Assembly: GCA_963715195.1 (NCBI GenBank) | Contig: CAVQRT010000031.1 | Coordinates: 224,001-288,000 of the forward strand | Source: Thermodesulfovibrionales bacterium | Lineage (GTDB): Bacteria; Nitrospirota; Thermodesulfovibrionia; Thermodesulfovibrionales; SM23-35 | Length of the DNA: 64,000 nt | Reading direction: 5' to 3' | Shown here: piece by piece, positions 1 to 64,000 of the stretch | Numbering within the stretch: the first letter of the stretch is position 1 | Layout: the number at the start of each line of letters is the position of its first letter | Translations under genes and position numbers: made by a program | The notes under the pieces: generated by a model | Databases searched by the model: none | What the model was told of the DNA's origin: nothing | The model's input: the letters and a program-made list of their open reading frames with translations, nothing else

Positions 1-631
1 TCATATAGAAGAACAGGCACGCAAGAAAGAAGAGCGAAAAGAGGGTGAAGAAACAGAATTCCCCGATAAGGGTCTTCTCATGCCGTTCCGAAACGAGATG
101 GCGGAGATCTCGGTAATCGCCAACTGCTGCTTCCCTATCAAAGATACCACCGTTTAAATAGGTGTTCATTACTCTTACCGCGATGACGTTATCGGTTTCA
201 AAGCGTATATATTCAGAGGGTATTTTATACAGCCTTTCTATTTTCGAAGCCTCAACGAACTGCTCCCCGATCACCCCCTCGCCTCCTATCCTGAAACCGT
301 TGAAAAATAATTCATCGGCATCTCCTATCCGCCCGAGAAAAATTGCGGGTTCGACATTCCGATAATCATCCGGGATCGTGCAGTGGATCCTATACCAACC
401 GATGCCACTTGAAGGCTTAATGTTCTGACTTTGCCACGTTCCAGGAATTATGATCAATTGCCATTGCGAGTCGTCGTATGTGGGTATGGCATAAACCGGA
501 CTGTCATCAGGAGAAAATTTATGGGTGCCGTCCAGGATAAGAGGTCCTGGGGAAGTCTGACCAGGCACTGCAATTGCAAAAGCAGACGCGAATGTTACAA
601 CGACGATAAAGAGAAAAGATCCTGTTTTCAT
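1..631 (-). CDS. Membrane sensor protein, 5' part only (signal peptide, sugar-binding jelly-roll extracellular domain, first TM helix; 7TM-DISM-like); runs off the window
   Basis: Not in ORF track. Manual translation from ATG at 631 is open to the edge: MKTGSFLFIVVV...DDSQWQLIIIPGTW...GIGWYR...LGRIGDADELFFNG...NVIAVRV...then a hydrophobic stretch. Confidence 0.65.
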   Translation of the reverse strand, partial: MKTGSFLFIVVVTFASAFAIAVPGQTSPGPLILDGTHKFSPDDSPVYAIPTYDDSQWQLIIIPGTWQSQNIKPSSGIGWYRIHCTIPDDYRNVEPAIFLGRIGDADELFFNGFRIGGEGVIGEQFVEASKIERLYKIPSEYIRFETDNVIAVRVMNTYLNGGIFDREAAVGDYRDLRHLVSERHEKTLIGEFCFFTLFSLFFLACLFFYM

Positions 632-741
632 GGGATACGCAATTCACAATGAGAGATTTTGATTTGCCAGGTGTTCCTCTACTGAAAGATTATAGCGTAT
701 TCCTTGTTCACTGGGGAAAAACCTGTTTATAAGCTAATTCT

Positions 742-1689
742 TTAGGGACTACTTACGAGAGCTATAGTTTGTTGTATGCATCGGTGAAGTACTGTTGAAC
801 TGACCCCTCCTAATATAAGATCTTTTAGAGCGGTGCGTCCTTTACGACCCATAATAATGAGATTGTAATCTTCTTCCGCTTCCTTAAGAATCTCCTCGGC
901 TGGTGTTCCTGACATGACCTTTGTTTTGATGAGTTCTTCGGGGACCTGTGCCTGTAAAAGAGTCGTTTTCGCTTCATTAAGTATTTTCTCAGCTTCCGCC
1001 TCAGGATCTATCCCTTCTTTCAGTTTTTTCAAATATAATGCCGGATTAATGACCTGAAGCAGGGTAATTTTCTCTATGAAGCTCTTTAATGAGCTGGCCA
1101 AGCAGGAAAGATGTTCCAATACCTTCAAAGAATAAAGTGAACCATCAATAGGAACGAGTATTTTAGAAATAGGACAAACCTTTTCTCGCATAACTTGGTA
1201 GCCTACTACATAAACAGTCTGTTTGGTTGCTGTATGGACAACCTTATTAGTAACACTACCCAAGAAGAATTCCTGTATTTTTGAAAGTCCTCTTCTTGCC
1301 ATGATTATAGTTGAAAAATGCTCTTTATCTGCTATCTTGACAATTTCATTTCCTGGATCACCATCCACTAATAATCTGCCAACCTCAATTTCAACCCCCG
1401 AATCCCTTAGGATCTTTTCACCTTCAACCAGGATAGGAATAAGATTTTCTTTAATATATGAGTCCCTTATCATTTCGAAGGTTTCTGGTTTCTCAGCAAC
1501 TTCGGCTCTGAGGTCAATTGAAGTCGCTGGACTAAGGTAGCTTCCTCCCGTAACGTTCAGTAAAGTAATATTTGAAAAACTCTTTGCTAACGATGCTCCC
1601 AGATACGCCGTGAACTGAACAGCCCGTTTTGAATGTTCGCTTTCATCTATTGGAAGCAGTATTCTTGGGATAGGACATTTTAGGTTCAT
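742..1689 (-). CDS. Tandem-domain universal stress protein
   Basis: Two USP domains (ILLPID...MARRG...LGSV; ILVPIDGS...MGRKG...LGGV). Confidence 0.92.
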   Translation of the reverse strand: MNLKCPIPRILLPIDESEHSKRAVQFTAYLGASLAKSFSNITLLNVTGGSYLSPATSIDLRAEVAEKPETFEMIRDSYIKENLIPILVEGEKILRDSGVEIEVGRLLVDGDPGNEIVKIADKEHFSTIIMARRGLSKIQEFFLGSVTNKVVHTATKQTVYVVGYQVMREKVCPISKILVPIDGSLYSLKVLEHLSCLASSLKSFIEKITLLQVINPALYLKKLKEGIDPEAEAEKILNEAKTTLLQAQVPEELIKTKVMSGTPAEEILKEAEEDYNLIIMGRKGRTALKDLILGGVSSTVLHRCIQQTIALVSSP

Positions 1690-1727
1690 ATTAATTCAGC
1701 TCCATCATTTTTAATTATAGTATATGT

Positions 1728-3566
1728 TTAGATGAATAAGTAAACCGCAAGATAAAAAAGGATCAAGATAAAAGCTAAGAGAACGCCGAGACCTATCGGC
1801 TTTTGAGGCATGTCTGCGCCATATTCTCTTCCTCTTTCACTAATTTCTTGAAGACGTCTGAATTTGAATTCTATATCAGCAAGGTTATTTCTTGAACGCT
1901 GACTTTTATCAGCATGCAGGAGTGCCTTAGCGAATTTAAGATGGATATACCGTATCGCTAACTCGGGGATGAGAATCGGATCCCCGCTCACTTTTGCAAC
2001 AGAATTTACTAATCTCGATAAGGAATTTTGTACGCTGAGCCTGACACTATTCAGAGGAACATTGCAAAACCGAAGAAATGCAACACCTGCTTTTCTGTAA
2101 AACCAGTCAGCATCAAGATTGATAGCCCTTTTTTCAGAAGGATAGATTCCCGAAAGCAAAAGGAGGCTGAATGCTAATATTGCAAAGAGAAGAACCTGCA
2201 ATTGAGACATAACATGGGCAATGGTATATGGTTGATAATCTACAGGATATGGGAGAAGACTGTATAATGATCCCGGAAATACACCAATGAAAATGCATAA
2301 AAAGGCAGCTATTCCCATAGCAACAAGCATATTCAGAGGGGCTTCTTTTGTTCGTATGCCAGAGTCATGGGAGAAAAATGCAAAAAAGGGAATCTTGATG
2401 CCAGCATGTTCTAGCACTCCTACCGAGGCTATGAGTAATATAAACCAGATGATGGTCAAGTGCTCTCTTCCGACAGCTTCCATAATCATCGTCTTGGTTG
2501 CAAAAGCTGTGAAGAGTGGAAAAGCAGAGATCGATGCATTTCCTACGATACATAATATGCATGTAAGTGGCATGCTCTTATACAAACCACCAAGATCTGT
2601 ACAATTTATTTTTCCTGTCCGGTACAGGATAGCCCCCATAGCCATGAAAAGGAGTGATTTAAAAAGGATATTGGCAAAGGCATGTGCAACGGCACCGTTC
2701 AGCGCCAACTGAGTGCCTATTCCGATGCCCACAACCATGAAACCGACCTGGTTAATAATGCTGTAAGAAAGTATCCTCCTGAGATTATTTTCGATGACAG
2801 CAAAAAAGATTGGAAACGCTGTCATTATAGCGCCGATCCAGATGAGAATTTCGGTTCCCGGAAAACCTCTTGCTAACGCATACACTGCACACTTCGTAGT
2901 AAATACACCCAGAAATATCGTTCCGGTAACAGTTGATTCTGGATAGGCATCTGGAAGCCACGCATGCAGTAAAGGCCATGCACAATTGATGCCGAATCCA
3001 ATGAATATGAGGTAAGAGCCTAATCCATTTAATCCGATAAAACCGAACTCAATAGAGCCTGTATTGTATAACTGTATAAGGATGCCCGCTAAAAGACAGA
3101 TTCCCCCGAAAATATGCACTAAAAGAAATCTGAATCCTGCGGCGATAGCCCGGTTTGTTCTACTTGCCCAGATAAGAAAAGTTGCAGTAACAGCCATGAT
3201 TTCCCAGAAGATAAAGAGGGAGAATAAATCTCCGGCAAAAATGACACCCAGGGATGCCCCTGCATAAAGGAGAGCTGAGACATGTTGCATATTGTCTTTT
3301 ACATGGATGGCGTAAAGGATTGCAATAAATGATATGAGATGGAAAGCATACCCGAAGAGCATGCTGAGTTTGTCCATCCTACCAAAGACAAGCTCATAAT
3401 CAAGAAACCTGATTACAAAATGAGTGCCTTCTGGAATATTAAGCAGGTTTATAAATCCAATGATTGGCAAGAGCAAGAGATATGCGCTCTTGAGCGGTCC
3501 CCTTAATAATGGTATGAGTAGTGCACCAAGGATAAATATTACTGCTGGCGGTACTGCACTAATCAT
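1728..3566 (-). CDS. mrpD: Mrp Na+/H+ antiporter subunit D-like (third paralog)
   Basis: Proton-antiporter fold motifs (FIFWE, LHAWLPDAYP, LSYSIINQVG); Mrp operon context. Confidence 0.85.
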   Translation of the reverse strand: MISAVPPAVIFILGALLIPLLRGPLKSAYLLLLPIIGFINLLNIPEGTHFVIRFLDYELVFGRMDKLSMLFGYAFHLISFIAILYAIHVKDNMQHVSALLYAGASLGVIFAGDLFSLFIFWEIMAVTATFLIWASRTNRAIAAGFRFLLVHIFGGICLLAGILIQLYNTGSIEFGFIGLNGLGSYLIFIGFGINCAWPLLHAWLPDAYPESTVTGTIFLGVFTTKCAVYALARGFPGTEILIWIGAIMTAFPIFFAVIENNLRRILSYSIINQVGFMVVGIGIGTQLALNGAVAHAFANILFKSLLFMAMGAILYRTGKINCTDLGGLYKSMPLTCILCIVGNASISAFPLFTAFATKTMIMEAVGREHLTIIWFILLIASVGVLEHAGIKIPFFAFFSHDSGIRTKEAPLNMLVAMGIAAFLCIFIGVFPGSLYSLLPYPVDYQPYTIAHVMSQLQVLLFAILAFSLLLLSGIYPSEKRAINLDADWFYRKAGVAFLRFCNVPLNSVRLSVQNSLSRLVNSVAKVSGDPILIPELAIRYIHLKFAKALLHADKSQRSRNNLADIEFKFRRLQEISERGREYGADMPQKPIGLGVLLAFILILFYLAVYLFI

Positions 3567-3801
3567 AGTAATCCTCTTTTCTCTGTAAAAGAGGCCTTAG
3601 AATATGTTTTGCCAGTATAACGATGAGAGCGTAAGCAACAAAACCAAAAACCGCATAAAACTCGGGCCACTTTTCCCATGGAAAAATCGGATGCTTAGCG
3701 ATGAAGAAATCAAGAATCAGAAGTACGACGAGAACGACCCAGAAAACACGGAGTATTTTTAATACATTTTCAAATTTATCCAAAAAATATTTTTTCTGCA
3801 A
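3559..3801 (-). CDS. Small 2-TM membrane protein of the Mrp cluster
   Basis: 80 aa, two hydrophobic helices, C-terminal R-x-E-D-Y-Y-D; overlaps the downstream mrpD start. Confidence 0.75.
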   Translation of the reverse strand: MQKKYFLDKFENVLKILRVFWVVLVVLLILDFFIAKHPIFPWEKWPEFYAVFGFVAYALIVILAKHILRPLLQRKEDYYD

Positions 3802-3820
3802 CAGAATCCCCTTTACTTGT

Positions 3821-3940
3821 TCAAACAGTATTAATGAGAATCACAGCTAGATAGATAATGAATACAACAAAAACGATGAGAAAGATTTTCTTGTATCCTG
3901 GTACGGCTTCATGATGAAGTTCCTGTAAGTCCTCTTTCAT
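3821..3940 (-). CDS. 39-aa single-TM microprotein in the Mrp operon
   Basis: MKEDLQELHHEAVPGYKKIFLIVFVVFIIYLAVILINTV with GGAGGG SD upstream; fills the gap between co-oriented genes; below ORF-track cutoff. Confidence 0.6.
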   Translation of the reverse strand: MKEDLQELHHEAVPGYKKIFLIVFVVFIIYLAVILINTV

Positions 3941-3967
3941 GAGCAACCCTCCATAATACTTTTTTAA

Positions 3968-5458
3968 CTAACCCCCCACTATGCTTTTGACGGCAATGTT
4001 AACGATCTTGACGAAAGGGAGGAGTGCATTTGGAAAAATCCCCAGTACCAAAGAGATAGCGGCTGTTGCCGTAAGGGGAATTACCATAAACATAGATGCC
4101 TCATTAAAATGTGGATTCGTATTTTCCTGTGGTTGTTTAAAGAAAGCACGATATACTATAGGAAAGAAGAAAGCAGCATCTAAGAAGGCACTGGTAAGGA
4201 AAATGAAAAGAAAGAATATTGCGTTTGCCTCAAGTGTACCAAGGCATAAATACCATTTACTGATGAAGCCGCAAATGGGTGGGATCCCAGATACACCCAT
4301 AGCACCTATGGCAAATGCACCAAAAGTTAATGGCATCTGCCTCCCTAATCCATCGAGTTCACTTACATTCTGTTTATGAGTCTTTACATAGATAGCTCCG
4401 GCAACAAAGAACAACGTAATCTTCATGAAACCGTGATAGGCCAAATGAAGCATCCCACCTTTTATTGCACTGCTCGAAAGAAGAGCTGCTCCCAGTATGA
4501 TAATGGAGAGATTATTTATGGTTGAAAAAGCGAGCCTCCTCTTGATATTATCCTGCGCCAAAGCAAAAAAACAGCTCACAATTATGGTAAACGAGACGAA
4601 ATATGCTAATATTAACCAAAGACCCATATCATGGAGCAAGTCCGGCCCAAATACATAAAGGACGACTCTCAGCACGCAGAATACACCTGCCTTAACAACA
4701 GCCACAGCATGCAGGAGGGCACTTACCGGTGTTGGAGCAACCATAGCGGTTGGAAGCCACTCATGGAAAGGCATCATTCCTGCCTTTACACCGAATCCCA
4801 AAACCAATGCTATAAAGAGAAACTTCAGCATATCTGCTGAGGCGTGACCTGCGATAAAACCGCCTGGTCTAAAATCGAGCGTACCAGTCAGATAATATGT
4901 TGTTGCTATTGCTAAAAGGATTACTACTCCTGCTGTTAATGTGTAGGTTAGGTATTTTCTGCCACCCTTTATGGCCTCTGGTGTTTCTTTATGAGATACC
5001 AGAGGATATGTAGCCATTGTCAATGTCTCATAGAAAATAAAGAGAGTGAGGAGATTGGCAGAAAATGCAATGCCTAAGGTGGCAAAAAGGGCTATGGCAA
5101 AACAGAAAAAATATCTGGTCTGAGCATGTTCATTCATACCCCTCATATAACCAATTGAGTAGAAGGAAGTAGCTATCCAAAGGGTTGATGCGAGAATAGC
5201 GAATAAAAGACCAAAGGCATCTACCCTGAATTGAAATAATAGACCCGGGGCTAAGGATATAACAGTATACTCAATAACATTTCCTTTGAGAATAGTTGGA
5301 ATCATGGAAGCAACGATTATGAATTTAGCCACTGAAGCTAATATTGTCCATGTCTCCCTGAGGTTCTTTGACCGCTCTCCAGTAAGAAGAATAAGAAAGG
5401 CTGCAGTAAGAGAAACCAAAATAGCTAACAATGGCTTTATTGAACTTACAACTTCCAT
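3968..5458 (-). CDS. mrpD: Mrp antiporter subunit D-like
   Basis: FIFYE, GVKAGMMPFHEWLPTAMVAPTPVSALLH motifs. Confidence 0.88.
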   Translation of the reverse strand: MEVVSSIKPLLAILVSLTAAFLILLTGERSKNLRETWTILASVAKFIIVASMIPTILKGNVIEYTVISLAPGLLFQFRVDAFGLLFAILASTLWIATSFYSIGYMRGMNEHAQTRYFFCFAIALFATLGIAFSANLLTLFIFYETLTMATYPLVSHKETPEAIKGGRKYLTYTLTAGVVILLAIATTYYLTGTLDFRPGGFIAGHASADMLKFLFIALVLGFGVKAGMMPFHEWLPTAMVAPTPVSALLHAVAVVKAGVFCVLRVVLYVFGPDLLHDMGLWLILAYFVSFTIIVSCFFALAQDNIKRRLAFSTINNLSIIILGAALLSSSAIKGGMLHLAYHGFMKITLFFVAGAIYVKTHKQNVSELDGLGRQMPLTFGAFAIGAMGVSGIPPICGFISKWYLCLGTLEANAIFFLFIFLTSAFLDAAFFFPIVYRAFFKQPQENTNPHFNEASMFMVIPLTATAAISLVLGIFPNALLPFVKIVNIAVKSIVGG

Positions 5459-5467
5459 CTTCTCCCC

Positions 5468-6970
5468 TTAAAAACTCGCTGGAACTGCAAATTGAATTAT
5501 CGTTGAGATAATCTTTCCACTAAAAATACCCAACGTGAGTATCCCTGCAACCGTTATGAATATTGGTACGAGCATGCTTAATGGTGCCTCATCCATGGGA
5601 ATCTTTTTATGTGTTTTTCCATTATGTTCATGTTCATGAACGGCAATGCGAGGCTCGAAATACACATTCTCAATAATTTTGAAAAATACGAGGGCACTTA
5701 AAAGACTGCTCAATATGAGAGCCACTGCAAATGCCCACTGTTGAGCATCTATTGCACCTAAGATCAAATACCACTTACTGAAAAAGCCACACGTAGGCGG
5801 TATGCCTATAACGGAAAGGGCAGCTATAGTGAATGCAGCCATGGTAAATGGCATCTTTCTGTGGAGATACTTGAATTTTGTGATGTCCCTTGAGCCTGTC
5901 TTATACATGATGGCCCCTCCCACTAAAAACAGACATGCCATCATAAAGGCATCATTCAGAATGTGGAGGATAGCTCCTGTAAGCCCCATTCGATTTGCTA
6001 CGCTGACACCCAATACTATGTAACCCACCTCGGCGATTATGATGTAACAGAAAATCCTTTTCAGATCATATTGAGCAATTGCCATTATGCAACCGAACAT
6101 CATAGCAGCAACAGCCACCCAGCCGAGTATAGTTGTAAGCGGTATAATTTCGATAGAATAATATGGTTTAAACACGGTAAACATGATTCTTATCAGCACA
6201 TAAGCACCTACTTTCGTCATTGTAGATGCAACTAATGCACTCACTGTTGAAGGGGCATAAGTATATGCATCGGGCAGCCATACATGTAATGGAAAAAGTG
6301 CCATCTTTATTGCCACTCCCACTATAAAGAAAGAGAAAGCAACTAAGATAACCTTAGAAAGATATAACTTGGGTAACAGCTGGGTGAGATCAGCCATATT
6401 AAGTGAACCGGTAACTATATATAGGTAGCCAACCCCAAGAAGATAAAAACATGCACCAACTGTTCCTATGACTACGTATTCAAAACTGGCAAGCGGGGAT
6501 CTCTCTTCTCCCAGGGCAATTAAAGCATATCCTGCAAGTGATGCGATTTCCAAGAATACATAGAGATTAAACATATCACCTGTTATCACTATTCCTAACA
6601 GTCCTGTCACCAGCAAAAGAAAGATAGAATAGAAGTAGACAGTCTTTCCCGGCAACTCCTGTTCAATGCTTTTCTTTGAGTAGATAGCTACGAGAAGGCT
6701 GATAAACGATACAATGACCAGTACAAAGGCATTGAGGTGGTCTACGACATATTCTATTCCCCATGGAGGCTCCCAATTACCGAGTCTGTAATGAATGGTA
6801 CCGGTCTTTATGACTGTGCCTAATGTAGTAAATGATGAAAGCGTGCACAAACTGAGGGCTAAAAGTACCCAAGGGTAGCAAAATCCTCTTCTCGTCCAAC
6901 CAATCAGGAGATTTATAAGAGAGGCAATCAGAGGAATGACTATGATAAGAGCTGGAGCCTGTGAGGTCAT
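5468..6970 (-). CDS. mrpD: Mrp antiporter subunit D
   Basis: DMFNLYVFLE, KMALFPLHVWLPDAY motifs. Confidence 0.9.
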   Translation of the reverse strand: MTSQAPALIIVIPLIASLINLLIGWTRRGFCYPWVLLALSLCTLSSFTTLGTVIKTGTIHYRLGNWEPPWGIEYVVDHLNAFVLVIVSFISLLVAIYSKKSIEQELPGKTVYFYSIFLLLVTGLLGIVITGDMFNLYVFLEIASLAGYALIALGEERSPLASFEYVVIGTVGACFYLLGVGYLYIVTGSLNMADLTQLLPKLYLSKVILVAFSFFIVGVAIKMALFPLHVWLPDAYTYAPSTVSALVASTMTKVGAYVLIRIMFTVFKPYYSIEIIPLTTILGWVAVAAMMFGCIMAIAQYDLKRIFCYIIIAEVGYIVLGVSVANRMGLTGAILHILNDAFMMACLFLVGGAIMYKTGSRDITKFKYLHRKMPFTMAAFTIAALSVIGIPPTCGFFSKWYLILGAIDAQQWAFAVALILSSLLSALVFFKIIENVYFEPRIAVHEHEHNGKTHKKIPMDEAPLSMLVPIFITVAGILTLGIFSGKIISTIIQFAVPASF

Positions 6971-7371
6971 TCTCTTAGTCTCGAGCTTTCTAAAGCTTCA
7001 AATATTTCGTCTTCCTCTAAGGTTCCATATTTCCTATAAAGCAGAATTAACAATGCAAGGGCAACTCCAAAAGTACTAACCATAACTACTATGGCTGTAA
7101 GCATGAGAACATGAGGGAGGGGATTGATATAATGAGCAACATTTACTGCATGGTGTGCAATATCTCCGTGTCCATGCTCAATAATAGGGATGGTAGCACC
7201 ACTTTTTGAACCGGTAGAAACAAAAAAAAGTATTATTGCTGTCTGAAATATGTTCATCCCAACGAGTTTTTTCGCCAGATTCTTCTTGGCTATCATGGCG
7301 TAAAATCCTATCATCATTAGGATTATGTATACCCAGTAATTGTATTTACCAATAATGAAATCTAAATCCAC
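6967..7371 (-). CDS. mrpC: Mrp antiporter subunit C
   Basis: NPLPHVLMLTAIVV motif, 3 TM. Confidence 0.92.
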   Translation of the reverse strand: MDLDFIIGKYNYWVYIILMMIGFYAMIAKKNLAKKLVGMNIFQTAIILFFVSTGSKSGATIPIIEHGHGDIAHHAVNVAHYINPLPHVLMLTAIVVMVSTFGVALALLILLYRKYGTLEEDEIFEALESSRLRE

Positions 7372-7865
7372 TATTCCGGTAACTCCTCTGCCTCTTCATG
7401 TTCACCGCCAGAAGCAATATTAAAGAAGATAGATACCATAACAGCCATTACTGCGATTCCTACACCGATCTCAACACCTAAAATACCCAGAGATCTTGCA
7501 TTCGCGGGATCTACAGGAAGTATTCTATGGAGTATGCCGTAATCGAGGTAATTCGAACCGAGTATTAGGCATAACAGCCCAATTCCTGAATATATGATTA
7601 CACCGAGACTACAAAAAGCAACATTCAACTTTTCACTCATTCGTCTCTTCGTTTCTTTCAGGTCAAAGGCGATAACTAATAAGATGAAGCTTGCAGCAAG
7701 GATACAGCCGCCCTGGAACCCCCCGCCGGGACTGTGATGTCCATGGGCAATGACGTAAAGGGCAAAGAGCTGTATGGGTGGTACGAGGAGCCTGCATATG
7801 GTCTGTATGATTACATCTTCAAAACGACCGATCATTTTCTTGACCTCCGTAAAAGCAACATGCAT
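7371..7865 (-). CDS. mrpB: Mrp antiporter subunit B (MnhB domain)
   Basis: GHHSPGGGFQGG motif; true start may be the ATG at ~7835. Confidence 0.9.
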   Translation of the reverse strand: MHVAFTEVKKMIGRFEDVIIQTICRLLVPPIQLFALYVIAHGHHSPGGGFQGGCILAASFILLVIAFDLKETKRRMSEKLNVAFCSLGVIIYSGIGLLCLILGSNYLDYGILHRILPVDPANARSLGILGVEIGVGIAVMAVMVSIFFNIASGGEHEEAEELPE

Positions 7866-8104
7866 ACAACACCAGCAGTAAAGATCACCGTAGTTTCACC
7901 TAATGTATCATAGCCTCTATAGTCAGCAAGCACTGAAGTAACCGCATTGGGAGTTGCTGTTTCCTCGATCGTCTTTTCGAGATATCTAGGGGAAACATGC
8001 GTGTTCGCAGGGGAATTCGGATCTCCCCAATCGGGCATGTCCACTGTGGCATACATGAGCAAGGCTCCTGTTATGAGCACAACAATAAATGCAAAAAACT
8101 TCAA
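7832..8104 (-). CDS. MrpB N-terminal/MbhE-like subunit
   Basis: PNAVTSVLADYRGYDTLGE motif; likely TTG start at 8104 overlapping the upstream stop rather than the track start at 8227. Confidence 0.82.
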   Translation of the reverse strand: MKFFAFIVVLITGALLMYATVDMPDWGDPNSPANTHVSPRYLEKTIEETATPNAVTSVLADYRGYDTLGETTVIFTAGVVCMLLLRRSRK

Positions 8105-8346
8105 TCCTTTGTCCTCCTCGTAGTGAGGTATATTGCACCGAAAAAGAAGGCCGTACTGATACCTGCCCCAACAGCAGCTTCGGTAAAGGCAACATCCACC
8201 GCGCCCATTTCTGTCCAGAGAAGGCACATTAAGAAACTATATGCACCGAGAAGCACAGCTGAACTGAGAAGATCCTTAACTGTAATAGCTGCTAAAGCAC
8301 AGAGTACCACGAGAAAAAGGATAATAATATCCAACTGCCAAATCAT
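8101..8346 (-). CDS. DUF4040/MbhD-like Mrp subunit
   Basis: AVDVAFTEAAVGAG motif. Confidence 0.85.
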   Translation of the reverse strand: MIWQLDIIILFLVVLCALAAITVKDLLSSAVLLGAYSFLMCLLWTEMGAVDVAFTEAAVGAGISTAFFFGAIYLTTRRTKD

Positions 8347-8669
8347 TTAGATGAGTCCTCCTTTGTCCATGGCTTTACATCACAGTCCAAGCCTGCTTTA
8401 GTAATGGCATGGGTGGCAGTAGGGTTGGCCACGAAAATAAAAATTGCAATAAACATTAACTTAATGCTCACGAGGATGGTATCCAATGAAATTTCGTAAA
8501 GCAGGTTGAAAAGTGCCAGACCGATAAATGACAAGAAAGCTCCAAGGGTATCGCCCTTGCCAGTAGCATGCATCCTTGTATAGAAATCAGGAAACCGTAA
8601 AAGTCCAAGAGTTGCAGTTCCGAAGAAAAATGTTCCTGTAATGATAAAAATTATAGCTATTATATCCAC
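8343..8669 (-). CDS. mrpG: Mrp antiporter subunit G
   Basis: RFPDFYTRMHA motif. Confidence 0.92.
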   Translation of the reverse strand: MDIIAIIFIITGTFFFGTATLGLLRFPDFYTRMHATGKGDTLGAFLSFIGLALFNLLYEISLDTILVSIKLMFIAIFIFVANPTATHAITKAGLDCDVKPWTKEDSSK

Positions 8670-8978
8670 CTATTTAGTTACTTCCCTCTCTTTATAATAT
8701 TTTGCCCCTGGGGCAATACTCCTCCGTTTACGAAAGAATTTTGATGCAGCCATGGTCGCAATAAAATTTAATAAAGCATACGCAAGGGCAATATCCACAA
8801 ACATATCTACCCTCTTATAAATAAGACCAATAAGAATTAGGATAACCGTCGTCTTGGTGCCGATGACGCTGACACTTATTATCCTATCTAAAACTGTTGG
8901 CCCGAATATACCTCGATAGAGACAGAGCAGAGCCAGACAACCCAATATCAGACTAATAAGTAGAAAGAAGTTTTCCAC
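8670..8978 (-). CDS. mrpF: Mrp antiporter subunit F
   Basis: GPTVLDR...DIAL motif. Confidence 0.92.
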   Translation of the reverse strand: MENFFLLISLILGCLALLCLYRGIFGPTVLDRIISVSVIGTKTTVILILIGLIYKRVDMFVDIALAYALLNFIATMAASKFFRKRRSIAPGAKYYKEREVTK

Positions 8979-8979
8979 C

Positions 8980-9459
8980 TTAATCCTCCATGAATACGTG
9001 GGCTACTCTATTTTCCATTTCACCACTCAAAAGGTCATCTGCTACCTTCTTACTCAGAGCATGAACATAGAATTCCCCTTCCTGAATATCTGCTGAAATA
9101 GTGCCAGGTGTAAGAGTAATAGAATTAGCAAAAGCTACCACTGAAATATCCTTTTTCAATTTTGTCTTAAACTTAATTATCTTAGGATCTATTGGCATCT
9201 TCGGATTCAAGACCAATGACGCAACATGTATGTTTGCTAATACTATCTGATAAAGGAGCCAAGGTATATATTTAAATAACCTTATAACCTCTGTAATATC
9301 TCTAGAAGAAAATTTCTTGCGTGTGAACAAAAGATCATGAGAAATATATGTTACAAGGCTGCATGAGATGAATCCTAAGGAAAGGTGGAATGCGTCAAAT
9401 TTACCTGACCAAATCATCCAATGAAGATATAATATGATAAATGTTATGATATACTTCAT
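8980..9459 (-). CDS. mrpE: Mrp antiporter subunit E
   Basis: ANSITLTPGT motif. Confidence 0.92.
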   Translation of the reverse strand: MKYIITFIILYLHWMIWSGKFDAFHLSLGFISCSLVTYISHDLLFTRKKFSSRDITEVIRLFKYIPWLLYQIVLANIHVASLVLNPKMPIDPKIIKFKTKLKKDISVVAFANSITLTPGTISADIQEGEFYVHALSKKVADDLLSGEMENRVAHVFMED

Positions 9460-9558
9460 TTATCTCTGGCCTTTCAGCTTTATCCTGTCTTTAATGTTTC
9501 AAGAATGTACATAATTTGTAGAAAATTATCAATAAAAAAATACTTACAAACCACCAGT

Positions 9559-10272
9559 TTAAGTAGTTATATTTTTTCTCTTACCGTTAACGACAGTGTA
9601 CGTTACTGAAGGCCATACATAATTTCCCTCGGGCCCGTGTATCTGTATGCCGGTGATAAACGCATAATCACTGTGTTTGGTATTGACGGTCCCGCCGAGA
9701 GCACTCTCAAAGTCTTCTTTGATCGTCTTCAGGGTTATCTTTGTCAGTTCCATGAGGTCGGGGATATGTCCGTACGGCATCTCTCGCAGGAGCCTAGTCC
9801 TGATCAGACTCAGTTCGACATCCTCATTGTCCATTGAGAGATTCGGTTTTCTGCTTTTCAATTCCCCAAGAAAGACATTCAGTGCTCCGCACGCATTTGA
9901 TGCCTCGGTTCTGCCTACCCTTTTACATACCCCTAACTGGCCCTTCGGTCCGATTGCTATATGAGGCAGGGCATAGAATACATACCGTTCCTTGCCCTTC
10001 ACAATCGGCGCATGATGCATAGCCGCTTTTAAAGCTGTTTTCCCCGCAAAAAACATTGCTGCGAGGCTGCAGAGGTTGAACGCCTCCCCCCAGTGCTCTC
10101 TAATGAGCGCAACCAATGGCTGTGAAATCTCGTCCCTGCAAACATCGACAGCGGCTATGGTATTGTCGGCATCAAACCCTGATTTGTTCAGAATCTTGTA
10201 AGTCTTCTCCACGAAATCAGATTCGGTATACACCTTTGCGAAATATGTTTTTAGAATATCTTCAAATCCCAT
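9559..10272 (-). CDS. LCIB/LCIC-family (theta/beta-like) carbonic anhydrase
   Basis: Putative Zn ligands in CRDE, PHIAI and ACGAL plus C-terminal GIQIHGP, as in the LCIB_C_CA family. Confidence 0.8.
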   Translation of the reverse strand: MGFEDILKTYFAKVYTESDFVEKTYKILNKSGFDADNTIAAVDVCRDEISQPLVALIREHWGEAFNLCSLAAMFFAGKTALKAAMHHAPIVKGKERYVFYALPHIAIGPKGQLGVCKRVGRTEASNACGALNVFLGELKSRKPNLSMDNEDVELSLIRTRLLREMPYGHIPDLMELTKITLKTIKEDFESALGGTVNTKHSDYAFITGIQIHGPEGNYVWPSVTYTVVNGKRKNITT

Positions 10273-10396
10273 ACATCCTCCCTAAATTTATGTTTAAAAG
10301 TTAAATGCTCCATTGTTTAACAGTTCTTTACGAAATAGCCTTAAGCCGCTAAACCATTCCATTGAACTTTTAACCCATTGAACATTCAACCTTTTT

Positions 10397-11914
10397 TTAT
10401 TTCAACGTCACCGGCATTCCCAAAAGCGGCCATATGATAGCTGCGCAGAGACCAGTAACAGCCATTAAAATAATACTGGCTGGTATTCCTGCAACAAAAA
10501 ACTGCGCAACTGAAAATTGTTTTGATTCATATGCGATAGCATTCGGCGCTGCACCAACCAGAAGGAGAAATGGCATGCCTGCTACGACCAGTGATGAAAA
10601 GAGAACCACTTCGCCCGAAACACCGAGGTACGGAGCAATAACAAGTGCAACGGGCAGTGAAATAGCAATTGCAGCCACGTTCATGATGAAATTGGTCATT
10701 ATCATGACGAAGAAGGATATAGCTAAGACAAAGATAAACCAGTTAGCCTCCTGGAACATAACAAGCCAGTTTATGGCCATCCATTTTGCAGCACCTGTAT
10801 CCCACAGGCAGAATCCAATGCTCATAGCTCCCCCGAAGAGAAGAATGATATTCCACGGGATTTCCTCAAGGTCCTTGATCGTGAGGATCTTGGTCAAGAA
10901 AAAGATTATTGTTGCAATAAGGACAATCGCCGATTTGTTGAATGGTTTCAGAGCAGGGACAAAAGACTGTAATGATAGAAAAATTATTATACAAAGAACA
11001 ACAATACCGGCGAAGATTTCCTTTCCCGTTATCCCGCCCATTTGCTTATAAAGGTCCTTTGCCTTTTGCCTGAGTCCCGGAATAGTCTTTTTTTCCGGTT
11101 TAAACCAGATCAATATGAATAACCAGAGGAGGAAGGTCATGATCCAACCAGGCAAAAACATGTATTTAGTGAGTTGAAAGAATGTTATATTCTGGTGCAT
11201 TATATCGTTGTAAAACCCTATAGCGACAGCGCCTCGTGCAGCACCGAGAAGGGTGACAATACTTCCTGCACCCGCAACAAATGCCATTCCGATAAAGAGT
11301 CCCTTCCCGAATTTTGTTGGCTTATCTCCCTCACCATACAGTGAGTAGATTGCGAGAAGGAGAGGGTATACCGTCGCTGCAACCGCAGTATGTGCCATAA
11401 CGTGTGTGAGAGCGGCCGTCAAAACAAAAACACCGAGATAAATCATACTCGTCTTCTCGCCTATTACTGTAAGCATTTTGTATGCAAGGCGCTTTGTAAG
11501 CCCTGTCCTTGTAAAGACCATACCGATGACTATGGAACCGAAAATGAACCAGACTGACGGATCCATGAAGCTTCTGAAGGCTTCTTTGGCAGGTCTGATG
11601 AAAAACATGGCCTGAAATACTCCAATGGTAATACTTGTTACTCCAATGGGAACAACCTCAAATACCCACCAGGTGCCTGCAAGAAGAAAGAGCGCTATCG
11701 CTGCTTTCCCCTCTTTGCTGAGTGGGAAATGCTCTCCCAATGGGTCAACGGCATCAGGGAGAGCGGGCATGTAGTTAAAAACAATAAAGAAGGTTAGTCC
11801 GAGTAAGACAAAAAATATCCTTTTCCAGTCAATCCTCGATTTCGGCTTCGCGACAGTAATTTCAGATGGTGGCTCAGGTAGCCCTTCTGTTTGCTTTCTC
11901 TCTTTTGCTGTCAT
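10397..11914 (-). CDS. SLC13/DASS family Na+-coupled anion permease
   Basis: Multi-TM; WWVFEVVP, IPWNIILLFGG, AAPNAIAY motifs. Confidence 0.9.
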   Translation of the reverse strand: MTAKERKQTEGLPEPPSEITVAKPKSRIDWKRIFFVLLGLTFFIVFNYMPALPDAVDPLGEHFPLSKEGKAAIALFLLAGTWWVFEVVPIGVTSITIGVFQAMFFIRPAKEAFRSFMDPSVWFIFGSIVIGMVFTRTGLTKRLAYKMLTVIGEKTSMIYLGVFVLTAALTHVMAHTAVAATVYPLLLAIYSLYGEGDKPTKFGKGLFIGMAFVAGAGSIVTLLGAARGAVAIGFYNDIMHQNITFFQLTKYMFLPGWIMTFLLWLFILIWFKPEKKTIPGLRQKAKDLYKQMGGITGKEIFAGIVVLCIIIFLSLQSFVPALKPFNKSAIVLIATIIFFLTKILTIKDLEEIPWNIILLFGGAMSIGFCLWDTGAAKWMAINWLVMFQEANWFIFVLAISFFVMIMTNFIMNVAAIAISLPVALVIAPYLGVSGEVVLFSSLVVAGMPFLLLVGAAPNAIAYESKQFSVAQFFVAGIPASIILMAVTGLCAAIIWPLLGMPVTLK

Positions 11915-11924
11915 CCTCGCCCTC

Positions 11925-12446
11925 CTATTCCTTTACAACCGCGTTGGATATTTCATCAAATATTTCGATCATCCTGACGATACCGACAAACTTCTTCTTG
12001 TTCTCAAGAACGGGAAGAAGCACCAGATCGTGGTGAATCATGAGATAAGCAGCCTTTGTAATAGGGTCATCCGGTTCAACGAAGTACCTGGCAGGTATCA
12101 TGATTTCACTCACGGGTTTTTCCGCAAGCTCTTTTGCATCCTTATCAAAAAGCTTGTCCCATATGAGGGACAGATGTGATTCATTCTCCTCAGGGACCTG
12201 GGCTTTCGTGGTCGGTTTCAGAAACTTAGGTTCCAGTCCCCTGAGAATATCTTTCATGGTAAGAGTCCCCATGAGATTGTATTTCTCGTCAAATACCAAA
12301 ATTGCAAGAGGATCCGGATATTTCTTAGTACTGATAAAAGATACCTTCACGATCCTAATAGCCTGGCTGATTGAAAACCAGTAGGGCACGTGAGGATACT
12401 CAAAGATGCCGATCATTACATCCTTTGCCACTTTCCCGTCAGACAT
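11925..12446 (-). CDS. CBS domain protein
   Basis: CBS pair, co-oriented immediately upstream of the DASS gene. Confidence 0.85.
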   Translation of the reverse strand: MSDGKVAKDVMIGIFEYPHVPYWFSISQAIRIVKVSFISTKKYPDPLAILVFDEKYNLMGTLTMKDILRGLEPKFLKPTTKAQVPEENESHLSLIWDKLFDKDAKELAEKPVSEIMIPARYFVEPDDPITKAAYLMIHHDLVLLPVLENKKKFVGIVRMIEIFDEISNAVVKE

Positions 12447-12532
12447 GTTCCCCTCCTTTTCAATGCTGTTAAACTTTTATGCCTGCAAAATTCAATCAAC
12501 CTAACGGTTCAACGATTGAATGGCTGACCTTA

Positions 12533-13271
12533 TTACACGATTCTGCGTTCAAGCTCCATGAAAAATTTAAATCTGTCAGAGCGGTTCATGAGACGTGCAT
12601 ACGTGACCAGGGTATCTCCTGAATACGCGTGCTGATTCAGGAGAATGGTCAAGGAATCCTCTGCGAGACCAAGAAGCCTCGCTTCGTCTGCATTCAATGG
12701 TGTTACTCCAATATAGTTTTTTATATTGGTGATCTTAATGTTGTATTTCTTATCGAGAAGGTCGAGCAAAGAATGTCCCCCCAGATCTTCTTCTATGAGA
12801 AGCGGACAAAGGTGATACGGGATATAGGATTCCTGAAGAATAACCGGCTCGTTGTCAATTGACCACAGACGTTTTATATATATAAGATGATTGTCCCTCA
12901 GGGATGTTGAATATTTTATTTAGGTCATCGATGGGAATCATGACAGTACGGGCAAGAACTGTTGAGGATAAAGCAGCCCCTTCCTCAATCATTGGTTCCC
13001 TGAAGTTAGTAAACATGGTCAGCCCCTCAGAGACAATTTTTTTGTAGATAAAAGTTCCTTTTCCCTGCTGGCGTTTCAGATATCCTTGCCTGACCAGTTC
13101 AAGGACAGCGGTTCTGACCGTGACTCTGCTAACATCAAACATTTTACAGAGATCTTCTTCAGTCGGTATTTGCGAACCAACCTGCCATTCATTGCTCTCA
13201 ATTTTTTTCTTCAGAATCTCGTAAAGCTGAAGATATAATTTCTGGTGGTCTTCCCTGTTGATTTGTTGCAT
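12533..13271 (-). CDS. GntR/HutC-family regulator (wHTH + UTRA), frameshifted near 12.78-12.9 kb
   Basis: PTEEDL...VSRVTVR...QGKGTF HTH in 12855..13271; UTRA C-terminus in 12533..12769. Confidence 0.8.
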
Positions 13272-13321
13272 GATATTATTAAATACTAACGTTATGACAA
13301 AATTACGTTATGTTGGAAAAA

Positions 13322-13350
13322 ATTATAAAAATATTAAGCGCAGTTGTCAA
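13322..13350 (-). promoter_or_regulatory. Consensus sigma70 promoter for gntR
   Basis: TTGACA-N17-TATAAT on the minus strand; repeated ACGTTATG at 13289 and 13305 just downstream may be an autoregulatory operator. Confidence 0.75.
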
Positions 13351-13389
13351 GAATTTTTTTAGGAATGCATAAAAGGGGTATAATGAGGT

Positions 13390-15960
13390 ATGTTCAGGGT
13401 TTCAGATTTATTTAAGAAAGGTTCTCGGAAAAAGGCCGGCAGCGAGGCTTTCAGAGCAGTCATTAAAGAGAAATACAAGGCATTCCAGAATCTCCTCACT
13501 GCGAATAATCAGGTTCTTGAACTTATGGCTGATATGGAAGAGAAATTTTCGGGTGAATATCTCTTTGATATGATCATATATAAAAACAAATACACGGCTC
13601 ATCAGCTATGAAAGTCCTGAAGATTATCGAAAGTCTGAATGCGCTTTCAGACAGGAGAAATACCGACAATTCTATACAATACATGCTGACATTGAGCGGA
13701 AGATCGAAAAAATTCTTGAATATAAAATGGAGATTCCGGTCAAGTGATCTCACTATTCCCATCGAAAATCTTGGCGGGGAAACAGTGGGAATTGCGGGTG
13801 GAAAGATTACATCATTTAGGGGAAGTGAAGAGCGCTCTCAATCTCCCGGCTCCCGATGGATTTGTTATCAGTGCGTATGCATTTCTTAAATTCATGGACC
13901 ACAACGGCCTTGTTGAAAAGATCAGTGAGAGCATAAAGGATCTGGATATCGAGGATCTAGACATCATTGAATCAGATAAGTGCAGAAATATATGAGATGA
14001 TCATACAATCGAATATTCCTCCTGATCATCAGTGAAGCTATCGACCATGCATACGCAAAGCTGTGCAAAAAAGCCGGTAGAGAAATTAATGGTATCGGTC
14101 AGAAGCAGTGCCATACGTGAAGACAGCGAATTCAGTTTTGCGGGTCAATATGCTACATTTCTGAATGTCCCGGGAGATTCTATTTTGCAGAAATACAAAG
14201 AAGTCGTTGCAAGTCTCTTTACTCCACGTGCGATTTTTTACTTCAAGACAAAGGGTTTTACGGAAACAGAAATGGTCATGGCTGTGGGTGTTCTGAGCAT
14301 GATTGATGCTGCTGCCGGAGGGGTAATGTACTCACGCGATCCAAACGATCCTCATTCGGATCATATCCTCATCAACGCTGTTCATGGTCTCGGGCTATGG
14401 GTGGTGGATGGCTACGGTGACCCCGAATATCTTTACCGTATCAAGGCATCCGACCGGTACAATCATCGAGCGGAAAATATCGAATCAGGAAAAGATGCTT
14501 GTCTGCGATGACGGTGGCGGAATTAAAAATAGAGACGGTTCCAGAGATAAAGAGAGGAAAGCAGTGTATTTCCGATGAACAGATCCAGGCGCTCTCACAC
14601 TATGCCCTTGATTTGGAAAAATACTACGGATTTCCCCAGGACATCGAATGGGCCGTGGGAGGTGATCAGACAATATATCATATTGCAAACCCGACCTCTG
14701 CAAATGCTTACCTCGGGACCGGACTGTCTGCATCCCGACACGATTTGAACAGTACAACATCATTCTGGATAAGGGAGAGATTGCATGTAAGGGAGTGGGA
14801 GTCGGCAATGTTTTCCTCTTAAACGACGACGAAGACTTGAAAAATTTCCCGGAAGGTGCCGTTCTCGTGGCCCATCATACATCACCAAAATTTGTGACAG
14901 TCATGAATAAGGCTGCCGCTATTATTACCGACGTCGGCAGTGTTACCGGTCACATGGCATCTCTGTCACGGGAGAATCAGGTCCCAACGATCCTTGATAC
15001 CGAAGTTGCAACAAGTGTTTTCAGGGACGGCCAGGAGATAACCGTCGATGCAATAAATTGCAATATCTACGAGGGCAGGGTTGATGAACTCATTCAGTTT
15101 GCCAGCACAAAGAAAGAGCCTTTCAAGGGAGACTCATTTATTCAAAACGCTTGAAAAAGTTCTCAAATCAATTGTTCCGCTCAATCTGACAGACCCTGAC
15201 AGTGAATACTTTAAACCGGAGTATTGCAAAACCTACCATGATATAACCCGCTTTGCCCATGAAATGGCAATGCACGAGATGTTCAGCATGGGCGAAGAAG
15301 GAGATATTGAAGATACAGCAAACAATTCGATCTTTCTGCCGGTATCCCCATTAATGTTCATGTAATAAATATCAATGGAGGATTGAAAGAAGGCTTGAAA
15401 AAGGCGACAGCGGAGGATGTACTTTCGATCCCATTTGCTGCGCTCTTAAAGGGGATGAAAAGTATGAAATGGCCGAGGCCTCGTCCGCCGGTTGATGCCA
15501 AGGGATTCATGGGCATGCTCGCGCATTCGGCGTCTGTGCCCGAGGACCAGCTTCAGGAGACGGCGAAGAAGAGCTTTGCTGTTGTTTCAAAAAATTATGT
15601 GAATTTCAGCATTCGGCTTGGTTACCATTTTTCCTTGATCGAGGCGTATGCAGGAGAAAACATTAATGACAACTATATTAAAGTTTTTCTTCAAAGGTGG
15701 AGGCGCTGCTCTCGACAGGAGATTACGACGAGTCAGGCTTATTCAGGAAATCCTCAAAGCGATGGGATTCCGGATCTACGGTCAAAGAAGATGTCATGAA
15801 TGCTCTTCTCACTAAATATAAGCAGCCCTCCATAGAAGAAAAATTGGTTATTTTAGGTAAACTGACTGCCTATACCAAACAACTTGATATGGCCATGTTT
15901 AATGATGCGGTTACCGATATGTATATAGACCAGTTTATCAAAGCGCATATACAGAAGTAA
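13390..15960 (+). CDS. PEP/pyruvate-binding (PEP synthase/PPDK-like) protein with phospho-His swivel domain; many frameshifts
   Basis: Fragments carry SVRSSAIRED..SFAGQY, PQDIEWA, GSVTGHMASLSRE and C-terminal NFSIRLGYHFS. Confidence 0.8.
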
Positions 15961-15993
15961 TCTATTTCCCTGAATCCCTAAATCCTTGGTCCC

Positions 15994-16419
15994 TTATTCT
16001 TTTTTCAGTTGCTCCCTCAGCATTTTATTCTCTCTCTGAACTGTGAGCCATTTTAATGCCTTTTCAATCGTGAAGAGAATCTGTTCCTTTCGGAATGGTT
16101 TTGTAATAAAGTCAAAGCCGCCCTTCTGGATCGCCTCGGAGGCAGATTCAACAGAGGCAAAAGCCGTTATGATAATAACCGGGATGTCTTCGTCAATCTT
16201 CTTGACGGCATCGATTATTTCCATCCCGTTGAGTCCAGGCATCTTCAGGTCGGATATAACAAGGTCAAACCCGCCCTGTTTCGCAAGTTCTATCGCTTCT
16301 ACCGGATTATTTGTTGTCGTAATATCGTATGCGGTTTTCTCCCGCAAAATCATACTGAGGAGTTTCAACATATCAGGTTCGTCATCAATAATAAGTATTT
16401 TTGCCATGATATCCTCCAT
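15994..16419 (-). CDS. Single-domain response regulator
   Basis: IIDDE, DLKMPG, KP receiver motifs. Confidence 0.92.
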   Translation of the reverse strand: MEDIMAKILIIDDEPDMLKLLSMILREKTAYDITTTNNPVEAIELAKQGGFDLVISDLKMPGLNGMEIIDAVKKIDEDIPVIIITAFASVESASEAIQKGGFDFITKPFRKEQILFTIEKALKWLTVQRENKMLREQLKKE

Positions 16420-18666
16420 TATTTCGTTTCAACCTGTTCACCGCGTGCTGCCGGGAACGCTATTATGAATGTAGTCCCCGTTTCCTCTGACTCTTCTTTT
16501 GTCTTGGTTTCAAAAGTGATTGCCCCTCCGTGTTTTATTACGATACCATAAGAAACGGAAAGACCGAGACCGGTACCTTTCCCAACCTCTTTTGTGGTGA
16601 AGAGCGGATCAAAAATTCTGTTGCGATGTTCCTTTTTTATCCCATGTCCTGTATCTGCGAAACTGATCTTAACGGTATCATTATTGAATGACATGGTCGT
16701 AATGGTTAACACTCCGCCTCCCTGCATAGCATGAATGGCATTATTCATGATATTAATAAAGACTTGCTGCAACTCTGCCGAATCGACCTTGACTGTCGGC
16801 AGGTTTTCCTTCAGCTGTTTCTTCACCGATATCTTGTTTACAAGTAATGTATTATTCATCACTGCCAGCACTGTCTCGATATTTTTGTTGATATCAATAA
16901 ACTCCTCTTTATGCTCTTTGTGTCTGGCAAAGTTCAGGAGATTCTCTACCACCCTCTTGGCATTGAGCCCCTGTCTCTCAATGGTTTTCAAGAGATCGTA
17001 TTCTTGTGAATCAGGGGGGGCCTTCTCAAGGAGAAGCTCAGTGAATCCAAGAATAACGCCGAGAGGGTTGTTGATTTCATGTGCTACGCCAGCAGCCAGA
17101 GTGCCCATCGAGGCAAGTTTTTCTGTGTAATAACTATGTTCCTCAATTTTTCTTCGTTCCGTGATGTCCCTTGAAATTCCGAGTATCGCGTAGATATTTC
17201 CTGCTTCATCAAAGAGCCTTCTGAGGTGAGTGCTAAACCAGCACTGACGCTCTCCGATTACGACAAGATGAGTCATCTGCTGGCTTTCCTTTGTATCAAA
17301 TACCTTCTGAATCGTCAGAAGAAATGTTTTGGCACTCGGCCTTGAGAGTATTTCTGACAGGTTATGTCCGACGATATCCTCTCCGGTTTTTTCGAAAAAC
17401 TTGGCTCCATACTTATTAATTGATAAAAAGTTACCGCTGTAGTCCACGGAGAAGATGATATCCTCGGCATTTTCCACCAGTGATTTATATTTTTGTTCCG
17501 ACTTTTTGAGTTCCGCTGTTTTTCTCGTAACCTCCTGCTCTAAGATATTCGACCAGCTGAGAATCATAAAGTTGATAAATAGTCCGCCGAATAAAATGAG
17601 AAAAATTATCAGACCCTGAAGAATGAACTGCTGAACGTGAATTGAGTGAATTGCTTTTTCTACCTCTGTTGTTGGTGCCACAACAGCAACTGACCACATG
17701 CGGTTATTAGGATCACTTCTCAAATGAATAGGGGTATAAGCAATGAATTTCTTAATTTCTCCTTCGATACCTCTGTGCCATCCCGAAACATACCAGCTTG
17801 TACCCTCCTCACCTTTCAACATCTTGTCTTTTTGAATCTCATTAATTCTTGCGAAAAGAGATCGTTGGCTTTTTCCCTTTACGGGCTTCAAAAGCATTCT
17901 GTCCAACAAAGTTTTGCTCCTGGTGATACAGGAACATACCATTCTCATCTATGATCCATGCATATCCTGTTTTCCCTGATCGGATATCTTTGGCGATACC
18001 TTTAATGAGACGGCTTGCATCAATAACAAAGATCAACACCCCCGAAAATTTGTTTGTGGCAACAGGATGAGCATCATCGGAAGAAACCTGCCAGACAGGT
18101 ATCATTATTTTCATTTGAGGTTGTGTGGGTTGATCGCCGAAAGATCCGAGAAAAACGCTCGTCATGCGGATATGGCCTTTCTGATCGTCTTTCATTGCCC
18201 ATTCAAGGAAAGAAATATCTGCGGGATGTGGTTTTTCAGAAATGCATGAGTGGTTTTCAGTGACGTGATACATCCTCAGACGTTTTTGCTGGATAAACTG
18301 TATTTCTAATGTACCTTGATGTTGTATGCTCGAAAAGGTAATTTCCATTCTATTTCTGAGGGCGGGCAATTCTGAATATTGAATCGACGGGGATAAACTC
18401 AGGAGCTGAATTTCCCTTTTGAGCGAATCAAGGCTGTTCTCTATCTGGTATGCGACATGCTGGGCAAGGACAAGTTGCTGTTGGTTAAAATCTTCTGTAA
18501 CGGTTTCTCGTATCCTCTTAGAAGACATCCAGCCGAGGATGAGAACAGTGCCCAATAAGAGGGTCATCATGATGCCGATAAAAGCCTTAAAATATTTGAA
18601 ATTGAAAGGGTGGTATTTTTCAATTAAAGAGATTAAAGCTCGTTTCAGATCAAAAGGAAACGACAT
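16419..18666 (-). CDS. Sensor histidine kinase (Cache-PAS-HisKA-HATPase), one frameshift near 17860
   Basis: TM + Cache (GKTGYAWIID) in 17842..18666; AHEINNPL H-box and G boxes in 16419..17948. Confidence 0.88.
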
Positions 18667-19068
18667 TTTTTTGCCTGGTAATACTATTAAAGATAGTTAT
18701 ACTATTTTGAAATTACAATAACATATTTAAGTAAAAAGCTATCCTTCTTTTCGATAGGTATATCCGCAGACAATTAAGTTCTCACTATAAAGTTTCGGCT
18801 AAACAATAAAGTGCTTACTTTTTCAGCGAAAAGTCTGTTACTCACTTAATGGACAGGCAAAGAGTCTACATAAAGTTGCAACCTATAGTGGGGGGATATC
18901 TCGTTCCTCTTTTTAGATAGATGGTCTTGTAAATGGTCTTGTTCTCGCTCTGCTCGCCTTTTTTTAAGAGAGAGTTATAATTTTTCCACTTCTTCTTTTC
19001 ATTCCTCTGGGAATTTAATCAAAGAATTCCTCGATGCTCTGCATCGGAGGCAATATTTCCGCTATTCT

Positions 19069-19152
19069 GTCATTCACGCTTGGCGGGAATCCTTCTGAAT
19101 AAAGAAAAAATACAGTATAGCAAAGAAAGATTCCGGCCAAGCCGGAATGACA
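19069..19152. repeat. REP-like palindromic element (TGTCATTC...GGAATC...GATTCC...GGAATGACA)
   Basis: Nested inverted repeats; a related copy lies at 51404-51485. Confidence 0.7.
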
Positions 19153-19243
19153 ATTTTTGATACCTCGCAGCTTTGCTGTGGGGTAGTTCATGTGGTAAGA
19201 ATGAAATCAGCGGAGAAAATAGGAAAATATGGAACATTTACAT

Positions 19244-19287
19244 AAAAAAAACTTCTGAGAAGGCTACTTTTTTGGCCTTCCCAGAAG
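19244..19287 (-). terminator. Rho-independent terminator after the porin gene
   Basis: CTTCTGAGAAGGC/GCCTTCCCAGAAG stem followed by a T8 run on the minus strand. Confidence 0.7.
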
Positions 19288-19313
19288 AAATATTTTGAAG
19301 AAGGTTTTATCCT

Positions 19314-20834
19314 TTAAAATTTAAAGATCATGCGCATTCCGACCATATCCTCATTCTGGGACTGACCTTCGCCCGCCAGATTCGCGCCGTCTCCACTATA
19401 CAGCCCGCTTTCTCCGGCAGTGACATGGGTGTAGTTAAGCTGCCAGCGTACGAGAGGATTCCACGTCCAGTTCACACCAAAAGTATATTCATCAGTCCAC
19501 GGGGCACCGTCCATAATGCGGTACGAGTTTCCATCATATTCCGTGCGGGCAAAGAACCTTTCACTGACATCAGTATGCGTGTACCGTGCCAGCAATTCCC
19601 ATGCACCGCTTCCCTGCATTTTAACTGGATTAAAGTCAACTTTAGGATTAGGCTGGCGCCACCCAAAATTGCTAACAGTCTTGCTCTCGCCTGTGAGGAA
19701 ATAACTGACCCAGGTGCTCCACGAGGATAGCGTTCCGTCAACATCGAGGACCTTCGCACCAGACGATTTCTCAAACACATCGATATTATCGTATTTTGTT
19801 TCGAGGTATTCAGTGCTGCAGGAGAAAGGTCCACCTATATAGTGGGCCTCAACACCCCAGCGGTTTCGCTGCCCTATTTCCCCTTTCGAAAAACTCTGTT
19901 CCGTACGCCACTTCCACATTTTATCATCCCTAATTTGAGTGCTCATACCGCCGGTTTCAAATCGTGTTGTTGGAACTGACTGATTACTGTGCGTGGCCTG
20001 TACAGCAAGATGGAGCCCTTCAAGGAAATGTCCTTTATCGTTTTTGAAGGGACTGAAAAATATTCTTGCGATAATATCCTTGTGATCATCGATGTCTCCC
20101 TTCTTGTAGTCCAGTTCCATGCCTGCACCAGTCCATGCAGACAGGTTCCACGCCAGGGTTTTGTTCATCACATCACCCCACAGCCAGAGACCTCGGTCAA
20201 AGTAAGGATAGACGGGCGTAGTGGAGCCCCGTTCGATGAAATTTACATTATTATCCATTGTCCACCATGAGGTGCTGAAAGGGGGCTTCATTTGACCTGC
20301 CCTGAAATGGAGCCAGTCTCTGAAAGCGTAATCCACCCATGCATTTCTTATGTATGGACTGTCAGCAAATTCTGCCTGCAGCCTGAACGTTATATACTTA
20401 TAGAATGTCCCTTGGAAATCTGCACGTGCCCGCCTGAGGTCGAACTGGGTCGAGTTCTCGCTATTTCCTCCATATGCCTTCATATCGAAGTGGATATTGC
20501 CCCGAATCCTCATGCTGAAGTTACCGTCGGGAGTTTCAAGATAGAAATCATTTTTCCAAAAACTGAATGCAGGGATGGCCTTTTTCTCCTTTATTATCTC
20601 CTCCTGCTTCTGCACCGTCGCAGTGGCTTTTTCCATTTCCTGGAGCTTCATTTCGAGCGTTTTCACCCTCTCTTCCAGTACTCTATTCTCTTCAATCTTC
20701 TGCTTGAGCATCTGTAATTCTTGCTTGAGCTCATCTGTCGTTGTGGTCTGAGAGAAGCAAACAGGTGCGCTAAGGCCTACCATCAGCACGATAAATAGGG
20801 AAAATACCAGAGCCTTCATGTGAAATTGTTTCAC
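19314..20834 (-). CDS. OprO/OprP-family anion-selective porin
   Basis: Signal peptide, coiled coil, RRARAD, GAWELLARY, terminal Phe. Confidence 0.85.
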   Translation of the reverse strand: MKQFHMKALVFSLFIVLMVGLSAPVCFSQTTTTDELKQELQMLKQKIEENRVLEERVKTLEMKLQEMEKATATVQKQEEIIKEKKAIPAFSFWKNDFYLETPDGNFSMRIRGNIHFDMKAYGGNSENSTQFDLRRARADFQGTFYKYITFRLQAEFADSPYIRNAWVDYAFRDWLHFRAGQMKPPFSTSWWTMDNNVNFIERGSTTPVYPYFDRGLWLWGDVMNKTLAWNLSAWTGAGMELDYKKGDIDDHKDIIARIFFSPFKNDKGHFLEGLHLAVQATHSNQSVPTTRFETGGMSTQIRDDKMWKWRTEQSFSKGEIGQRNRWGVEAHYIGGPFSCSTEYLETKYDNIDVFEKSSGAKVLDVDGTLSSWSTWVSYFLTGESKTVSNFGWRQPNPKVDFNPVKMQGSGAWELLARYTHTDVSERFFARTEYDGNSYRIMDGAPWTDEYTFGVNWTWNPLVRWQLNYTHVTAGESGLYSGDGANLAGEGQSQNEDMVGMRMIFKF

Positions 20835-20881
20835 AGATTACTCCTTTCATATGACAGTTCATTTCAAGCTACGGGTAAACC

Positions 20882-21313
20882 TTACTTCTTCACTACATAA
20901 ACAGAACATGGTGCGTGGCTGACTACCTTTGATGCCACACTCCCCATGAAAAACCGTGTTGCCTTGCCTCCCATTCCTTTGCTTCCGATGATGATGAGAT
21001 CCATTTTCTTCTTCTCGGCAACTCCAAGTATTTCGTTCGCAGGAGAGATGGAAGACATGAGAAGGGTTTTAGCTGCAACCCCCTCTGCCTGGAGTATCAC
21101 CTGTGCCTTCTCAATTACTTCCTCTCCCCTGCGTTTCATGCTCTCATTAATGCTGCCTGCCTCCTTTGCCGAAAGTTCGAGGTCAAAACCTGCAAGAAAA
21201 GGGATAACTGTCATGAGGTGAACCTCTGCTTTTTGTGCTTTGGCAAAAGCAAGTGCTACCCTTACAGCCTCCATCGAATAATTTGATCCATCTACCGGTA
21301 CGAGTATTTTCAT
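20882..21313 (-). CDS. Universal stress protein
   Basis: ILVPVDGS...GSKG...MGSV. Confidence 0.92.
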   Translation of the reverse strand: MKILVPVDGSNYSMEAVRVALAFAKAQKAEVHLMTVIPFLAGFDLELSAKEAGSINESMKRRGEEVIEKAQVILQAEGVAAKTLLMSSISPANEILGVAEKKKMDLIIIGSKGMGGKATRFFMGSVASKVVSHAPCSVYVVKK

Positions 21314-21325
21314 TTTTCACCTCCT

Positions 21326-22097
21326 TTAAACTTCCTTCTTCACTTTTGCCTTCTTCATGCTCAGACCCATTCCCTCAAATATGTAGAAGATCGCAAACCC
21401 GTACCACAGAGTATACACAACATAGAAGACAGCAGGAGACCGTCATGATGCCGAGCTCTGTCACTCACCTTTTCAGGAGCTATCCCATAGAAGTTATATG
21501 CTGTTTCAACCGCTTTTTTCATCACGTCGATACCATGTTTGCCTCTTCAACCATTTTCTCTTTTTTGAACGCTTTGTCTATCTTGGGCAAGCATTATGCC
21601 ACTGCCTGAACATCTTTTCAGCATCGTCATTTGCTCATCGCATAACCGCATATTTGGCCTTGATCTTTGTCTCCTTCGTTATTAAACATCGCATCTGCAT
21701 CGTTCAACGCTGCAGCAAGTATTTTCCCAAGGTCTCCTTCGATTTTCAGTTCAGCACCATTGACTTCAACCTTCGCACCTTCAGTACCGTAAACAGCTTA
21801 GATGTTCCGTTCAGCTCTCTTCTCAGCATCTCCCGGCTTGTCGTAGGCTTATCCATCTTGATGCTGATGTAAACATTTTGCCCATAAACTTCTCATTGCT
21901 CTTCAACCTTCGGGATGAAGTATGAAGACCCTTTCGCAAGCCTGTTGAACATCCTGTCCGAATACTCCAGTCCATTCTGTGGTGATCCATCAGGAGCCTT
22001 CGGGAAGATAGGCGAAAAGATAAGAAACAATACCACAAAAAACGAAACAAGCATGACGTATCCCAAGGCCCAGATGTCCTTTATGTCCTTTGGCCAT
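21326..22097 (-). CDS. Hypothetical membrane protein co-transcribed with tauE; frameshifted
   Basis: SD+ATG at 22097; reading-frame pieces (N-terminal TM, NGLEYSDRMFNRLAKGSSYFIP, C-terminal EGMGLSMKKAKVKKEV*). Confidence 0.6.
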
Positions 22098-22099
22098 TT

Positions 22100-23357
22100 T
22101 TATCCCTCCTCTTTTAATGTTTTAATGTTCGTAAAGAATTTGCTGAAAACCCAGAACCCGAAGACCGCAATGACAGCCCAGAATACAGAACCTCCGATAG
22201 TCTCTATGCCTGTTGCGACAGATGGTTGCGACATTTTGATGTATTCGAGTTCGATCATCTTTTTAGGAACTGCAGAAGCCCTGTTTACGAAACCTGCAAG
22301 AATTGCCATGGCATAAAATCCCCTGATGTGTATCCCCTTCACGACCTTTGTGGTAAGTGCACCAACCTGAATTCCAATTAGTGAACCAAGAAGCATTCCC
22401 ATAGCAAGGGTATAGAACACATATCCGTAAATAGCATATTGGCTTATAGCGGCAAACCCTGCGGTAAAGATAATCTGGAGGATATCAGTTCCAACGGTTG
22501 TCATAGAGGATACACCAAAGATATACACGAACATGGGGAAGGTTGCGAATCCACCGCCGACACCCATTATGGCAGCCAGATTCCCCACGATGAATCCACC
22601 AATGCAATGATAACTCCTGATATCCTTCTTCCACCGAAATCTTCATCAAACGTTATCATGGGCGGAATCTTTATATTCTGCACTTTGATACCGAAGAGGC
22701 GGGCACCTCCAGATGGTCCGCCGTGTGCACCATGCCCACCGGCATCAGATGATGCCCTTTCTTGATTTATAAAATCGATCATGGCATAAGTGCCAAGAAA
22801 CGGAGCAATACCGCGTATATCACGCTAATGAAGGCTTCGCTCAAGTAGCAGGGTTCTTTGTCATAGATGCGCCCTGTTGAAAGTACCTCCAACAATAGCT
22901 CCTCCAATGGCGCCCGCAAGGAAAGCGATCGCCAGCTTTCCCGACACATTGCCAAGTTTCTTGTGGACAGCAGTACCCATAATTGCTTTGGCAAAGATAT
23001 GGAACAGATCCGTACCTACAGCGAGAATTCCCTTTACCCCAGCGGCCATAAGGGCCGGGGTGATGATAAACCCGCCACCCGCACCGATACATCCTGTGAT
23101 AAGCCCGGCAGCCAGACCGACTGCAATTGAAACCACGAATATTGTGGTCGAATAAAATGCAGGGGCATACGCCTTTTTGCCCCTAACACGTCAGCTGCCT
23201 CTGAAAATGATATGGCCAGTATCGGCAGCAGAAGAAGGAAAAGGACCAGCAGTTTCTTTCTATTCTTGATAATGCTCATCGAAACTTCATAGTCCCACTT
23301 GGCATGAGCTATACTGGCCGCTTTCATAAATTCAAAAATCTGTCTCGGAAAACTCAT
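22100..23357 (-). CDS. TauE/SafE (sulfite exporter family) permease; frameshifted
   Basis: GCIGAGGGFIITP, AVGTDLFH, GVGGGF, VGTD motifs spread over four ORF pieces. Confidence 0.85.
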
Positions 23358-23396
23358 TTCAACCCCTCCTTTTTTAATAATTAGGCACTGATCAGT

Positions 23397-23573
23397 TTAC
23401 TTCTTCGCTTTAGCCTTTCTTGTCGTCTGTTTTTTCTTTGTTGACTTTACCCTTTTTTTAAAGGCATCCTTTCCCTCTATATTTACTTCTCTTTTGATAT
23501 CATACTCCTGCGGCTCTGCGAAGGTTATTTCCACCTTGATATCTTTAAATTTTTTTGTCAACTTTTTAACCAT
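23397..23573 (-). CDS. 58-aa Lys-rich small protein leading the tauE operon
   Basis: MVKKLTKKFKDIKVEITFAEPQEYD...KAKAKK between the sigma54 promoter and tauE; weak SD. Confidence 0.5.
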   Translation of the reverse strand: MVKKLTKKFKDIKVEITFAEPQEYDIKREVNIEGKDAFKKRVKSTKKKQTTRKAKAKK

Positions 23574-23622
23574 ATATATTATTGAGTGTTTAAACTTACT
23601 TAACTTCTCTAAAAAATATTAG

Positions 23623-23638
23623 AGCAATACTTATACCA
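23623..23638 (-). promoter_or_regulatory. sigma54 -24/-12 promoter
   Basis: TGGTATAAGTATTGCT (GG-N10-GC) next to a sigma54 activator gene; TGCA..TGCA repeats at 23690-23770 as candidate UAS. Confidence 0.75.
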
Positions 23639-23777
23639 GCCTGTAACATATTGATATTTAAGATAAAAATATTTCGTGGGAAACGATAATGCAATTTAAT
23701 GATGCATTTAGAAGATAAAAAAAATGGAATAGCTTATTGGCGTGCAATTTACTGCATTAAAAAGTTGCAGTGAAAAT

Positions 23778-25079
23778 TTATATTGCTATTTTCAAGTTCC
23801 TGATCTTTTTTTGGAGTTGCTGTCTGTAAATCCCGAGGGATTCTGCTGCCTTTGATATATTTCCACGGGAGCCTTGTAAAGCAGACCATATTAATTCCTT
23901 TTCATATTCTTCGAGCGCTTCTTTCAATTTATGCTTAATAATTTTTTTTCTGGTAGAGGCTTGAAACAGGTATGAAGGCAAATCAGAAGGCAATATTTTC
24001 GGCGTATTTGTGAATGATATGGCACGCTCAATGATATTTTCAAGCTCCCGTACATTTCCAGGGTATACGTGGTTCATGAGTGTATCCATCGCATCCCCTG
24101 TGATACCTCTCATTAACATGTCTTTTCTTTTCGGAGCGTGCTTCTTTATAAAATGATCAACCAAAAGTGGTATATCCTCCATTCTCTTCTTTAATGGTGG
24201 AAGCTCTATATTTATCACATTCAATCTATAATATAGATCTTCTCGGAACATGTCTTTTTTACATGCAGTTTTGAGGTCCTTATTTGATGCCGCGATGATT
24301 CTCACATCAACTCTTAAAAAATGTGCCCCCCCAATCCTCATGATCTCGCCTTCTTGAATTACCCTTAAGATCTTAGTTTGAAACAGAGGGGAGACGTCTC
24401 CAATCTCATCAAAGAATACCGTCCCACCGTTTGCAAGTTCTAAAAGACCCTTTTTCGTATAATTTGCCCCGGTAAAGGCACCTTTTTCAAAACCGAATAG
24501 CTCTGACTCAAGGAGGGTATCAGGTATGGCACTACAGTTAATAGTCATAAAAGGGTTTTGCTTTCTTGGACTCCATTTATGAATCGCCCTTGCGACAAGC
24601 TCTTTACCTGTGCCGCTTTCGCCTATAATGAGCACGTTGCTTTCACTAACTGCCGCCTTTTTTATTAGGCCGAATACTTCTTGCATTAACGTGCTTGCAC
24701 CTATTAATTCGTCAAATCCATATTTATGGTTGAGGATTTTCTTTTTATATTTATTGATTACGTCACTTAAAACGGTATTGGTAAGCGGTTTTTCTAAAAA
24801 ATCGCATGCACCGAGTTTCATTGCTTCTACAGCCATTTTTAAATCAGGGTTCGAGAAAGCTATTACAGGCATTTCTTGTCTCAACTCTAAAATTCTTTGT
24901 TGCCAATTCTCAATATCGAGGTCAAGGAAAGCTAAATCATATCTGTTAAGATTGACAGACCCACTTATCAATGAACTGGCTTTTGCTCTCTGTTCTTTTT
25001 TATTTATGGTGAATCTGACTGATTTAAATAATGTATATAATTCTTTAGCTTCATCTGATAGTATCAAGACATTAAGCAT
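23778..25079 (-). CDS. sigma54-dependent activator (atypical receiver + AAA+ + Fis HTH)
   Basis: [23 protein letters not shown]. Confidence 0.92.
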   Translation of the reverse strand: MLNVLILSDEAKELYTLFKSVRFTINKKEQRAKASSLISGSVNLNRYDLAFLDLDIENWQQRILELRQEMPVIAFSNPDLKMAVEAMKLGACDFLEKPLTNTVLSDVINKYKKKILNHKYGFDELIGASTLMQEVFGLIKKAAVSESNVLIIGESGTGKELVARAIHKWSPRKQNPFMTINCSAIPDTLLESELFGFEKGAFTGANYTKKGLLELANGGTVFFDEIGDVSPLFQTKILRVIQEGEIMRIGGAHFLRVDVRIIAASNKDLKTACKKDMFREDLYYRLNVINIELPPLKKRMEDIPLLVDHFIKKHAPKRKDMLMRGITGDAMDTLMNHVYPGNVRELENIIERAISFTNTPKILPSDLPSYLFQASTRKKIIKHKLKEALEEYEKELIWSALQGSRGNISKAAESLGIYRQQLQKKIRNLKIAI

Positions 25080-25327
25080 TACTCATTTTATAGTAAAACA
25101 GATATAAAAAACACCGCGGGAGGGTAAAAATAGGGATTCGAGAAATAGCTTTTTTGAAGCTGCGATTTCAAGAGGTAAACCGCTACCGGAGTAGAAAGAT
25201 GTTTTTTCTTGCACGTCAATGTCGTTTTTGTCTCACTATAGGCACTCCTACACCCCAATTACCCTTAACAAAAAACACTATCCCCTCGATATGCCTCTAA
25301 ACTGTAACCACTATTCGCTCAGGCAGC

Positions 25328-26851
25328 CTATTGAAGAGCTGTCGGTGCGGACAGGCCGTATTTCTTGATCTTATACCCGATCTGTCTGGGTGTGAGGCCG
25401 GTCATGCGGGCTGCCTTTGCCTGAACCCAGCCTGTTTTTTCGAGCGCATCGAGGATGCTCGACTTCTCGATGTCCTCAATGCCTGCCCTGAGGGACTCTT
25501 TCTGAAGCATATCTTCAGGTGAAGGCAATTTCAGATTGATCGGAAGGTCTGAAGCCCTTATCGTTTCGCGGCCTGACATGACGACAAGTCTTTCTATAGT
25601 GTTTTCGAGTTCCCTTACATTTCCGGGCCAGGCATAGTCAATCAATGCGTGAAGCGCCTCAGAAGAGATTGAAACGTTCTTGTGATTTTCTTCATTGAAA
25701 CGCCTGAGGAAAAAATCAACGAGCAGCGGAGTATCTTCCTTTCTTTCCCTGAGGGGCGGCATAAATATCGGAACAACATTCAGCCTGTAGAACAGATCCT
25801 CCCTGAATTTTCCTTTTGCAACGAGTTCTTCAAGATTTCTGCTCGTTGCCGCAATCAGCCTGATATCAACTTTGATTGTTCTCTCGCCGCCGACCCTCTC
25901 GAATTCCCTCTCCTGGAGCACGCGTAGGATTTTTGGCTGAAGATTCAGGGGGAGGTCTCCAACTTCATCAAGCAGAATCGTCCCGTGGTGAGCAAGTTCA
26001 AATCTGCCTTTTCTCACATTCATGGCGCCGGTGAATGCACCTTTCTCGTGCCCGAAAAGCTCTGATTCAAGCAGTCCTTCCGGTATGGACGCGCAATTGA
26101 ATTTGACAAACGGCGCCTTTGCCCTGGGGCTCATATAATGGATGGACTTCGCGATCAGTTCCTTCCCGGTCCCGCTTTCTCCATATAGAATGACCGTTGC
26201 CCTGGAGTCTGCGACGCGGTGAACGGCTTCGAATACTTCCTTCATTTTGTCTGAGGTTCCGATGATATTCGGCAGGCTGTACTTGCCCTTCAGCTGCAGC
26301 TTCAGGCTCTCTTTTTCCTCTTCGGAAGCCCGGTAATGCTTCCAGAGCATAACATACTGGGCAATAATGGAGCCGATGATTTCGAGGACCCTGACATCCT
26401 CGTCGACGGTTATTGCCTGATCTTTGAAGATTCTGTCAACGCTGAGGACTCCGATTGCTTCTCCCTTGAATGAGATCGGTACGCAGAGGAAAGAAATGCC
26501 GCTCTTCCCAATCCTCGATCCCGTCCTGTTCAGAAATAACGGCTCCTCACCGACGTTTGGAATAACCATGGGTGTTCCCTTCCCAATCACCCGTCCGACG
26601 ATTCCCTCCCCGATTCTGTATTTTCCCCGTTCGATCTGTTCCCTGGTGAGCCCATGAGCAGCAACAATCTTCAACTCCCTGGTGGTGTGGTCAAGGAGAA
26701 AAACAGACCCGCGCTCCATCTCGAGAAATTCACCAAGAACACGCATGGTCTTCGAGAGGTTTTTCTCGAGTTCAAACGAGGAATTGAGAACCCTGCTCAC
26801 TTCGAGGAGGGCTGAAAGGATTCTATTTTCTCGTGCTAATGACTCTGCCAC
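25328..26851 (-). CDS. NifA-like GAF-AAA+-HTH sigma54 activator
   Basis: GAF (GEGIVG...EPLFLNRT), [23 protein letters not shown] typical of NifA; likely GTG start at 26851. Confidence 0.85.
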
Positions 26852-26853
26852 CG

Positions 26854-29304
26854 CTATACGTTTTCCACCATTTCCCAGACGCCGCATGGACAGATGCCCG
26901 CGCAGAATCCGCAGCCGATGCACTTGTCATCGTCAACGACATACTCATATGAGCCGTCTTTGTGCTCGATCCTGCTGATTGCCCCCCAGTAGCAGGTAGC
27001 CTCACACATGTGGCAATCCCGGCAGGTGGCACAGGACATGCATTTGTTTGCCTCCTGTTCGGGAGACGTGAAGTCTCCCCGGCAGACATCATAATATTCC
27101 GTTCTGATACGTTCGTAGGGAATAACCTGTTTGATTTCGGGCGAGCGCGGGGCATGCATAAGCTGGTAGTGAATTGTCTCCGCAGCGGTCCTGCCCTGTC
27201 CGATTGCATGGGTAACGAGTCCAAGCCGCGTGGCGTCGCCGATCGCAAAGACTTTTACGTCAGATGTCTGTCCAATTTCGTTGACCGCAATCCATCCTCT
27301 TTCGGTATGGATGTTCGGCGGGAGGAAATCGAGAATCGGGATATCACCAACGGACATGATAACGACGTCAGCTTCAAGAAATGTCCCGTCCTTAAAAAAC
27401 AGTTTCTTTTCATTGTGGTCATATCTGTCCGTGAATCTCGGCCAGAGTATCTGTGTTCCCTTCGCAAGAGCAGTATCCATTTCCTTTCCGGATGCAGCCG
27501 GTTTCTGGATGTCCACAGCAATGACAGACTCAGCCCCGCAATTGAATGCCTGGGATGCAACATCCATCCCCACGTTGCCGGCCCCGATGATAACAACCTT
27601 CTTTTCATGCAGGGTTGGGATATCACCAAAGTTAATCCCCTTCAGAAAGTCATATGCCGAGAGGATGTGCTCTGAACCGGGGAACGGGAAAATCCGGGGT
27701 TTATGAGCACCGCAGGACACGACGACGATCTCGTGGGACGCATATATTTCCTCGAATTTCTTCTGATCTGTTCTCGCGTTCAGATGGACCGAAACCCCTA
27801 TCTCCCTGAACCGTGACAGTTCTTTCTGGAGTACATCCTGCGGAAGCCGTTCCCTCGGTATACAGAGTTCAAGCTTTCCGCCAAGCTTGTCCGTTGCTTC
27901 ATACAGATCGACTGTGTGGCCTTTGAGGCCGAGCTGCCAGGCGGCGCTCAGCCCTGCCGGTCCCCCTCCGATGACTGCTATGGTATGTCCCGTGGAATCA
28001 GCCTTTTCCGGTGCCGGAAGGTCAAGGGCGAGTCTGCCAAGCTGATCGATGCCCAACGGTTTGTCGAGCTTTGCCCTCGTGCAGCTCTGCATGCAGAGGT
28101 TCGGGCATATCTGACCGCATACGGTTGCCGGGAGCGGACTGTACTGAAGCACGAGTTCCAGGGCTTCATGGAGTTTCCCCTGTCTGATGAGCGAGGCCCT
28201 CTTGTGTGAAGGAATTTGTGTCGGGCAATTGTATGCGCAGGGTGGCAGGTATTTTTCATTTGCCCACACAGGTCTGTTCCTTCTCTCTTTCCCGGTTGTT
28301 ATATACGGCAGTATGGTCAGGTCGTGATCTATGTAAGGCGCAAATATCCCGCCTGCACCGACCTCTTTTTCCCATGTATTCTTCCTGAAATCGGAAGTCG
28401 AAATGCTAAACCATCGCCGGGCACGCTTCTCCTGAGGGGTAAATGCGATGAACTTTTTCCAGTCATCCGAAGAACGGGTCAGTTCTCTGTAATAGGACAT
28501 TCTGTCAATGGCTTTAAGATAGGGCTTCATTTGTGTTTTGAGCCATTCCCAGTCCTGCGGAGTGAGGTCGAGAAGTTTTACATCCCGTTCACTGTATCCC
28601 TGAATCGGGCCTCTGAAATAGACAGTGCCGCCCACCATTCCGACGCAAGGCCGGTAACCGAGGATGTTCTGAGGGTTCCTTGAATCAACACCGCAGACAA
28701 CGGCGATACCGCCCGCCTTGAATTCGGCGAACGAATCCCCGACATTCCTGAAATACCAGGACTGCGGCGGGTCGAAACGGGGATTGTGTTTCGTCATCGT
28801 ATCGCAGCGTGCTCCGCCACTTCCCTGAACGTAGAGAATTCCCTGTGCTGCGGCATTGAAGGCTCCGTTCGTTACGTCTCCCAATACTGTTATGTTTGCC
28901 CCGCAATTGATCCACCCGATATCATCGGAAGCACTCCCGTTGACAACGATTTCGGTGCCGAACATCCCCATGCTCCCGAGCCTCTGACCAACAGGCCCGT
29001 CCACGGTAATTTTGACGGTCTCTCCCCTCGGCCAGATTCTCCCTCCGATGCCGTGCTGCCCATCGGCCAGGATGTGCAAAGCCCGGGCCCCATCCCTGAC
29101 CGCCTGCTGTATTTCCTCCTCCAGGATCCGGGACCGAACACGCTTCCCGCCGACGACGCCGTGAATGGTTATGATTTTCTGTTCTGTTTTCTGGAAATCT
29201 TCTTTTTCTTCTTGAGCAGCAGTGAGTGCAGGCCGAATGTTTTTTGTTTTTTTCTTCCCGTCTGTTCCCCGCTGCCTACTGCCCACTGGTTTTTTAGCAC
29301 GCAT
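26854..29304 (-). CDS. Glutamate synthase subunit: GXGXG domain fused to GltD-like FAD/NAD(P)H oxidoreductase and 4Fe-4S dicluster
   Basis: [20 protein letters not shown], terminal CxxCxxCxxxC motifs. Confidence 0.88.
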
Positions 29305-30955
29305 AGCTTATTTCCAATCTGTCTGCCATCGCTTTATCATCGATGCTCAATCCGTCCGACATCCCGATGGGCAGTTCGGTGCTTCTTCCCATGGGAGCGA
29401 AGATTTTTTTCAGTTCGACATTGGCTGACTTGAATACTTCGACAACACGCTCGGCAACCTTGTCGGAATCCAGTCTCCGGTAAAGTTTTGGGTCCTGGGT
29501 CGTTATGCCTCTCGGGCATTTCCCCGTATTGCAGAGGTTGCAGCGATTATATTCGTCACCGAAGCAGTTTGCGGTTGCCTGCATAACATATTTCCCGATT
29601 GATACCGCCGATGCGCCGAGCATGATGAGGGCAGCAGCATTTGCCGCCAAATTCCCTTTCTTTGCAACACCTCCGGCCGCAATCAATGGCAGTTCATTCT
29701 GTTTGCCCTGTTTGACGAGGTCGAGGTAGCATTCCCGCAGATTCGATACTATCGGATGCCCCATCTTGTCTATCGAGACATTGTAGGCAGCTCCGGTTCC
29801 GCCGTCTTCACCATCGATCGACAGAGCTGCTGCATAAGGATTCCTCGCGAGATTATTGAGAACAGCGCGTGCCGTTTTGGTTCCGGAAATCTTCGGGTAA
29901 ACAGGCACACGGAATCCCCAGGCCATTGACATCGACTGGATCATCTTCGCAACGGCCTCTTCAATAGAGTATTTCGTCTGATGGGTGGGGGGTGATGCGA
30001 GGTCGACAAACTGCGGGACCCCGCGAATGCTTGCGATAAGCCTCATGACCTTCTGGGCCATGAGGAGACCGCCGTCACCGGGTTTTGCGCCCTGACCATA
30101 CTTGATCTCGATGGCAGCGGGGTCCTCGACCATATCAGGTATAGCATGGATGATCTCATCCCATCCGAAATACCCTGAAGCGATCTGAATGGTCATGTAT
30201 TTCAGAAATCTTGATTTCAATAGCCTTGGCGGTACCCCGCCTTCACCGGTGCACATGACAACCGGCATGTTCTCAACTTCATTGAGATAGGCGACTCCCA
30301 TGGCAAGGCCCTCCCACATCGGAGGCGACAATGCCCCCATGGACATGCTTCCGATCATGATGGGGAATATTTCACGGACCGGGGGGATAAATGTATCAGT
30401 CGGATGTTCAACTCCGAGTGTACCGTTCGTTGTAATCAGGGGCAGTTCTTCGGGCGGCAGGATTCTTCCCAGAAGGGTCCTTACCCGGAATTCATGTCTC
30501 CCTGCATCGAGGGCAGGATCTGTGAGCATGGAGATTCTCGTGAATTTGAGTCTGTCGAGCGTCGATATCGCAGGGTCATTCCTTCTTCCACCTCGTTTAT
30601 AGCCTTCTCCGCCCCTGTTTTTGAAATGAAGAAATTTGTTCGTTGGGTTATACTCAGGTTCTATCGCATCATTCGGGCATACAAGGGTGCATGCGCCGCA
30701 GCCGGTACAGGCCCGCTCTATCTCCGTCACCTGTTCAACGACATGGGTGATTCTCCGGACGGTTGCCGGTTCTGGAACAGGGCCTTCCGACTGCACAAGG
30801 CGCTGAAGTTTGACTGCCGGTACGATAGCCTTTACCGGACAGACCGCCGTGCAACTGCCGCATCGCTTGCACCGGTCATCCCTCCAGCGGACGATATAGG
30901 GAAATTCCTTCAGCGAGAGCTGATGATTGTGATCTAATGTTGCAGCTGGTTCCAT
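29294..30955 (-). CDS. Glutamate synthase FMN subunit with N-terminal 2x[4Fe-4S] and C-terminal 3Fe-4S Cys
   Basis: MSMGALS, TGEGG, EIKYGQGAKPGDGG, CNLCNTGKCP. Confidence 0.9.
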   Translation of the reverse strand: MEPAATLDHNHQLSLKEFPYIVRWRDDRCKRCGSCTAVCPVKAIVPAVKLQRLVQSEGPVPEPATVRRITHVVEQVTEIERACTGCGACTLVCPNDAIEPEYNPTNKFLHFKNRGGEGYKRGGRRNDPAISTLDRLKFTRISMLTDPALDAGRHEFRVRTLLGRILPPEELPLITTNGTLGVEHPTDTFIPPVREIFPIMIGSMSMGALSPPMWEGLAMGVAYLNEVENMPVVMCTGEGGVPPRLLKSRFLKYMTIQIASGYFGWDEIIHAIPDMVEDPAAIEIKYGQGAKPGDGGLLMAQKVMRLIASIRGVPQFVDLASPPTHQTKYSIEEAVAKMIQSMSMAWGFRVPVYPKISGTKTARAVLNNLARNPYAAALSIDGEDGGTGAAYNVSIDKMGHPIVSNLRECYLDLVKQGKQNELPLIAAGGVAKKGNLAANAAALIMLGASAVSIGKYVMQATANCFGDEYNRCNLCNTGKCPRGITTQDPKLYRRLDSDKVAERVVEVFKSANVELKKIFAPMGRSTELPIGMSDGLSIDDKAMADRLEISYAC

Positions 30956-32043
30956 ACGCTGACCTCCTCCGCATCTGGCTTGACGATTACCATGTCGTAT
31001 TTCATAGGAAAGATATCACCTGATTTGTCCCTTTTGGGGATGGAGCTGTCGAGGCCGCATTCCTCGGACATCAGTGCATATTTCCCCTTAGTCCCGCCAA
31101 CGACTCCGGGTCTCAGTTTCTTTGCGTCGTGCGCCATGAAACAGTTGCCGTTGGGGGTAAATCCGATAACCATATTCGGGCCGTCGATGCAGAGCGGCCT
31201 TAAGGATTGTTTGATAAGCCGCAAGGCTTTTTTGTCCTGTCTGGGTTCGATTTCAGAATCTTTCAGCGGTGTAATGACATCTTTATAGTAGGTGAGAGGG
31301 AATCCCAACTGCCGTACGGTATAGTGCAGAATATGGGTGAAAACCTCACTGTCACTGTTATACCCCATATACCCCGGGAAGCCCCTGCTCATCAGGAACT
31401 CCCTGATGGGCACAAAGGCAGTATTCTCTCCGTTTGTCATAGAGCAAAATCCCTGGATGAAAAAAGGATGGCAGGCATAGAGATAGATCGCATAATTTGT
31501 GTTCTGCCTTCCCTGAGCAAAGATAATTTTTGCTTTGAGGCCGCCCTTGTCGAGACCAAAGAATTCAGCTACCTGAAGCGGGTCCCCGACTTCCTTCAGC
31601 GTCAGTACGTCGGGATAGAATGAGAAAACGAAGATTGATTCATCCTGTTCTCCGAGCTTTCGCAGCGTAAGGCGGATATTCATCAGGAGATCTTCTTTTT
31701 CCTTTGTCGGTTTGTATTTGTAGGAAAAGGGATAATCGTATGCCCGCGCGAAATAATGGTCGCGGGGCTGAATCCCCTTAACGGATTTTGTTTTCGGAGC
31801 CCAGATGTCTTTTAACTGAAATCCTGCCTTGTCCATGAAGTCGTCAAGAATCTTAGCCCCGGATTTTGAGCATATGCCTGAAAGAATCGGGTATCCTTTC
31901 AGGTGCTCAAAATGCCCCCCAAGGTCTTTGAGTGTGAGACCAAGACCTGAGCCGTCGTGGCCCTCCTTCATGGTCTCAAGGGCAAGGATATTCTCCATCG
32001 GGGAAAAGTATTCCTTTGAAGTTATTGCGGCCAATCTGCACAT
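30934..32043 (-). CDS. Class II glutamine amidotransferase subunit of split glutamate synthase
   Basis: N-terminal M-C, RQNTN, HPF, NGE, SDSE. Confidence 0.9.
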   Translation of the reverse strand: MCRLAAITSKEYFSPMENILALETMKEGHDGSGLGLTLKDLGGHFEHLKGYPILSGICSKSGAKILDDFMDKAGFQLKDIWAPKTKSVKGIQPRDHYFARAYDYPFSYKYKPTKEKEDLLMNIRLTLRKLGEQDESIFVFSFYPDVLTLKEVGDPLQVAEFFGLDKGGLKAKIIFAQGRQNTNYAIYLYACHPFFIQGFCSMTNGENTAFVPIREFLMSRGFPGYMGYNSDSEVFTHILHYTVRQLGFPLTYYKDVITPLKDSEIEPRQDKKALRLIKQSLRPLCIDGPNMVIGFTPNGNCFMAHDAKKLRPGVVGGTKGKYALMSEECGLDSSIPKRDKSGDIFPMKYDMVIVKPDAEEVSVWNQLQH

Positions 32044-32063
32044 GGTTATTACCTCGAAAGATT

Positions 32064-32093
32064 AGTTAGACGGCAATCGATTGCCGTCTAACT
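32064..32093. promoter_or_regulatory. Perfect 30-bp palindrome with core GGCAA-N4-TTGCC; putative NrpR operator of the glt operon
   Basis: AGTTAGACGGCAATC|GATTGCCGTCTAACT between TTGACA (minus, 32120-32125) and the start codon. Confidence 0.7.
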
Positions 32094-32191
32094 GTAGATT
32101 AAAAGGTGAGAAACAATTTTGTCAAGAAAAAAACAAATTTGTAAGGTAGGTCAAAAAGTACCGCTGCACTTTTTCGAATACATTTTTTGAT

Positions 32192-32947
32192 TTAAACGAT
32201 CCTGCCCTGAATGCCGATCTTCGTCTTTCTGACGGGAATCTCTTTCCCGGAATCCTTCACGGCTGCTTCAACCAATTTCACCAGCCCGGCGCAGCAGGGA
32301 ACTTCCATATACGCAATACTTACTGAGTGAATATCATTTTCCTTCAATATCGCTGCCAGTTTTTCACTATATGTATCAGCATTATCAAGTTTCGGGCAGC
32401 CTATTGCGAGCGTGCGGCCCCTGATAAAGTCCTGGTGAAACCCTGCATAGGCATATGAACAGCAGTCAGCGGCTATGAGCAGGTCGGTTTCTTCGAAAAA
32501 TTGGGCCTTCAGGGGGAGGAGGTGTATTTGAACCGGCCAGTTCCTGAGCTGCGGCTCCAACCTTCCATGTGCTGAAAGCGGTGAAGATGTTGTTAGCGGT
32601 ATTGTTTGAATCATGCTACCCGGGCATCCGCACGGAAGGTTTTTCTCTTCTTTTGCTTCATGTTTCTTCTGTGCCTCTTCCATTCTCCACACTGCTTCGC
32701 TTCCTTTTGCTTGCAAAAGATACTGCTTTGTTGCCTCAATATCAAAGGGTTTTGATTCCTTTTCCTCTATCTTCAGGGCACCTGACGGACACTCACCGAT
32801 ACAATCACCGAACCCGTCACAGAAATCTTCTTTCACGAGCTTCGCCTTTCCTTCAACAATCTGCAGTGCACCCTCGGAACAGGCACTGACACAGTTGCTG
32901 CACCCGTCGCACAGTTCCTCATCGATCGTGATGATTTTTCTTTTCAT
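32192..32947 (-). CDS. 4Fe-4S dicluster protein (FrdX-like)
   Basis: Two CxxCxxCxxxC motifs, GCPGS, WPVQI, GCPKLD, MEVPCC; GAGGA SD before ATG 32947 (track start 33244 is too long). Confidence 0.85.
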   Translation of the reverse strand: MKRKIITIDEELCDGCSNCVSACSEGALQIVEGKAKLVKEDFCDGFGDCIGECPSGALKIEEKESKPFDIEATKQYLLQAKGSEAVWRMEEAQKKHEAKEEKNLPCGCPGSMIQTIPLTTSSPLSAHGRLEPQLRNWPVQIHLLPLKAQFFEETDLLIAADCCSYAYAGFHQDFIRGRTLAIGCPKLDNADTYSEKLAAILKENDIHSVSIAYMEVPCCAGLVKLVEAAVKDSGKEIPVRKTKIGIQGRIV

Positions 32948-33002
32948 CGTAATCCTCCTCAAATGTTCTTGATTCCAGGATAGAACAGGGGTGGGAAAAT
33001 GT

Positions 33003-33020
33003 CCTTGACGTAAGTCAAGG
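33003..33020. promoter_or_regulatory. CRP/FNR-family (HcpR-type) site
   Basis: CCTTGAC-GTAA-GTCAAGG palindrome ~60 nt upstream of the FrdX-like gene. Confidence 0.65.
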
Positions 33021-33299
33021 GTGGCAACACAATTTCTTCGGAGCCGGTAAAAATTTTCTATTGTTTTCCCGACGTTTTTTTGATTCTCTTTTTTATCTTC
33101 GGTAATACAACAAAAATAATGATTATCGCTGCAACAATGATCAATAGTTCCAAATCCGTTTGCTCCTTCAGTTAACCTATCAGTATTCGGGAGAGCTGAA
33201 GCCCTCAGATATGCGTCCCCGCGATTTGCTGCTTTGAAAATCAAAGTCCTGACAGCCCTCCGGATACAATAAGGGTCATAACCTTGTCAGCGAGCGTAT

Positions 33300-33785
33300 T
33301 CATGAAACCTCCGATTCTACATTGAGTACCCGTTTTATATAACCTGAATAATCCTTCAATGTTGGTTCGTACTTTGCATTGAATATAGGGGATGAAATCA
33401 TAAAATCGGCTGTCGAACGGTTACATGCAGTCGGGATATTATACAAAACCGCAATTCTCAGTAGCGCCTTGACGTCAACGTCATGCGGATGAGGCTCCAT
33501 CGGATCCCATAAGAAAATGATCAGATCAATCTGTCCTTCTGCTATCATGGCACCCAACTGCTGATCTCCTCCCAATGGACCTGATTTCAGGAGGGTGATT
33601 TCATATTGAATTTTGTCTTCGCCTGTCAGTTTTGCGTTAATGGTTTTTTCAATTAATTTTCCCGTTGTCCCGGTGCATATCAATTTATGCCGTATCAATG
33701 ACTTGTAATTCCATTCAACCCACTCAATTAAATCTTTTTTCCGATTATCGTGTGCGACTAAGGCAATCCTTTTGATTTCTTCCAC
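33300..33785 (-). CDS. mgsA: Methylglyoxal synthase
   Basis: ALVAHD, TGTTG, SGPLGGDQQ, PHDVDVKAL. Confidence 0.95.
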   Translation of the reverse strand: MEEIKRIALVAHDNRKKDLIEWVEWNYKSLIRHKLICTGTTGKLIEKTINAKLTGEDKIQYEITLLKSGPLGGDQQLGAMIAEGQIDLIIFLWDPMEPHPHDVDVKALLRIAVLYNIPTACNRSTADFMISSPIFNAKYEPTLKDYSGYIKRVLNVESEVS

Positions 33786-34055
33786 AGCTGTCTCCTTTCA
33801 CCGGGTTCCACAACTTATTTCCCGGGGCACTACATCATTATATCAGGTTTGAAGACAGAGGACTTTAGGAATGAGGGCTGCTCCTTTGCAACCGGATGTT
33901 CTGGCCCATGGCGATCTATGATGCTTGATTATGCTATTGTGATCTTTCAGGGACAATGTTTTTTTGCGCGGGCGAGAATTTTTACAATATTTTCCTTATG
34001 GGGAGAGCTACAATACTGTAAGATCTGAATCACAGAACAAAGAGCGAATATCTTT

Positions 34056-35255
34056 ATGGATACGATCAACTTTGATGAGATTAGAGCATTGAAAAAAGCC
34101 TTCTCGTCGGTGAAAGACAGACAGGGAAAAAACATGCCGTATGATTTTGACGAGAAAATAGCAAGACTCAAGGCAGTACGGGAAGCGTCTGTCGGGAACG
34201 ACGAGCTCCTGAAAAAAGCGATTGCGAACATAGAGAAAAACGGGATAACAGTCTTCCCGGCAAGAAGCAGCGACGATGCTCTCAGGGTAATTTTTCAGGA
34301 AATCGGGAGTGAAAAGCTCATCGTCAAATCAAAATCCAATGTCACGAAGGAGATCGAACTCACTACTGCACTTGAATCAAAGGGAGTTAAGGTTATTGAA
34401 ACCGATATCGGCGACAGGATTATGCAACTCCTGAAAAGCAAACCTTCCCATCCAACAGGGCCTGTAGCACATTTGTCTGCAAAAACCATTGCAGAGCGCC
34501 TTTCAAAAATTTACGGGAAGATAGTCAGCAATGATGCGGAAGCAATCGTGGAAGTTGTCAGGAAAGAGATACGATACTATCTCGATAAATCGCTCGTTGG
34601 CATTACAGGAGCAAACGCCATTACCGCGGAGGAAGGCTCGATTATCATCGCACACAATGAAGGGAACATCTTTGAGGTCATACGGAGACAAAAACATATT
34701 GTTGTGACGGCAATTGACAAGGTATATCCGGCGGTTGAAGATGCGCTCAACATGCTGAAGGTCATCTGTTTCAATGCTACCGGTTCGCTCATCCCATCCT
34801 TTATTGAAATTATCAGCGGCGTTAGCAAGACAGCAGATGTTGAGAAGCAATTCTTTAAAGGTGTCCATGCCCCAAAAGATATTGTGCTCGTTCTCTTAGA
34901 TAACAGAAGGAGCGAAATGATGGAACAGGGATTCAGGGACCTGCTTTTCTGTATCGATTGCGGGAACTGTCTTTTGCACTGCCCCATGTACAATACTATC
35001 GGGACTGAATTTGCCGAGGGCAAATATCTCGGGGGCAAGGGTCTTGCATACAAGAGCCTTGCACAGGAGGACGTTGACAAGAGACTCGAATATTGCCTGA
35101 CATGCGGAAAATGCCGGAGTAATTGTCCACTGTCGATAGATATCCCAGCAGTTATCAGAAAGGTCAGGAGTGACAGTGTCCCGCAAGAAGTCTTTTATTT
35201 TCTTAAATCACATCTCCTCTGGCTTTATTACAATATGCGGCTTCGGTTGCATTAA
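34056..35255 (+). CDS. LUD-domain Fe-S protein (LutB-like)
   Basis: KSKS..TKE, ETDIG, NEGN, SKTADVE, two 4Fe-4S motifs. Confidence 0.82.
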   Translation: MDTINFDEIRALKKAFSSVKDRQGKNMPYDFDEKIARLKAVREASVGNDELLKKAIANIEKNGITVFPARSSDDALRVIFQEIGSEKLIVKSKSNVTKEIELTTALESKGVKVIETDIGDRIMQLLKSKPSHPTGPVAHLSAKTIAERLSKIYGKIVSNDAEAIVEVVRKEIRYYLDKSLVGITGANAITAEEGSIIIAHNEGNIFEVIRRQKHIVVTAIDKVYPAVEDALNMLKVICFNATGSLIPSFIEIISGVSKTADVEKQFFKGVHAPKDIVLVLLDNRRSEMMEQGFRDLLFCIDCGNCLLHCPMYNTIGTEFAEGKYLGGKGLAYKSLAQEDVDKRLEYCLTCGKCRSNCPLSIDIPAVIRKVRSDSVPQEVFYFLKSHLLWLYYNMRLRLH

Positions 35256-35325
35256 CGAAAGTCCCTCTATATCCTTTCTTATTCTTGACAAAAAACCTTT
35301 AATTTTATAATGTAGAAAAGCTAAA

Positions 35326-35339
35326 GGTAACCGTTCGCC
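35326..35339. promoter_or_regulatory. Putative NrpR operator GGTAA-CCGT-TCGCC
   Basis: Begins 41 nt after the start of TTGACA (35285), just before ATG 35348. Confidence 0.6.
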
Positions 35340-35347
35340 GACAAACC

Positions 35348-36605
35348 ATGTCAAAGATTTACTCTGGCATAGCTGACCTGGATAATCTCATAGACTCCCT
35401 CTATGTCGGGGACAATGTTGTCTGGGAGATTGAGGCCGGCACTGCTCCCGAAATTTTCGTGCTGAATTTCCTCCGTCAATCACTTTCCGAGGACCGCAAT
35501 GTCATTTACATCAGTTTTAATCAGTCACCGCATACCATCCTGCAAAAAATAGGGAGAGACCGCGCCAACAGGTAACTTCATCCTGCTTGACTGCTTTACA
35601 TCAGGGAAGGGCAAGAATGACCGGGCGTTTACAAAGTTTTACGAGAATAATGGGGACTCCCACGTTATTAAAGTTGAGGATCCGAGGAATATTGACCAGT
35701 TTACTGCTCTTCTTGCTTCTCTTGAGGACAAGTTCCAGTCCGGAGGAAGATATATATTCGACAGCCTCACCGGGATGCAGGATCTCTGGGGAGATGAGAA
35801 CAGGACATACAAGTTCTTTACCTACATTTGTCCGCTCCTCTACGACCTCGGTACCGTTGCTTACTGGATACTTGAAAAAGATGCCCACAGCCAGAAGTTC
35901 AAGGCGAATCTGAGGCACATTACCCAGGTTGTTCTTGAGTTATATAAAAGAAAAGACAAGCTTTGGATTAAAGCCCTGAAACTCGAAGGCAGACCCAACA
36001 GAGAAGCTTTTAAGCCCCATGCGTATGATATTGATGGGGAAACCGTTCTAATCACCTCGATCAAAAAAGAGGCTGCTCTCGACGTTGGGAAAAGGATCAA
36101 GGAATTGCGCACCAGAACGGCTATGAGCCAGAAGGAACTTGCCGATAAAGTCGGACTGACCCCAAGTTTCATTTCCCAGATGGAAAATAACCAGATTGCT
36201 CCCTCGCTCAGCTCGTTTATACAAATATGCGATGCACTTGGCGTCAGCCTCTCTGATACGCTGGAGAAAAAAACAGGTGAGGCTCACTGGCTCATCAGAA
36301 AAGAGAAAATCTTTTCCCATCCCTCTTTCAAAGATACTGGTTTGAAGGGTTTCAACATTGTTCATAATGGCAGTATGACAGGAAGCCTTATGATTATTGA
36401 ACCATATGCACGAGTGAAAGGGCAGATTATTCCATCTGAGGGACAGAGATTACTGTATGTTCTGAAGGGAGATGTTTCTGTCACTATCGACGGCAAAGGC
36501 GAGACTCTCAGATCAGGAGATTCGCTCTTCCTGAAAAAAGAGGTGCCCTCCGTATTAAAAAATGAAGGAGGTGATAACGCGGAAATACTCTTATTGAGCT
36601 CTTAG
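35348..36605 (+). CDS. RecA/KaiC-like domain + XRE HTH + cupin regulator; one frameshift near 35553
   Basis: SGIADLDNL N-terminus; SQKELA..VGLT.SFISQME HTH; cupin C-terminus; removing one G in AGGG restores the frame. Confidence 0.78.
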
Positions 36606-36726
36606 AAACAACTAAGAGAACGAACCCTTTATGTATATTGAGTAATGGTTTTTTTTACCCTTTGACTTAAGCAATACTGAAATTTAACAGTCTTTTGTTA
36701 AATAATACTAAACTAAGGAGAAAGCA

Positions 36727-38328
36727 ATGAATTACGGAAAACCGAATGCAAGCGCTGCAACAGGGACCAAAAACAGAGTATGGGACCAAGCCCCTTATTC
36801 AGGCATTTGTTCAGTTTGCCTCGATGGGTGTCCGGGAATCTGTGAAATCGGCAAATCTTCGTTCAGGGGCAGGGAAGTTTTATATCCGCAGCCTTTTGGA
36901 AAGGTAACGGCAGGAGCGGTAAAGGAATATCCGGTGGATTATTCGCACTTGAATATTCAGGGGACATGCATTGGCGCAATAGGCATGGATGCGGATTCGG
37001 ACAAAGCACTCTTCACAAACGTTTCTACCGAAGTGACAATTGGCAATAAACATAAGGTTACACTGAGGGTCCCGATTTTCACTGGTGCCCTCGGCTCTAC
37101 GAATATTGCACGGGATAATTGGGAAGGTCTGGCTGTCGGTGCAGCTATTTCAGGAATTATGGTTGTTATTGGGGAGAATGTCATAGGCATGGATCACGAT
37201 TCCGAGTTAAAGAATGGCAGAGTGGTCAATTCCCCTGAACTTGCAAGAAGGATTAAGACTTTTAATGAATGGAAAGATACCCATGGAGCTATTATTTTGC
37301 AGCAAAATGTCGAGGATGCAAGGCTTGGCTCTCCTGAATACGCAGTGGATAAGCTCGGGGTTGAATGTCTGGAGTTGAAATGGGGACAGGGAGCAAAGAA
37401 CATCGGAGGCGAAGTAAAACTGAAAACCCTCGACAGGGCCCTTGAATTAAAGAGAAGGGGATATGTTGTCCTGCCGGATCCTGAAGACTCTGTTGTGCAG
37501 AAGGCTTTCAAAGAGGGGGCTTTCAAGGAATTCGAGCGGCATTCGAGGCTTGGAATGGTCGAATATGAAGGTTTCATGAAGAGCGTTGAGTATCTTAGGA
37601 AAATAGGGGCAAAATTCGTTTCTCTGAAGACAGGAGCTTACAGAGTTGCAGATCTTGCGCGGGCGATGAAGTTTGCGTCTGATGCGGAAATAGACCTTCT
37701 CACCATCGACGGCGCGGGTGGCGGAACCGGAATGAGCCCGTGGAGAATGATGAATGAATGGGGAATTCCGACTATCTACCTCGAGGCGCTTGCCTATAAA
37801 TTCGCTCAGGAACTGAGGGCGAGGGGTAAATATGTGCCGGACCTCGCTATTGCAGGTGGGTTCTCACTTGAAGACCATGTATTCAAGGCAATTGCTCTGG
37901 GTGCTCCGTTCGTCAAGGCGGTCTGCATGGGCCGTGCAACTATGATACCTGCCATGGTCGGGAAAAATATCGGAAGGTGGATGCAGGAAGATAAACTGCC
38001 TCCTGAAATAAAGAAATACGGCGATACAGCGGAAAAGATATTCGTGAGTGCCGAAACATTAAAGTCAAAATACGGGAAAGCTTACAAGAAGCTTCCTCCC
38101 GGTGCAATAGGAATGTATACATTCAGCGACAGATTGCAAATTGGACTCCAGCAGCTTATGGCGGGTGCAAGGAAATTTGCAATCCAGTACGTTGACAGGT
38201 CTGACCTCGTATCATTGACAAAGGAAGCATCAGAGGTAACCGGAATTCCTTATGTGATGGAATCTGATATGGAAGAGGCTGACAGAATCTTGTTTGGTCT
38301 CGAAGAGGCCGAGAAATCAAGAGTATAA
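36727..38328 (+). CDS. Stand-alone FMN-binding glutamate synthase family protein, paralog 1
   Basis: ELKWGQGAK.IGGE, DGAGGGTGMSP, N-terminal CxxCxxxCxxxC. Confidence 0.88.
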   Translation: MNYGKPNASAATGTKNRVWDQAPYSGICSVCLDGCPGICEIGKSSFRGREVLYPQPFGKVTAGAVKEYPVDYSHLNIQGTCIGAIGMDADSDKALFTNVSTEVTIGNKHKVTLRVPIFTGALGSTNIARDNWEGLAVGAAISGIMVVIGENVIGMDHDSELKNGRVVNSPELARRIKTFNEWKDTHGAIILQQNVEDARLGSPEYAVDKLGVECLELKWGQGAKNIGGEVKLKTLDRALELKRRGYVVLPDPEDSVVQKAFKEGAFKEFERHSRLGMVEYEGFMKSVEYLRKIGAKFVSLKTGAYRVADLARAMKFASDAEIDLLTIDGAGGGTGMSPWRMMNEWGIPTIYLEALAYKFAQELRARGKYVPDLAIAGGFSLEDHVFKAIALGAPFVKAVCMGRATMIPAMVGKNIGRWMQEDKLPPEIKKYGDTAEKIFVSAETLKSKYGKAYKKLPPGAIGMYTFSDRLQIGLQQLMAGARKFAIQYVDRSDLVSLTKEASEVTGIPYVMESDMEEADRILFGLEEAEKSRV

Positions 38329-38337
38329 GTTTTGCAT

Positions 38338-38372
38338 AAGGCGGTGATGCCGCATTGCGGCATCACCGCCTT
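38338..38372. other. 17-bp perfect inverted repeat between the glutamate-synthase-like gene and nrpR
   Basis: AAGGCGGTGATGCCGCA-T-TGCGGCATCACCGCCTT with no good U-tract. Confidence 0.6.
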
Positions 38373-38401
38373 CCCTGATATAACGGAGGTGCTGATTTCC
38401 T

Positions 38402-39376
38402 ATGACGAAGACAATGTTATCAATCTTAAAGATACTTGATACGCATCCTGACAAGATTCTTGGGTCAGGGGCTCTATCAAAGCGATTGAAGGTACACGGG
38501 GTCGATCTTACTGAAAGAACGGTACGGTATCATCTCAGGATTCTCGATGAGCGGGGTTTTACCAAGGTATTCGGCAAAGAAGGAAGGATGATTACCCCGA
38601 GAGGGAAAGAAGAACTCACGCAAGCCCTTGTCTCCGACAAAATTGGTTTTATTATCAGCAGGATTGAAACGTTGGCGTATTTAACAGATCTTGACCTCGA
38701 AACACACAATGGAAATGTTATCCTTAATATTTCCTATTTTCCTGAAGAAGAATTGAAGGATGCAATCAGGCTCATGAGCCCTGTTTTTTCCTCACCGTAC
38801 GTAATGTCGAAGATGGTTATTTTGAAGAGATCAGGGGAAAGGATAGGAGACGTGATGGTGCCGGATGGACAGGTTGGTTTTGGTACGGTTTGCAGCGTAA
38901 CCATAAACGGGATATTTCTGAAGGCAGGGATACCTGTGACATCAAGGTTTGGTGGAGTCCTCCAAATTAATTCCGACCCGGTTCGTTTTACCGCCCTGAT
39001 CGCCTATGAAGGCTCTTCACTCGACCCCCTTGAGGTATTCATCAAGAGCAAGATGACCGATATCATGGGTGCTGTCGGAAATCATTCGGGAAAGATACTC
39101 GCAAGTTTCAGGGAAATACCAGTGGTGAGTATCGAGAAAGCCACACAATTGAGAGCAACACTCACGGACAAGGGCATTGGTGGTGTTCTGCTCATCGGGA
39201 ACCCCAACCAGCCACTCCTTGAGATGCCTGTCGGACTTGACAGGGCAGGTATGATCATCGTCGGTGGTCTTAATCCGATAGCAGCCCTTGAGGAAGCAGG
39301 TATACCAACAATAACCAAGGCTATGTCCACGCTCTATAAATTTTCTGAACTTATTCCTTTTCAGGAACTCATCTAA
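38402..39376 (+). CDS. nrpR: NrpR-type nitrogen repressor (wHTH + single NRD/DUF128), copy 1
   Basis: ERTVRYHL..LDERG, TVCSVTINGIFLKAGIP, SSLDPLE, GGLNP. Confidence 0.88.
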   Translation: MTKTMLSILKILDTHPDKILGSGALSKRLKVHGVDLTERTVRYHLRILDERGFTKVFGKEGRMITPRGKEELTQALVSDKIGFIISRIETLAYLTDLDLETHNGNVILNISYFPEEELKDAIRLMSPVFSSPYVMSKMVILKRSGERIGDVMVPDGQVGFGTVCSVTINGIFLKAGIPVTSRFGGVLQINSDPVRFTALIAYEGSSLDPLEVFIKSKMTDIMGAVGNHSGKILASFREIPVVSIEKATQLRATLTDKGIGGVLLIGNPNQPLLEMPVGLDRAGMIIVGGLNPIAALEEAGIPTITKAMSTLYKFSELIPFQELI

Positions 39377-39472
39377 TCCATATTCATAATTTAACCCCAC
39401 GAAAATGCAGAGTCTACAGTATCTTATGCCCAGTCGATGAATGAAGAGGGCAAAAAGACATAAATTGATTTA

Positions 39473-39491
39473 GTCGGCAAACATTGCCGAC
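39473..39491. promoter_or_regulatory. Operator-like palindrome GTCGGCAA-ACA-TTGCCGAC (auxiliary site)
   Basis: Same half-sites as the other operators but a 3-nt spacer. Confidence 0.45.
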
Positions 39492-39611
39492 CAGTTACCT
39501 CTCTGCAGTTTACTGTAAAATCAAGCGGATCAAATCTAACAGGGTGATTACCGTTTAATTTATTTATATTTGTTAGGCAATAATTTTCATAATTCATCGA
39601 TATGACAGGAC

Positions 39612-39664
39612 TTGACATTTCTTTTTTTATTTGGTAGAAGTAAAGCAAAAGGTAACCGATTGCC
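39612..39664 (+). promoter_or_regulatory. sigma70 promoter plus putative NrpR operator GGTAA-CCGA-TTGCC
   Basis: TTGACA-N17-TAGAAG; operator at 39651-39664. Confidence 0.65.
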
Positions 39665-39972
39665 TACGAAATGAACACTCTTTGGTCAGGCATAATTGTC
39701 CCGTGCAGTTTTTGTGAAAAAATAACTGGCACACAAACGATCTCACGCCTTCTGATAATTCGATGAAAACTATATTGCTGCATGAAATCATTCGCTTTTC
39801 TCGTCAGATGATACATAAAGGCTTCAAGGTCTTTTCTCTATCCAAAGCAATAATCCATCTCCATGGAAAAGAAGGAGGTGTTGAGATGTAAGGATTTTTT
39901 TGTCCATATGGTTCACCAATACTAAAGCAGGTCTAAAAAACATAATGAATACTGAAAAAGGAGGAGGAAAAG

Positions 39973-41538
39973 ATGAGTCTAAGCAAGCCAAATGCAAGTG
40001 CTGCAACAGTAACAACCACCAGGGTGTCACCATCGCCGATGTCAGGATTGTGCGTCAACTGTGTCGATGGCTGCCCCGGATACTGCGAGGTTGGCAGGTC
40101 TGCACTTCGTGGGAGAGAAATTCTCTATCCGCAGCCTTTCGGGAAGGTCATTTCAGGGGCAGAGAAAGATTATCCGGTTGATTTCTCACATTTCAATATA
40201 CATGGAACGTGTGTTGGAGCTGTGGGAAGTGAGGCAGATCCTGATAAGGCAACATTCCCTTCTGTCAGCGTAGAGACAGAAATAACCGGTCAAGGCACCA
40301 AAATCCCGATGAAAGTGCCATTTTTCACCGGTGCCCTTGGCTCGACCGAAATCGCCCGTGTCAACTGGGAGGGCACAGCTATTGGTGCAGCCATTAGCGG
40401 GTCTATTCTCGTATGCGGTGAAAATGTCTGTGGAATGGATTCAAAGGCTGAGATCAAGAATGGAAAAATCGCGAATTCGCCCGAGCTCGCGCGGCGAGTA
40501 AAGACCTACAAGGACTGGTATGACGGATACGGTACAATGCTTGTTCAGTTAAATGTTGAGGACACCCGCCTTGGGGTTGCCGAGTATGCTGTAGAAAAAC
40601 TCGGCGTGGAGGGCATTGAGCTCAAATGGGGACAAGGAGCCAAATGTATTGGTGGTGAAGTGAAACTGCCGACATTGGATAGAGCGCTCCAATTGAAACA
40701 GAGAGGGTATATTGTTCTCCCTGATCCTGAAAATAAGTCAGTACAGGAAGCACATAAACTTGGAGGCGTTGCTGAATTCGAGAGACACTCACGTCTTGGA
40801 ATGGTTGAAGAAGACTCATTTATGAAAGAAGTCGAACGGGTGAGAAAGATTGGCGCAAAATATGTGACCCTTAAGACAGGGGCTTACAGGCCGGTGGATC
40901 TAGCCCGTGCAGTTAAGTATTCATCGATGGCGAAAATTGACCTCCTTACGGTGGATGGTGCCGGTGGAGGGACAGGAATGAGCCCGTGGAGAATGATGAA
41001 CGAATGGGGCATCCCGACCGTCTATCTTGAATGCCTTTTGTACAACTATCTGAAAAGGCTGAAGGAAAAGGGTGAGTTTGTCCCGTCCGTTGCCATCGCC
41101 GGTGGTATAGTTCTTGAAGACCAGATTTTCAAGGCACTGGCACTCGGCGCTCCTTTTGTGAAAGCGATCTGCATGGGGCGTTCAACCCTTACCGCGGGAA
41201 TGGTCGGCAAGTCCCAGGGGAATAACATCGAAGAGGCTTTTGGAAAAGGCAAGGAATACGAAGAGGCCCTGATGAGGACGTTTAACGGTGCGGCAATGCT
41301 GAAAGACAAATTTGGGAAGGATCTCAAGAAGATTCCCCCGGCAGCGATAGGGATATACACTTACTACGACCGGCTTGCTGTGGGATTGAGACAGCTTATG
41401 GCAGGGGCACGTAAATTCGCCCTGAAGTATATTGAGAGAAGTGATCTCATGTCGATGACCCGCGAAGCAGCAGATGTGTCAGGTATCCCGTATTTGATGG
41501 ATGTCGACATGAAAGAAGCAGAAAATATCTTAGGATAA
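39973..41538 (+). CDS. Stand-alone FMN-binding glutamate synthase family protein, paralog 2
   Basis: Same motifs as 36727..38328; strong SD. Confidence 0.88.
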   Translation: MSLSKPNASAATVTTTRVSPSPMSGLCVNCVDGCPGYCEVGRSALRGREILYPQPFGKVISGAEKDYPVDFSHFNIHGTCVGAVGSEADPDKATFPSVSVETEITGQGTKIPMKVPFFTGALGSTEIARVNWEGTAIGAAISGSILVCGENVCGMDSKAEIKNGKIANSPELARRVKTYKDWYDGYGTMLVQLNVEDTRLGVAEYAVEKLGVEGIELKWGQGAKCIGGEVKLPTLDRALQLKQRGYIVLPDPENKSVQEAHKLGGVAEFERHSRLGMVEEDSFMKEVERVRKIGAKYVTLKTGAYRPVDLARAVKYSSMAKIDLLTVDGAGGGTGMSPWRMMNEWGIPTVYLECLLYNYLKRLKEKGEFVPSVAIAGGIVLEDQIFKALALGAPFVKAICMGRSTLTAGMVGKSQGNNIEEAFGKGKEYEEALMRTFNGAAMLKDKFGKDLKKIPPAAIGIYTYYDRLAVGLRQLMAGARKFALKYIERSDLMSMTREAADVSGIPYLMDVDMKEAENILG

Positions 41539-41549
41539 GGAGGAAGATA

Positions 41550-41771
41550 ATGCTTAATTTAATTTGCTATAAGTTCTGTTCATCACCCTTCTGCATGGTT
41601 AGTTGTCCTGCAGGTGCAATAAGTATCTCAACAAAGGATAACAATGTTTATGCCGACACGAATAAATGCAACAGGTGTGGTATCTGTCGTGGCATGTGTT
41701 CTATTCTGAGTTTTGATAAAAATCTGAGAAGGAGAAGGCCGTGGGTGCGTGAGGATTTCGGCAAAAAATAG
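41550..41771 (+). CDS. Small ferredoxin-like Fe-S protein
   Basis: CxxC-x4-CxxxCP and CxxCxxCxxxC; AGGAGG SD. Confidence 0.8.
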   Translation: MLNLICYKFCSSPFCMVSCPAGAISISTKDNNVYADTNKCNRCGICRGMCSILSFDKNLRRRRPWVREDFGKK

Positions 41772-41845
41772 AAGGCATATAATCATTCTCCTCTCTTTCG
41801 TTGTACCCATCAGTCAAGGATGAGGAGTTAGAGGAAGTTACAGGT

Positions 41846-42325
41846 ATGGAAGAAGAACTTTTAGAACAAATCTTATCATCATACTGTGGTCAGAGAAATG
41901 AACTCGTTCCGATCCTTCAGGAGGTTCAGGAAAACCTTGGCTACCTTCCGGAGAAGGTGATGCTGGATATTGCGCGCTTTGTCGGCGCTCCCGAAAGTCA
42001 TGTATATTCTGTCGCATCTTTTTATGCGCAGTTCAGAACACTGCCACTCGGCAAGAGACGAGTTGCTGTCTGCAGAGGTACGGCATGTCATATCAGAGGA
42101 GCGCCTCAAGTCCTCCATGCAATTGAGGACTCAATCCATCTGAAGGAAGGGGAAACGTCTGAGGACCTTGAGTACACGCTCGAGACGGTTGCATGTATTG
42201 GATGCTGTGCTCTGGCCCCCTGCGTAAGAGTCAATAAGGACGTTAGCGGAGATATGACGCCGGAAAAAGCCATGAAACTTTTCATGAGGAATGGCAAAAA
42301 TGACGGAAGAAAAAGGATTAAATAA
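41846..42325 (+). CDS. NuoE/HydC-like 2Fe-2S subunit
   Basis: CRGTAC...CIGCC; ATG 41846 is the likely start. Confidence 0.9.
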   Translation: MEEELLEQILSSYCGQRNELVPILQEVQENLGYLPEKVMLDIARFVGAPESHVYSVASFYAQFRTLPLGKRRVAVCRGTACHIRGAPQVLHAIEDSIHLKEGETSEDLEYTLETVACIGCCALAPCVRVNKDVSGDMTPEKAMKLFMRNGKNDGRKRIK

Positions 42326-43937
42326 GCGGCATGTAATCCTGGTATGTCAGGGGACGGGCTGCGTTTCAGGAGGGTCAGAACATATCTTTTCAGCCCTGAA
42401 AGATGCTTTGGAAACATCGGGGAATGGAAAAGACATCCTTGTAAAACGCACAGGCTGCCATGGTTTCTGCCAGCAAGGCCCTCTTGCTGTTGTCGAGCCA
42501 CAAGGTATTTTTTACACAAAAGTGACAAGAGAGGATATCCCTGAAATCTTGCAGTCTATTTCATTAGGAGGCAAACCGTTGGAGCGCCTCTTATATCGTG
42601 ATACATTTACGGATAAACCAATCCTCCATTACCATGATATTCCTTTCTACTGGAAACAGCAGAGAACCATATTGAAATACTGCGGCAGCATTGACCCTGA
42701 AGACATCGATGATTACAGCGAGGTCGGGGGATACAGAGCTCTGCAGAAGGCAATCTCTGCAATGTCTCCTGAAGACATTATTGGAGAAGTAAAGGAATCG
42801 GGACTGAGGGGACTTGGTGGCGCGGGTTTCCCCACCGGCCGCAAATGGGAATCCTGCCGAAATGTGCCCGGAGATATCAAGTACGTAATCTGTAATGCTG
42901 ACGAAGGCGACCCGGGAGCGTTCCAGGACAGATCAGTTATGGAAGGCAACCCTCACTCGCTTATCGAAGGTATGATCATTGCAGCCTATGCAATAGGAGC
43001 TCAACGAGGTTTTGTTTATGTGAGGGCAGAGTATCCCCTTGCTGTCAGCCGCCTAAAAATTGCTATCGACCAGGCACAGAAAGCAGGTTTTCTGGGTGAC
43101 GACATTGTGGGCAGAGGTTTCAGTTTTCATATCGACATCTTTCAGGGAGCAGGGGCCTTCGTATGCGGTGAATCGACGGCTCTGGTGCGCTCAATCGAAG
43201 GAAAGAGGGGTATGCCCAAGCCAATGCCCCGTCCGAGGACTACCGAGGAAGGATTATGGAATAAACCGACCCTTCTTAATAATGTCAAAACATTTGCAAA
43301 TATACCGTTGATCATCATGAACGGTTCAGAATGGTTTTCGCAGAGAGGGACAGAGAAAAGCAAGGGCACAGCCGTATTTTCTCTCACGGGAAAGGTGATG
43401 AACTGCGGCCTTATAGAAGTGCCCATGGGAGAAACGTTGCGGAAAATCATATTCGATATCGGGGGAGGAGTTTTAGGCGGCAAGTCCCTGAAAGCAATTC
43501 AGACCGGAGGGCCATCGGGCGGGTGCCTGCCTGCACACATGATAGATATGCCTGTTGATTTCGACTCGCTCACAAAAGCAGGTTCGATCATGGGTTCCGG
43601 AGGGCTTGTCGTGATGGATGAGGATACCTGCATGGTCGATGTTGCACGATACTTTCTTGATTTTAACCAGAGGGAATCCTGTGGCCAGTGCATCCCCTGC
43701 AGGATCGGTACCCGGCAGATGTTCGAGATCCTTGAAGAAATCACAAGAGGGAATGGACGGCCCGGGGATATCGACCTGCTCCTTGAATTAAGCAGCTCAA
43801 TAAAACAGAGTTCGATATGCGGACTCGGCAAGACAGCCCCAAATCCTGTTGTCACAACGATTCGGTATTTTCGGGATGAGTACGAGGCACACATTAAGGA
43901 GAAACGATGTCCTGCTGGTGTATGCAGGATGAATTGA
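42291..43937 (+). CDS. NuoF/HydB-like FMN/NAD(H) subunit
   Basis: N-terminal thioredoxin-like 2Fe-2S, GLGGAGFP, NADEGDPG, GGPSGG, CGQCIPC, CPAGVC; no C-terminal 2x[4Fe-4S]. Confidence 0.92.
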   Translation: MAKMTEEKGLNKRHVILVCQGTGCVSGGSEHIFSALKDALETSGNGKDILVKRTGCHGFCQQGPLAVVEPQGIFYTKVTREDIPEILQSISLGGKPLERLLYRDTFTDKPILHYHDIPFYWKQQRTILKYCGSIDPEDIDDYSEVGGYRALQKAISAMSPEDIIGEVKESGLRGLGGAGFPTGRKWESCRNVPGDIKYVICNADEGDPGAFQDRSVMEGNPHSLIEGMIIAAYAIGAQRGFVYVRAEYPLAVSRLKIAIDQAQKAGFLGDDIVGRGFSFHIDIFQGAGAFVCGESTALVRSIEGKRGMPKPMPRPRTTEEGLWNKPTLLNNVKTFANIPLIIMNGSEWFSQRGTEKSKGTAVFSLTGKVMNCGLIEVPMGETLRKIIFDIGGGVLGGKSLKAIQTGGPSGGCLPAHMIDMPVDFDSLTKAGSIMGSGGLVVMDEDTCMVDVARYFLDFNQRESCGQCIPCRIGTRQMFEILEEITRGNGRPGDIDLLLELSSSIKQSSICGLGKTAPNPVVTTIRYFRDEYEAHIKEKRCPAGVCRMN

Positions 43938-43989
43938 ATGAGGCTAAGAAAGATGCTGTTGGCAGGAACAATAGAGAAAGGAGGTCGCA

Positions 43990-46677
43990 ATGGGTACGGT
44001 TACACTGAAGATTGATGATCAGGAAATCCAAACCTGGCAAGGTGCCACTATCCTTGAAACGGCTCTGGAAAATAAAATCTATATACCACACCTCTGTTAT
44101 CATCCGGACTTGAAACCTGCCGGAAGCTGCCGTATCTGCCTTGTGGAACTTGATAACGGCCGACTGGTGAATTCATGCAGGACCCCGGTAAAGGAAGGCA
44201 TGGTCATAAGAACAAAGGGGTCTGAAGTCGATGCAGTGAGGCTGCCGGTTATTGAAATGATTATTGCCAATCATCATATGGACTGCAAGCATTGCCTAAA
44301 AAAAGGGCGGTGCCAATTGCAGAAGATCATGGCATATATGAAGGTAGACAAAAAGAAAATTCAGGAGCGGATGAGACTGCCGAAAGCTGATATGCCACTT
44401 GATGAATCGAATCCTTTTTTTATCAGAGATCATAACAAATGTGTCATGTGCGGAATTTGTATACAGACCTGCAAAGAGATTGCAAAAGTTAATGCAATTG
44501 ATTTTGCCGGCAGAGGGATCCAGAGCAAAGTTGCTCCGTTTGCAGATAAGCCGATAACAGAATCCAGCTGCGTCTCATGCGGAGAGTGCGTAATCCGCTG
44601 CCCTGTTGGTGCGCTTGTTTTAAGGAATCCCAGGAAAGCTGTCACGTGGGTGAAATCTATCTGTCCATACTGCGGCGTCGGATGCGGCGTTCTTCTGGGC
44701 ATCAAGGATAATGAAATTGTTGAGGTGAGAGCTGATGCGTCGAGTGCGGTAAATTTCGGATGTCTTTGTGTAAAAGGTCGCTTCGGCATGGACTTTGTAA
44801 ATTCACCGGACAGACTAAGCTACCCAATGGTAAGACAGGAGCGAGGAAAAGGAACAGACAAAGCAGCAGGTAAGGGGAGTAACAGCGGGTTTCTCGAGAT
44901 TTCCTGGGACGAGGCACTCGATCTTGTCGCAAAAAATTTGAAAAAATATAAGGGTGATGAATTTGCTCTCATAGCGTCAACTAAGTGCACTAATGAAGAC
45001 AATTATGTGGCACAAAAGTTTGCAAGGGTCGTCATGGGGAGCAACAACATCGACACCTCAGCCAGACTCTACTATGGTCCGAACATCACTGCGTTGCGGA
45101 GTACGGGGAAATGTGTCGGGTTCAGTCCGCCAGACGACAGTGATGTCTTTCCGGTTCCGGCGAGACAAAATCCGGATCTGATCGAAAAGGCTGCCTGCAT
45201 ACTTGTTGCCGGGGCAAATATTACCCAGTCACATCCGATATTAGGCCTGAAAATAAAGAAAGCGATTGATAACGGCGCGAAGCTTCTCGTCATAAGCCCG
45301 AATGAGACTGAACTCTGCCGAAGTGCTGAAAAATGCCTTAACCCCTATCCCGGTTCAGAACTGGCTCTTATTATGGGCATGTGCAATGTGATTGTCGAAG
45401 AGGAATTGTTTGACAGTGCATTCACAGGTATGTATTGCAATAATTTTGAAGAATTCAAAGAAGCACTCGGCGATTTTTCCCTTGGGAGGGTCGAAAGAAT
45501 TACCGGGATTCCCCGTGATATGGTCGAAGAGTCTGCCCGGACTTACGCGCTCAGCAAACCTGCTGCAATCTTCTGGGGTGCAGGAATCACCCAATATAGT
45601 CACGGGACAGACAGTGTTTATGCTCTCATAAATCTTGCAATTCTTACTGCAAATATCAAACATTCCTTTGCACTGAATCCCCTCTCAGAACAGAGCAATA
45701 CCTTAGGGGCCTGCGATATGGGTTGCCTGCCTGACTATTATCCCTGCTATCAACCCGTTGGTTCGCCTGATATACAGGAACGATTTGAAGCTCTTTGGGA
45801 GTGTGCACTGAACCCGAAGCCCGGCCTTACCTTTACCGAAATAATAGATGCCACACTTGCAGGAAAAATCAAAGCACTCTATATTATTGGATCGAACCCG
45901 GCTGTGACAATCGCTCCATCGAAAAAGGTAAAAGCTGCGTTGAAGAAAGCTAAATTTGTTGTTGTCCAGGACTTGTTCCTGAATGAGACAGCTCAATATG
46001 CCCACGTAGTCCTTCCGGCGGCAAGCTTTGCCGAAAAAACCGGTTCCTTTACGAATACAGGGGCTGAAACACAACCCATAGAAAAAGCACTTGAACCCTT
46101 TGGGAATTCAAGGCCGGACTGGGAAATATTGTGCCGGCTTGCAGATAGAATGGACAGCAGAGGCTTTGCGTTTGCAAGCCCCGATGACATTCTGTCGGAG
46201 ATGGTGGCGCTTATCCAGAACCTGCCTGAAACAATAGGAAAGTTTAGTTTGTTCCCGCTGCAATACAAAGCTCCGGCAGAGGCCGCAGACATGGATTATC
46301 CTCTTGTCCTGACGAGAGAGAGAGATTGTTACGCAGATGGCGTCATGTCTGAAAAAGCGCATGGCCTGAGAGAGCTTGGGTTGACAAACTATCTTCAGGT
46401 AAATCCAAAGGATGCCGCAGATTTTGGGATCGCTGACGGAGAAGCAGTTCGAATCGTTTCCCGGCACGGGTCTGCAGAGAGCAAGGCATTATTGACAGAA
46501 TCAACTCCTGCAGGTCTCGCAGTCCTAAAAGAGGATCAAGAACACTTCAATTCGCTTTTGAATCCAGTTCTCGATGTAATATCAAGAACTCCTGAGATGA
46601 AAATGTGTTCAGTCAGACTTGAAAAAGTTAAGGGGCACAAAAAGAGACAAAAGAATCTTGCAGTGAAATATGCATAG
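43990..46677 (+). CDS. FdhA/NuoG-like Fe-S molybdopterin-oxidoreductase homologue lacking FDH catalytic residues
   Basis: Five Fe-S motifs present; ARLYYGP replaces ARL(C/U)H and SEQSN replaces RGQNN. Confidence 0.85.
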   Translation: MGTVTLKIDDQEIQTWQGATILETALENKIYIPHLCYHPDLKPAGSCRICLVELDNGRLVNSCRTPVKEGMVIRTKGSEVDAVRLPVIEMIIANHHMDCKHCLKKGRCQLQKIMAYMKVDKKKIQERMRLPKADMPLDESNPFFIRDHNKCVMCGICIQTCKEIAKVNAIDFAGRGIQSKVAPFADKPITESSCVSCGECVIRCPVGALVLRNPRKAVTWVKSICPYCGVGCGVLLGIKDNEIVEVRADASSAVNFGCLCVKGRFGMDFVNSPDRLSYPMVRQERGKGTDKAAGKGSNSGFLEISWDEALDLVAKNLKKYKGDEFALIASTKCTNEDNYVAQKFARVVMGSNNIDTSARLYYGPNITALRSTGKCVGFSPPDDSDVFPVPARQNPDLIEKAACILVAGANITQSHPILGLKIKKAIDNGAKLLVISPNETELCRSAEKCLNPYPGSELALIMGMCNVIVEEELFDSAFTGMYCNNFEEFKEALGDFSLGRVERITGIPRDMVEESARTYALSKPAAIFWGAGITQYSHGTDSVYALINLAILTANIKHSFALNPLSEQSNTLGACDMGCLPDYYPCYQPVGSPDIQERFEALWECALNPKPGLTFTEIIDATLAGKIKALYIIGSNPAVTIAPSKKVKAALKKAKFVVVQDLFLNETAQYAHVVLPAASFAEKTGSFTNTGAETQPIEKALEPFGNSRPDWEILCRLADRMDSRGFAFASPDDILSEMVALIQNLPETIGKFSLFPLQYKAPAEAADMDYPLVLTRERDCYADGVMSEKAHGLRELGLTNYLQVNPKDAADFGIADGEAVRIVSRHGSAESKALLTESTPAGLAVLKEDQEHFNSLLNPVLDVISRTPEMKMCSVRLEKVKGHKKRQKNLAVKYA

Positions 46678-46700
46678 GAAAAGTCCCTTGAACAGGGTCC

Positions 46701-47690
46701 ATGTGTAGCTTTATGAATAAAACCATGATTGCAATTCTGAAAATTCTGGAGCAGCATGAGGATACCATCCTTGGCTCAAGAGGGATTTCAAGACAATTGA
46801 AACAACATGGGATTGAACTTACGGAGAGAACTGTGCGTTATCACCTGAGAATTCTCGATGAGCGGGGGTTTACCAAAGTATTTGGCAAGGAAGGAAGGAT
46901 GATAACACAGAAAGGAAAAGTCGAGCTTTCGCATGCGTTAGTGTCTGACAGAATCGGTTTTGTTATCAGCAGGATCGAAAGTCTTTCGTATCTGACAAGC
47001 CTTGATCTCGAAAAAAACGAAGGCGATATCATTCTCAATGTATCGTATTTTCCCGAAAAAAATCTGAAGGAAGCATTGCGGATAATGAGGCCGGTCTTTC
47101 TGTCGCCGTATGTTATGTCTGACAGGGTTATCATGAAAAGGGGAGGAGAGAAGATCGGAGATGTCCCGGTCCCGGATGAACAGGTTGGTTTTGGCACCGT
47201 CTGCAGTGTAACCATCAACGGTATATTCCTCAAGTCAGGTATCCCTGTTATATCGAAGTTCGGTGGTGTCTTGCAGATAGAGGAAGCTGAACTGTCGAGA
47301 TTTACTGCACTGATCAGTTACGAAGGTTCATCATTGGACCCGCTCGAAATATTTATCAAGAGCAGGATGACGGATGTCTTGGGTGCAGTTAGAAATCGCT
47401 CCGGGAAGATTCTCGCCAGTTTCAGAGAAATACCGGTGGTAAGCATCGAAAAAGCGGAAGAACTCTGGAACGAATTGAGAAAAAATGGCATACGGGGTAT
47501 TTTGCTCATAGGCAATCCCAACCAGCCACTTCTCGAGATGCCTGTTGGACTTGACAGGGCAGGGATGGTGATCGTTGGCGGACTGAATCCAATTGCTGCA
47601 CTTGAAGAAGCAGGGATTGCGACGGTAACAAAAGCAATGTCCACCCTCCACAGGTTCTCTGACCTTGTGAAGTTTACGGAACTTCTCTAA
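46701..47690 (+). CDS. nrpR: NrpR-type nitrogen repressor, copy 2
   Basis: Clear paralog of 38402..39376; start may be the ATG at 46713. Confidence 0.88.
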   Translation: MCSFMNKTMIAILKILEQHEDTILGSRGISRQLKQHGIELTERTVRYHLRILDERGFTKVFGKEGRMITQKGKVELSHALVSDRIGFVISRIESLSYLTSLDLEKNEGDIILNVSYFPEKNLKEALRIMRPVFLSPYVMSDRVIMKRGGEKIGDVPVPDEQVGFGTVCSVTINGIFLKSGIPVISKFGGVLQIEEAELSRFTALISYEGSSLDPLEIFIKSRMTDVLGAVRNRSGKILASFREIPVVSIEKAEELWNELRKNGIRGILLIGNPNQPLLEMPVGLDRAGMVIVGGLNPIAALEEAGIATVTKAMSTLHRFSDLVKFTELL

Positions 47691-48127
47691 GGCTCTTTGG
47701 ACTTTTCCAGGAAGTCTAAAATATAATCACAGTACTCGTGATAATCTTTTAAACAATCTGTGATTGAAGAATAAATGCTGTTATAATCAACGACGTCATA
47801 TTCATGAACCAGAATATTCCTTGTTCCAACACTTCGGGCTATTCGCCGGGCAAATTCTTCCGGGCAAATACCGCAATCGGCAAGCCTCAGGAAAGTCTCA
47901 GCATAATCCAGCGGAGGATTTGTATCTTTTGTTGATAGCTCTGAAATCAAATGATGATTTATATCAATAGCACGGTTGATAATTCTTTCCAGATACCGCT
48001 CAAGGGCTGCTTGTTTGATGAAGTCACGTGTTATTTCTTGCAAAGAATATTTGGCTAAGTCAGCGAGATGAACGAGTTCATTCTGAATAAGGGTTATTTT
48101 CCTTAAAATAAAGTTTTCCCTTATCAT
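47687..48127 (-). CDS. hepT: HepT-like HEPN RNase toxin (DUF86)
   Basis: RNILVHEY R-x4-H-x-Y motif. Confidence 0.88.
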   Translation of the reverse strand: MIRENFILRKITLIQNELVHLADLAKYSLQEITRDFIKQAALERYLERIINRAIDINHHLISELSTKDTNPPLDYAETFLRLADCGICPEEFARRIARSVGTRNILVHEYDVVDYNSIYSSITDCLKDYHEYCDYILDFLEKSKEP

Positions 48128-48573
48128 CTTGTCGCGGCTATCATTTCTTTTAATATCTTCTGCCGTTTTTTGATAAGAAATTTCTCAAGCGCAAAAAGAG
48201 GCTGAGAGTCGATATATTCTTTGAAGGCAAAAGCTTTATGTGCAGCATATTCATCCTCGTCACCATAGAGTAAAATCCCTGATGAAATAACTTCGTATCT
48301 ATGAAATGTATTAACCTTATTGAGATTTGTTAAATCTATTTTATTATCTGGGATACCGAACAGATCTGATAAAAAATGTAAGAGCTCAATATAATTGTTG
48401 AAATCAGCTATATTTCCTTTCTTTGTCGTTAATACTGCCACATCATAATCACTTTCTTCACGGACAGTTCCCATAGCCTGAGAGCCGAAAAGAACAAGAA
48501 ATTTGATCCCATGTTCGATTGCATATTGTTCAATATTTTCTTTATTGATTTCCATGAGTTTAATGTAGCACAT
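48124..48573 (-). CDS. mntA: MntA-like minimal nucleotidyltransferase antitoxin
   Basis: LFGS...SDYD motif; 4-nt overlap with hepT. Confidence 0.88.
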   Translation of the reverse strand: MCYIKLMEINKENIEQYAIEHGIKFLVLFGSQAMGTVREESDYDVAVLTTKKGNIADFNNYIELLHFLSDLFGIPDNKIDLTNLNKVNTFHRYEVISSGILLYGDEDEYAAHKAFAFKEYIDSQPLFALEKFLIKKRQKILKEMIAATR

Positions 48574-48677
48574 AAGCGATGAAACAGCAAAACATACCCC
48601 GCAGCTTTACAACGGTTTGCATTTTTTATCAATAATTTACTATGCTTAATTATTAAACATTGGGAGGTAAGAAAGGC

Positions 48678-49025
48678 ATGACGATTACTGATAAGGCTGC
48701 TGAAAAGGCTCTGGCCATCCTGACCGGCGAAGGCAAAGCGAACTGGGGGTTGCGGATATTTGTAGCAGGAGAAAGCTGCTGCGGCCCGTCATTCGGTCTC
48801 GATATGCAGGAAGAGCAGAGGCCTGATGATGAAGTTTTAGAGAAGAACGGTTTGAAGGTTTTCTTGGACAAACACACCATGTCAACGCTCACCGGAAGAG
48901 AGCTTGATTATTATGTCGGGGAAGAGGGTGAAGGGTTCGTCTTCACCGGGGGCGTCTCTACGTGCGGCACCGGAAGCTCTGCATGCGGCACCGGCGGTTC
49001 GGGCTGCAGCTCCTGCGGCGAGTAA
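48678..49025 (+). CDS. HesB/IscA-family Fe-S carrier-like protein
   Basis: ITDKA, GLRIFV, CCG, Cys-rich tail. Confidence 0.82.
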   Translation: MTITDKAAEKALAILTGEGKANWGLRIFVAGESCCGPSFGLDMQEEQRPDDEVLEKNGLKVFLDKHTMSTLTGRELDYYVGEEGEGFVFTGGVSTCGTGSSACGTGGSGCSSCGE

Positions 49026-49034
49026 GACAGAGCG

Positions 49035-50006
49035 GTGTTCCCCGTTCATCGTCCGCGAAGACTCAGGAAAAATGATACGATCAGGAGAATGGTGAGGGAA
49101 ACCTCACTGTCTCCTGATCATTTTGTATATCCTCTTTTTGTTACCTCCGGCAAAGGCACACGGAAAGAGATATCCTCTATGCCCGGGTGTTATCAAGAGT
49201 CTATCGATACCGTAGCCAGGCATGCTAAGGAAGTCTTTGCGCTCGGCATTCCAGCGGTGATACTCTTCGGCATTCCCGAACACAAGGACGAGACCGGCTC
49301 GGGTGCATATGATGATCAGGGCGTCGTTCAGAAGGCTATCAGGTCAATAAAGAATAAGGTACCTGAATTGTTTGTCGCCACCGATGTTTGTTTGTGCGAA
49401 TATACAAGCCACGGCCACTGCGGAGTCATAAAAAATGGTGATGTGCAGAACGATCTAACCCTTGAATTGCTGGTGAAGGAAGCGGTTTCCCACGCGAAGG
49501 CCGGTGCTGATATGGTCGCTCCATCGGATATGATGGACGGAAGGGTCGGCACAATCCGCGCCGCCCTGGATGAAGAGGGATATGAAGAACTCCCGATTAT
49601 GTCCTATGCCGCGAAATATGCATCGGCGTTTTACGGCCCGTTCAGAGATGCTGCCGAATCAACTCCCCAGTTCGGCGACAGGCGCTCATACCAGATGGAT
49701 CCTGCCAACAGGAGAGAGGCCTTGAAGGAGGTGGCGCTTGATGTTCAGGAAGGTGCCGATATTGTTATGGTGAAACCCGCACTTGCATATCTTGACGTTA
49801 TCTCAGATGTTAAGGACGCTTTTGATGTCCCCGTGGCAGCCTACAATGTGAGCGGAGAATATTCACTCGTAAAAGCTGCCGGAAAACTCGGGTGGATAGA
49901 TGAGCAGCGTGTCATGATGGAGATACTTACCTCGATTAGGCGTGCAGGGGCTGATCTCATACTTACCTATTTTGCAAAAGAAGCCTCAAAAATTCTCAAT
50001 AAATAA
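49035..50006 (+). CDS. hemB: Porphobilinogen synthase (Zn-type)
   Basis: [27 protein letters not shown]. Confidence 0.97.
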
Positions 50007-50294
50007 TTATCTGCATCAAAGTTTTCCTTGACGCTTCTTTCCCCAGGACTTAGCCCAGATTATTCATATACTGTGGTACCTTGACAGGACACAATATTGT
50101 CGCTCATTCTCGGTCTTCGACCTCCGAGGAATTTTGCCTCATTATTATTGAATACATAGTGTTTGAATATCTGCAAAATAAATCCGCTCAAACACTATGT
50201 CCTGTTAGTATCCAAGGAAATTTGTGAATTATATAGGTTAGAATGTAAGGGAAAATTTCATGCAATCATATTTATCATAGGAGGGAGGATTAAG

Positions 50295-51350
50295 ATGAAG
50301 AAGACGTCCATTATCCTGCTGTCAATGTTCGTTCTTATCGTGTCAGGGTTTCTTGCGCAGGGGTATTCTGAAGATGTCAAGAAGGAGGATTGTTTCTTCC
50401 TGTCGAGTCTTCATCATACGTCGAGGGGGATGGCTTACTGGTATGATAAAGCGAATGGCGGTCTTGAAACACTTACCGGCATACCGTATGCAAGTCCGAA
50501 ACTCGATTGCACTAACTGTCACGTAAAGTCATGTGACGTCTGTCATAAGACGGTAACCGAAGATAAGTTGTCTTACTCTGTTAAAGCAGCGCAGAATCAG
50601 GATGTCTGTCTGAATTGCCATAAACGGGAAAAGACTCTCATGAAGATTGATAAAGATGCCAATCAGGTTGATGTCCACGTGGACAAGCAGATGCGATGCA
50701 TGAATTGTCATAGAACGAGAGAAGTCCACGGTGACGGAAAGGAATATAATTCCATGAAGCAGCCTGGAGCGATCGATGCGAAATGCAAGAAGTGTCATCC
50801 GTCGGTTCCCGAAAGTATCTCACATGAGATTCACGGGGATAGGTTGGAATGTAACGCATGTCACGTCCGTCATGTTGTAAGCTGTCAGAACTGTCATATT
50901 GAGACCATTATCAATGAGCGGAAGCGCGTAGATATCAAAGTCTCCGGATGGTTGTTTCTGATGAATTACGAAGGTAAGGTAACATCAGCAAATACCCAGA
51001 CATTTGTGGTGCCGGGGAATAAGACCTTCATCTTATTTGCTCCACAGAACAGTCATTCGATCATGAGGGAGGGACGTAAGTGTGGTGACTGCCATGGTAC
51101 TGATATCGTCAAACAGGCTCAGAATGGTAAGGTGAAGCTGACTTGGCTTGAAAACAATGAATTGAAGAATCTTAAGGGTGTAATCCCTGTCGTTGAGGGA
51201 GTGGAATATGATTGTGTATATCAGGATTATAAAAACGGGAAATGGCTTCCCATCCAGAATCCACCATCACCTATGGTCCAATATAGCGGCTATGGCAAGC
51301 CCTTGACAAAGGATCAGTTGAAGAAACTGGCGCACCCGATGGGCAGGTAG
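50295..51350 (+). CDS. Periplasmic octaheme cytochrome c
   Basis: Signal peptide from ATG 50295 (GGAGG SD); 8 CxxCH motifs. Confidence 0.88.
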   Translation: MKKTSIILLSMFVLIVSGFLAQGYSEDVKKEDCFFLSSLHHTSRGMAYWYDKANGGLETLTGIPYASPKLDCTNCHVKSCDVCHKTVTEDKLSYSVKAAQNQDVCLNCHKREKTLMKIDKDANQVDVHVDKQMRCMNCHRTREVHGDGKEYNSMKQPGAIDAKCKKCHPSVPESISHEIHGDRLECNACHVRHVVSCQNCHIETIINERKRVDIKVSGWLFLMNYEGKVTSANTQTFVVPGNKTFILFAPQNSHSIMREGRKCGDCHGTDIVKQAQNGKVKLTWLENNELKNLKGVIPVVEGVEYDCVYQDYKNGKWLPIQNPPSPMVQYSGYGKPLTKDQLKKLAHPMGR

Positions 51351-51403
51351 GTAACGGCTACTTCACAAACAATTATATAGAACGACTTAATACCAATGCA
51401 GCT

Positions 51404-51485
51404 TGTCATTCCGGCTTGACCGGAATCTTTCTGAAGAAGAGGGATTCCCGACCTCCCGAAAGCATTCGGGATTGCGGGAATGACA
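51404..51485. repeat. REP-like palindromic element between convergent genes
   Basis: TGTCATTCCGG..CCGGAATC...GATTCCCG..GGGAATGACA. Confidence 0.7.
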
Positions 51486-51510
51486 TATGAGTAATGTCGT
51501 AATGTGAAAA

Positions 51511-52503
51511 CTATGCCCCATAAAATTTAGACGGGCCTTGCAGAACGTGCCATTCAGCTTCTTCAAAGACTTTTATGCACTCCTTGACTGTCATCCCCCG
51601 TTTGCCTTCTGTCTCTTTCTCGGTGTCGCGGGGGTTGGCCCCGGCTTCCGCCCACAGGAGGTTGGCCCCTGCAGCGGCACCAATGACATTCGGCTCGTGA
51701 GTGCAGTTGCCTGGTACGTCATACCCCAGCGCCAATCTCACTACCGCAAGAATGTGTGCCATCTTTGCCTCGCTGACGATACCATATTGAGCCATATTGG
51801 TTCCGGGTATCGGGATTCGCCGTGCTGCCCCACTATACACCGGTTTGGCGTCACGGGTAATTATTGTCTTTTCTACTAATTCTTCAATAGAATGTTCATT
51901 ACCAACCGGCTCGACACAAGTACCCAATGATAGTCCGGCTTCTCTCGCATTTTTAAAAGTCATGAGTCTTTTATTGACAGGAATTGTTGTATCTCGACCT
52001 TCACCTAATCTCACAGCATGGTATATTCCCACAAAACCGGTATCTTTCAGCTTTTTTGCCTGTTCTCTGGTAAAATCTCCGATGTTTGCAACAAGGACAG
52101 TTTCCGGGCGGAGGGATTTCCTGATTTCCCGGGAGATGTTGACGAATTTTTCGAACGAATAATCAGCCGTACTCATGATATAAACGGCATTCGCTCCGTC
52201 AGCTTCGAGCTGTTTTGCTTTTGCAACAGCTTCCTCCGCTGAAATTTCAACCCTTTCAGTAAAAACTTTGTTTTTGGCCGCAAACGAACAAAATGAACAG
52301 TTCCTAGGGCACGGAGCAATATTTAAACCCACTTGCGCATGAACTTCCGCCAGGCCATTGCCTGCATGCTCACTCTTTCTTCGAGAAGCTGCGAGCATCA
52401 TTGCAGATTCTTCGGAAAAGAGGGGAACCCGGAATAATGAGGTAATTTCCTCTCTGCTGAGCGATGCTCCGTCTAATGCCTTTTGCAGTATTTCCCTAAT
52501 CAG
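51511..52503 (-). CDS. Radical SAM protein (BioB/HydE-like fold)
   Basis: CPRNCSFC; frame stays open upstream of the track start to a CTG at 52503. Confidence 0.8.
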   Translation of the reverse strand: MIREILQKALDGASLSREEITSLFRVPLFSEESAMMLAASRRKSEHAGNGLAEVHAQVGLNIAPCPRNCSFCSFAAKNKVFTERVEISAEEAVAKAKQLEADGANAVYIMSTADYSFEKFVNISREIRKSLRPETVLVANIGDFTREQAKKLKDTGFVGIYHAVRLGEGRDTTIPVNKRLMTFKNAREAGLSLGTCVEPVGNEHSIEELVEKTIITRDAKPVYSGAARRIPIPGTNMAQYGIVSEAKMAHILAVVRLALGYDVPGNCTHEPNVIGAAAGANLLWAEAGANPRDTEKETEGKRGMTVKECIKVFEEAEWHVLQGPSKFYGA

Positions 52504-52602
52504 AATACTATACCCCCAGCAAAGTTCTCGCGATCGTGCGAATTAATAATTATACCATTGATTCTATGGTAAGCGCGGTCATATGTTGCCGTTAAATTCC
52601 AC

Positions 52603-52650
52603 TTGACAGGAAATTCTCATAGGTATAAAATGATATTGACAATCATTATC
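52603..52650 (+). promoter_or_regulatory. sigma70 promoter with Fur box
   Basis: TTGACA-N17-TAAAAT followed by GATATTGACAATCATTATC (17/19 to GATAATGATAATCATTATC). Confidence 0.8.
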
Positions 52651-52669
52651 AATAAGGAGATTAGTCGTT

Positions 52670-53143
52670 ATGCCGTGGAGAGATGGATCCGGACCCCCAT
52701 GGTTGCAGGGGAAATTAAAGGGTTGTGGTTACAGGCTGACAGTACCGAGAGAAGCCATTCTGGATGTTTTGAGTAACACAAATGAACATCTGTCTGCTGA
52801 AGATATTTATCTAAAGGTACACAAGGTGCATCCTGCAATCGGATTGACGACTGTGTACCGAACTTTAGAACTGCTGGTGCAAACGGGGATGGTGTTCAAA
52901 TTCGACTTTGGCGATGGCAGAGCCAGATATGAATTATCTGAAAGTCCAAAGGGTATTGGGCACCATCACCATCTCGTGTGCACCAAATGCCGCAGGATCG
53001 TTGATTATCAGGATTTTATTGATGAAGAAAAAGAGCTCTTGAAAAAGACCGAACGGGGGCTTTCTAAGAAATATAATTTTCAGATTACGAACCATCTCAT
53101 CCAGTTTTACGGGTTATGTTCGCGCTGTCTGAAGAGCGGTTAA
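52670..53143 (+). CDS. fur: Fur-family regulator 1
   Basis: TVYRTL, HHHHLVC, CxxC. Confidence 0.9.
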   Translation: MPWRDGSGPPWLQGKLKGCGYRLTVPREAILDVLSNTNEHLSAEDIYLKVHKVHPAIGLTTVYRTLELLVQTGMVFKFDFGDGRARYELSESPKGIGHHHHLVCTKCRRIVDYQDFIDEEKELLKKTERGLSKKYNFQITNHLIQFYGLCSRCLKSG

Positions 53144-53155
53144 AAAAATTTGTCA

Positions 53156-53174
53156 TATAATGAAAATGATTATC
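53156..53174. promoter_or_regulatory. Second Fur box
   Basis: TATAATGAAAATGATTATC (16/19) downstream of fur and upstream of the M50/Orp-like genes. Confidence 0.65.
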
Positions 53175-53272
53175 ATTGGCACCAATGGACACGAGACTTT
53201 TTGATGACCTGTATAGGAATTTTCTGATCGATGTTTCGATCAGAATCATAAGGAAGCAGATTTTTCAATACC

Positions 53273-54037
53273 ATGAAAACATTACAATTTAGAAATTGCA
53301 AAGTATGCATAAACCCTTTCTGCTCAATTATTGCGGTGATGATCATTTTCTCTTGCGTGAAAGTCATGACACCTATTGACGGTTACCGTTTGCACGCTTT
53401 TGACTATCTGATTATTTCCTTTCTGATTCTCGTTGGTTCGATGGGTTGTCTCTTCTTACACGAGTATGCACATGTTCTGGCATCGAGGAGGATAGGCTTA
53501 CCGGTTAAGGAAATTACGGTGTCATTGTTTGGAGCTTACACGTCACTTCATGGTAGCCCTTTGCAACCACGAGAGGCACTCGTTGTATCTATAGCCGGGC
53601 CTGTCGCAAATGTCTTTATAGGAATCATTTTCTATGCAGGTTACCTTGTTTTCCTGCAATCAGATATTGTCGGTACTATATTCTTTTACCTGAGCGTTTT
53701 CAATGGTGTTCTGAGTGCTTACAATTTAATGCCAGTTATGCCTTTAGATGGAGGATTGATTGTGCGTTCCACATTGTGGTTGGTGAGCGGTAACTGGACA
53801 TGGGCAACGCGAAGAGCACTCCTCATTGGCAATGGATATGCTGTACTTTGCATTATCGCAGGAATCATGCTTGTCACCATGCAGCATAGTCTCATCGGTG
53901 CCGTTTTATGCGTTCTGGGGTTATCTCTTTGGCAAAGTGAAAAATTAGCATATCAACGAATGTTGGCAGCAAAAATATTGAACATAGTAAACCCTAAGGG
54001 CTATCGAAAGGAGGTGATGAGAGATGCCATTCGGTGA
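53273..54037 (+). CDS. Site-2 protease (M50) family
   Basis: HEYAH, AGP, NLMP..PLDGG. Confidence 0.88.
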   Translation: MKTLQFRNCKVCINPFCSIIAVMIIFSCVKVMTPIDGYRLHAFDYLIISFLILVGSMGCLFLHEYAHVLASRRIGLPVKEITVSLFGAYTSLHGSPLQPREALVVSIAGPVANVFIGIIFYAGYLVFLQSDIVGTIFFYLSVFNGVLSAYNLMPVMPLDGGLIVRSTLWLVSGNWTWATRRALLIGNGYAVLCIIAGIMLVTMQHSLIGAVLCVLGLSLWQSEKLAYQRMLAAKILNIVNPKGYRKEVMRDAIR

Positions 54038-54395
54038 CGGAACAGGACCTCAGGGCTTCGGGCCAAGGACAGGAAGAGGGTCAGGATATTGCGCTGGCTT
54101 TGGAATGCCTGGTTCCATGAATTCTGTGCCTGGAGGAGCGGGCTTTGGCTTCGGCCGCGGCAGGGCAATGGGCTGCCAGTGGTTTGGAGGTGGTCGCGGA
54201 TGGCGGAACTGGTATCGTGCAACTGGATTACCCCACTGGGCACGAGCAGGGTATGGATATCCTTATGCACCATCATGTACCGCCAAAGAGGAAACAAACT
54301 TTCTTAGGGAAGAGGCAGAATTTCTGAGAAAGCAGCTCGAAGACATTCAAAACCGGATCAGTACTTTAGAAAAGGCAGAAACGCAGGAAAGCTGA
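54024..54395 (+). CDS. DUF5320 Gly/Arg-rich protein
   Basis: MPxGDGTGPxG.GP.TGRG.G.C start, coiled-coil tail. Confidence 0.85.
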   Translation: MPFGDGTGPQGFGPRTGRGSGYCAGFGMPGSMNSVPGGAGFGFGRGRAMGCQWFGGGRGWRNWYRATGLPHWARAGYGYPYAPSCTAKEETNFLREEAEFLRKQLEDIQNRISTLEKAETQES

Positions 54396-54527
54396 TATGT
54401 CCAATATCAGGTTGCCATTGCGATCTCGCTCCCCCCTTCCTGTATCAAGAGCAGATGTTTTGAGTATTCTGCCTTGAGAGTGGATCGCAATGGCTTTTTT
54501 AAGAAAAGATAAGGGAGGTAACATCAC

Positions 54528-54932
54528 GTGAGAGTTGCAATATCTACAGACGGTGAATTTGTATCGGAACATTTCGGAAGATGTCCGTCTTTTACGGTAG
54601 TCGATATTGAAGAGGGCATAGTCAGGAGTACCATGGCCTTGGAAAATCCCGGACATCAGCCAGGGGTTATCCCCCAATTTTTACATCAGAAGGGAGTCAA
54701 CTGTATTGTGGCAGGCGGCATGGGAATGCGTGCAAGAGGTTTTTTTGATGAGGTCGGTATGCAAGCGATTCTGGGTATTACAGGAAGGATCGACGATGTA
54801 ATCCGGAAACTTCAGAACGGAATACTGCAGGGAGGTGAGAGTCTCTGCAAGCCAGGTGCAGGAAAAGGATATGGTCTTGACAAGGAAGTGTGTGACCATC
54901 CAGATGAAGCGCATAAAAAGTGTAAACACTAA
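54528..54932 (+). CDS. NifB/NifX-family metal-cluster-binding protein
   Basis: HFGRC, GGMG.RA. Confidence 0.88.
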   Translation: MRVAISTDGEFVSEHFGRCPSFTVVDIEEGIVRSTMALENPGHQPGVIPQFLHQKGVNCIVAGGMGMRARGFFDEVGMQAILGITGRIDDVIRKLQNGILQGGESLCKPGAGKGYGLDKEVCDHPDEAHKKCKH

Positions 54933-54938
54933 AGAGAG

Positions 54939-55316
54939 GTGATAGACATGAAAATTTGTATAACGTCACAGGAAGACAATCTCGATGCACAGGTCGATCC
55001 CCGCTTTGGCAGATGCCGATATTTTGTTATTGCTGATCCGGAAACCCTTCAGTATGAGGCGATTGTGAATCCTAATATTGATGCGAGGGGTGGTGCAGGC
55101 ATACAATCAGGGCAGATTATGGCCGAAAAGCAGGTCAAAGCAGTTGTCACGGGAAATGTAGGTCCGAATGCTTTTCAGACGCTCAATGCAGCCGGAATTA
55201 CGGTAGTAACAGGTGCGTCGGGCACTGTCAGGCACGCGATAGAAAAATACAAGAACGGGGAATTAGAAACAGCCCAGGGACCAACAACCGGCGCCATGAT
55301 GGCGCACGGGAAATAG
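54939..55316 (+). CDS. NifB/NifX-family protein (Orange-protein-like)
   Basis: DPRFGRC, GAGIQ, TGNVGPNAF. Confidence 0.88.
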   Translation: MIDMKICITSQEDNLDAQVDPRFGRCRYFVIADPETLQYEAIVNPNIDARGGAGIQSGQIMAEKQVKAVVTGNVGPNAFQTLNAAGITVVTGASGTVRHAIEKYKNGELETAQGPTTGAMMAHGK

Positions 55317-55320
55317 GGAG

Positions 55321-55545
55321 GTGATTGGAATGCCAAGAGGACAGGGTCAAGGTTCTGGTTCGGGCGGCGGGATGGGAAGAGGTGCTGGCAGCGCTGGTAG
55401 AAGAGGAATGGGAGGTAAAAAAGCTGGAGGCCCGGGAGGTAATTGCATCTGCCCCAATTGTGGAGAAAAAGTTGTCCATCAGCAGGGTGTCCCCTGTTAC
55501 TCAGTCAACTGCTCCAAATGCGGTGCAAAAATGGTGAGGGAATAG
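55321..55545 (+). CDS. Small Gly-rich Cys4/zinc-ribbon protein
   Basis: GPGGNCICPNCG..H..G.PC...C.KCG. Confidence 0.8.
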   Translation: MIGMPRGQGQGSGSGGGMGRGAGSAGRRGMGGKKAGGPGGNCICPNCGEKVVHQQGVPCYSVNCSKCGAKMVRE

Positions 55546-55584
55546 AGGTGTTAGAAATGCAATCTCCTTGGAGAGAGGTGGAAT

Positions 55585-56484
55585 ATGCGTAAGGAACAGG
55601 AATGTAAAACGAATGAAAGCAGTTCAAAGCGGAATCTCCCGACAAGGGAGGAGATTGAAGAGATGCGGGAAAAGCTTGCGCTGCAGGATAATATCGGGCG
55701 TATCAGCCACAAAGTTGTTGTACTGTCAGGTAAAGGGGGTGTCGGCAAGAGTACGGTTGCTACCAATATAGCAGTCGCCCTGTCTGTAAAGGGACAGAAG
55801 GTCGGACTGATGGATGTTGATATCCATGGTCCGAGTATTCCTAAAATGCTGGGACTTGAAGGAAACGTACTGAGAGGAACAGAAACAGGGCTTACGCCGA
55901 TAGTTTATAGTGATAATTTACGGGTGATGTCAATCGGGTTTATCCTGAGGAGTCAGAACGATGCAGTTATTTGGAGGGCACCACTGAAACACAAGCTCAT
56001 AAGAGATTTTCTTACCGATGTGAAATGGGGTGAGATTGATTATCTTATTATTGACTCTCCTCCAGGAACCGGAGACGAACCTCTTTCTGTTGCTCAGTTG
56101 ATTGAAGATGCAGACGGAGCTGTCATTGTGACAACCCCTCAGGATGTAGCCCTTATAGATGTACGCAAGGCTATAACGTTTTGTCGTCAGGTAAACCTTC
56201 CGGTTTTGGGGGTTGTTGAGAATATGAGTGGCTTTGTTTGCCCTCATTGTGGTAAGACGGTGAATATATTTAAAACTGGTGGTGGTGAATCAATGGCATC
56301 AGATATGGGCGTGCCTTTTCTCGGACGTATACCACTGGAACCGAAGATTGTCGATGCAGGCGACAGCGGAAAACCGTATTTTGAGTACTACCGGGAGTCG
56401 GAAACCGCAAAGGCTTTCAATAGGGTAATAGAAACCCTGCTCTTGTTGAACTCTCAAAGGAAAACTGCTTCTTCAGGAGAGTGA
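55585..56484 (+). CDS. apbC: Mrp/NBP35 (ApbC) Fe-S carrier ATPase
   Basis: SGKGGVGKST, DSPPGTGDE, ENMS, CPHC. Confidence 0.92.
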   Translation: MRKEQECKTNESSSKRNLPTREEIEEMREKLALQDNIGRISHKVVVLSGKGGVGKSTVATNIAVALSVKGQKVGLMDVDIHGPSIPKMLGLEGNVLRGTETGLTPIVYSDNLRVMSIGFILRSQNDAVIWRAPLKHKLIRDFLTDVKWGEIDYLIIDSPPGTGDEPLSVAQLIEDADGAVIVTTPQDVALIDVRKAITFCRQVNLPVLGVVENMSGFVCPHCGKTVNIFKTGGGESMASDMGVPFLGRIPLEPKIVDAGDSGKPYFEYYRESETAKAFNRVIETLLLLNSQRKTASSGE

Positions 56485-56488
56485 ATCC

Positions 56489-56731
56489 ATGCCTGTTTAT
56501 GAATATAAATGTGAAACATGCGAATATGTATTTGAAGTGAACCATGCAATGAACGAAAATCCGGCTGTGTTCTGTCCGGAGTGCAATGCAAACGCCATGA
56601 AGATTATTACCGGAGGAACGGGGTTTATTATGAAAGGCTCTCATCATAAGGGTACCGGCATCCAGTGCGGAAGGGAACAGACATGCTGCGGAAAAAGCAC
56701 CCCGTGTGAAACACGACCGTGTGACAAATAA
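56489..56731 (+). CDS. FmdB-family zinc-ribbon protein
   Basis: MPVYEYKC..C...CPEC. Confidence 0.85.
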   Translation: MPVYEYKCETCEYVFEVNHAMNENPAVFCPECNANAMKIITGGTGFIMKGSHHKGTGIQCGREQTCCGKSTPCETRPCDK

Positions 56732-56755
56732 GATGACAAGAGGAGGAATAATCCA

Positions 56756-57625
56756 TTGATCATATCGATTGCAAGCGGGAAAGGCGGCACCGGAAAGACC
56801 ACTGTTGCGGTGAATCTTGCCTTATCGCTTCAGAATGTCCAGTTTCTGGACTGTGACGTGGAAGAACCGAATGCGCATCTTTTTCTGAAGCCAAAAATGC
56901 ACTCGAAGAAAATTGCTACTATCCCGGTACCCCAGGTTGATGAAACGCGATGTGATTTCTGTGGGAAATGCAGTGAGGTGTGCGCTTACAATGCGATTGC
57001 TGTTTTTCCGGGCAACGAAAACAGAATCGGGAGCGGTGTTCTGATTTTTCCCCATCTCTGCCATGGTTGCGGAGGCTGTACGCTCCTGTGTCCGCGTGGT
57101 GCCATCCATGAAGTGGACAAGGAAATAGGCGTGATTGAAAAAGGCACATGCGGGGCTATGCATTTTGTTCACGGCAAATTACATATCGGGGAAATTATGT
57201 CACCGCCTTTAATCAGACAGGTGAAGCTTTCTATTGACCGGTCACGCACAGTCATCATTGATGCTCCTCCTGGGACTTCCTGTCCTGTTATCGGCTCGGT
57301 AAAAGGGAGCGATTTCTGCATCCTCGTCACCGAGCCGACTCCTTTTGGATTGCATGACCTCATTCTGGCGGTTGAAGTGCTTGAGAAAATGGAGATTCCC
57401 TTCGGGGTTGTGATAAACCGCTCTGATATCGGGGATAGCGGGGTGGACAATTTTTGCCGGGGCAGGAATATTCCTATCCTTATGCAGATTCCTTTCGACA
57501 AGGAGATTGCATTTCTCTATTCGAACGGCATCCCATTCGTCACGGAAAAGGAAGAGTACATTCAGAAATTTGAGAATATGTTTGAAGCTATTGAAGCAGG
57601 CATCAGCGGGAAGGCTGCACGATGA
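56756..57625 (+). CDS. MinD-like P-loop ATPase with inserted 2x[4Fe-4S]
   Basis: SGKGGTGKT, DCDVEEPN, PPGTSCP, TEPT. Confidence 0.9.
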   Translation: MIISIASGKGGTGKTTVAVNLALSLQNVQFLDCDVEEPNAHLFLKPKMHSKKIATIPVPQVDETRCDFCGKCSEVCAYNAIAVFPGNENRIGSGVLIFPHLCHGCGGCTLLCPRGAIHEVDKEIGVIEKGTCGAMHFVHGKLHIGEIMSPPLIRQVKLSIDRSRTVIIDAPPGTSCPVIGSVKGSDFCILVTEPTPFGLHDLILAVEVLEKMEIPFGVVINRSDIGDSGVDNFCRGRNIPILMQIPFDKEIAFLYSNGIPFVTEKEEYIQKFENMFEAIEAGISGKAAR

Positions 57626-57729
57626 ACGTTATCGACAGAATGCGCTTGCTTGATATTAAACCATATGTGCCGGATTTTGAACCGAGACAAGAAGTCGGAA
57701 CCGGCTGGCTTGAGGGGACATTACCATGA
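57622..57729 (+). pseudogene. 35-aa ORF resembling the C-terminal remnant of TsaA/TrmO
   Basis: LLDIKPYVPDFE...GW motif; ATGA overlaps with both flanking ATPase genes. Confidence 0.5.
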
Positions 57730-58574
57730 AACAGATAGTTGTTATAAGCGGAAAGGGAGGTACAGGGAAAACCGTCTTAACCGCATCTTTTGCCTCACTG
57801 GCCGGTAACAAAGTCATGGTCGACTGTGATGTGGATGCGGCAGATTTGCATCTTTTGTTGAAGCCGGACATAAAGGAACGGCATGAGTTCAGAAGTGGTG
57901 TAACCGCCAGGATAGACAGAGACATTTGTCAGGAATGCGGTGAATGTATTTCAGCCTGCCGATTCGAGGCAATAAGTGAAGATTTCAGGGTAGATCCAGT
58001 CTCATGTGAGGGATGTACTGTCTGCAGCCATGTTTGTCCCGCAGGTGCGGTCATAATGGAAGAAAATATTTCAGGAGAGTGGTACATTTCAGAGACAAAA
58101 TACGGTGCTCTTGTGCATGCGAAATTGGGCATCGCCGAAGAAAACTCGGGCAAGCTCGTTGCGAAGGTGCGTCAAATTGCAAAAGATATAGCCGAGAAAA
58201 CAGAGAGAGATTACGTGATAATTGACGGCCCCCCCGGCATCGGCTGTCCTGTCATTGCAGCAATCACCGGTGTTGACCTCGCACTCATTGTAACAGAGCC
58301 AACCCTGTCAGGCATGCATGACATGGAAAGGGTGGCACAGGTGTCGAAACATTTCGGGATTCCAACGAAAGTGGTTATCAATAAATACGACTTGAATCTG
58401 AAAAACAGCGAAACTATCAGAAAGATGTGTGACCAGGCAGATATGGAAGTGGCAGCACTTCTGCCGTTTTCCCGGCAGGTTAGTGAATCAATCGTTCAGG
58501 GAATTCCTCTCGTCGAATTCAGCAAGAACGGAATATCCGGGGACATCGCTCTGCTCTGGGAGAGGATCAGATAA
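57726..58574 (+). CDS. Second MinD-like 4Fe-4S P-loop ATPase
   Basis: SGKGGTGKT, DCDVDAADL, ENSGKLV, PPGIGCP. Confidence 0.9.
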   Translation: MKQIVVISGKGGTGKTVLTASFASLAGNKVMVDCDVDAADLHLLLKPDIKERHEFRSGVTARIDRDICQECGECISACRFEAISEDFRVDPVSCEGCTVCSHVCPAGAVIMEENISGEWYISETKYGALVHAKLGIAEENSGKLVAKVRQIAKDIAEKTERDYVIIDGPPGIGCPVIAAITGVDLALIVTEPTLSGMHDMERVAQVSKHFGIPTKVVINKYDLNLKNSETIRKMCDQADMEVAALLPFSRQVSESIVQGIPLVEFSKNGISGDIALLWERIR

Positions 58575-58577
58575 TTT

Positions 58578-59510
58578 ATGAAACATGTATATGGCCCCGT
58601 GCCCTCACGGAGGTTGGGCTTTTCCCTTGGGATAGATGTAGTTCCTTATAAGACCTGTACGCTTGACTGCATATATTGTCAACTCGGAAGGACAACCCAG
58701 AAAATGACAGAGAGAAAACACTATTCGGAAAAAGATGCTGTTTGCAGAGAAGTGCAGGAAACCTTGGACAAACAACAGCGTGTCGATTATATAACCTTCT
58801 CCGGTTCCGGTGAGCCAACCCTGAATGCTGAAATAGGTGCTCTCATCAGAGAGGTAAAAACGATAACGCCGGTGCCGGTGGTCGTTCTTACCAACGGAAC
58901 CTTGCTTTTTCGGAAAGATGTTCAGGAAGATCTTGCAGGTGCTGATATTGTAATGCCTTCTCTTGATGCCGCTTCTCAGAAGGTGTTTGAACGTATCAAC
59001 AGACCTCACAAGTCTCTCGATATACAGACAATTATTCATGGGCTCACAGCATTCAGGAAACGGTACACCGGACAGGTATGGCTGGAGATTATGTTTGTGG
59101 ACGGTTTCAATAATGATCACAACGAATTGCTTTTCTTAAAGGAGGCAGCATCAGAAATCGACCCTGATAAAATCTATCTTAATACCGTCGTAAGACCGCC
59201 GGCTGAAACATATGCAAAACCGCTCAACAAGGACGAGATGTTAACGCTAAGAAGTTACCTGGACCAACGCTGTGAAGTTATTGCAGAATTTCATGGGCAA
59301 AAAATCGAGGAAACTCAGAATGTTGATGAAGCAATTATCGAGATGACCAGAAGACGTCCCTTAACCATTACCGATATAGCAAATGTCCTTGGCATCTCGG
59401 GGGTGAACGCTGAAAAATGGGTAAATGGTCTCGAAGAGTCGGGCAAGCTCAAAGAGCGGCAATATAAGGGAGAAAAATATTACTCGTATACAGTGGAACC
59501 GCAGAGATAA
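58578..59510 (+). CDS. Radical SAM protein (COG0731-like)
   Basis: YGPVPSRRLG, CTLDCIYC, SGEPTL. Confidence 0.9.
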   Translation: MKHVYGPVPSRRLGFSLGIDVVPYKTCTLDCIYCQLGRTTQKMTERKHYSEKDAVCREVQETLDKQQRVDYITFSGSGEPTLNAEIGALIREVKTITPVPVVVLTNGTLLFRKDVQEDLAGADIVMPSLDAASQKVFERINRPHKSLDIQTIIHGLTAFRKRYTGQVWLEIMFVDGFNNDHNELLFLKEAASEIDPDKIYLNTVVRPPAETYAKPLNKDEMLTLRSYLDQRCEVIAEFHGQKIEETQNVDEAIIEMTRRRPLTITDIANVLGISGVNAEKWVNGLEESGKLKERQYKGEKYYSYTVEPQR

Positions 59511-59834
59511 CTGACAAGAACCGGGGGATGAAGCTTTCCGAACTTGAGCGTTGGTTTGAAGTTTTCGACTGATCTTTCTCATTTCGGCAGTATTCGGAAA
59601 ATAGTGTTTTAAAAATCATCAACCCGAAAAGCGCAGACATTGTTTTCGCCCCGGCGAATCCGCTGAGGCGGACAAAATTTATTTACCCCGATGATGTTTG
59701 CCTCACCGAATCCCCGAAGTGAAAAATAAAGTCAGCAAAACCAATTATTGAAAAACGACTTTTTCAGCGTCCCGTTAAAAATGTGCTTCTGCAGGACACA
59801 GGTTGACAAAGAGTCATTGTTTATAATAAAGTAT

Positions 59835-59853
59835 ATTGAGACTCAATCTCAAT
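59835..59853. promoter_or_regulatory. Fur-like operator overlapping the fur2 start
   Basis: ATTGAGA-CTCAA-TCTCAAT inverted repeat downstream of TTGACA (59803). Confidence 0.6.
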
Positions 59854-60313
59854 GGAAGAAGAAATATTCAGACAATATCTTGAGAAGAACGGGCAGCGGT
59901 TAACGAGGGAGAGGAATGCTGTTTTGGAGAAGGCTTTGTCGTGCAGGGGACACTTTGATCCTGAAACCCTTTACGTAGACATGAGGAAGAGGGGCATGAA
60001 GGCATCAAGGGCCTCCGTATACAGAACCCTCAATTTGCTGTGTGAATGCGGACTTGTGGAAAAAGTCAACAAAACAGAACACGGCACCATTTACGAACAG
60101 GCACTCGGCCGCCCTCATCACGATCATATGGTCTGTATTCATTGCGGAAAAATTATAGAATTTTTTTCTGAAAGCCTCGAAAAACTGCAGGAAGAGATAT
60201 GCAGTGAACGGGGATTCAGAGGGAAAAATCATACGCTTGAAATTCGCGGATATTGCAAAGACTGTGAAAGAGGGAAAGACGTTGCGGAAGGAGAGAAAAC
60301 ATATGGGCGGTGA
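59852..60313 (+). CDS. fur: Fur-family regulator 2
   Basis: SVYRTL, HHDHMVC, CxxC. Confidence 0.9.
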   Translation: MEEEIFRQYLEKNGQRLTRERNAVLEKALSCRGHFDPETLYVDMRKRGMKASRASVYRTLNLLCECGLVEKVNKTEHGTIYEQALGRPHHDHMVCIHCGKIIEFFSESLEKLQEEICSERGFRGKNHTLEIRGYCKDCERGKDVAEGEKTYGR

Positions 60314-60566
60314 TCTCATGCCACTGATCTTGCTGAAGGAAGGCCAAGAAGGGATCGTGCATATGGTCTCTGGAGGATTGGGACTGATTGGCAGGCTTGC
60401 TTCTCTGGGGATAACTTCTGGTATGAGGGTCAAGGTGGTCAGGAATATTGGTGGACCTTTAATAATTACGACGAATGGTACAAGGATTGCCATAGGAAGG
60501 GGGCAGGCCCAGAAAATACTTATCCGGCGTTTGGCCGCCGGAATGGTGCAAGCAGAGATTGCATGA
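60303..60566 (+). CDS. feoA: Ferrous iron transport protein A
   Basis: RLASLG..G, GP, IAIGRG.A.KI. Confidence 0.9.
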
Positions 60567-62550
60567 CAGCAGGGAAAGACCTGCTGGTTGCCCTTGCCGG
60601 ACAGCCAAATGTCGGCAAATCAACAGTTTTCAATCTGTTGACCGGCCTGTCTCAGCATGTCGGTAACTGGCCGGGCAAGACGGTCGAAAAAAAAGAAGGT
60701 TTTTGTTCCACGAATGGCACAAGGATAAAAATCGTAGACCTTCCCGGCAGCTACAGCCTGACTGCCTATTCTGAAGAAGAGAAGAATAGCGAGAGACTTT
60801 ATCATTAATGAACGGCCGGACGCGGTTGTTCTCATGGCTAACGCCTCGGCACTCGAAAGAAGTCTATATCTCCTCGCGGAGTTTCTGCTTTTAAAAGCTC
60901 CGGTCATTTTTGCCCTCAATATGACGGATGTGGCGGAGCAGCAGGGGATCCGGATTGATGTCGGCCTTCTCGAAAAATACCTCGGGGTTCCTGTTATCCC
61001 CATGATCGCTTCAAAAAACCGGGGTACCAAAGCATTGATCTCCGAGATCCTTCTCCTTACAGAAGGAAAAAAGGAAAACAGGCCTTCTCTGGCCGAAGTT
61101 TCTGATGACCATAAAGAGATCTTTCTTGAGCTGGCCGATATTCTCGAACAATATATTACCCCGCCGTATCTGACAAAATGGACTATTACGAAAATTATGG
61201 AGGGTGATCCTGATATAACTGAGAAGATGAGCCGAACTGTCCGGCCCGATTCGTGGAACAAGGTTCAGGCCCTCTTGAGGAAACACGAAGATTCACTTCT
61301 TGCTGTCGTCAAGGGGCGATATGACTGGATTGAGGGCGCTGTTCGCGCTTCTCTTTCCGAGTTCAAGAGGGGGCAGATCCTTCTGACGGATCGACTGGAT
61401 CATGTTCTCACGCGTCCTGTGTTTGGGATCCCGATTCTTCTGGGTGTTCTTGCCCTTGTTTTTTCGCTAACCTATGGCTTGGGGTTGCCGTTACAACAAC
61501 TGCTCGAATCCCTCATGAACTCTCTTGCGGGCTGGGTCGAACCGTTTCTCGGGAAATCATTCTGGCTGAGGGGAATCATCGTCGACGGTTTACTTGGTGG
61601 AGCGGGAACAGTTATGACATTTCTCCCGGTGCTTTTCTTTTTTTTTGCGGCCATGGCATTTCTCGAAGACGTGGGATATATGGCAAGAGCTGCTTTCGTC
61701 ATGGACAGATTTATGCATGTGATCGGACTTCACGGGAAAAGTTTTCTTCCTTTCTGTTTGGGCTTCGGCTGCAATGTTCCGGCTGTCATGGGTGCGAGAA
61801 TCCTGGAATCAGGCAGGATACGGTTCCTCACAATCTTCCTTACGCCCTTTGTTCCCTGCACTGCTAAGCTGGCTGTCGTCACGCTTATTGCAGCTGCCAT
61901 ATTTGGGAAGACTGCGCTCATCATGTCGTGGGCGCTCGTCGCCGGAAACATTTTGATCCTCGGTTTTGCGGGCTTCATAGCGAGCAAGTTCCTTTTCAAA
62001 AAACAGCACATGCCTTTTATCATGGAACTTCCTTTTTATCACAAACCGAACCCGAGAACGATAGGAATGGTTGTCTGGAAAAGGATTACAGCCTTTATCA
62101 GGAAGGCCGGAACGATTATTGTGATATTTTCCGTGCTTCTTTGGTTATTGTCTCATATTCCAGGCGGACATATCGAAGGCAGCATTCTCGGTTTGATAGG
62201 GCAGTCGATTGAGCCTGTCGGGCGGCCCAATAGGGCTTGACTGGAAGATGATCGTCGCGCTCCTGGCGAGTGTCACGGCGAAGGAAAACTCGATAGCAGC
62301 ACTGGGGGTACTCTATGGTGTTGGAGAAGAGGGTATTAGGGGAATTCTGCCGACTGTGATGAGTCACGCATCAGCACTCTCTTTCCTCGTGATACTTATG
62401 CTGTTTGTACCCTGTGTTGCCACGCTCGTGGTCATGAAACAGGAGATGGGTGGATGGCGTTGGTTCTTGTCTTCTTTCCTCTTCATGCTTGTTCTGTCTT
62501 ATGTATCCGGTATGGCTGTCTATCAGTTTGCTCTCATGGTCGGACTATGA
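60563..62550 (+). CDS. feoB: Ferrous iron transport protein B; two frameshifts (~60782, ~62227)
   Basis: [33 protein letters not shown]; each break is a single extra base. Confidence 0.92.
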
Positions 62551-62635
62551 CTTGTGATGTGTATGCTAATTTTTCTTAACCCCCGGATTGCTGTCTTCCA
62601 TTGGATTGCCTTGCTGCGTAAGATTTTGAGAGGAA

Positions 62636-63775
62636 ATGATTACATTCAAACAATTAAGAAGGCAGATTGAAAAGATCGGGAGAAAGAAGAGACCTTTCAT
62701 CGCCTTGCAGATCGAACCTACTTCGAGATGCCAACTCAGATGTGTCATGTGTCCGAGGACTATTTTTTCAAGAGAATGGGATAACGGGGACATGCCTCTC
62801 TCTCTCTATGACAAGATAAGCACGTCTTTCCATCTTGTTGACAATATTCATCTTCAAGGGTGGGGTGAACCGCTTCTTCATCCCGAAATTTCTCTCATGA
62901 TTCAGAAAGCAAAAGCAGTGCCTTGCAGGACAAGTCTCACAACAAACGGGGTCCTTCTTAGCGAGCCCGTATCACATGATTTTATCGAAAAGGGTCTCGA
63001 TACTATCGTGATCTCTATTGCTGGAGCAGTGAGCGAAACGCATGAGGCTATCCGCTGCGGTTCTCACTTCGGGCAGATTATCGATAATGTAAAAGTGCTG
63101 GCACATTTGAAATTGAGTATGAAATCCAAGACCCCCAAAATCGTGCTTTCTTTTCTGATGACAAAGAAAAATATCGAAGAGCTGCCTGAGGCAGTGCTGC
63201 TCGCGAAGGATACAGGATCGGATGAAATGGTCGCAACAAATGTGGATTACATAGCGGGACAATATCAGGATGATATGAAGATATTTTCCTGTAAAGAAGC
63301 AGACAGTGAATACAAGAAAATCGTAGAAAAAGCCTTGCGGACGGCAAAAAAGGCAAAAATTACTTTTCGTGTTTATCCTCTGGAGATGGAAGAACTTATC
63401 ATGTGCGAGATGAATCCGCTGAAAATCGTGTTCTTGTCACACGATGGATGTGTCTCTCCTTGTGTTTATTTGAATCTGTCTAAAAAAGGATGGATTCCGC
63501 GGATATTTTGTGGAAATTATCAAGGGATACAGAAACAGTGCTTTGGATATGTCGGAGAGGATGACTTTGTCGAGATTTGGGAACGCAAAGAATACAAGAA
63601 CTTCAGGGAACCCTATGTTAGGAGAATGGCTTTCAACAAGAGAGCATTCGATGTTATCGCTGACGTGCAATCTTCAAAGGCTGCTATGGATGAACTGGAA
63701 AAACTGGAAGCGGTGCTGAGAGATAATCCCTTGCCAGCGGTATGCAGCACCTGCTATAAGGCTTACAATATTTAA
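62636..63775 (+). CDS. Radical SAM/SPASM(twitch) protein
   Basis: CQLRCVMC, GWGEPLL, TTNG, G.V.PC, C-terminal CSTC. Confidence 0.88.
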   Translation: MITFKQLRRQIEKIGRKKRPFIALQIEPTSRCQLRCVMCPRTIFSREWDNGDMPLSLYDKISTSFHLVDNIHLQGWGEPLLHPEISLMIQKAKAVPCRTSLTTNGVLLSEPVSHDFIEKGLDTIVISIAGAVSETHEAIRCGSHFGQIIDNVKVLAHLKLSMKSKTPKIVLSFLMTKKNIEELPEAVLLAKDTGSDEMVATNVDYIAGQYQDDMKIFSCKEADSEYKKIVEKALRTAKKAKITFRVYPLEMEELIMCEMNPLKIVFLSHDGCVSPCVYLNLSKKGWIPRIFCGNYQGIQKQCFGYVGEDDFVEIWERKEYKNFREPYVRRMAFNKRAFDVIADVQSSKAAMDELEKLEAVLRDNPLPAVCSTCYKAYNI

Positions 63776-63869
63776 GATTTTTCGATAATTTTTTAAAAAT
63801 GTTTTACAATGGACCGTACTACTTTTTTAAAGTGATACCGGTAAGTCTTTCTGAAAGGTGAGAAAACAT

Positions 63870-64000
63870 ATGGAACTGGATGAAGTTGTCATAACGAAGG
63901 CGATTGTCGATCAATTCTGCAAAAAGCTGACCAATCATCTTGAAACTGATGTCGCTATTGTAGGGGGTGGACCTTCAGGTCTTGTCGCCGGTTATTTTTT
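63870..64000 (+). CDS. thi4: Sulfide-dependent thiazole synthase, 5' part only
   Basis: MELDEVVITKAI...DVAIVGGGPSGLVAGY; runs off the window. Confidence 0.75.
   Translation, partial: MELDEVVITKAIVDQFCKKLTNHLETDVAIVGGGPSGLVAGYF

Follow-up and report, generated by a model that had tools for sequence, protein, structure and literature searches.

The closest described counterparts of this locus belong to several different systems. The alpha subunit of Azospirillum brasilense glutamate synthase (GltS; PDB 1EA0/6S6S; PF01645) contains an FMN barrel with flavin and 2-oxoglutarate residues, together with amidotransferase, central and GXGXG domains and 3Fe-4S cysteines. In the split archaeal-type enzyme (GltB1/B2/B3) the FMN domain is carried on its own polypeptide, GltB2, which retains the 3Fe-4S site and is accompanied by amidotransferase and GXGXG genes. 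The NAD(P)-dependent glutamate dehydrogenase GdhA forms glutamate by direct hydride transfer. In the Bfu family (BfuABC/HydABC; Acetomicrobium mobile NiFe-HydABCSL 7T2R, Wor-Bfu 9MQX, Fdh-Bfu), BfuB bears a 2x[4Fe-4S] domain of the ferredoxin type, B3/B4 (IPR017896; PMC9304861), as well as Ala202 and Met204 close to the NAD(H) site (PMC9304861, PMC7311640); glutamate goes unmentioned in the survey's main text (PMC9304861). Dehalococcoidia possess NAD(P)-linked formate dehydrogenases encoded by nuoE-nuoF-fdhA operons (L229-L231). In the methanogen NrpR regulon a wHTH-NRD repressor is combined with a GG-A-N6-T-CC operator next to the promoter, and bioRxiv 2024.03.05.583561 gives the archaeal box as GGAA-N6-TTCC. 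Literature searches yielded no description of the flavoprotein family or the cassette reported here, nor did we find an assay or a structure for any member of the family.

The window, a stretch of 64,000 nucleotides from a Thermodesulfovibrionales bacterium, contains the following features.

26854..32043, minus strand: split glutamate synthase, separate from the cassette, with a putative amidotransferase, an FMN/3Fe-4S subunit of its own and a GXGXG-GltD fusion
32072..32085, minus strand: the same operator as at the cassette, a perfect palindrome, before the split glutamate synthase operon
35326..35339, plus strand: the same operator after the TTGACA-17-TATAAT promoter of the KaiC-HTH-cupin / paralog / nrpR operon
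36727..38328, plus strand: resident flavoprotein paralog, 63% identical, without an adjoining electron module
38402..39376, plus strand: second nrpR, 75% identical
39473..39491, no strand assigned: second palindrome GTCGGCAA-ACA-TTGCCGAC, operator-like, one base shorter
39612..39640, plus strand: cassette promoter, -35 TTGACA at 39612, 17 nt, weak -10 with TG upstream
39651..39664, plus strand: operator GGTAACCGATTGCC (GGTA-N6-TGCC), 14 bp, just after the promoter
39973..41538, plus strand: stand-alone GltS-FMN-type flavoprotein, 521 aa, proposed catalytic subunit
41550..41771, plus strand: 8-Cys ferredoxin, 73 aa
41846..42325, plus strand: NuoE/BfuC-like [2Fe-2S] subunit; the ATG at 41846 fits homolog lengths
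42291..43937, plus strand: truncated BfuB/NuoF
43990..46677, plus strand: FdhA-derived Fe-S wire (FdhA-like)
46701..47690, plus strand: NrpR, 329 aa, winged helix and NRD1/2 (PF01995 and PF08461 matches)

The co-oriented run of six genes behind an operator-bearing promoter, as described in the initial annotation, was confirmed with all open reading frames, the TTGACA and the operator in place. The genes for the FMN protein, ferredoxin, NuoE, NuoF, FdhA-like protein and NrpR are separated by 11-74 nt or overlap, and an alternative TTG start of NuoE at 41801 would give 174 aa. A single 3,794-nt contig from an independent DNA run spans 40603-44396 with 10 differences and no gaps; the short NuoF is thus not an assembly error. 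RNA-library contigs were found in two sediment runs for short parts of the FMN, nuoF, fdhA and nrpR genes, but such contigs cannot show transcription. No Rfam match was obtained within 31900-48200, and the context of plasmid matches was not informative. The operon is real and, judged from its operator, nitrogen-controlled, and it joins a stand-alone GltS-FMN relative to a small ferredoxin and a stripped-down electron module of the formate dehydrogenase type. The paralog and the second nrpR directly upstream of the cassette had been overlooked in the initial annotation.

The element TTGA.A is invariant in 8/8 aligned promoters, and the spacing from TTGACA to the operator recurs in all eight. 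The -10 box is poor, and a consensus scanner did not list the cassette promoter. Throughout the genome the operator marks three operons, each with a GltS-FMN-type gene, and the top sites precede glutamate-forming genes. Together with an nrpR encoding wHTH and NRD domains, the GGAA-N6-TTCC-like operator at the promoter provides the features of an NrpR regulon. The resemblance of GGTA-N6-TGCC to the NrpR box suggests NrpR as its binder, and the proposed nitrogen regulon under an NrpR-type operator is, at the level of sequence, supported by the nrpR in the operon and by the operator at three operons. The locus differs from the methanogen regulon in its bacterial host, in the operator form GG(C/T)A-N6-TGCC and in the best 16 operator sites of the genome, none of which lies ahead of glnA or amtB. 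The exact archaeal sequence GGAA-N6-TTCC was not enriched in the genome (111 versus 108 in the control). The KaiC-HTH-cupin protein is an alternative candidate binder; most HTH-cupin-only loci are without an operator site.

The flavoprotein matched PF01645 over residues 279-397 (E 5e-14). In a wide structure search its predicted structure (pLDDT 88) aligned with GltS 6s6s_A over 349 residues (Z 22.3, rmsd 3.4, 14% identity), the longest alignment listed. By Z-score the fold is nearer to the alpha-hydroxy acid oxidases and to type 2 IPP isomerase (Z about 25) than to GltS, and the match with the alpha-hydroxy acid oxidase/dehydrogenase family (Z about 25-26) extends over about 300 residues; GltS was not among the matches listed by Foldseek or its re-alignment, and PDB sequence and profile searches returned designed TIM barrels only. 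Like GltB2, the flavoprotein carries its FMN domain on a separate polypeptide under the same operator, and the two align at profile level only (probability 92%). A query with the distant relative P0157 retrieved the same genes.

The GltS flavin and 2-oxoglutarate residues are kept in 182-189 of 189 flavoprotein relatives. Equivalents of E886, Q909, K931, Q934, K937, K999, T1030 and G1071/G1072 are invariant (189/189), and at the position of R957 182 sequences have R and 6 have K. These residues presumably have the same roles in flavin and 2-oxoglutarate binding as in GltS. K224 and R244, which are 20 residues apart as are K937 and R957, were aligned directly to GltS; for E150, Q192 and K301 the assignment follows motif and strand position in the model. 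Conservation does not extend to the position of GltS E978. The motifs WGQGAK and DGAGGGTG are of the GltS type, and an invariant E-R-H-S-R motif is peculiar to the family. The catalytic motif of hydroxy acid oxidases is HGGR, with the catalytic His; the DGAGGGTG loop is without His. An N-terminal Cys4 (C27, C30, C34, C38) is present in 180-182 of the 189 relatives, the remaining rows being nearly all truncated, and the GltS-type 3Fe-4S motif C-x5-C-x4-C is absent from the C-terminal part of all 189. Neither an amidotransferase nor a GXGXG domain occurs within the flavoprotein or elsewhere in its operon, nor was a longer, fused form found, which is weak evidence. Unlike GltS, the protein lacks the amidotransferase, central and GXGXG domains and has a ferredoxin of its own. 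The earlier description of a stand-alone protein with N-terminal Cys4 and no C-terminal 3Fe-4S site held, with the 2-oxoglutarate pocket residues kept in the relatives, and glutamate chemistry without an amidotransferase is plausible.

The 73-aa ferredoxin travels with the flavoprotein gene and not with NuoF: 75 of 76 matches sit directly behind the FMN gene, and it is also found without the NuoEFG module and beside full-length BfuB. Cultured hosts exist, among them Desulfacinum infernum (L060), which has the flavoprotein gene along with the ferredoxin. Its tail is different in loci carrying the module, and its presence coincides with the loss of B3/B4 from NuoF in 15/15 readable loci. A complex prediction of the flavoprotein, the N-terminal 213 aa of FdhA and the ferredoxin scored 0.06 for the ferredoxin as partner (mark 0.32) and counts neither way on binding.

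The best PDB match of NuoF was 7t2r_B (763 bits), and the module shares with Bfu enzymes the C1, B1, B2 and B5 ligands, A202, F282 (Phe of GAGAF) and GGPSG. The FMN/NAD(P)H site is also kept. The protein ends 3 residues past the B2 motif, and the B3/B4 domain is absent from 15/15 readable cassette loci and 120/120 closest NuoF homologs, of which 119 keep the B2 motif and 113 keep B5. Furthermore, GAFQD replaces GAFMD, so that Ala202 is kept and Met204 is Gln; GAFQD was found in 16/16 cassette loci and Met in 12/12 other NuoFs near FMN genes, and position 204 is Gln or His in all 120 closest NuoFs. Gln is not among the residues listed for known non-bifurcating enzymes. Four truncated NuoFs were among the best 30 matches in 201 Dehalococcoidales genomes, and all four follow the ferredoxin; the sister NuoFs keep B3/B4, and 3/4 precede an intact FdhA. 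NNVKT was rejected as a clade-specific mark since it is common in Dehalococcoidales BfuB, as was GAFQD as a cassette mark since it is common to full-length sister proteins, leaving the loss of B3/B4 as the sole mark of the cassette. CGES, which we take to be linked to NADPH preference, is present in 120/120 closest NuoF homologs; such a preference is not claimed, since L005, L114 and L117 have CGEE.

In the FdhA-like protein the N-terminal Fe-S ligands are intact and the Cys, His and Arg of the Mo site are lost (DTSARLYYGP versus DHCARLCHAP, LSEQSN versus LRGQNN). The Cys-His pair is missing in all 6 readable long forms, the window's own included. The protein has shrunk to about 210 aa in Dehalococcoidia-type loci, and the module is reduced to fragments in L119, L126, L194 and L195. 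Its nearest relatives are intact nuoE-nuoF-fdhA operons: L229-L231 show the same gene order and GAFQD and GLRGLGG in NuoF, and their FdhA is 45% identical over 917 columns, but they keep B3/B4 and the active-site motifs DHCARLCH and RGQNNVQG, all lost in the window cassette. The HydABC/Bfu-like bifurcating module of the initial annotation, which had noticed neither the missing C-terminal 2x[4Fe-4S] domain of NuoF nor the missing Mo-ligand Cys and His of FdhA, was not borne out: with neither B3/B4 nor Met204, and with a BfuA lacking a working catalytic domain, the module does not appear to be a Bfu bifurcating core and, judged from its residues, looks like a decayed formate dehydrogenase operon, not HydABC.

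Residues were compared in 189 sequences, modules in 152 relatives and neighbours in 160 loci; the tree used was a midpoint-rooted FastTree. The linkage to ferredoxin and NuoEFG recurs in other genomes, as had been expected, but is not family-wide: the full cassette is clade-limited (19/152), and 71/152 relatives have no adjacent module. Separate clades carry full BfuABC (3/152), Fd-AOR (22/152, including Fd-AOR-Hdr) or Fd-LUD (2/152), and one fusion with FrhB was seen. The gene order of the cassette, together with a truncated but intact NuoF and invariant Fe-S ligands, occurs in Nitrospirota, Dehalococcoidia, Ammonifex and one bin that carries the label Thermoproteota. A nitrogen-metabolism gene was present in 93/160 loci (60/90 among loci of at least 9 kb), the neighbours including glnA (18), hisF (37), nadE (18), carA/carB (12/10), purF (6) and gdhA (14), and amidotransferase-type genes in 12-14.

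The split glutamate synthase of the window is co-regulated with the cassette through the same operator and is not part of it. Its product of 30934-32043 had no Pfam or PDB match; an N-terminal Cys and 24-25% matches with genes of the GATase type mark it as a putative amidotransferase. Because the operator is shared with this split GOGAT, the claimed independence of GS/GOGAT applies to catalysis at most. No GdhA match was found in the window's genome. Two other genomes, G160 and G229, contain the flavoprotein gene and GlnA and no match to canonical GltB, GXGXG or Glu/Leu dehydrogenase; GXGXG was likewise without a match in G204 and G212. Canonical GltB is also present in 16/21 Dehalococcoidia genomes having the flavoprotein gene. 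Since 3/90 genomes without the gene equally gave no GltB and GdhA matches, the argument from gene absence is weak.

The genes, residues, operator, losses and distribution observed here are best accounted for, with a chance somewhat short of even, by an FMN/Fe-S enzyme without amidotransferase that uses ammonia to aminate 2-oxoglutarate and is fed via ferredoxin by a non-bifurcating NAD(P)H diaphorase. The flavoprotein, an FMN/[4Fe-4S] protein, would bind 2-oxoglutarate as the GltS synthase site does, form the imine with free ammonia and reduce it to glutamate, acting in effect as a flavin/Fe-S glutamate dehydrogenase. Its net reaction would equal that of GdhA, but with an unrelated fold and with a flavin and Fe-S chain that can be plugged into different donors. 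The ferredoxin would be its dedicated electron entry. In the cassette clade electrons would pass from NAD(P)H through NuoE/NuoF/FdhA, presumably recruited from a formate dehydrogenase operon and, after loss of the Mo site and the ferredoxin-binding B3/B4, now a non-bifurcating diaphorase. On build-up of 2-oxoglutarate NrpR would release the cassette operon, the split GOGAT and the paralog together. We infer the substrate, ammonia as nitrogen source, the direction, the electron path, physical contact and NrpR as binder. Support comes from the pocket residues, the GltS fold match, the three-operon operator, the nitrogen-gene neighbours, the recurring redox modules, the truncated NuoF found only beside the ferredoxin, the sister NuoFs, the genomes G160 and G229 and the lack of a GdhA match in the window's genome. 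The higher Z to other FMN folds, the family's own E-R-H-S-R motif, the relatives without a module, the module fragments and the presence of GltB and gdhA weaken it. A low-affinity ammonia route induced by nitrogen limitation is also physiologically awkward, which counts against amination.

The reverse direction, in which the flavoprotein would oxidise glutamate with NAD(P)+ or ferredoxin as electron acceptor and release ammonia to GlnA and to synthases that use it, fits the neighbours glnA, hisF, nadE, carA/carB and purF, and the conserved pocket says nothing on direction. It is nevertheless unlikely, as the operator is common to cassette and split GOGAT and as making 2-oxoglutarate when a 2-oxoglutarate-sensing repressor releases would be counterproductive (NrpR behaviour as given in PMC9765008). 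The protein might instead serve a split glutamate synthase as a substitute FMN subunit, supplied with ammonia by a trans glutaminase (30934-32043, HisH/PdxT-like or CarA). The common regulon, canonical GltB in Dehalococcoidia genomes with the gene and nearby amidotransferase-type genes speak for this; the split enzyme already owns an FMN/3Fe-4S subunit, however, GXGXG had no match in four genomes, the E978 position is not conserved and, as a weak point, the fused form was not found, which makes such a role rather unlikely. A different substrate, either another 2-oxo acid or amine (e.g. alkylamine, as in N-methylglutamate synthase) or a 2-hydroxy acid, would agree with fold scores that tie the protein to the wider FMN barrel family, with its family-specific invariant residues and with the Fd-AOR and Fd-LUD neighbours. 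The GltS-type motifs in place of HGGR and the nitrogen-assimilation neighbourhood render it the most improbable of these alternatives.

Two further explanations concern the module. Bifurcation could persist if the ferredoxin stood in for B3/B4 and the low-potential branch led directly to the flavoprotein; B2 and B5, A202, F282 and GGPSG are retained, and the B3/B4 loss accompanies a ferredoxin with a differing tail. This is improbable given the exchange of Met204 in all closest NuoFs, a dead or absent FdhA and hence no catalytic third arm, and the occurrence of the ferredoxin without the module and with full-length BfuB. That the three genes are a decaying formate dehydrogenase operon which landed in a nitrogen operon, unwired to the flavoprotein, would explain the Mo-site decay, the repeated deletion relics and the many relatives without a module. 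Against it, gene order, intact truncated NuoF and Fe-S ligands are kept across Nitrospirota, Dehalococcoidia, Ammonifex and the Thermoproteota-labelled bin, and the truncated NuoF occurred nowhere else among 30 loci examined; we consider it quite improbable.

Still more tentatively than amination in the cassette itself, the flavoprotein family could be a third, so far unrecognised route by which ammonia enters glutamate, next to GdhA and GS/GOGAT, ATP-free and amidotransferase-free, in anaerobic bacteria and archaea and with interchangeable donors: a decayed formate dehydrogenase diaphorase here, and in other lineages Bfu cores, AOR-Hdr complexes or a subunit of the F420 type. In its boldest form the ferredoxin would replace B3/B4 of BfuB and hard-wire the low-potential branch to amination. 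If amination is correct, an overlooked glutamate-forming enzyme, annotated as 'glutamate synthase family protein' and ignored in metabolic models, would be present in numerous anaerobes among Thermodesulfovibrionia, Dehalococcoidia, Desulfobacterota, Firmicutes and some archaea. It would explain the glutamate supply where a genome is without GOGAT or GdhA, show the GltS synthase domain working without an ammonia tunnel, and offer, in a BfuB without B3/B4 and Met204 and with B2 and B5, a natural experiment on the Bfu mechanism. The cassette may give sediment anaerobes direct glutamate from ammonia.

The operon consists of six co-oriented genes, as the initial annotation had proposed, and the domain assignments made there stand. 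The operon and its surroundings contain the following features:

26854-32043, minus strand (opposite to the operon): complete split glutamate synthase of the GltB1/B2/B3 type, with its own FMN/3Fe-4S subunit
35348-36605: KaiC-HTH-cupin regulator gene, split
36727-38328: flavoprotein paralog, 63% identical, which together with a second nrpR lies immediately 5' of the operon
38337-38373: perfect inverted repeat of 17 bp in the gap separating the paralog from the first nrpR; it resembles a terminator or may serve as a processing signal
39973-41538, plus strand: 521-aa flavoprotein (partial PF01645), then on the same strand a 73-aa ferredoxin, NuoE, NuoF, an 895-aa FdhA-like protein and NrpR
47687-48573, minus strand: HepT-like / nucleotidyltransferase pair abutting nrpR

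A gap-free contig from an independent DNA run spans 40603-44396, so the reading frames are real, including the early end of NuoF. Related loci put the genome in Nitrospirota, the nearest named ones being Thermodesulfovibrionales; it is 97.8% complete with 6.6% contamination. In two other sequencing runs the sequence beyond 47690 differs from the window, and the HepT-like / nucleotidyltransferase pair therefore looks like a strain-specific insertion. Two other runs also lack one base at 35556 in the split KaiC-HTH-cupin gene; its relatives are single proteins of about 420-450 aa, and such a gene adjoins the family gene in 38/160 loci.

The AlphaFold model of the flavoprotein is an FMN barrel (pLDDT 88). 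In a wide fold search the top scores (Z about 25, over about 290-305 residues) went to type 2 IPP isomerases and hydroxy acid oxidases; glutamate synthase GltS (6s6s_A) gave the longest alignment (349 residues, Z 22.3, rmsd 3.4). The fold by itself is not decisive; the motifs of the sequence are. Residues were mapped by counting in the 1EA0 alignment, bridged via the GltB2 of the window. K218, Q221, K224, R244 and T334 correspond to GltS K931, Q934, K937, R957 and T1030, and by motif and strand position E150, Q192 and K301 correspond to E886, Q909 and K999. These positions are unchanged in 189/189 sequences, a set partly including duplicate loci, except for R244 (182 R, 6 K, 1 L). They include the equivalents of K937, R957 and T1030, which we take to be the 2-oxoglutarate-binding residues of GltS. 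The GltS-type 3Fe-4S cysteines are missing; four N-terminal cysteines, kept in 180-182 of the 189 sequences, probably hold a [4Fe-4S] cluster. The family is large (8000/8000 scored candidates; 149 representatives at E 1e-30), has archaeal members, and its sole annotation is 'FMN-binding glutamate synthase family protein'. In Nitrospirota the gene was detected in 24/151 genomes. One family of this phylum (9/27 genomes; loci L094-L101, L105-L110) carries tandem copies, about 57%-type and 62%-type, between an HTH-cupin gene and nrpR.

The initial annotation had further assigned the operon a HydABC/Bfu-like flavin-Fe-S module, an assignment that the NuoF sequence contradicts. Defining features of the Bfu family are the five clusters of BfuB, with B3/B4 in a ferredoxin-type domain, as well as A202 and M204 (PMC9304861; PMC7311640). 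The window NuoF, which matches HydB of A. mobile best (763 bits), shares B1, B2, B5, A202, F282 and GGPSG with that family, but it stops right past B2 and reads GAFQD, with Gln in place of Met204. GAFQD occurs in 16/16 cassette loci and the truncation in 15/15 readable ones; the other NuoFs in the vicinity of family genes carry both Met and B3/B4 in 12/12 cases. The 120 nearest NuoF homologs all lack B3/B4, and 119 of them retain the B2 motif. Judged from these motifs, the electron module does not qualify as a Bfu core. A truncated BfuB would escape the domain filter of the Bfu survey, whose main text lacks the word 'glutamate' (PMC9304861).

Neither the Cys-His pair of the Mo site nor the catalytic Arg is left in the FdhA-like protein or in the five other readable long forms, and in Dehalococcoidia-type loci the protein is reduced to about 210 N-terminal residues with invariant Fe-S ligands. 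The 30 best NuoF matches from 201 Dehalococcoidales genomes include four truncated ones, all located behind the ferredoxin; the FMN gene is visible in three, and the contig ends at one. The next four in the ranking are full-length with GAFQD, and three of these precede an intact FdhA. The simplest reading of the module is thus a formate dehydrogenase operon cut down to an NAD(P)H diaphorase with an Fe-S wire. A common arrangement in Dehalococcoidales (L207-L227) is fdhA - nuoE - nuoF, the last with a GltD-like domain fused to it (about 1020 aa).

Conserved co-occurrence of flavoprotein and module, anticipated earlier, was found in part. The 160 loci come from GTDB and metagenomes and represent the best-scoring 80 of about 590 per scan, hence are biased to close kin. 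Among 152 full-length family genes, the cassette (Fd-NuoEFG) recurs at 19, NuoEFG with full BfuB at 3, Fd-AOR at 22 (often with Hdr, Mvh, BfuBC), Fd-LUD at 2 and ferredoxin only at 19; 10 have ferredoxin at a contig end, 6 end with the contig and 71 have no adjacent module. The ferredoxin belongs to the flavoprotein, as 75/76 ferredoxin-gene matches sit directly behind its gene. Fragmentary modules in L119, L126, L194 and L195 disfavour an obligate flavoprotein-module complex. In a midpoint-rooted tree the Fd-NuoEFG loci group in a single clade that comprises Dehalococcoidia, Ammonifex and a bin carrying the label Thermoproteota; the Nitrospirota cassette copies are nested within it (support 1.00) and the resident paralog lies elsewhere, which tentatively suggests transfer. 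Desulfobacterota-type genomes (loci L017, L021-L026, L033, L035, L049, L050, L069, L077, L145, L152 among them) show a conserved run of FMN protein - ferredoxin - aldehyde:ferredoxin oxidoreductase - 124-aa ferredoxin - HdrA - MvhD - HdrC - NuoE/F/G, a large undescribed redox operon.

The motif GG(C/T)A-N6-TGCC lies 3' of TTGACA at near-constant spacing in 8/8 aligned promoters and resembles the NrpR box GGAA-N6-TTCC (bioRxiv 2024.03.05.583561). A matrix from 15 sites of other genomes ranked the cassette operon (25.8), the split glutamate synthase (23.1) and the paralog operon (18.5) as the top three in the 2.8-Mb genome (next 17.2), a partly circular test given that the training sites were chosen by a window-derived pattern; the independent part of the evidence is the positional conservation in other genomes. 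Neither glnA nor amtB stands behind the 16 best sites of this genome. Methanogen NrpR shows 2-oxoglutarate-dependent repression (PMC9765008). A nitrogen gene lies nearby in 93/160 loci (nrpR 42, hisF 37, glnA 18, nadE 18, gdhA 14; the hisH count of this survey takes in PdxT-like genes). The order nrpR - hisF - FMN gene is common in Dehalococcoidia (L008-L015, L118-L135), often near purL/purQ, nadE and a PdxT-like glutaminase. In lineages without nrpR a GAF-ANTAR regulator gene often lies 5' of the family gene (23/160 loci, e.g. L018, L021, L029, L030, L032, L034, L058, L063, L064, L070, L076).

With its GltS-type pocket, this operator, a co-travelling ferredoxin and a module that has lost B3/B4, Met204 and its Mo site, the system could operate as follows. 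NAD(P)H would reduce the NuoF flavin, from which electrons would pass via B1 and the clusters at the FdhA N-terminus, or via C1/B2, to ferredoxin and on through the Cys4 cluster to the FMN of the flavoprotein, where 2-iminoglutarate formed from 2-oxoglutarate and NH3 would be reduced to glutamate. We consider this whole route quite possible, if short of probable. The oxidative direction appears unlikely, as three GltS-FMN-type genes in one regulon favour 2-oxoglutarate consumption. A glutaminase feeding the flavoprotein in trans is slightly more doubtful, since the split glutamate synthase already has its own FMN/3Fe-4S subunit, and residual bifurcation is improbable with Met204 replaced. That the module is an unlinked passenger we regard as similarly improbable, and another substrate as by a small margin the least probable alternative.

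The need for an amidotransferase was addressed in 111 Dehalococcoidia genomes (completeness filter 90), of which 21 bear the family signature, assigned by reading of the match table. Five of these 21 gave no canonical GltB match, four of them no GXGXG match either. In two of the four, the cassette-bearing G160 and G229, a Glu/Leu dehydrogenase match was absent too, while GlnA was present in both. This pattern hints weakly at amidotransferase-independent glutamate formation, because 3/90 genomes without the signature, fragmented bins, likewise show no GltB or dehydrogenase match. One GdhA query found no match in the genome of the window.

No description of the flavoprotein family or the cassette was found in the full-text literature, with subscription papers largely outside coverage, nor in the accessible portions of PMC5736913, PMC6046458 and bioRxiv 2021.04.12.439528. 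The component parts are of known kinds; their combination and probable reaction are undescribed. In other clades the family gene has full BfuABC genes beside it (L065/L155/L186, L052, L184), and the 800-aa protein P0239 is a fusion of a distant family member with an F420-type (FrhB/FdhB) domain. The picture is one in which the flavoprotein would be a catalytic unit with exchangeable electron donors.
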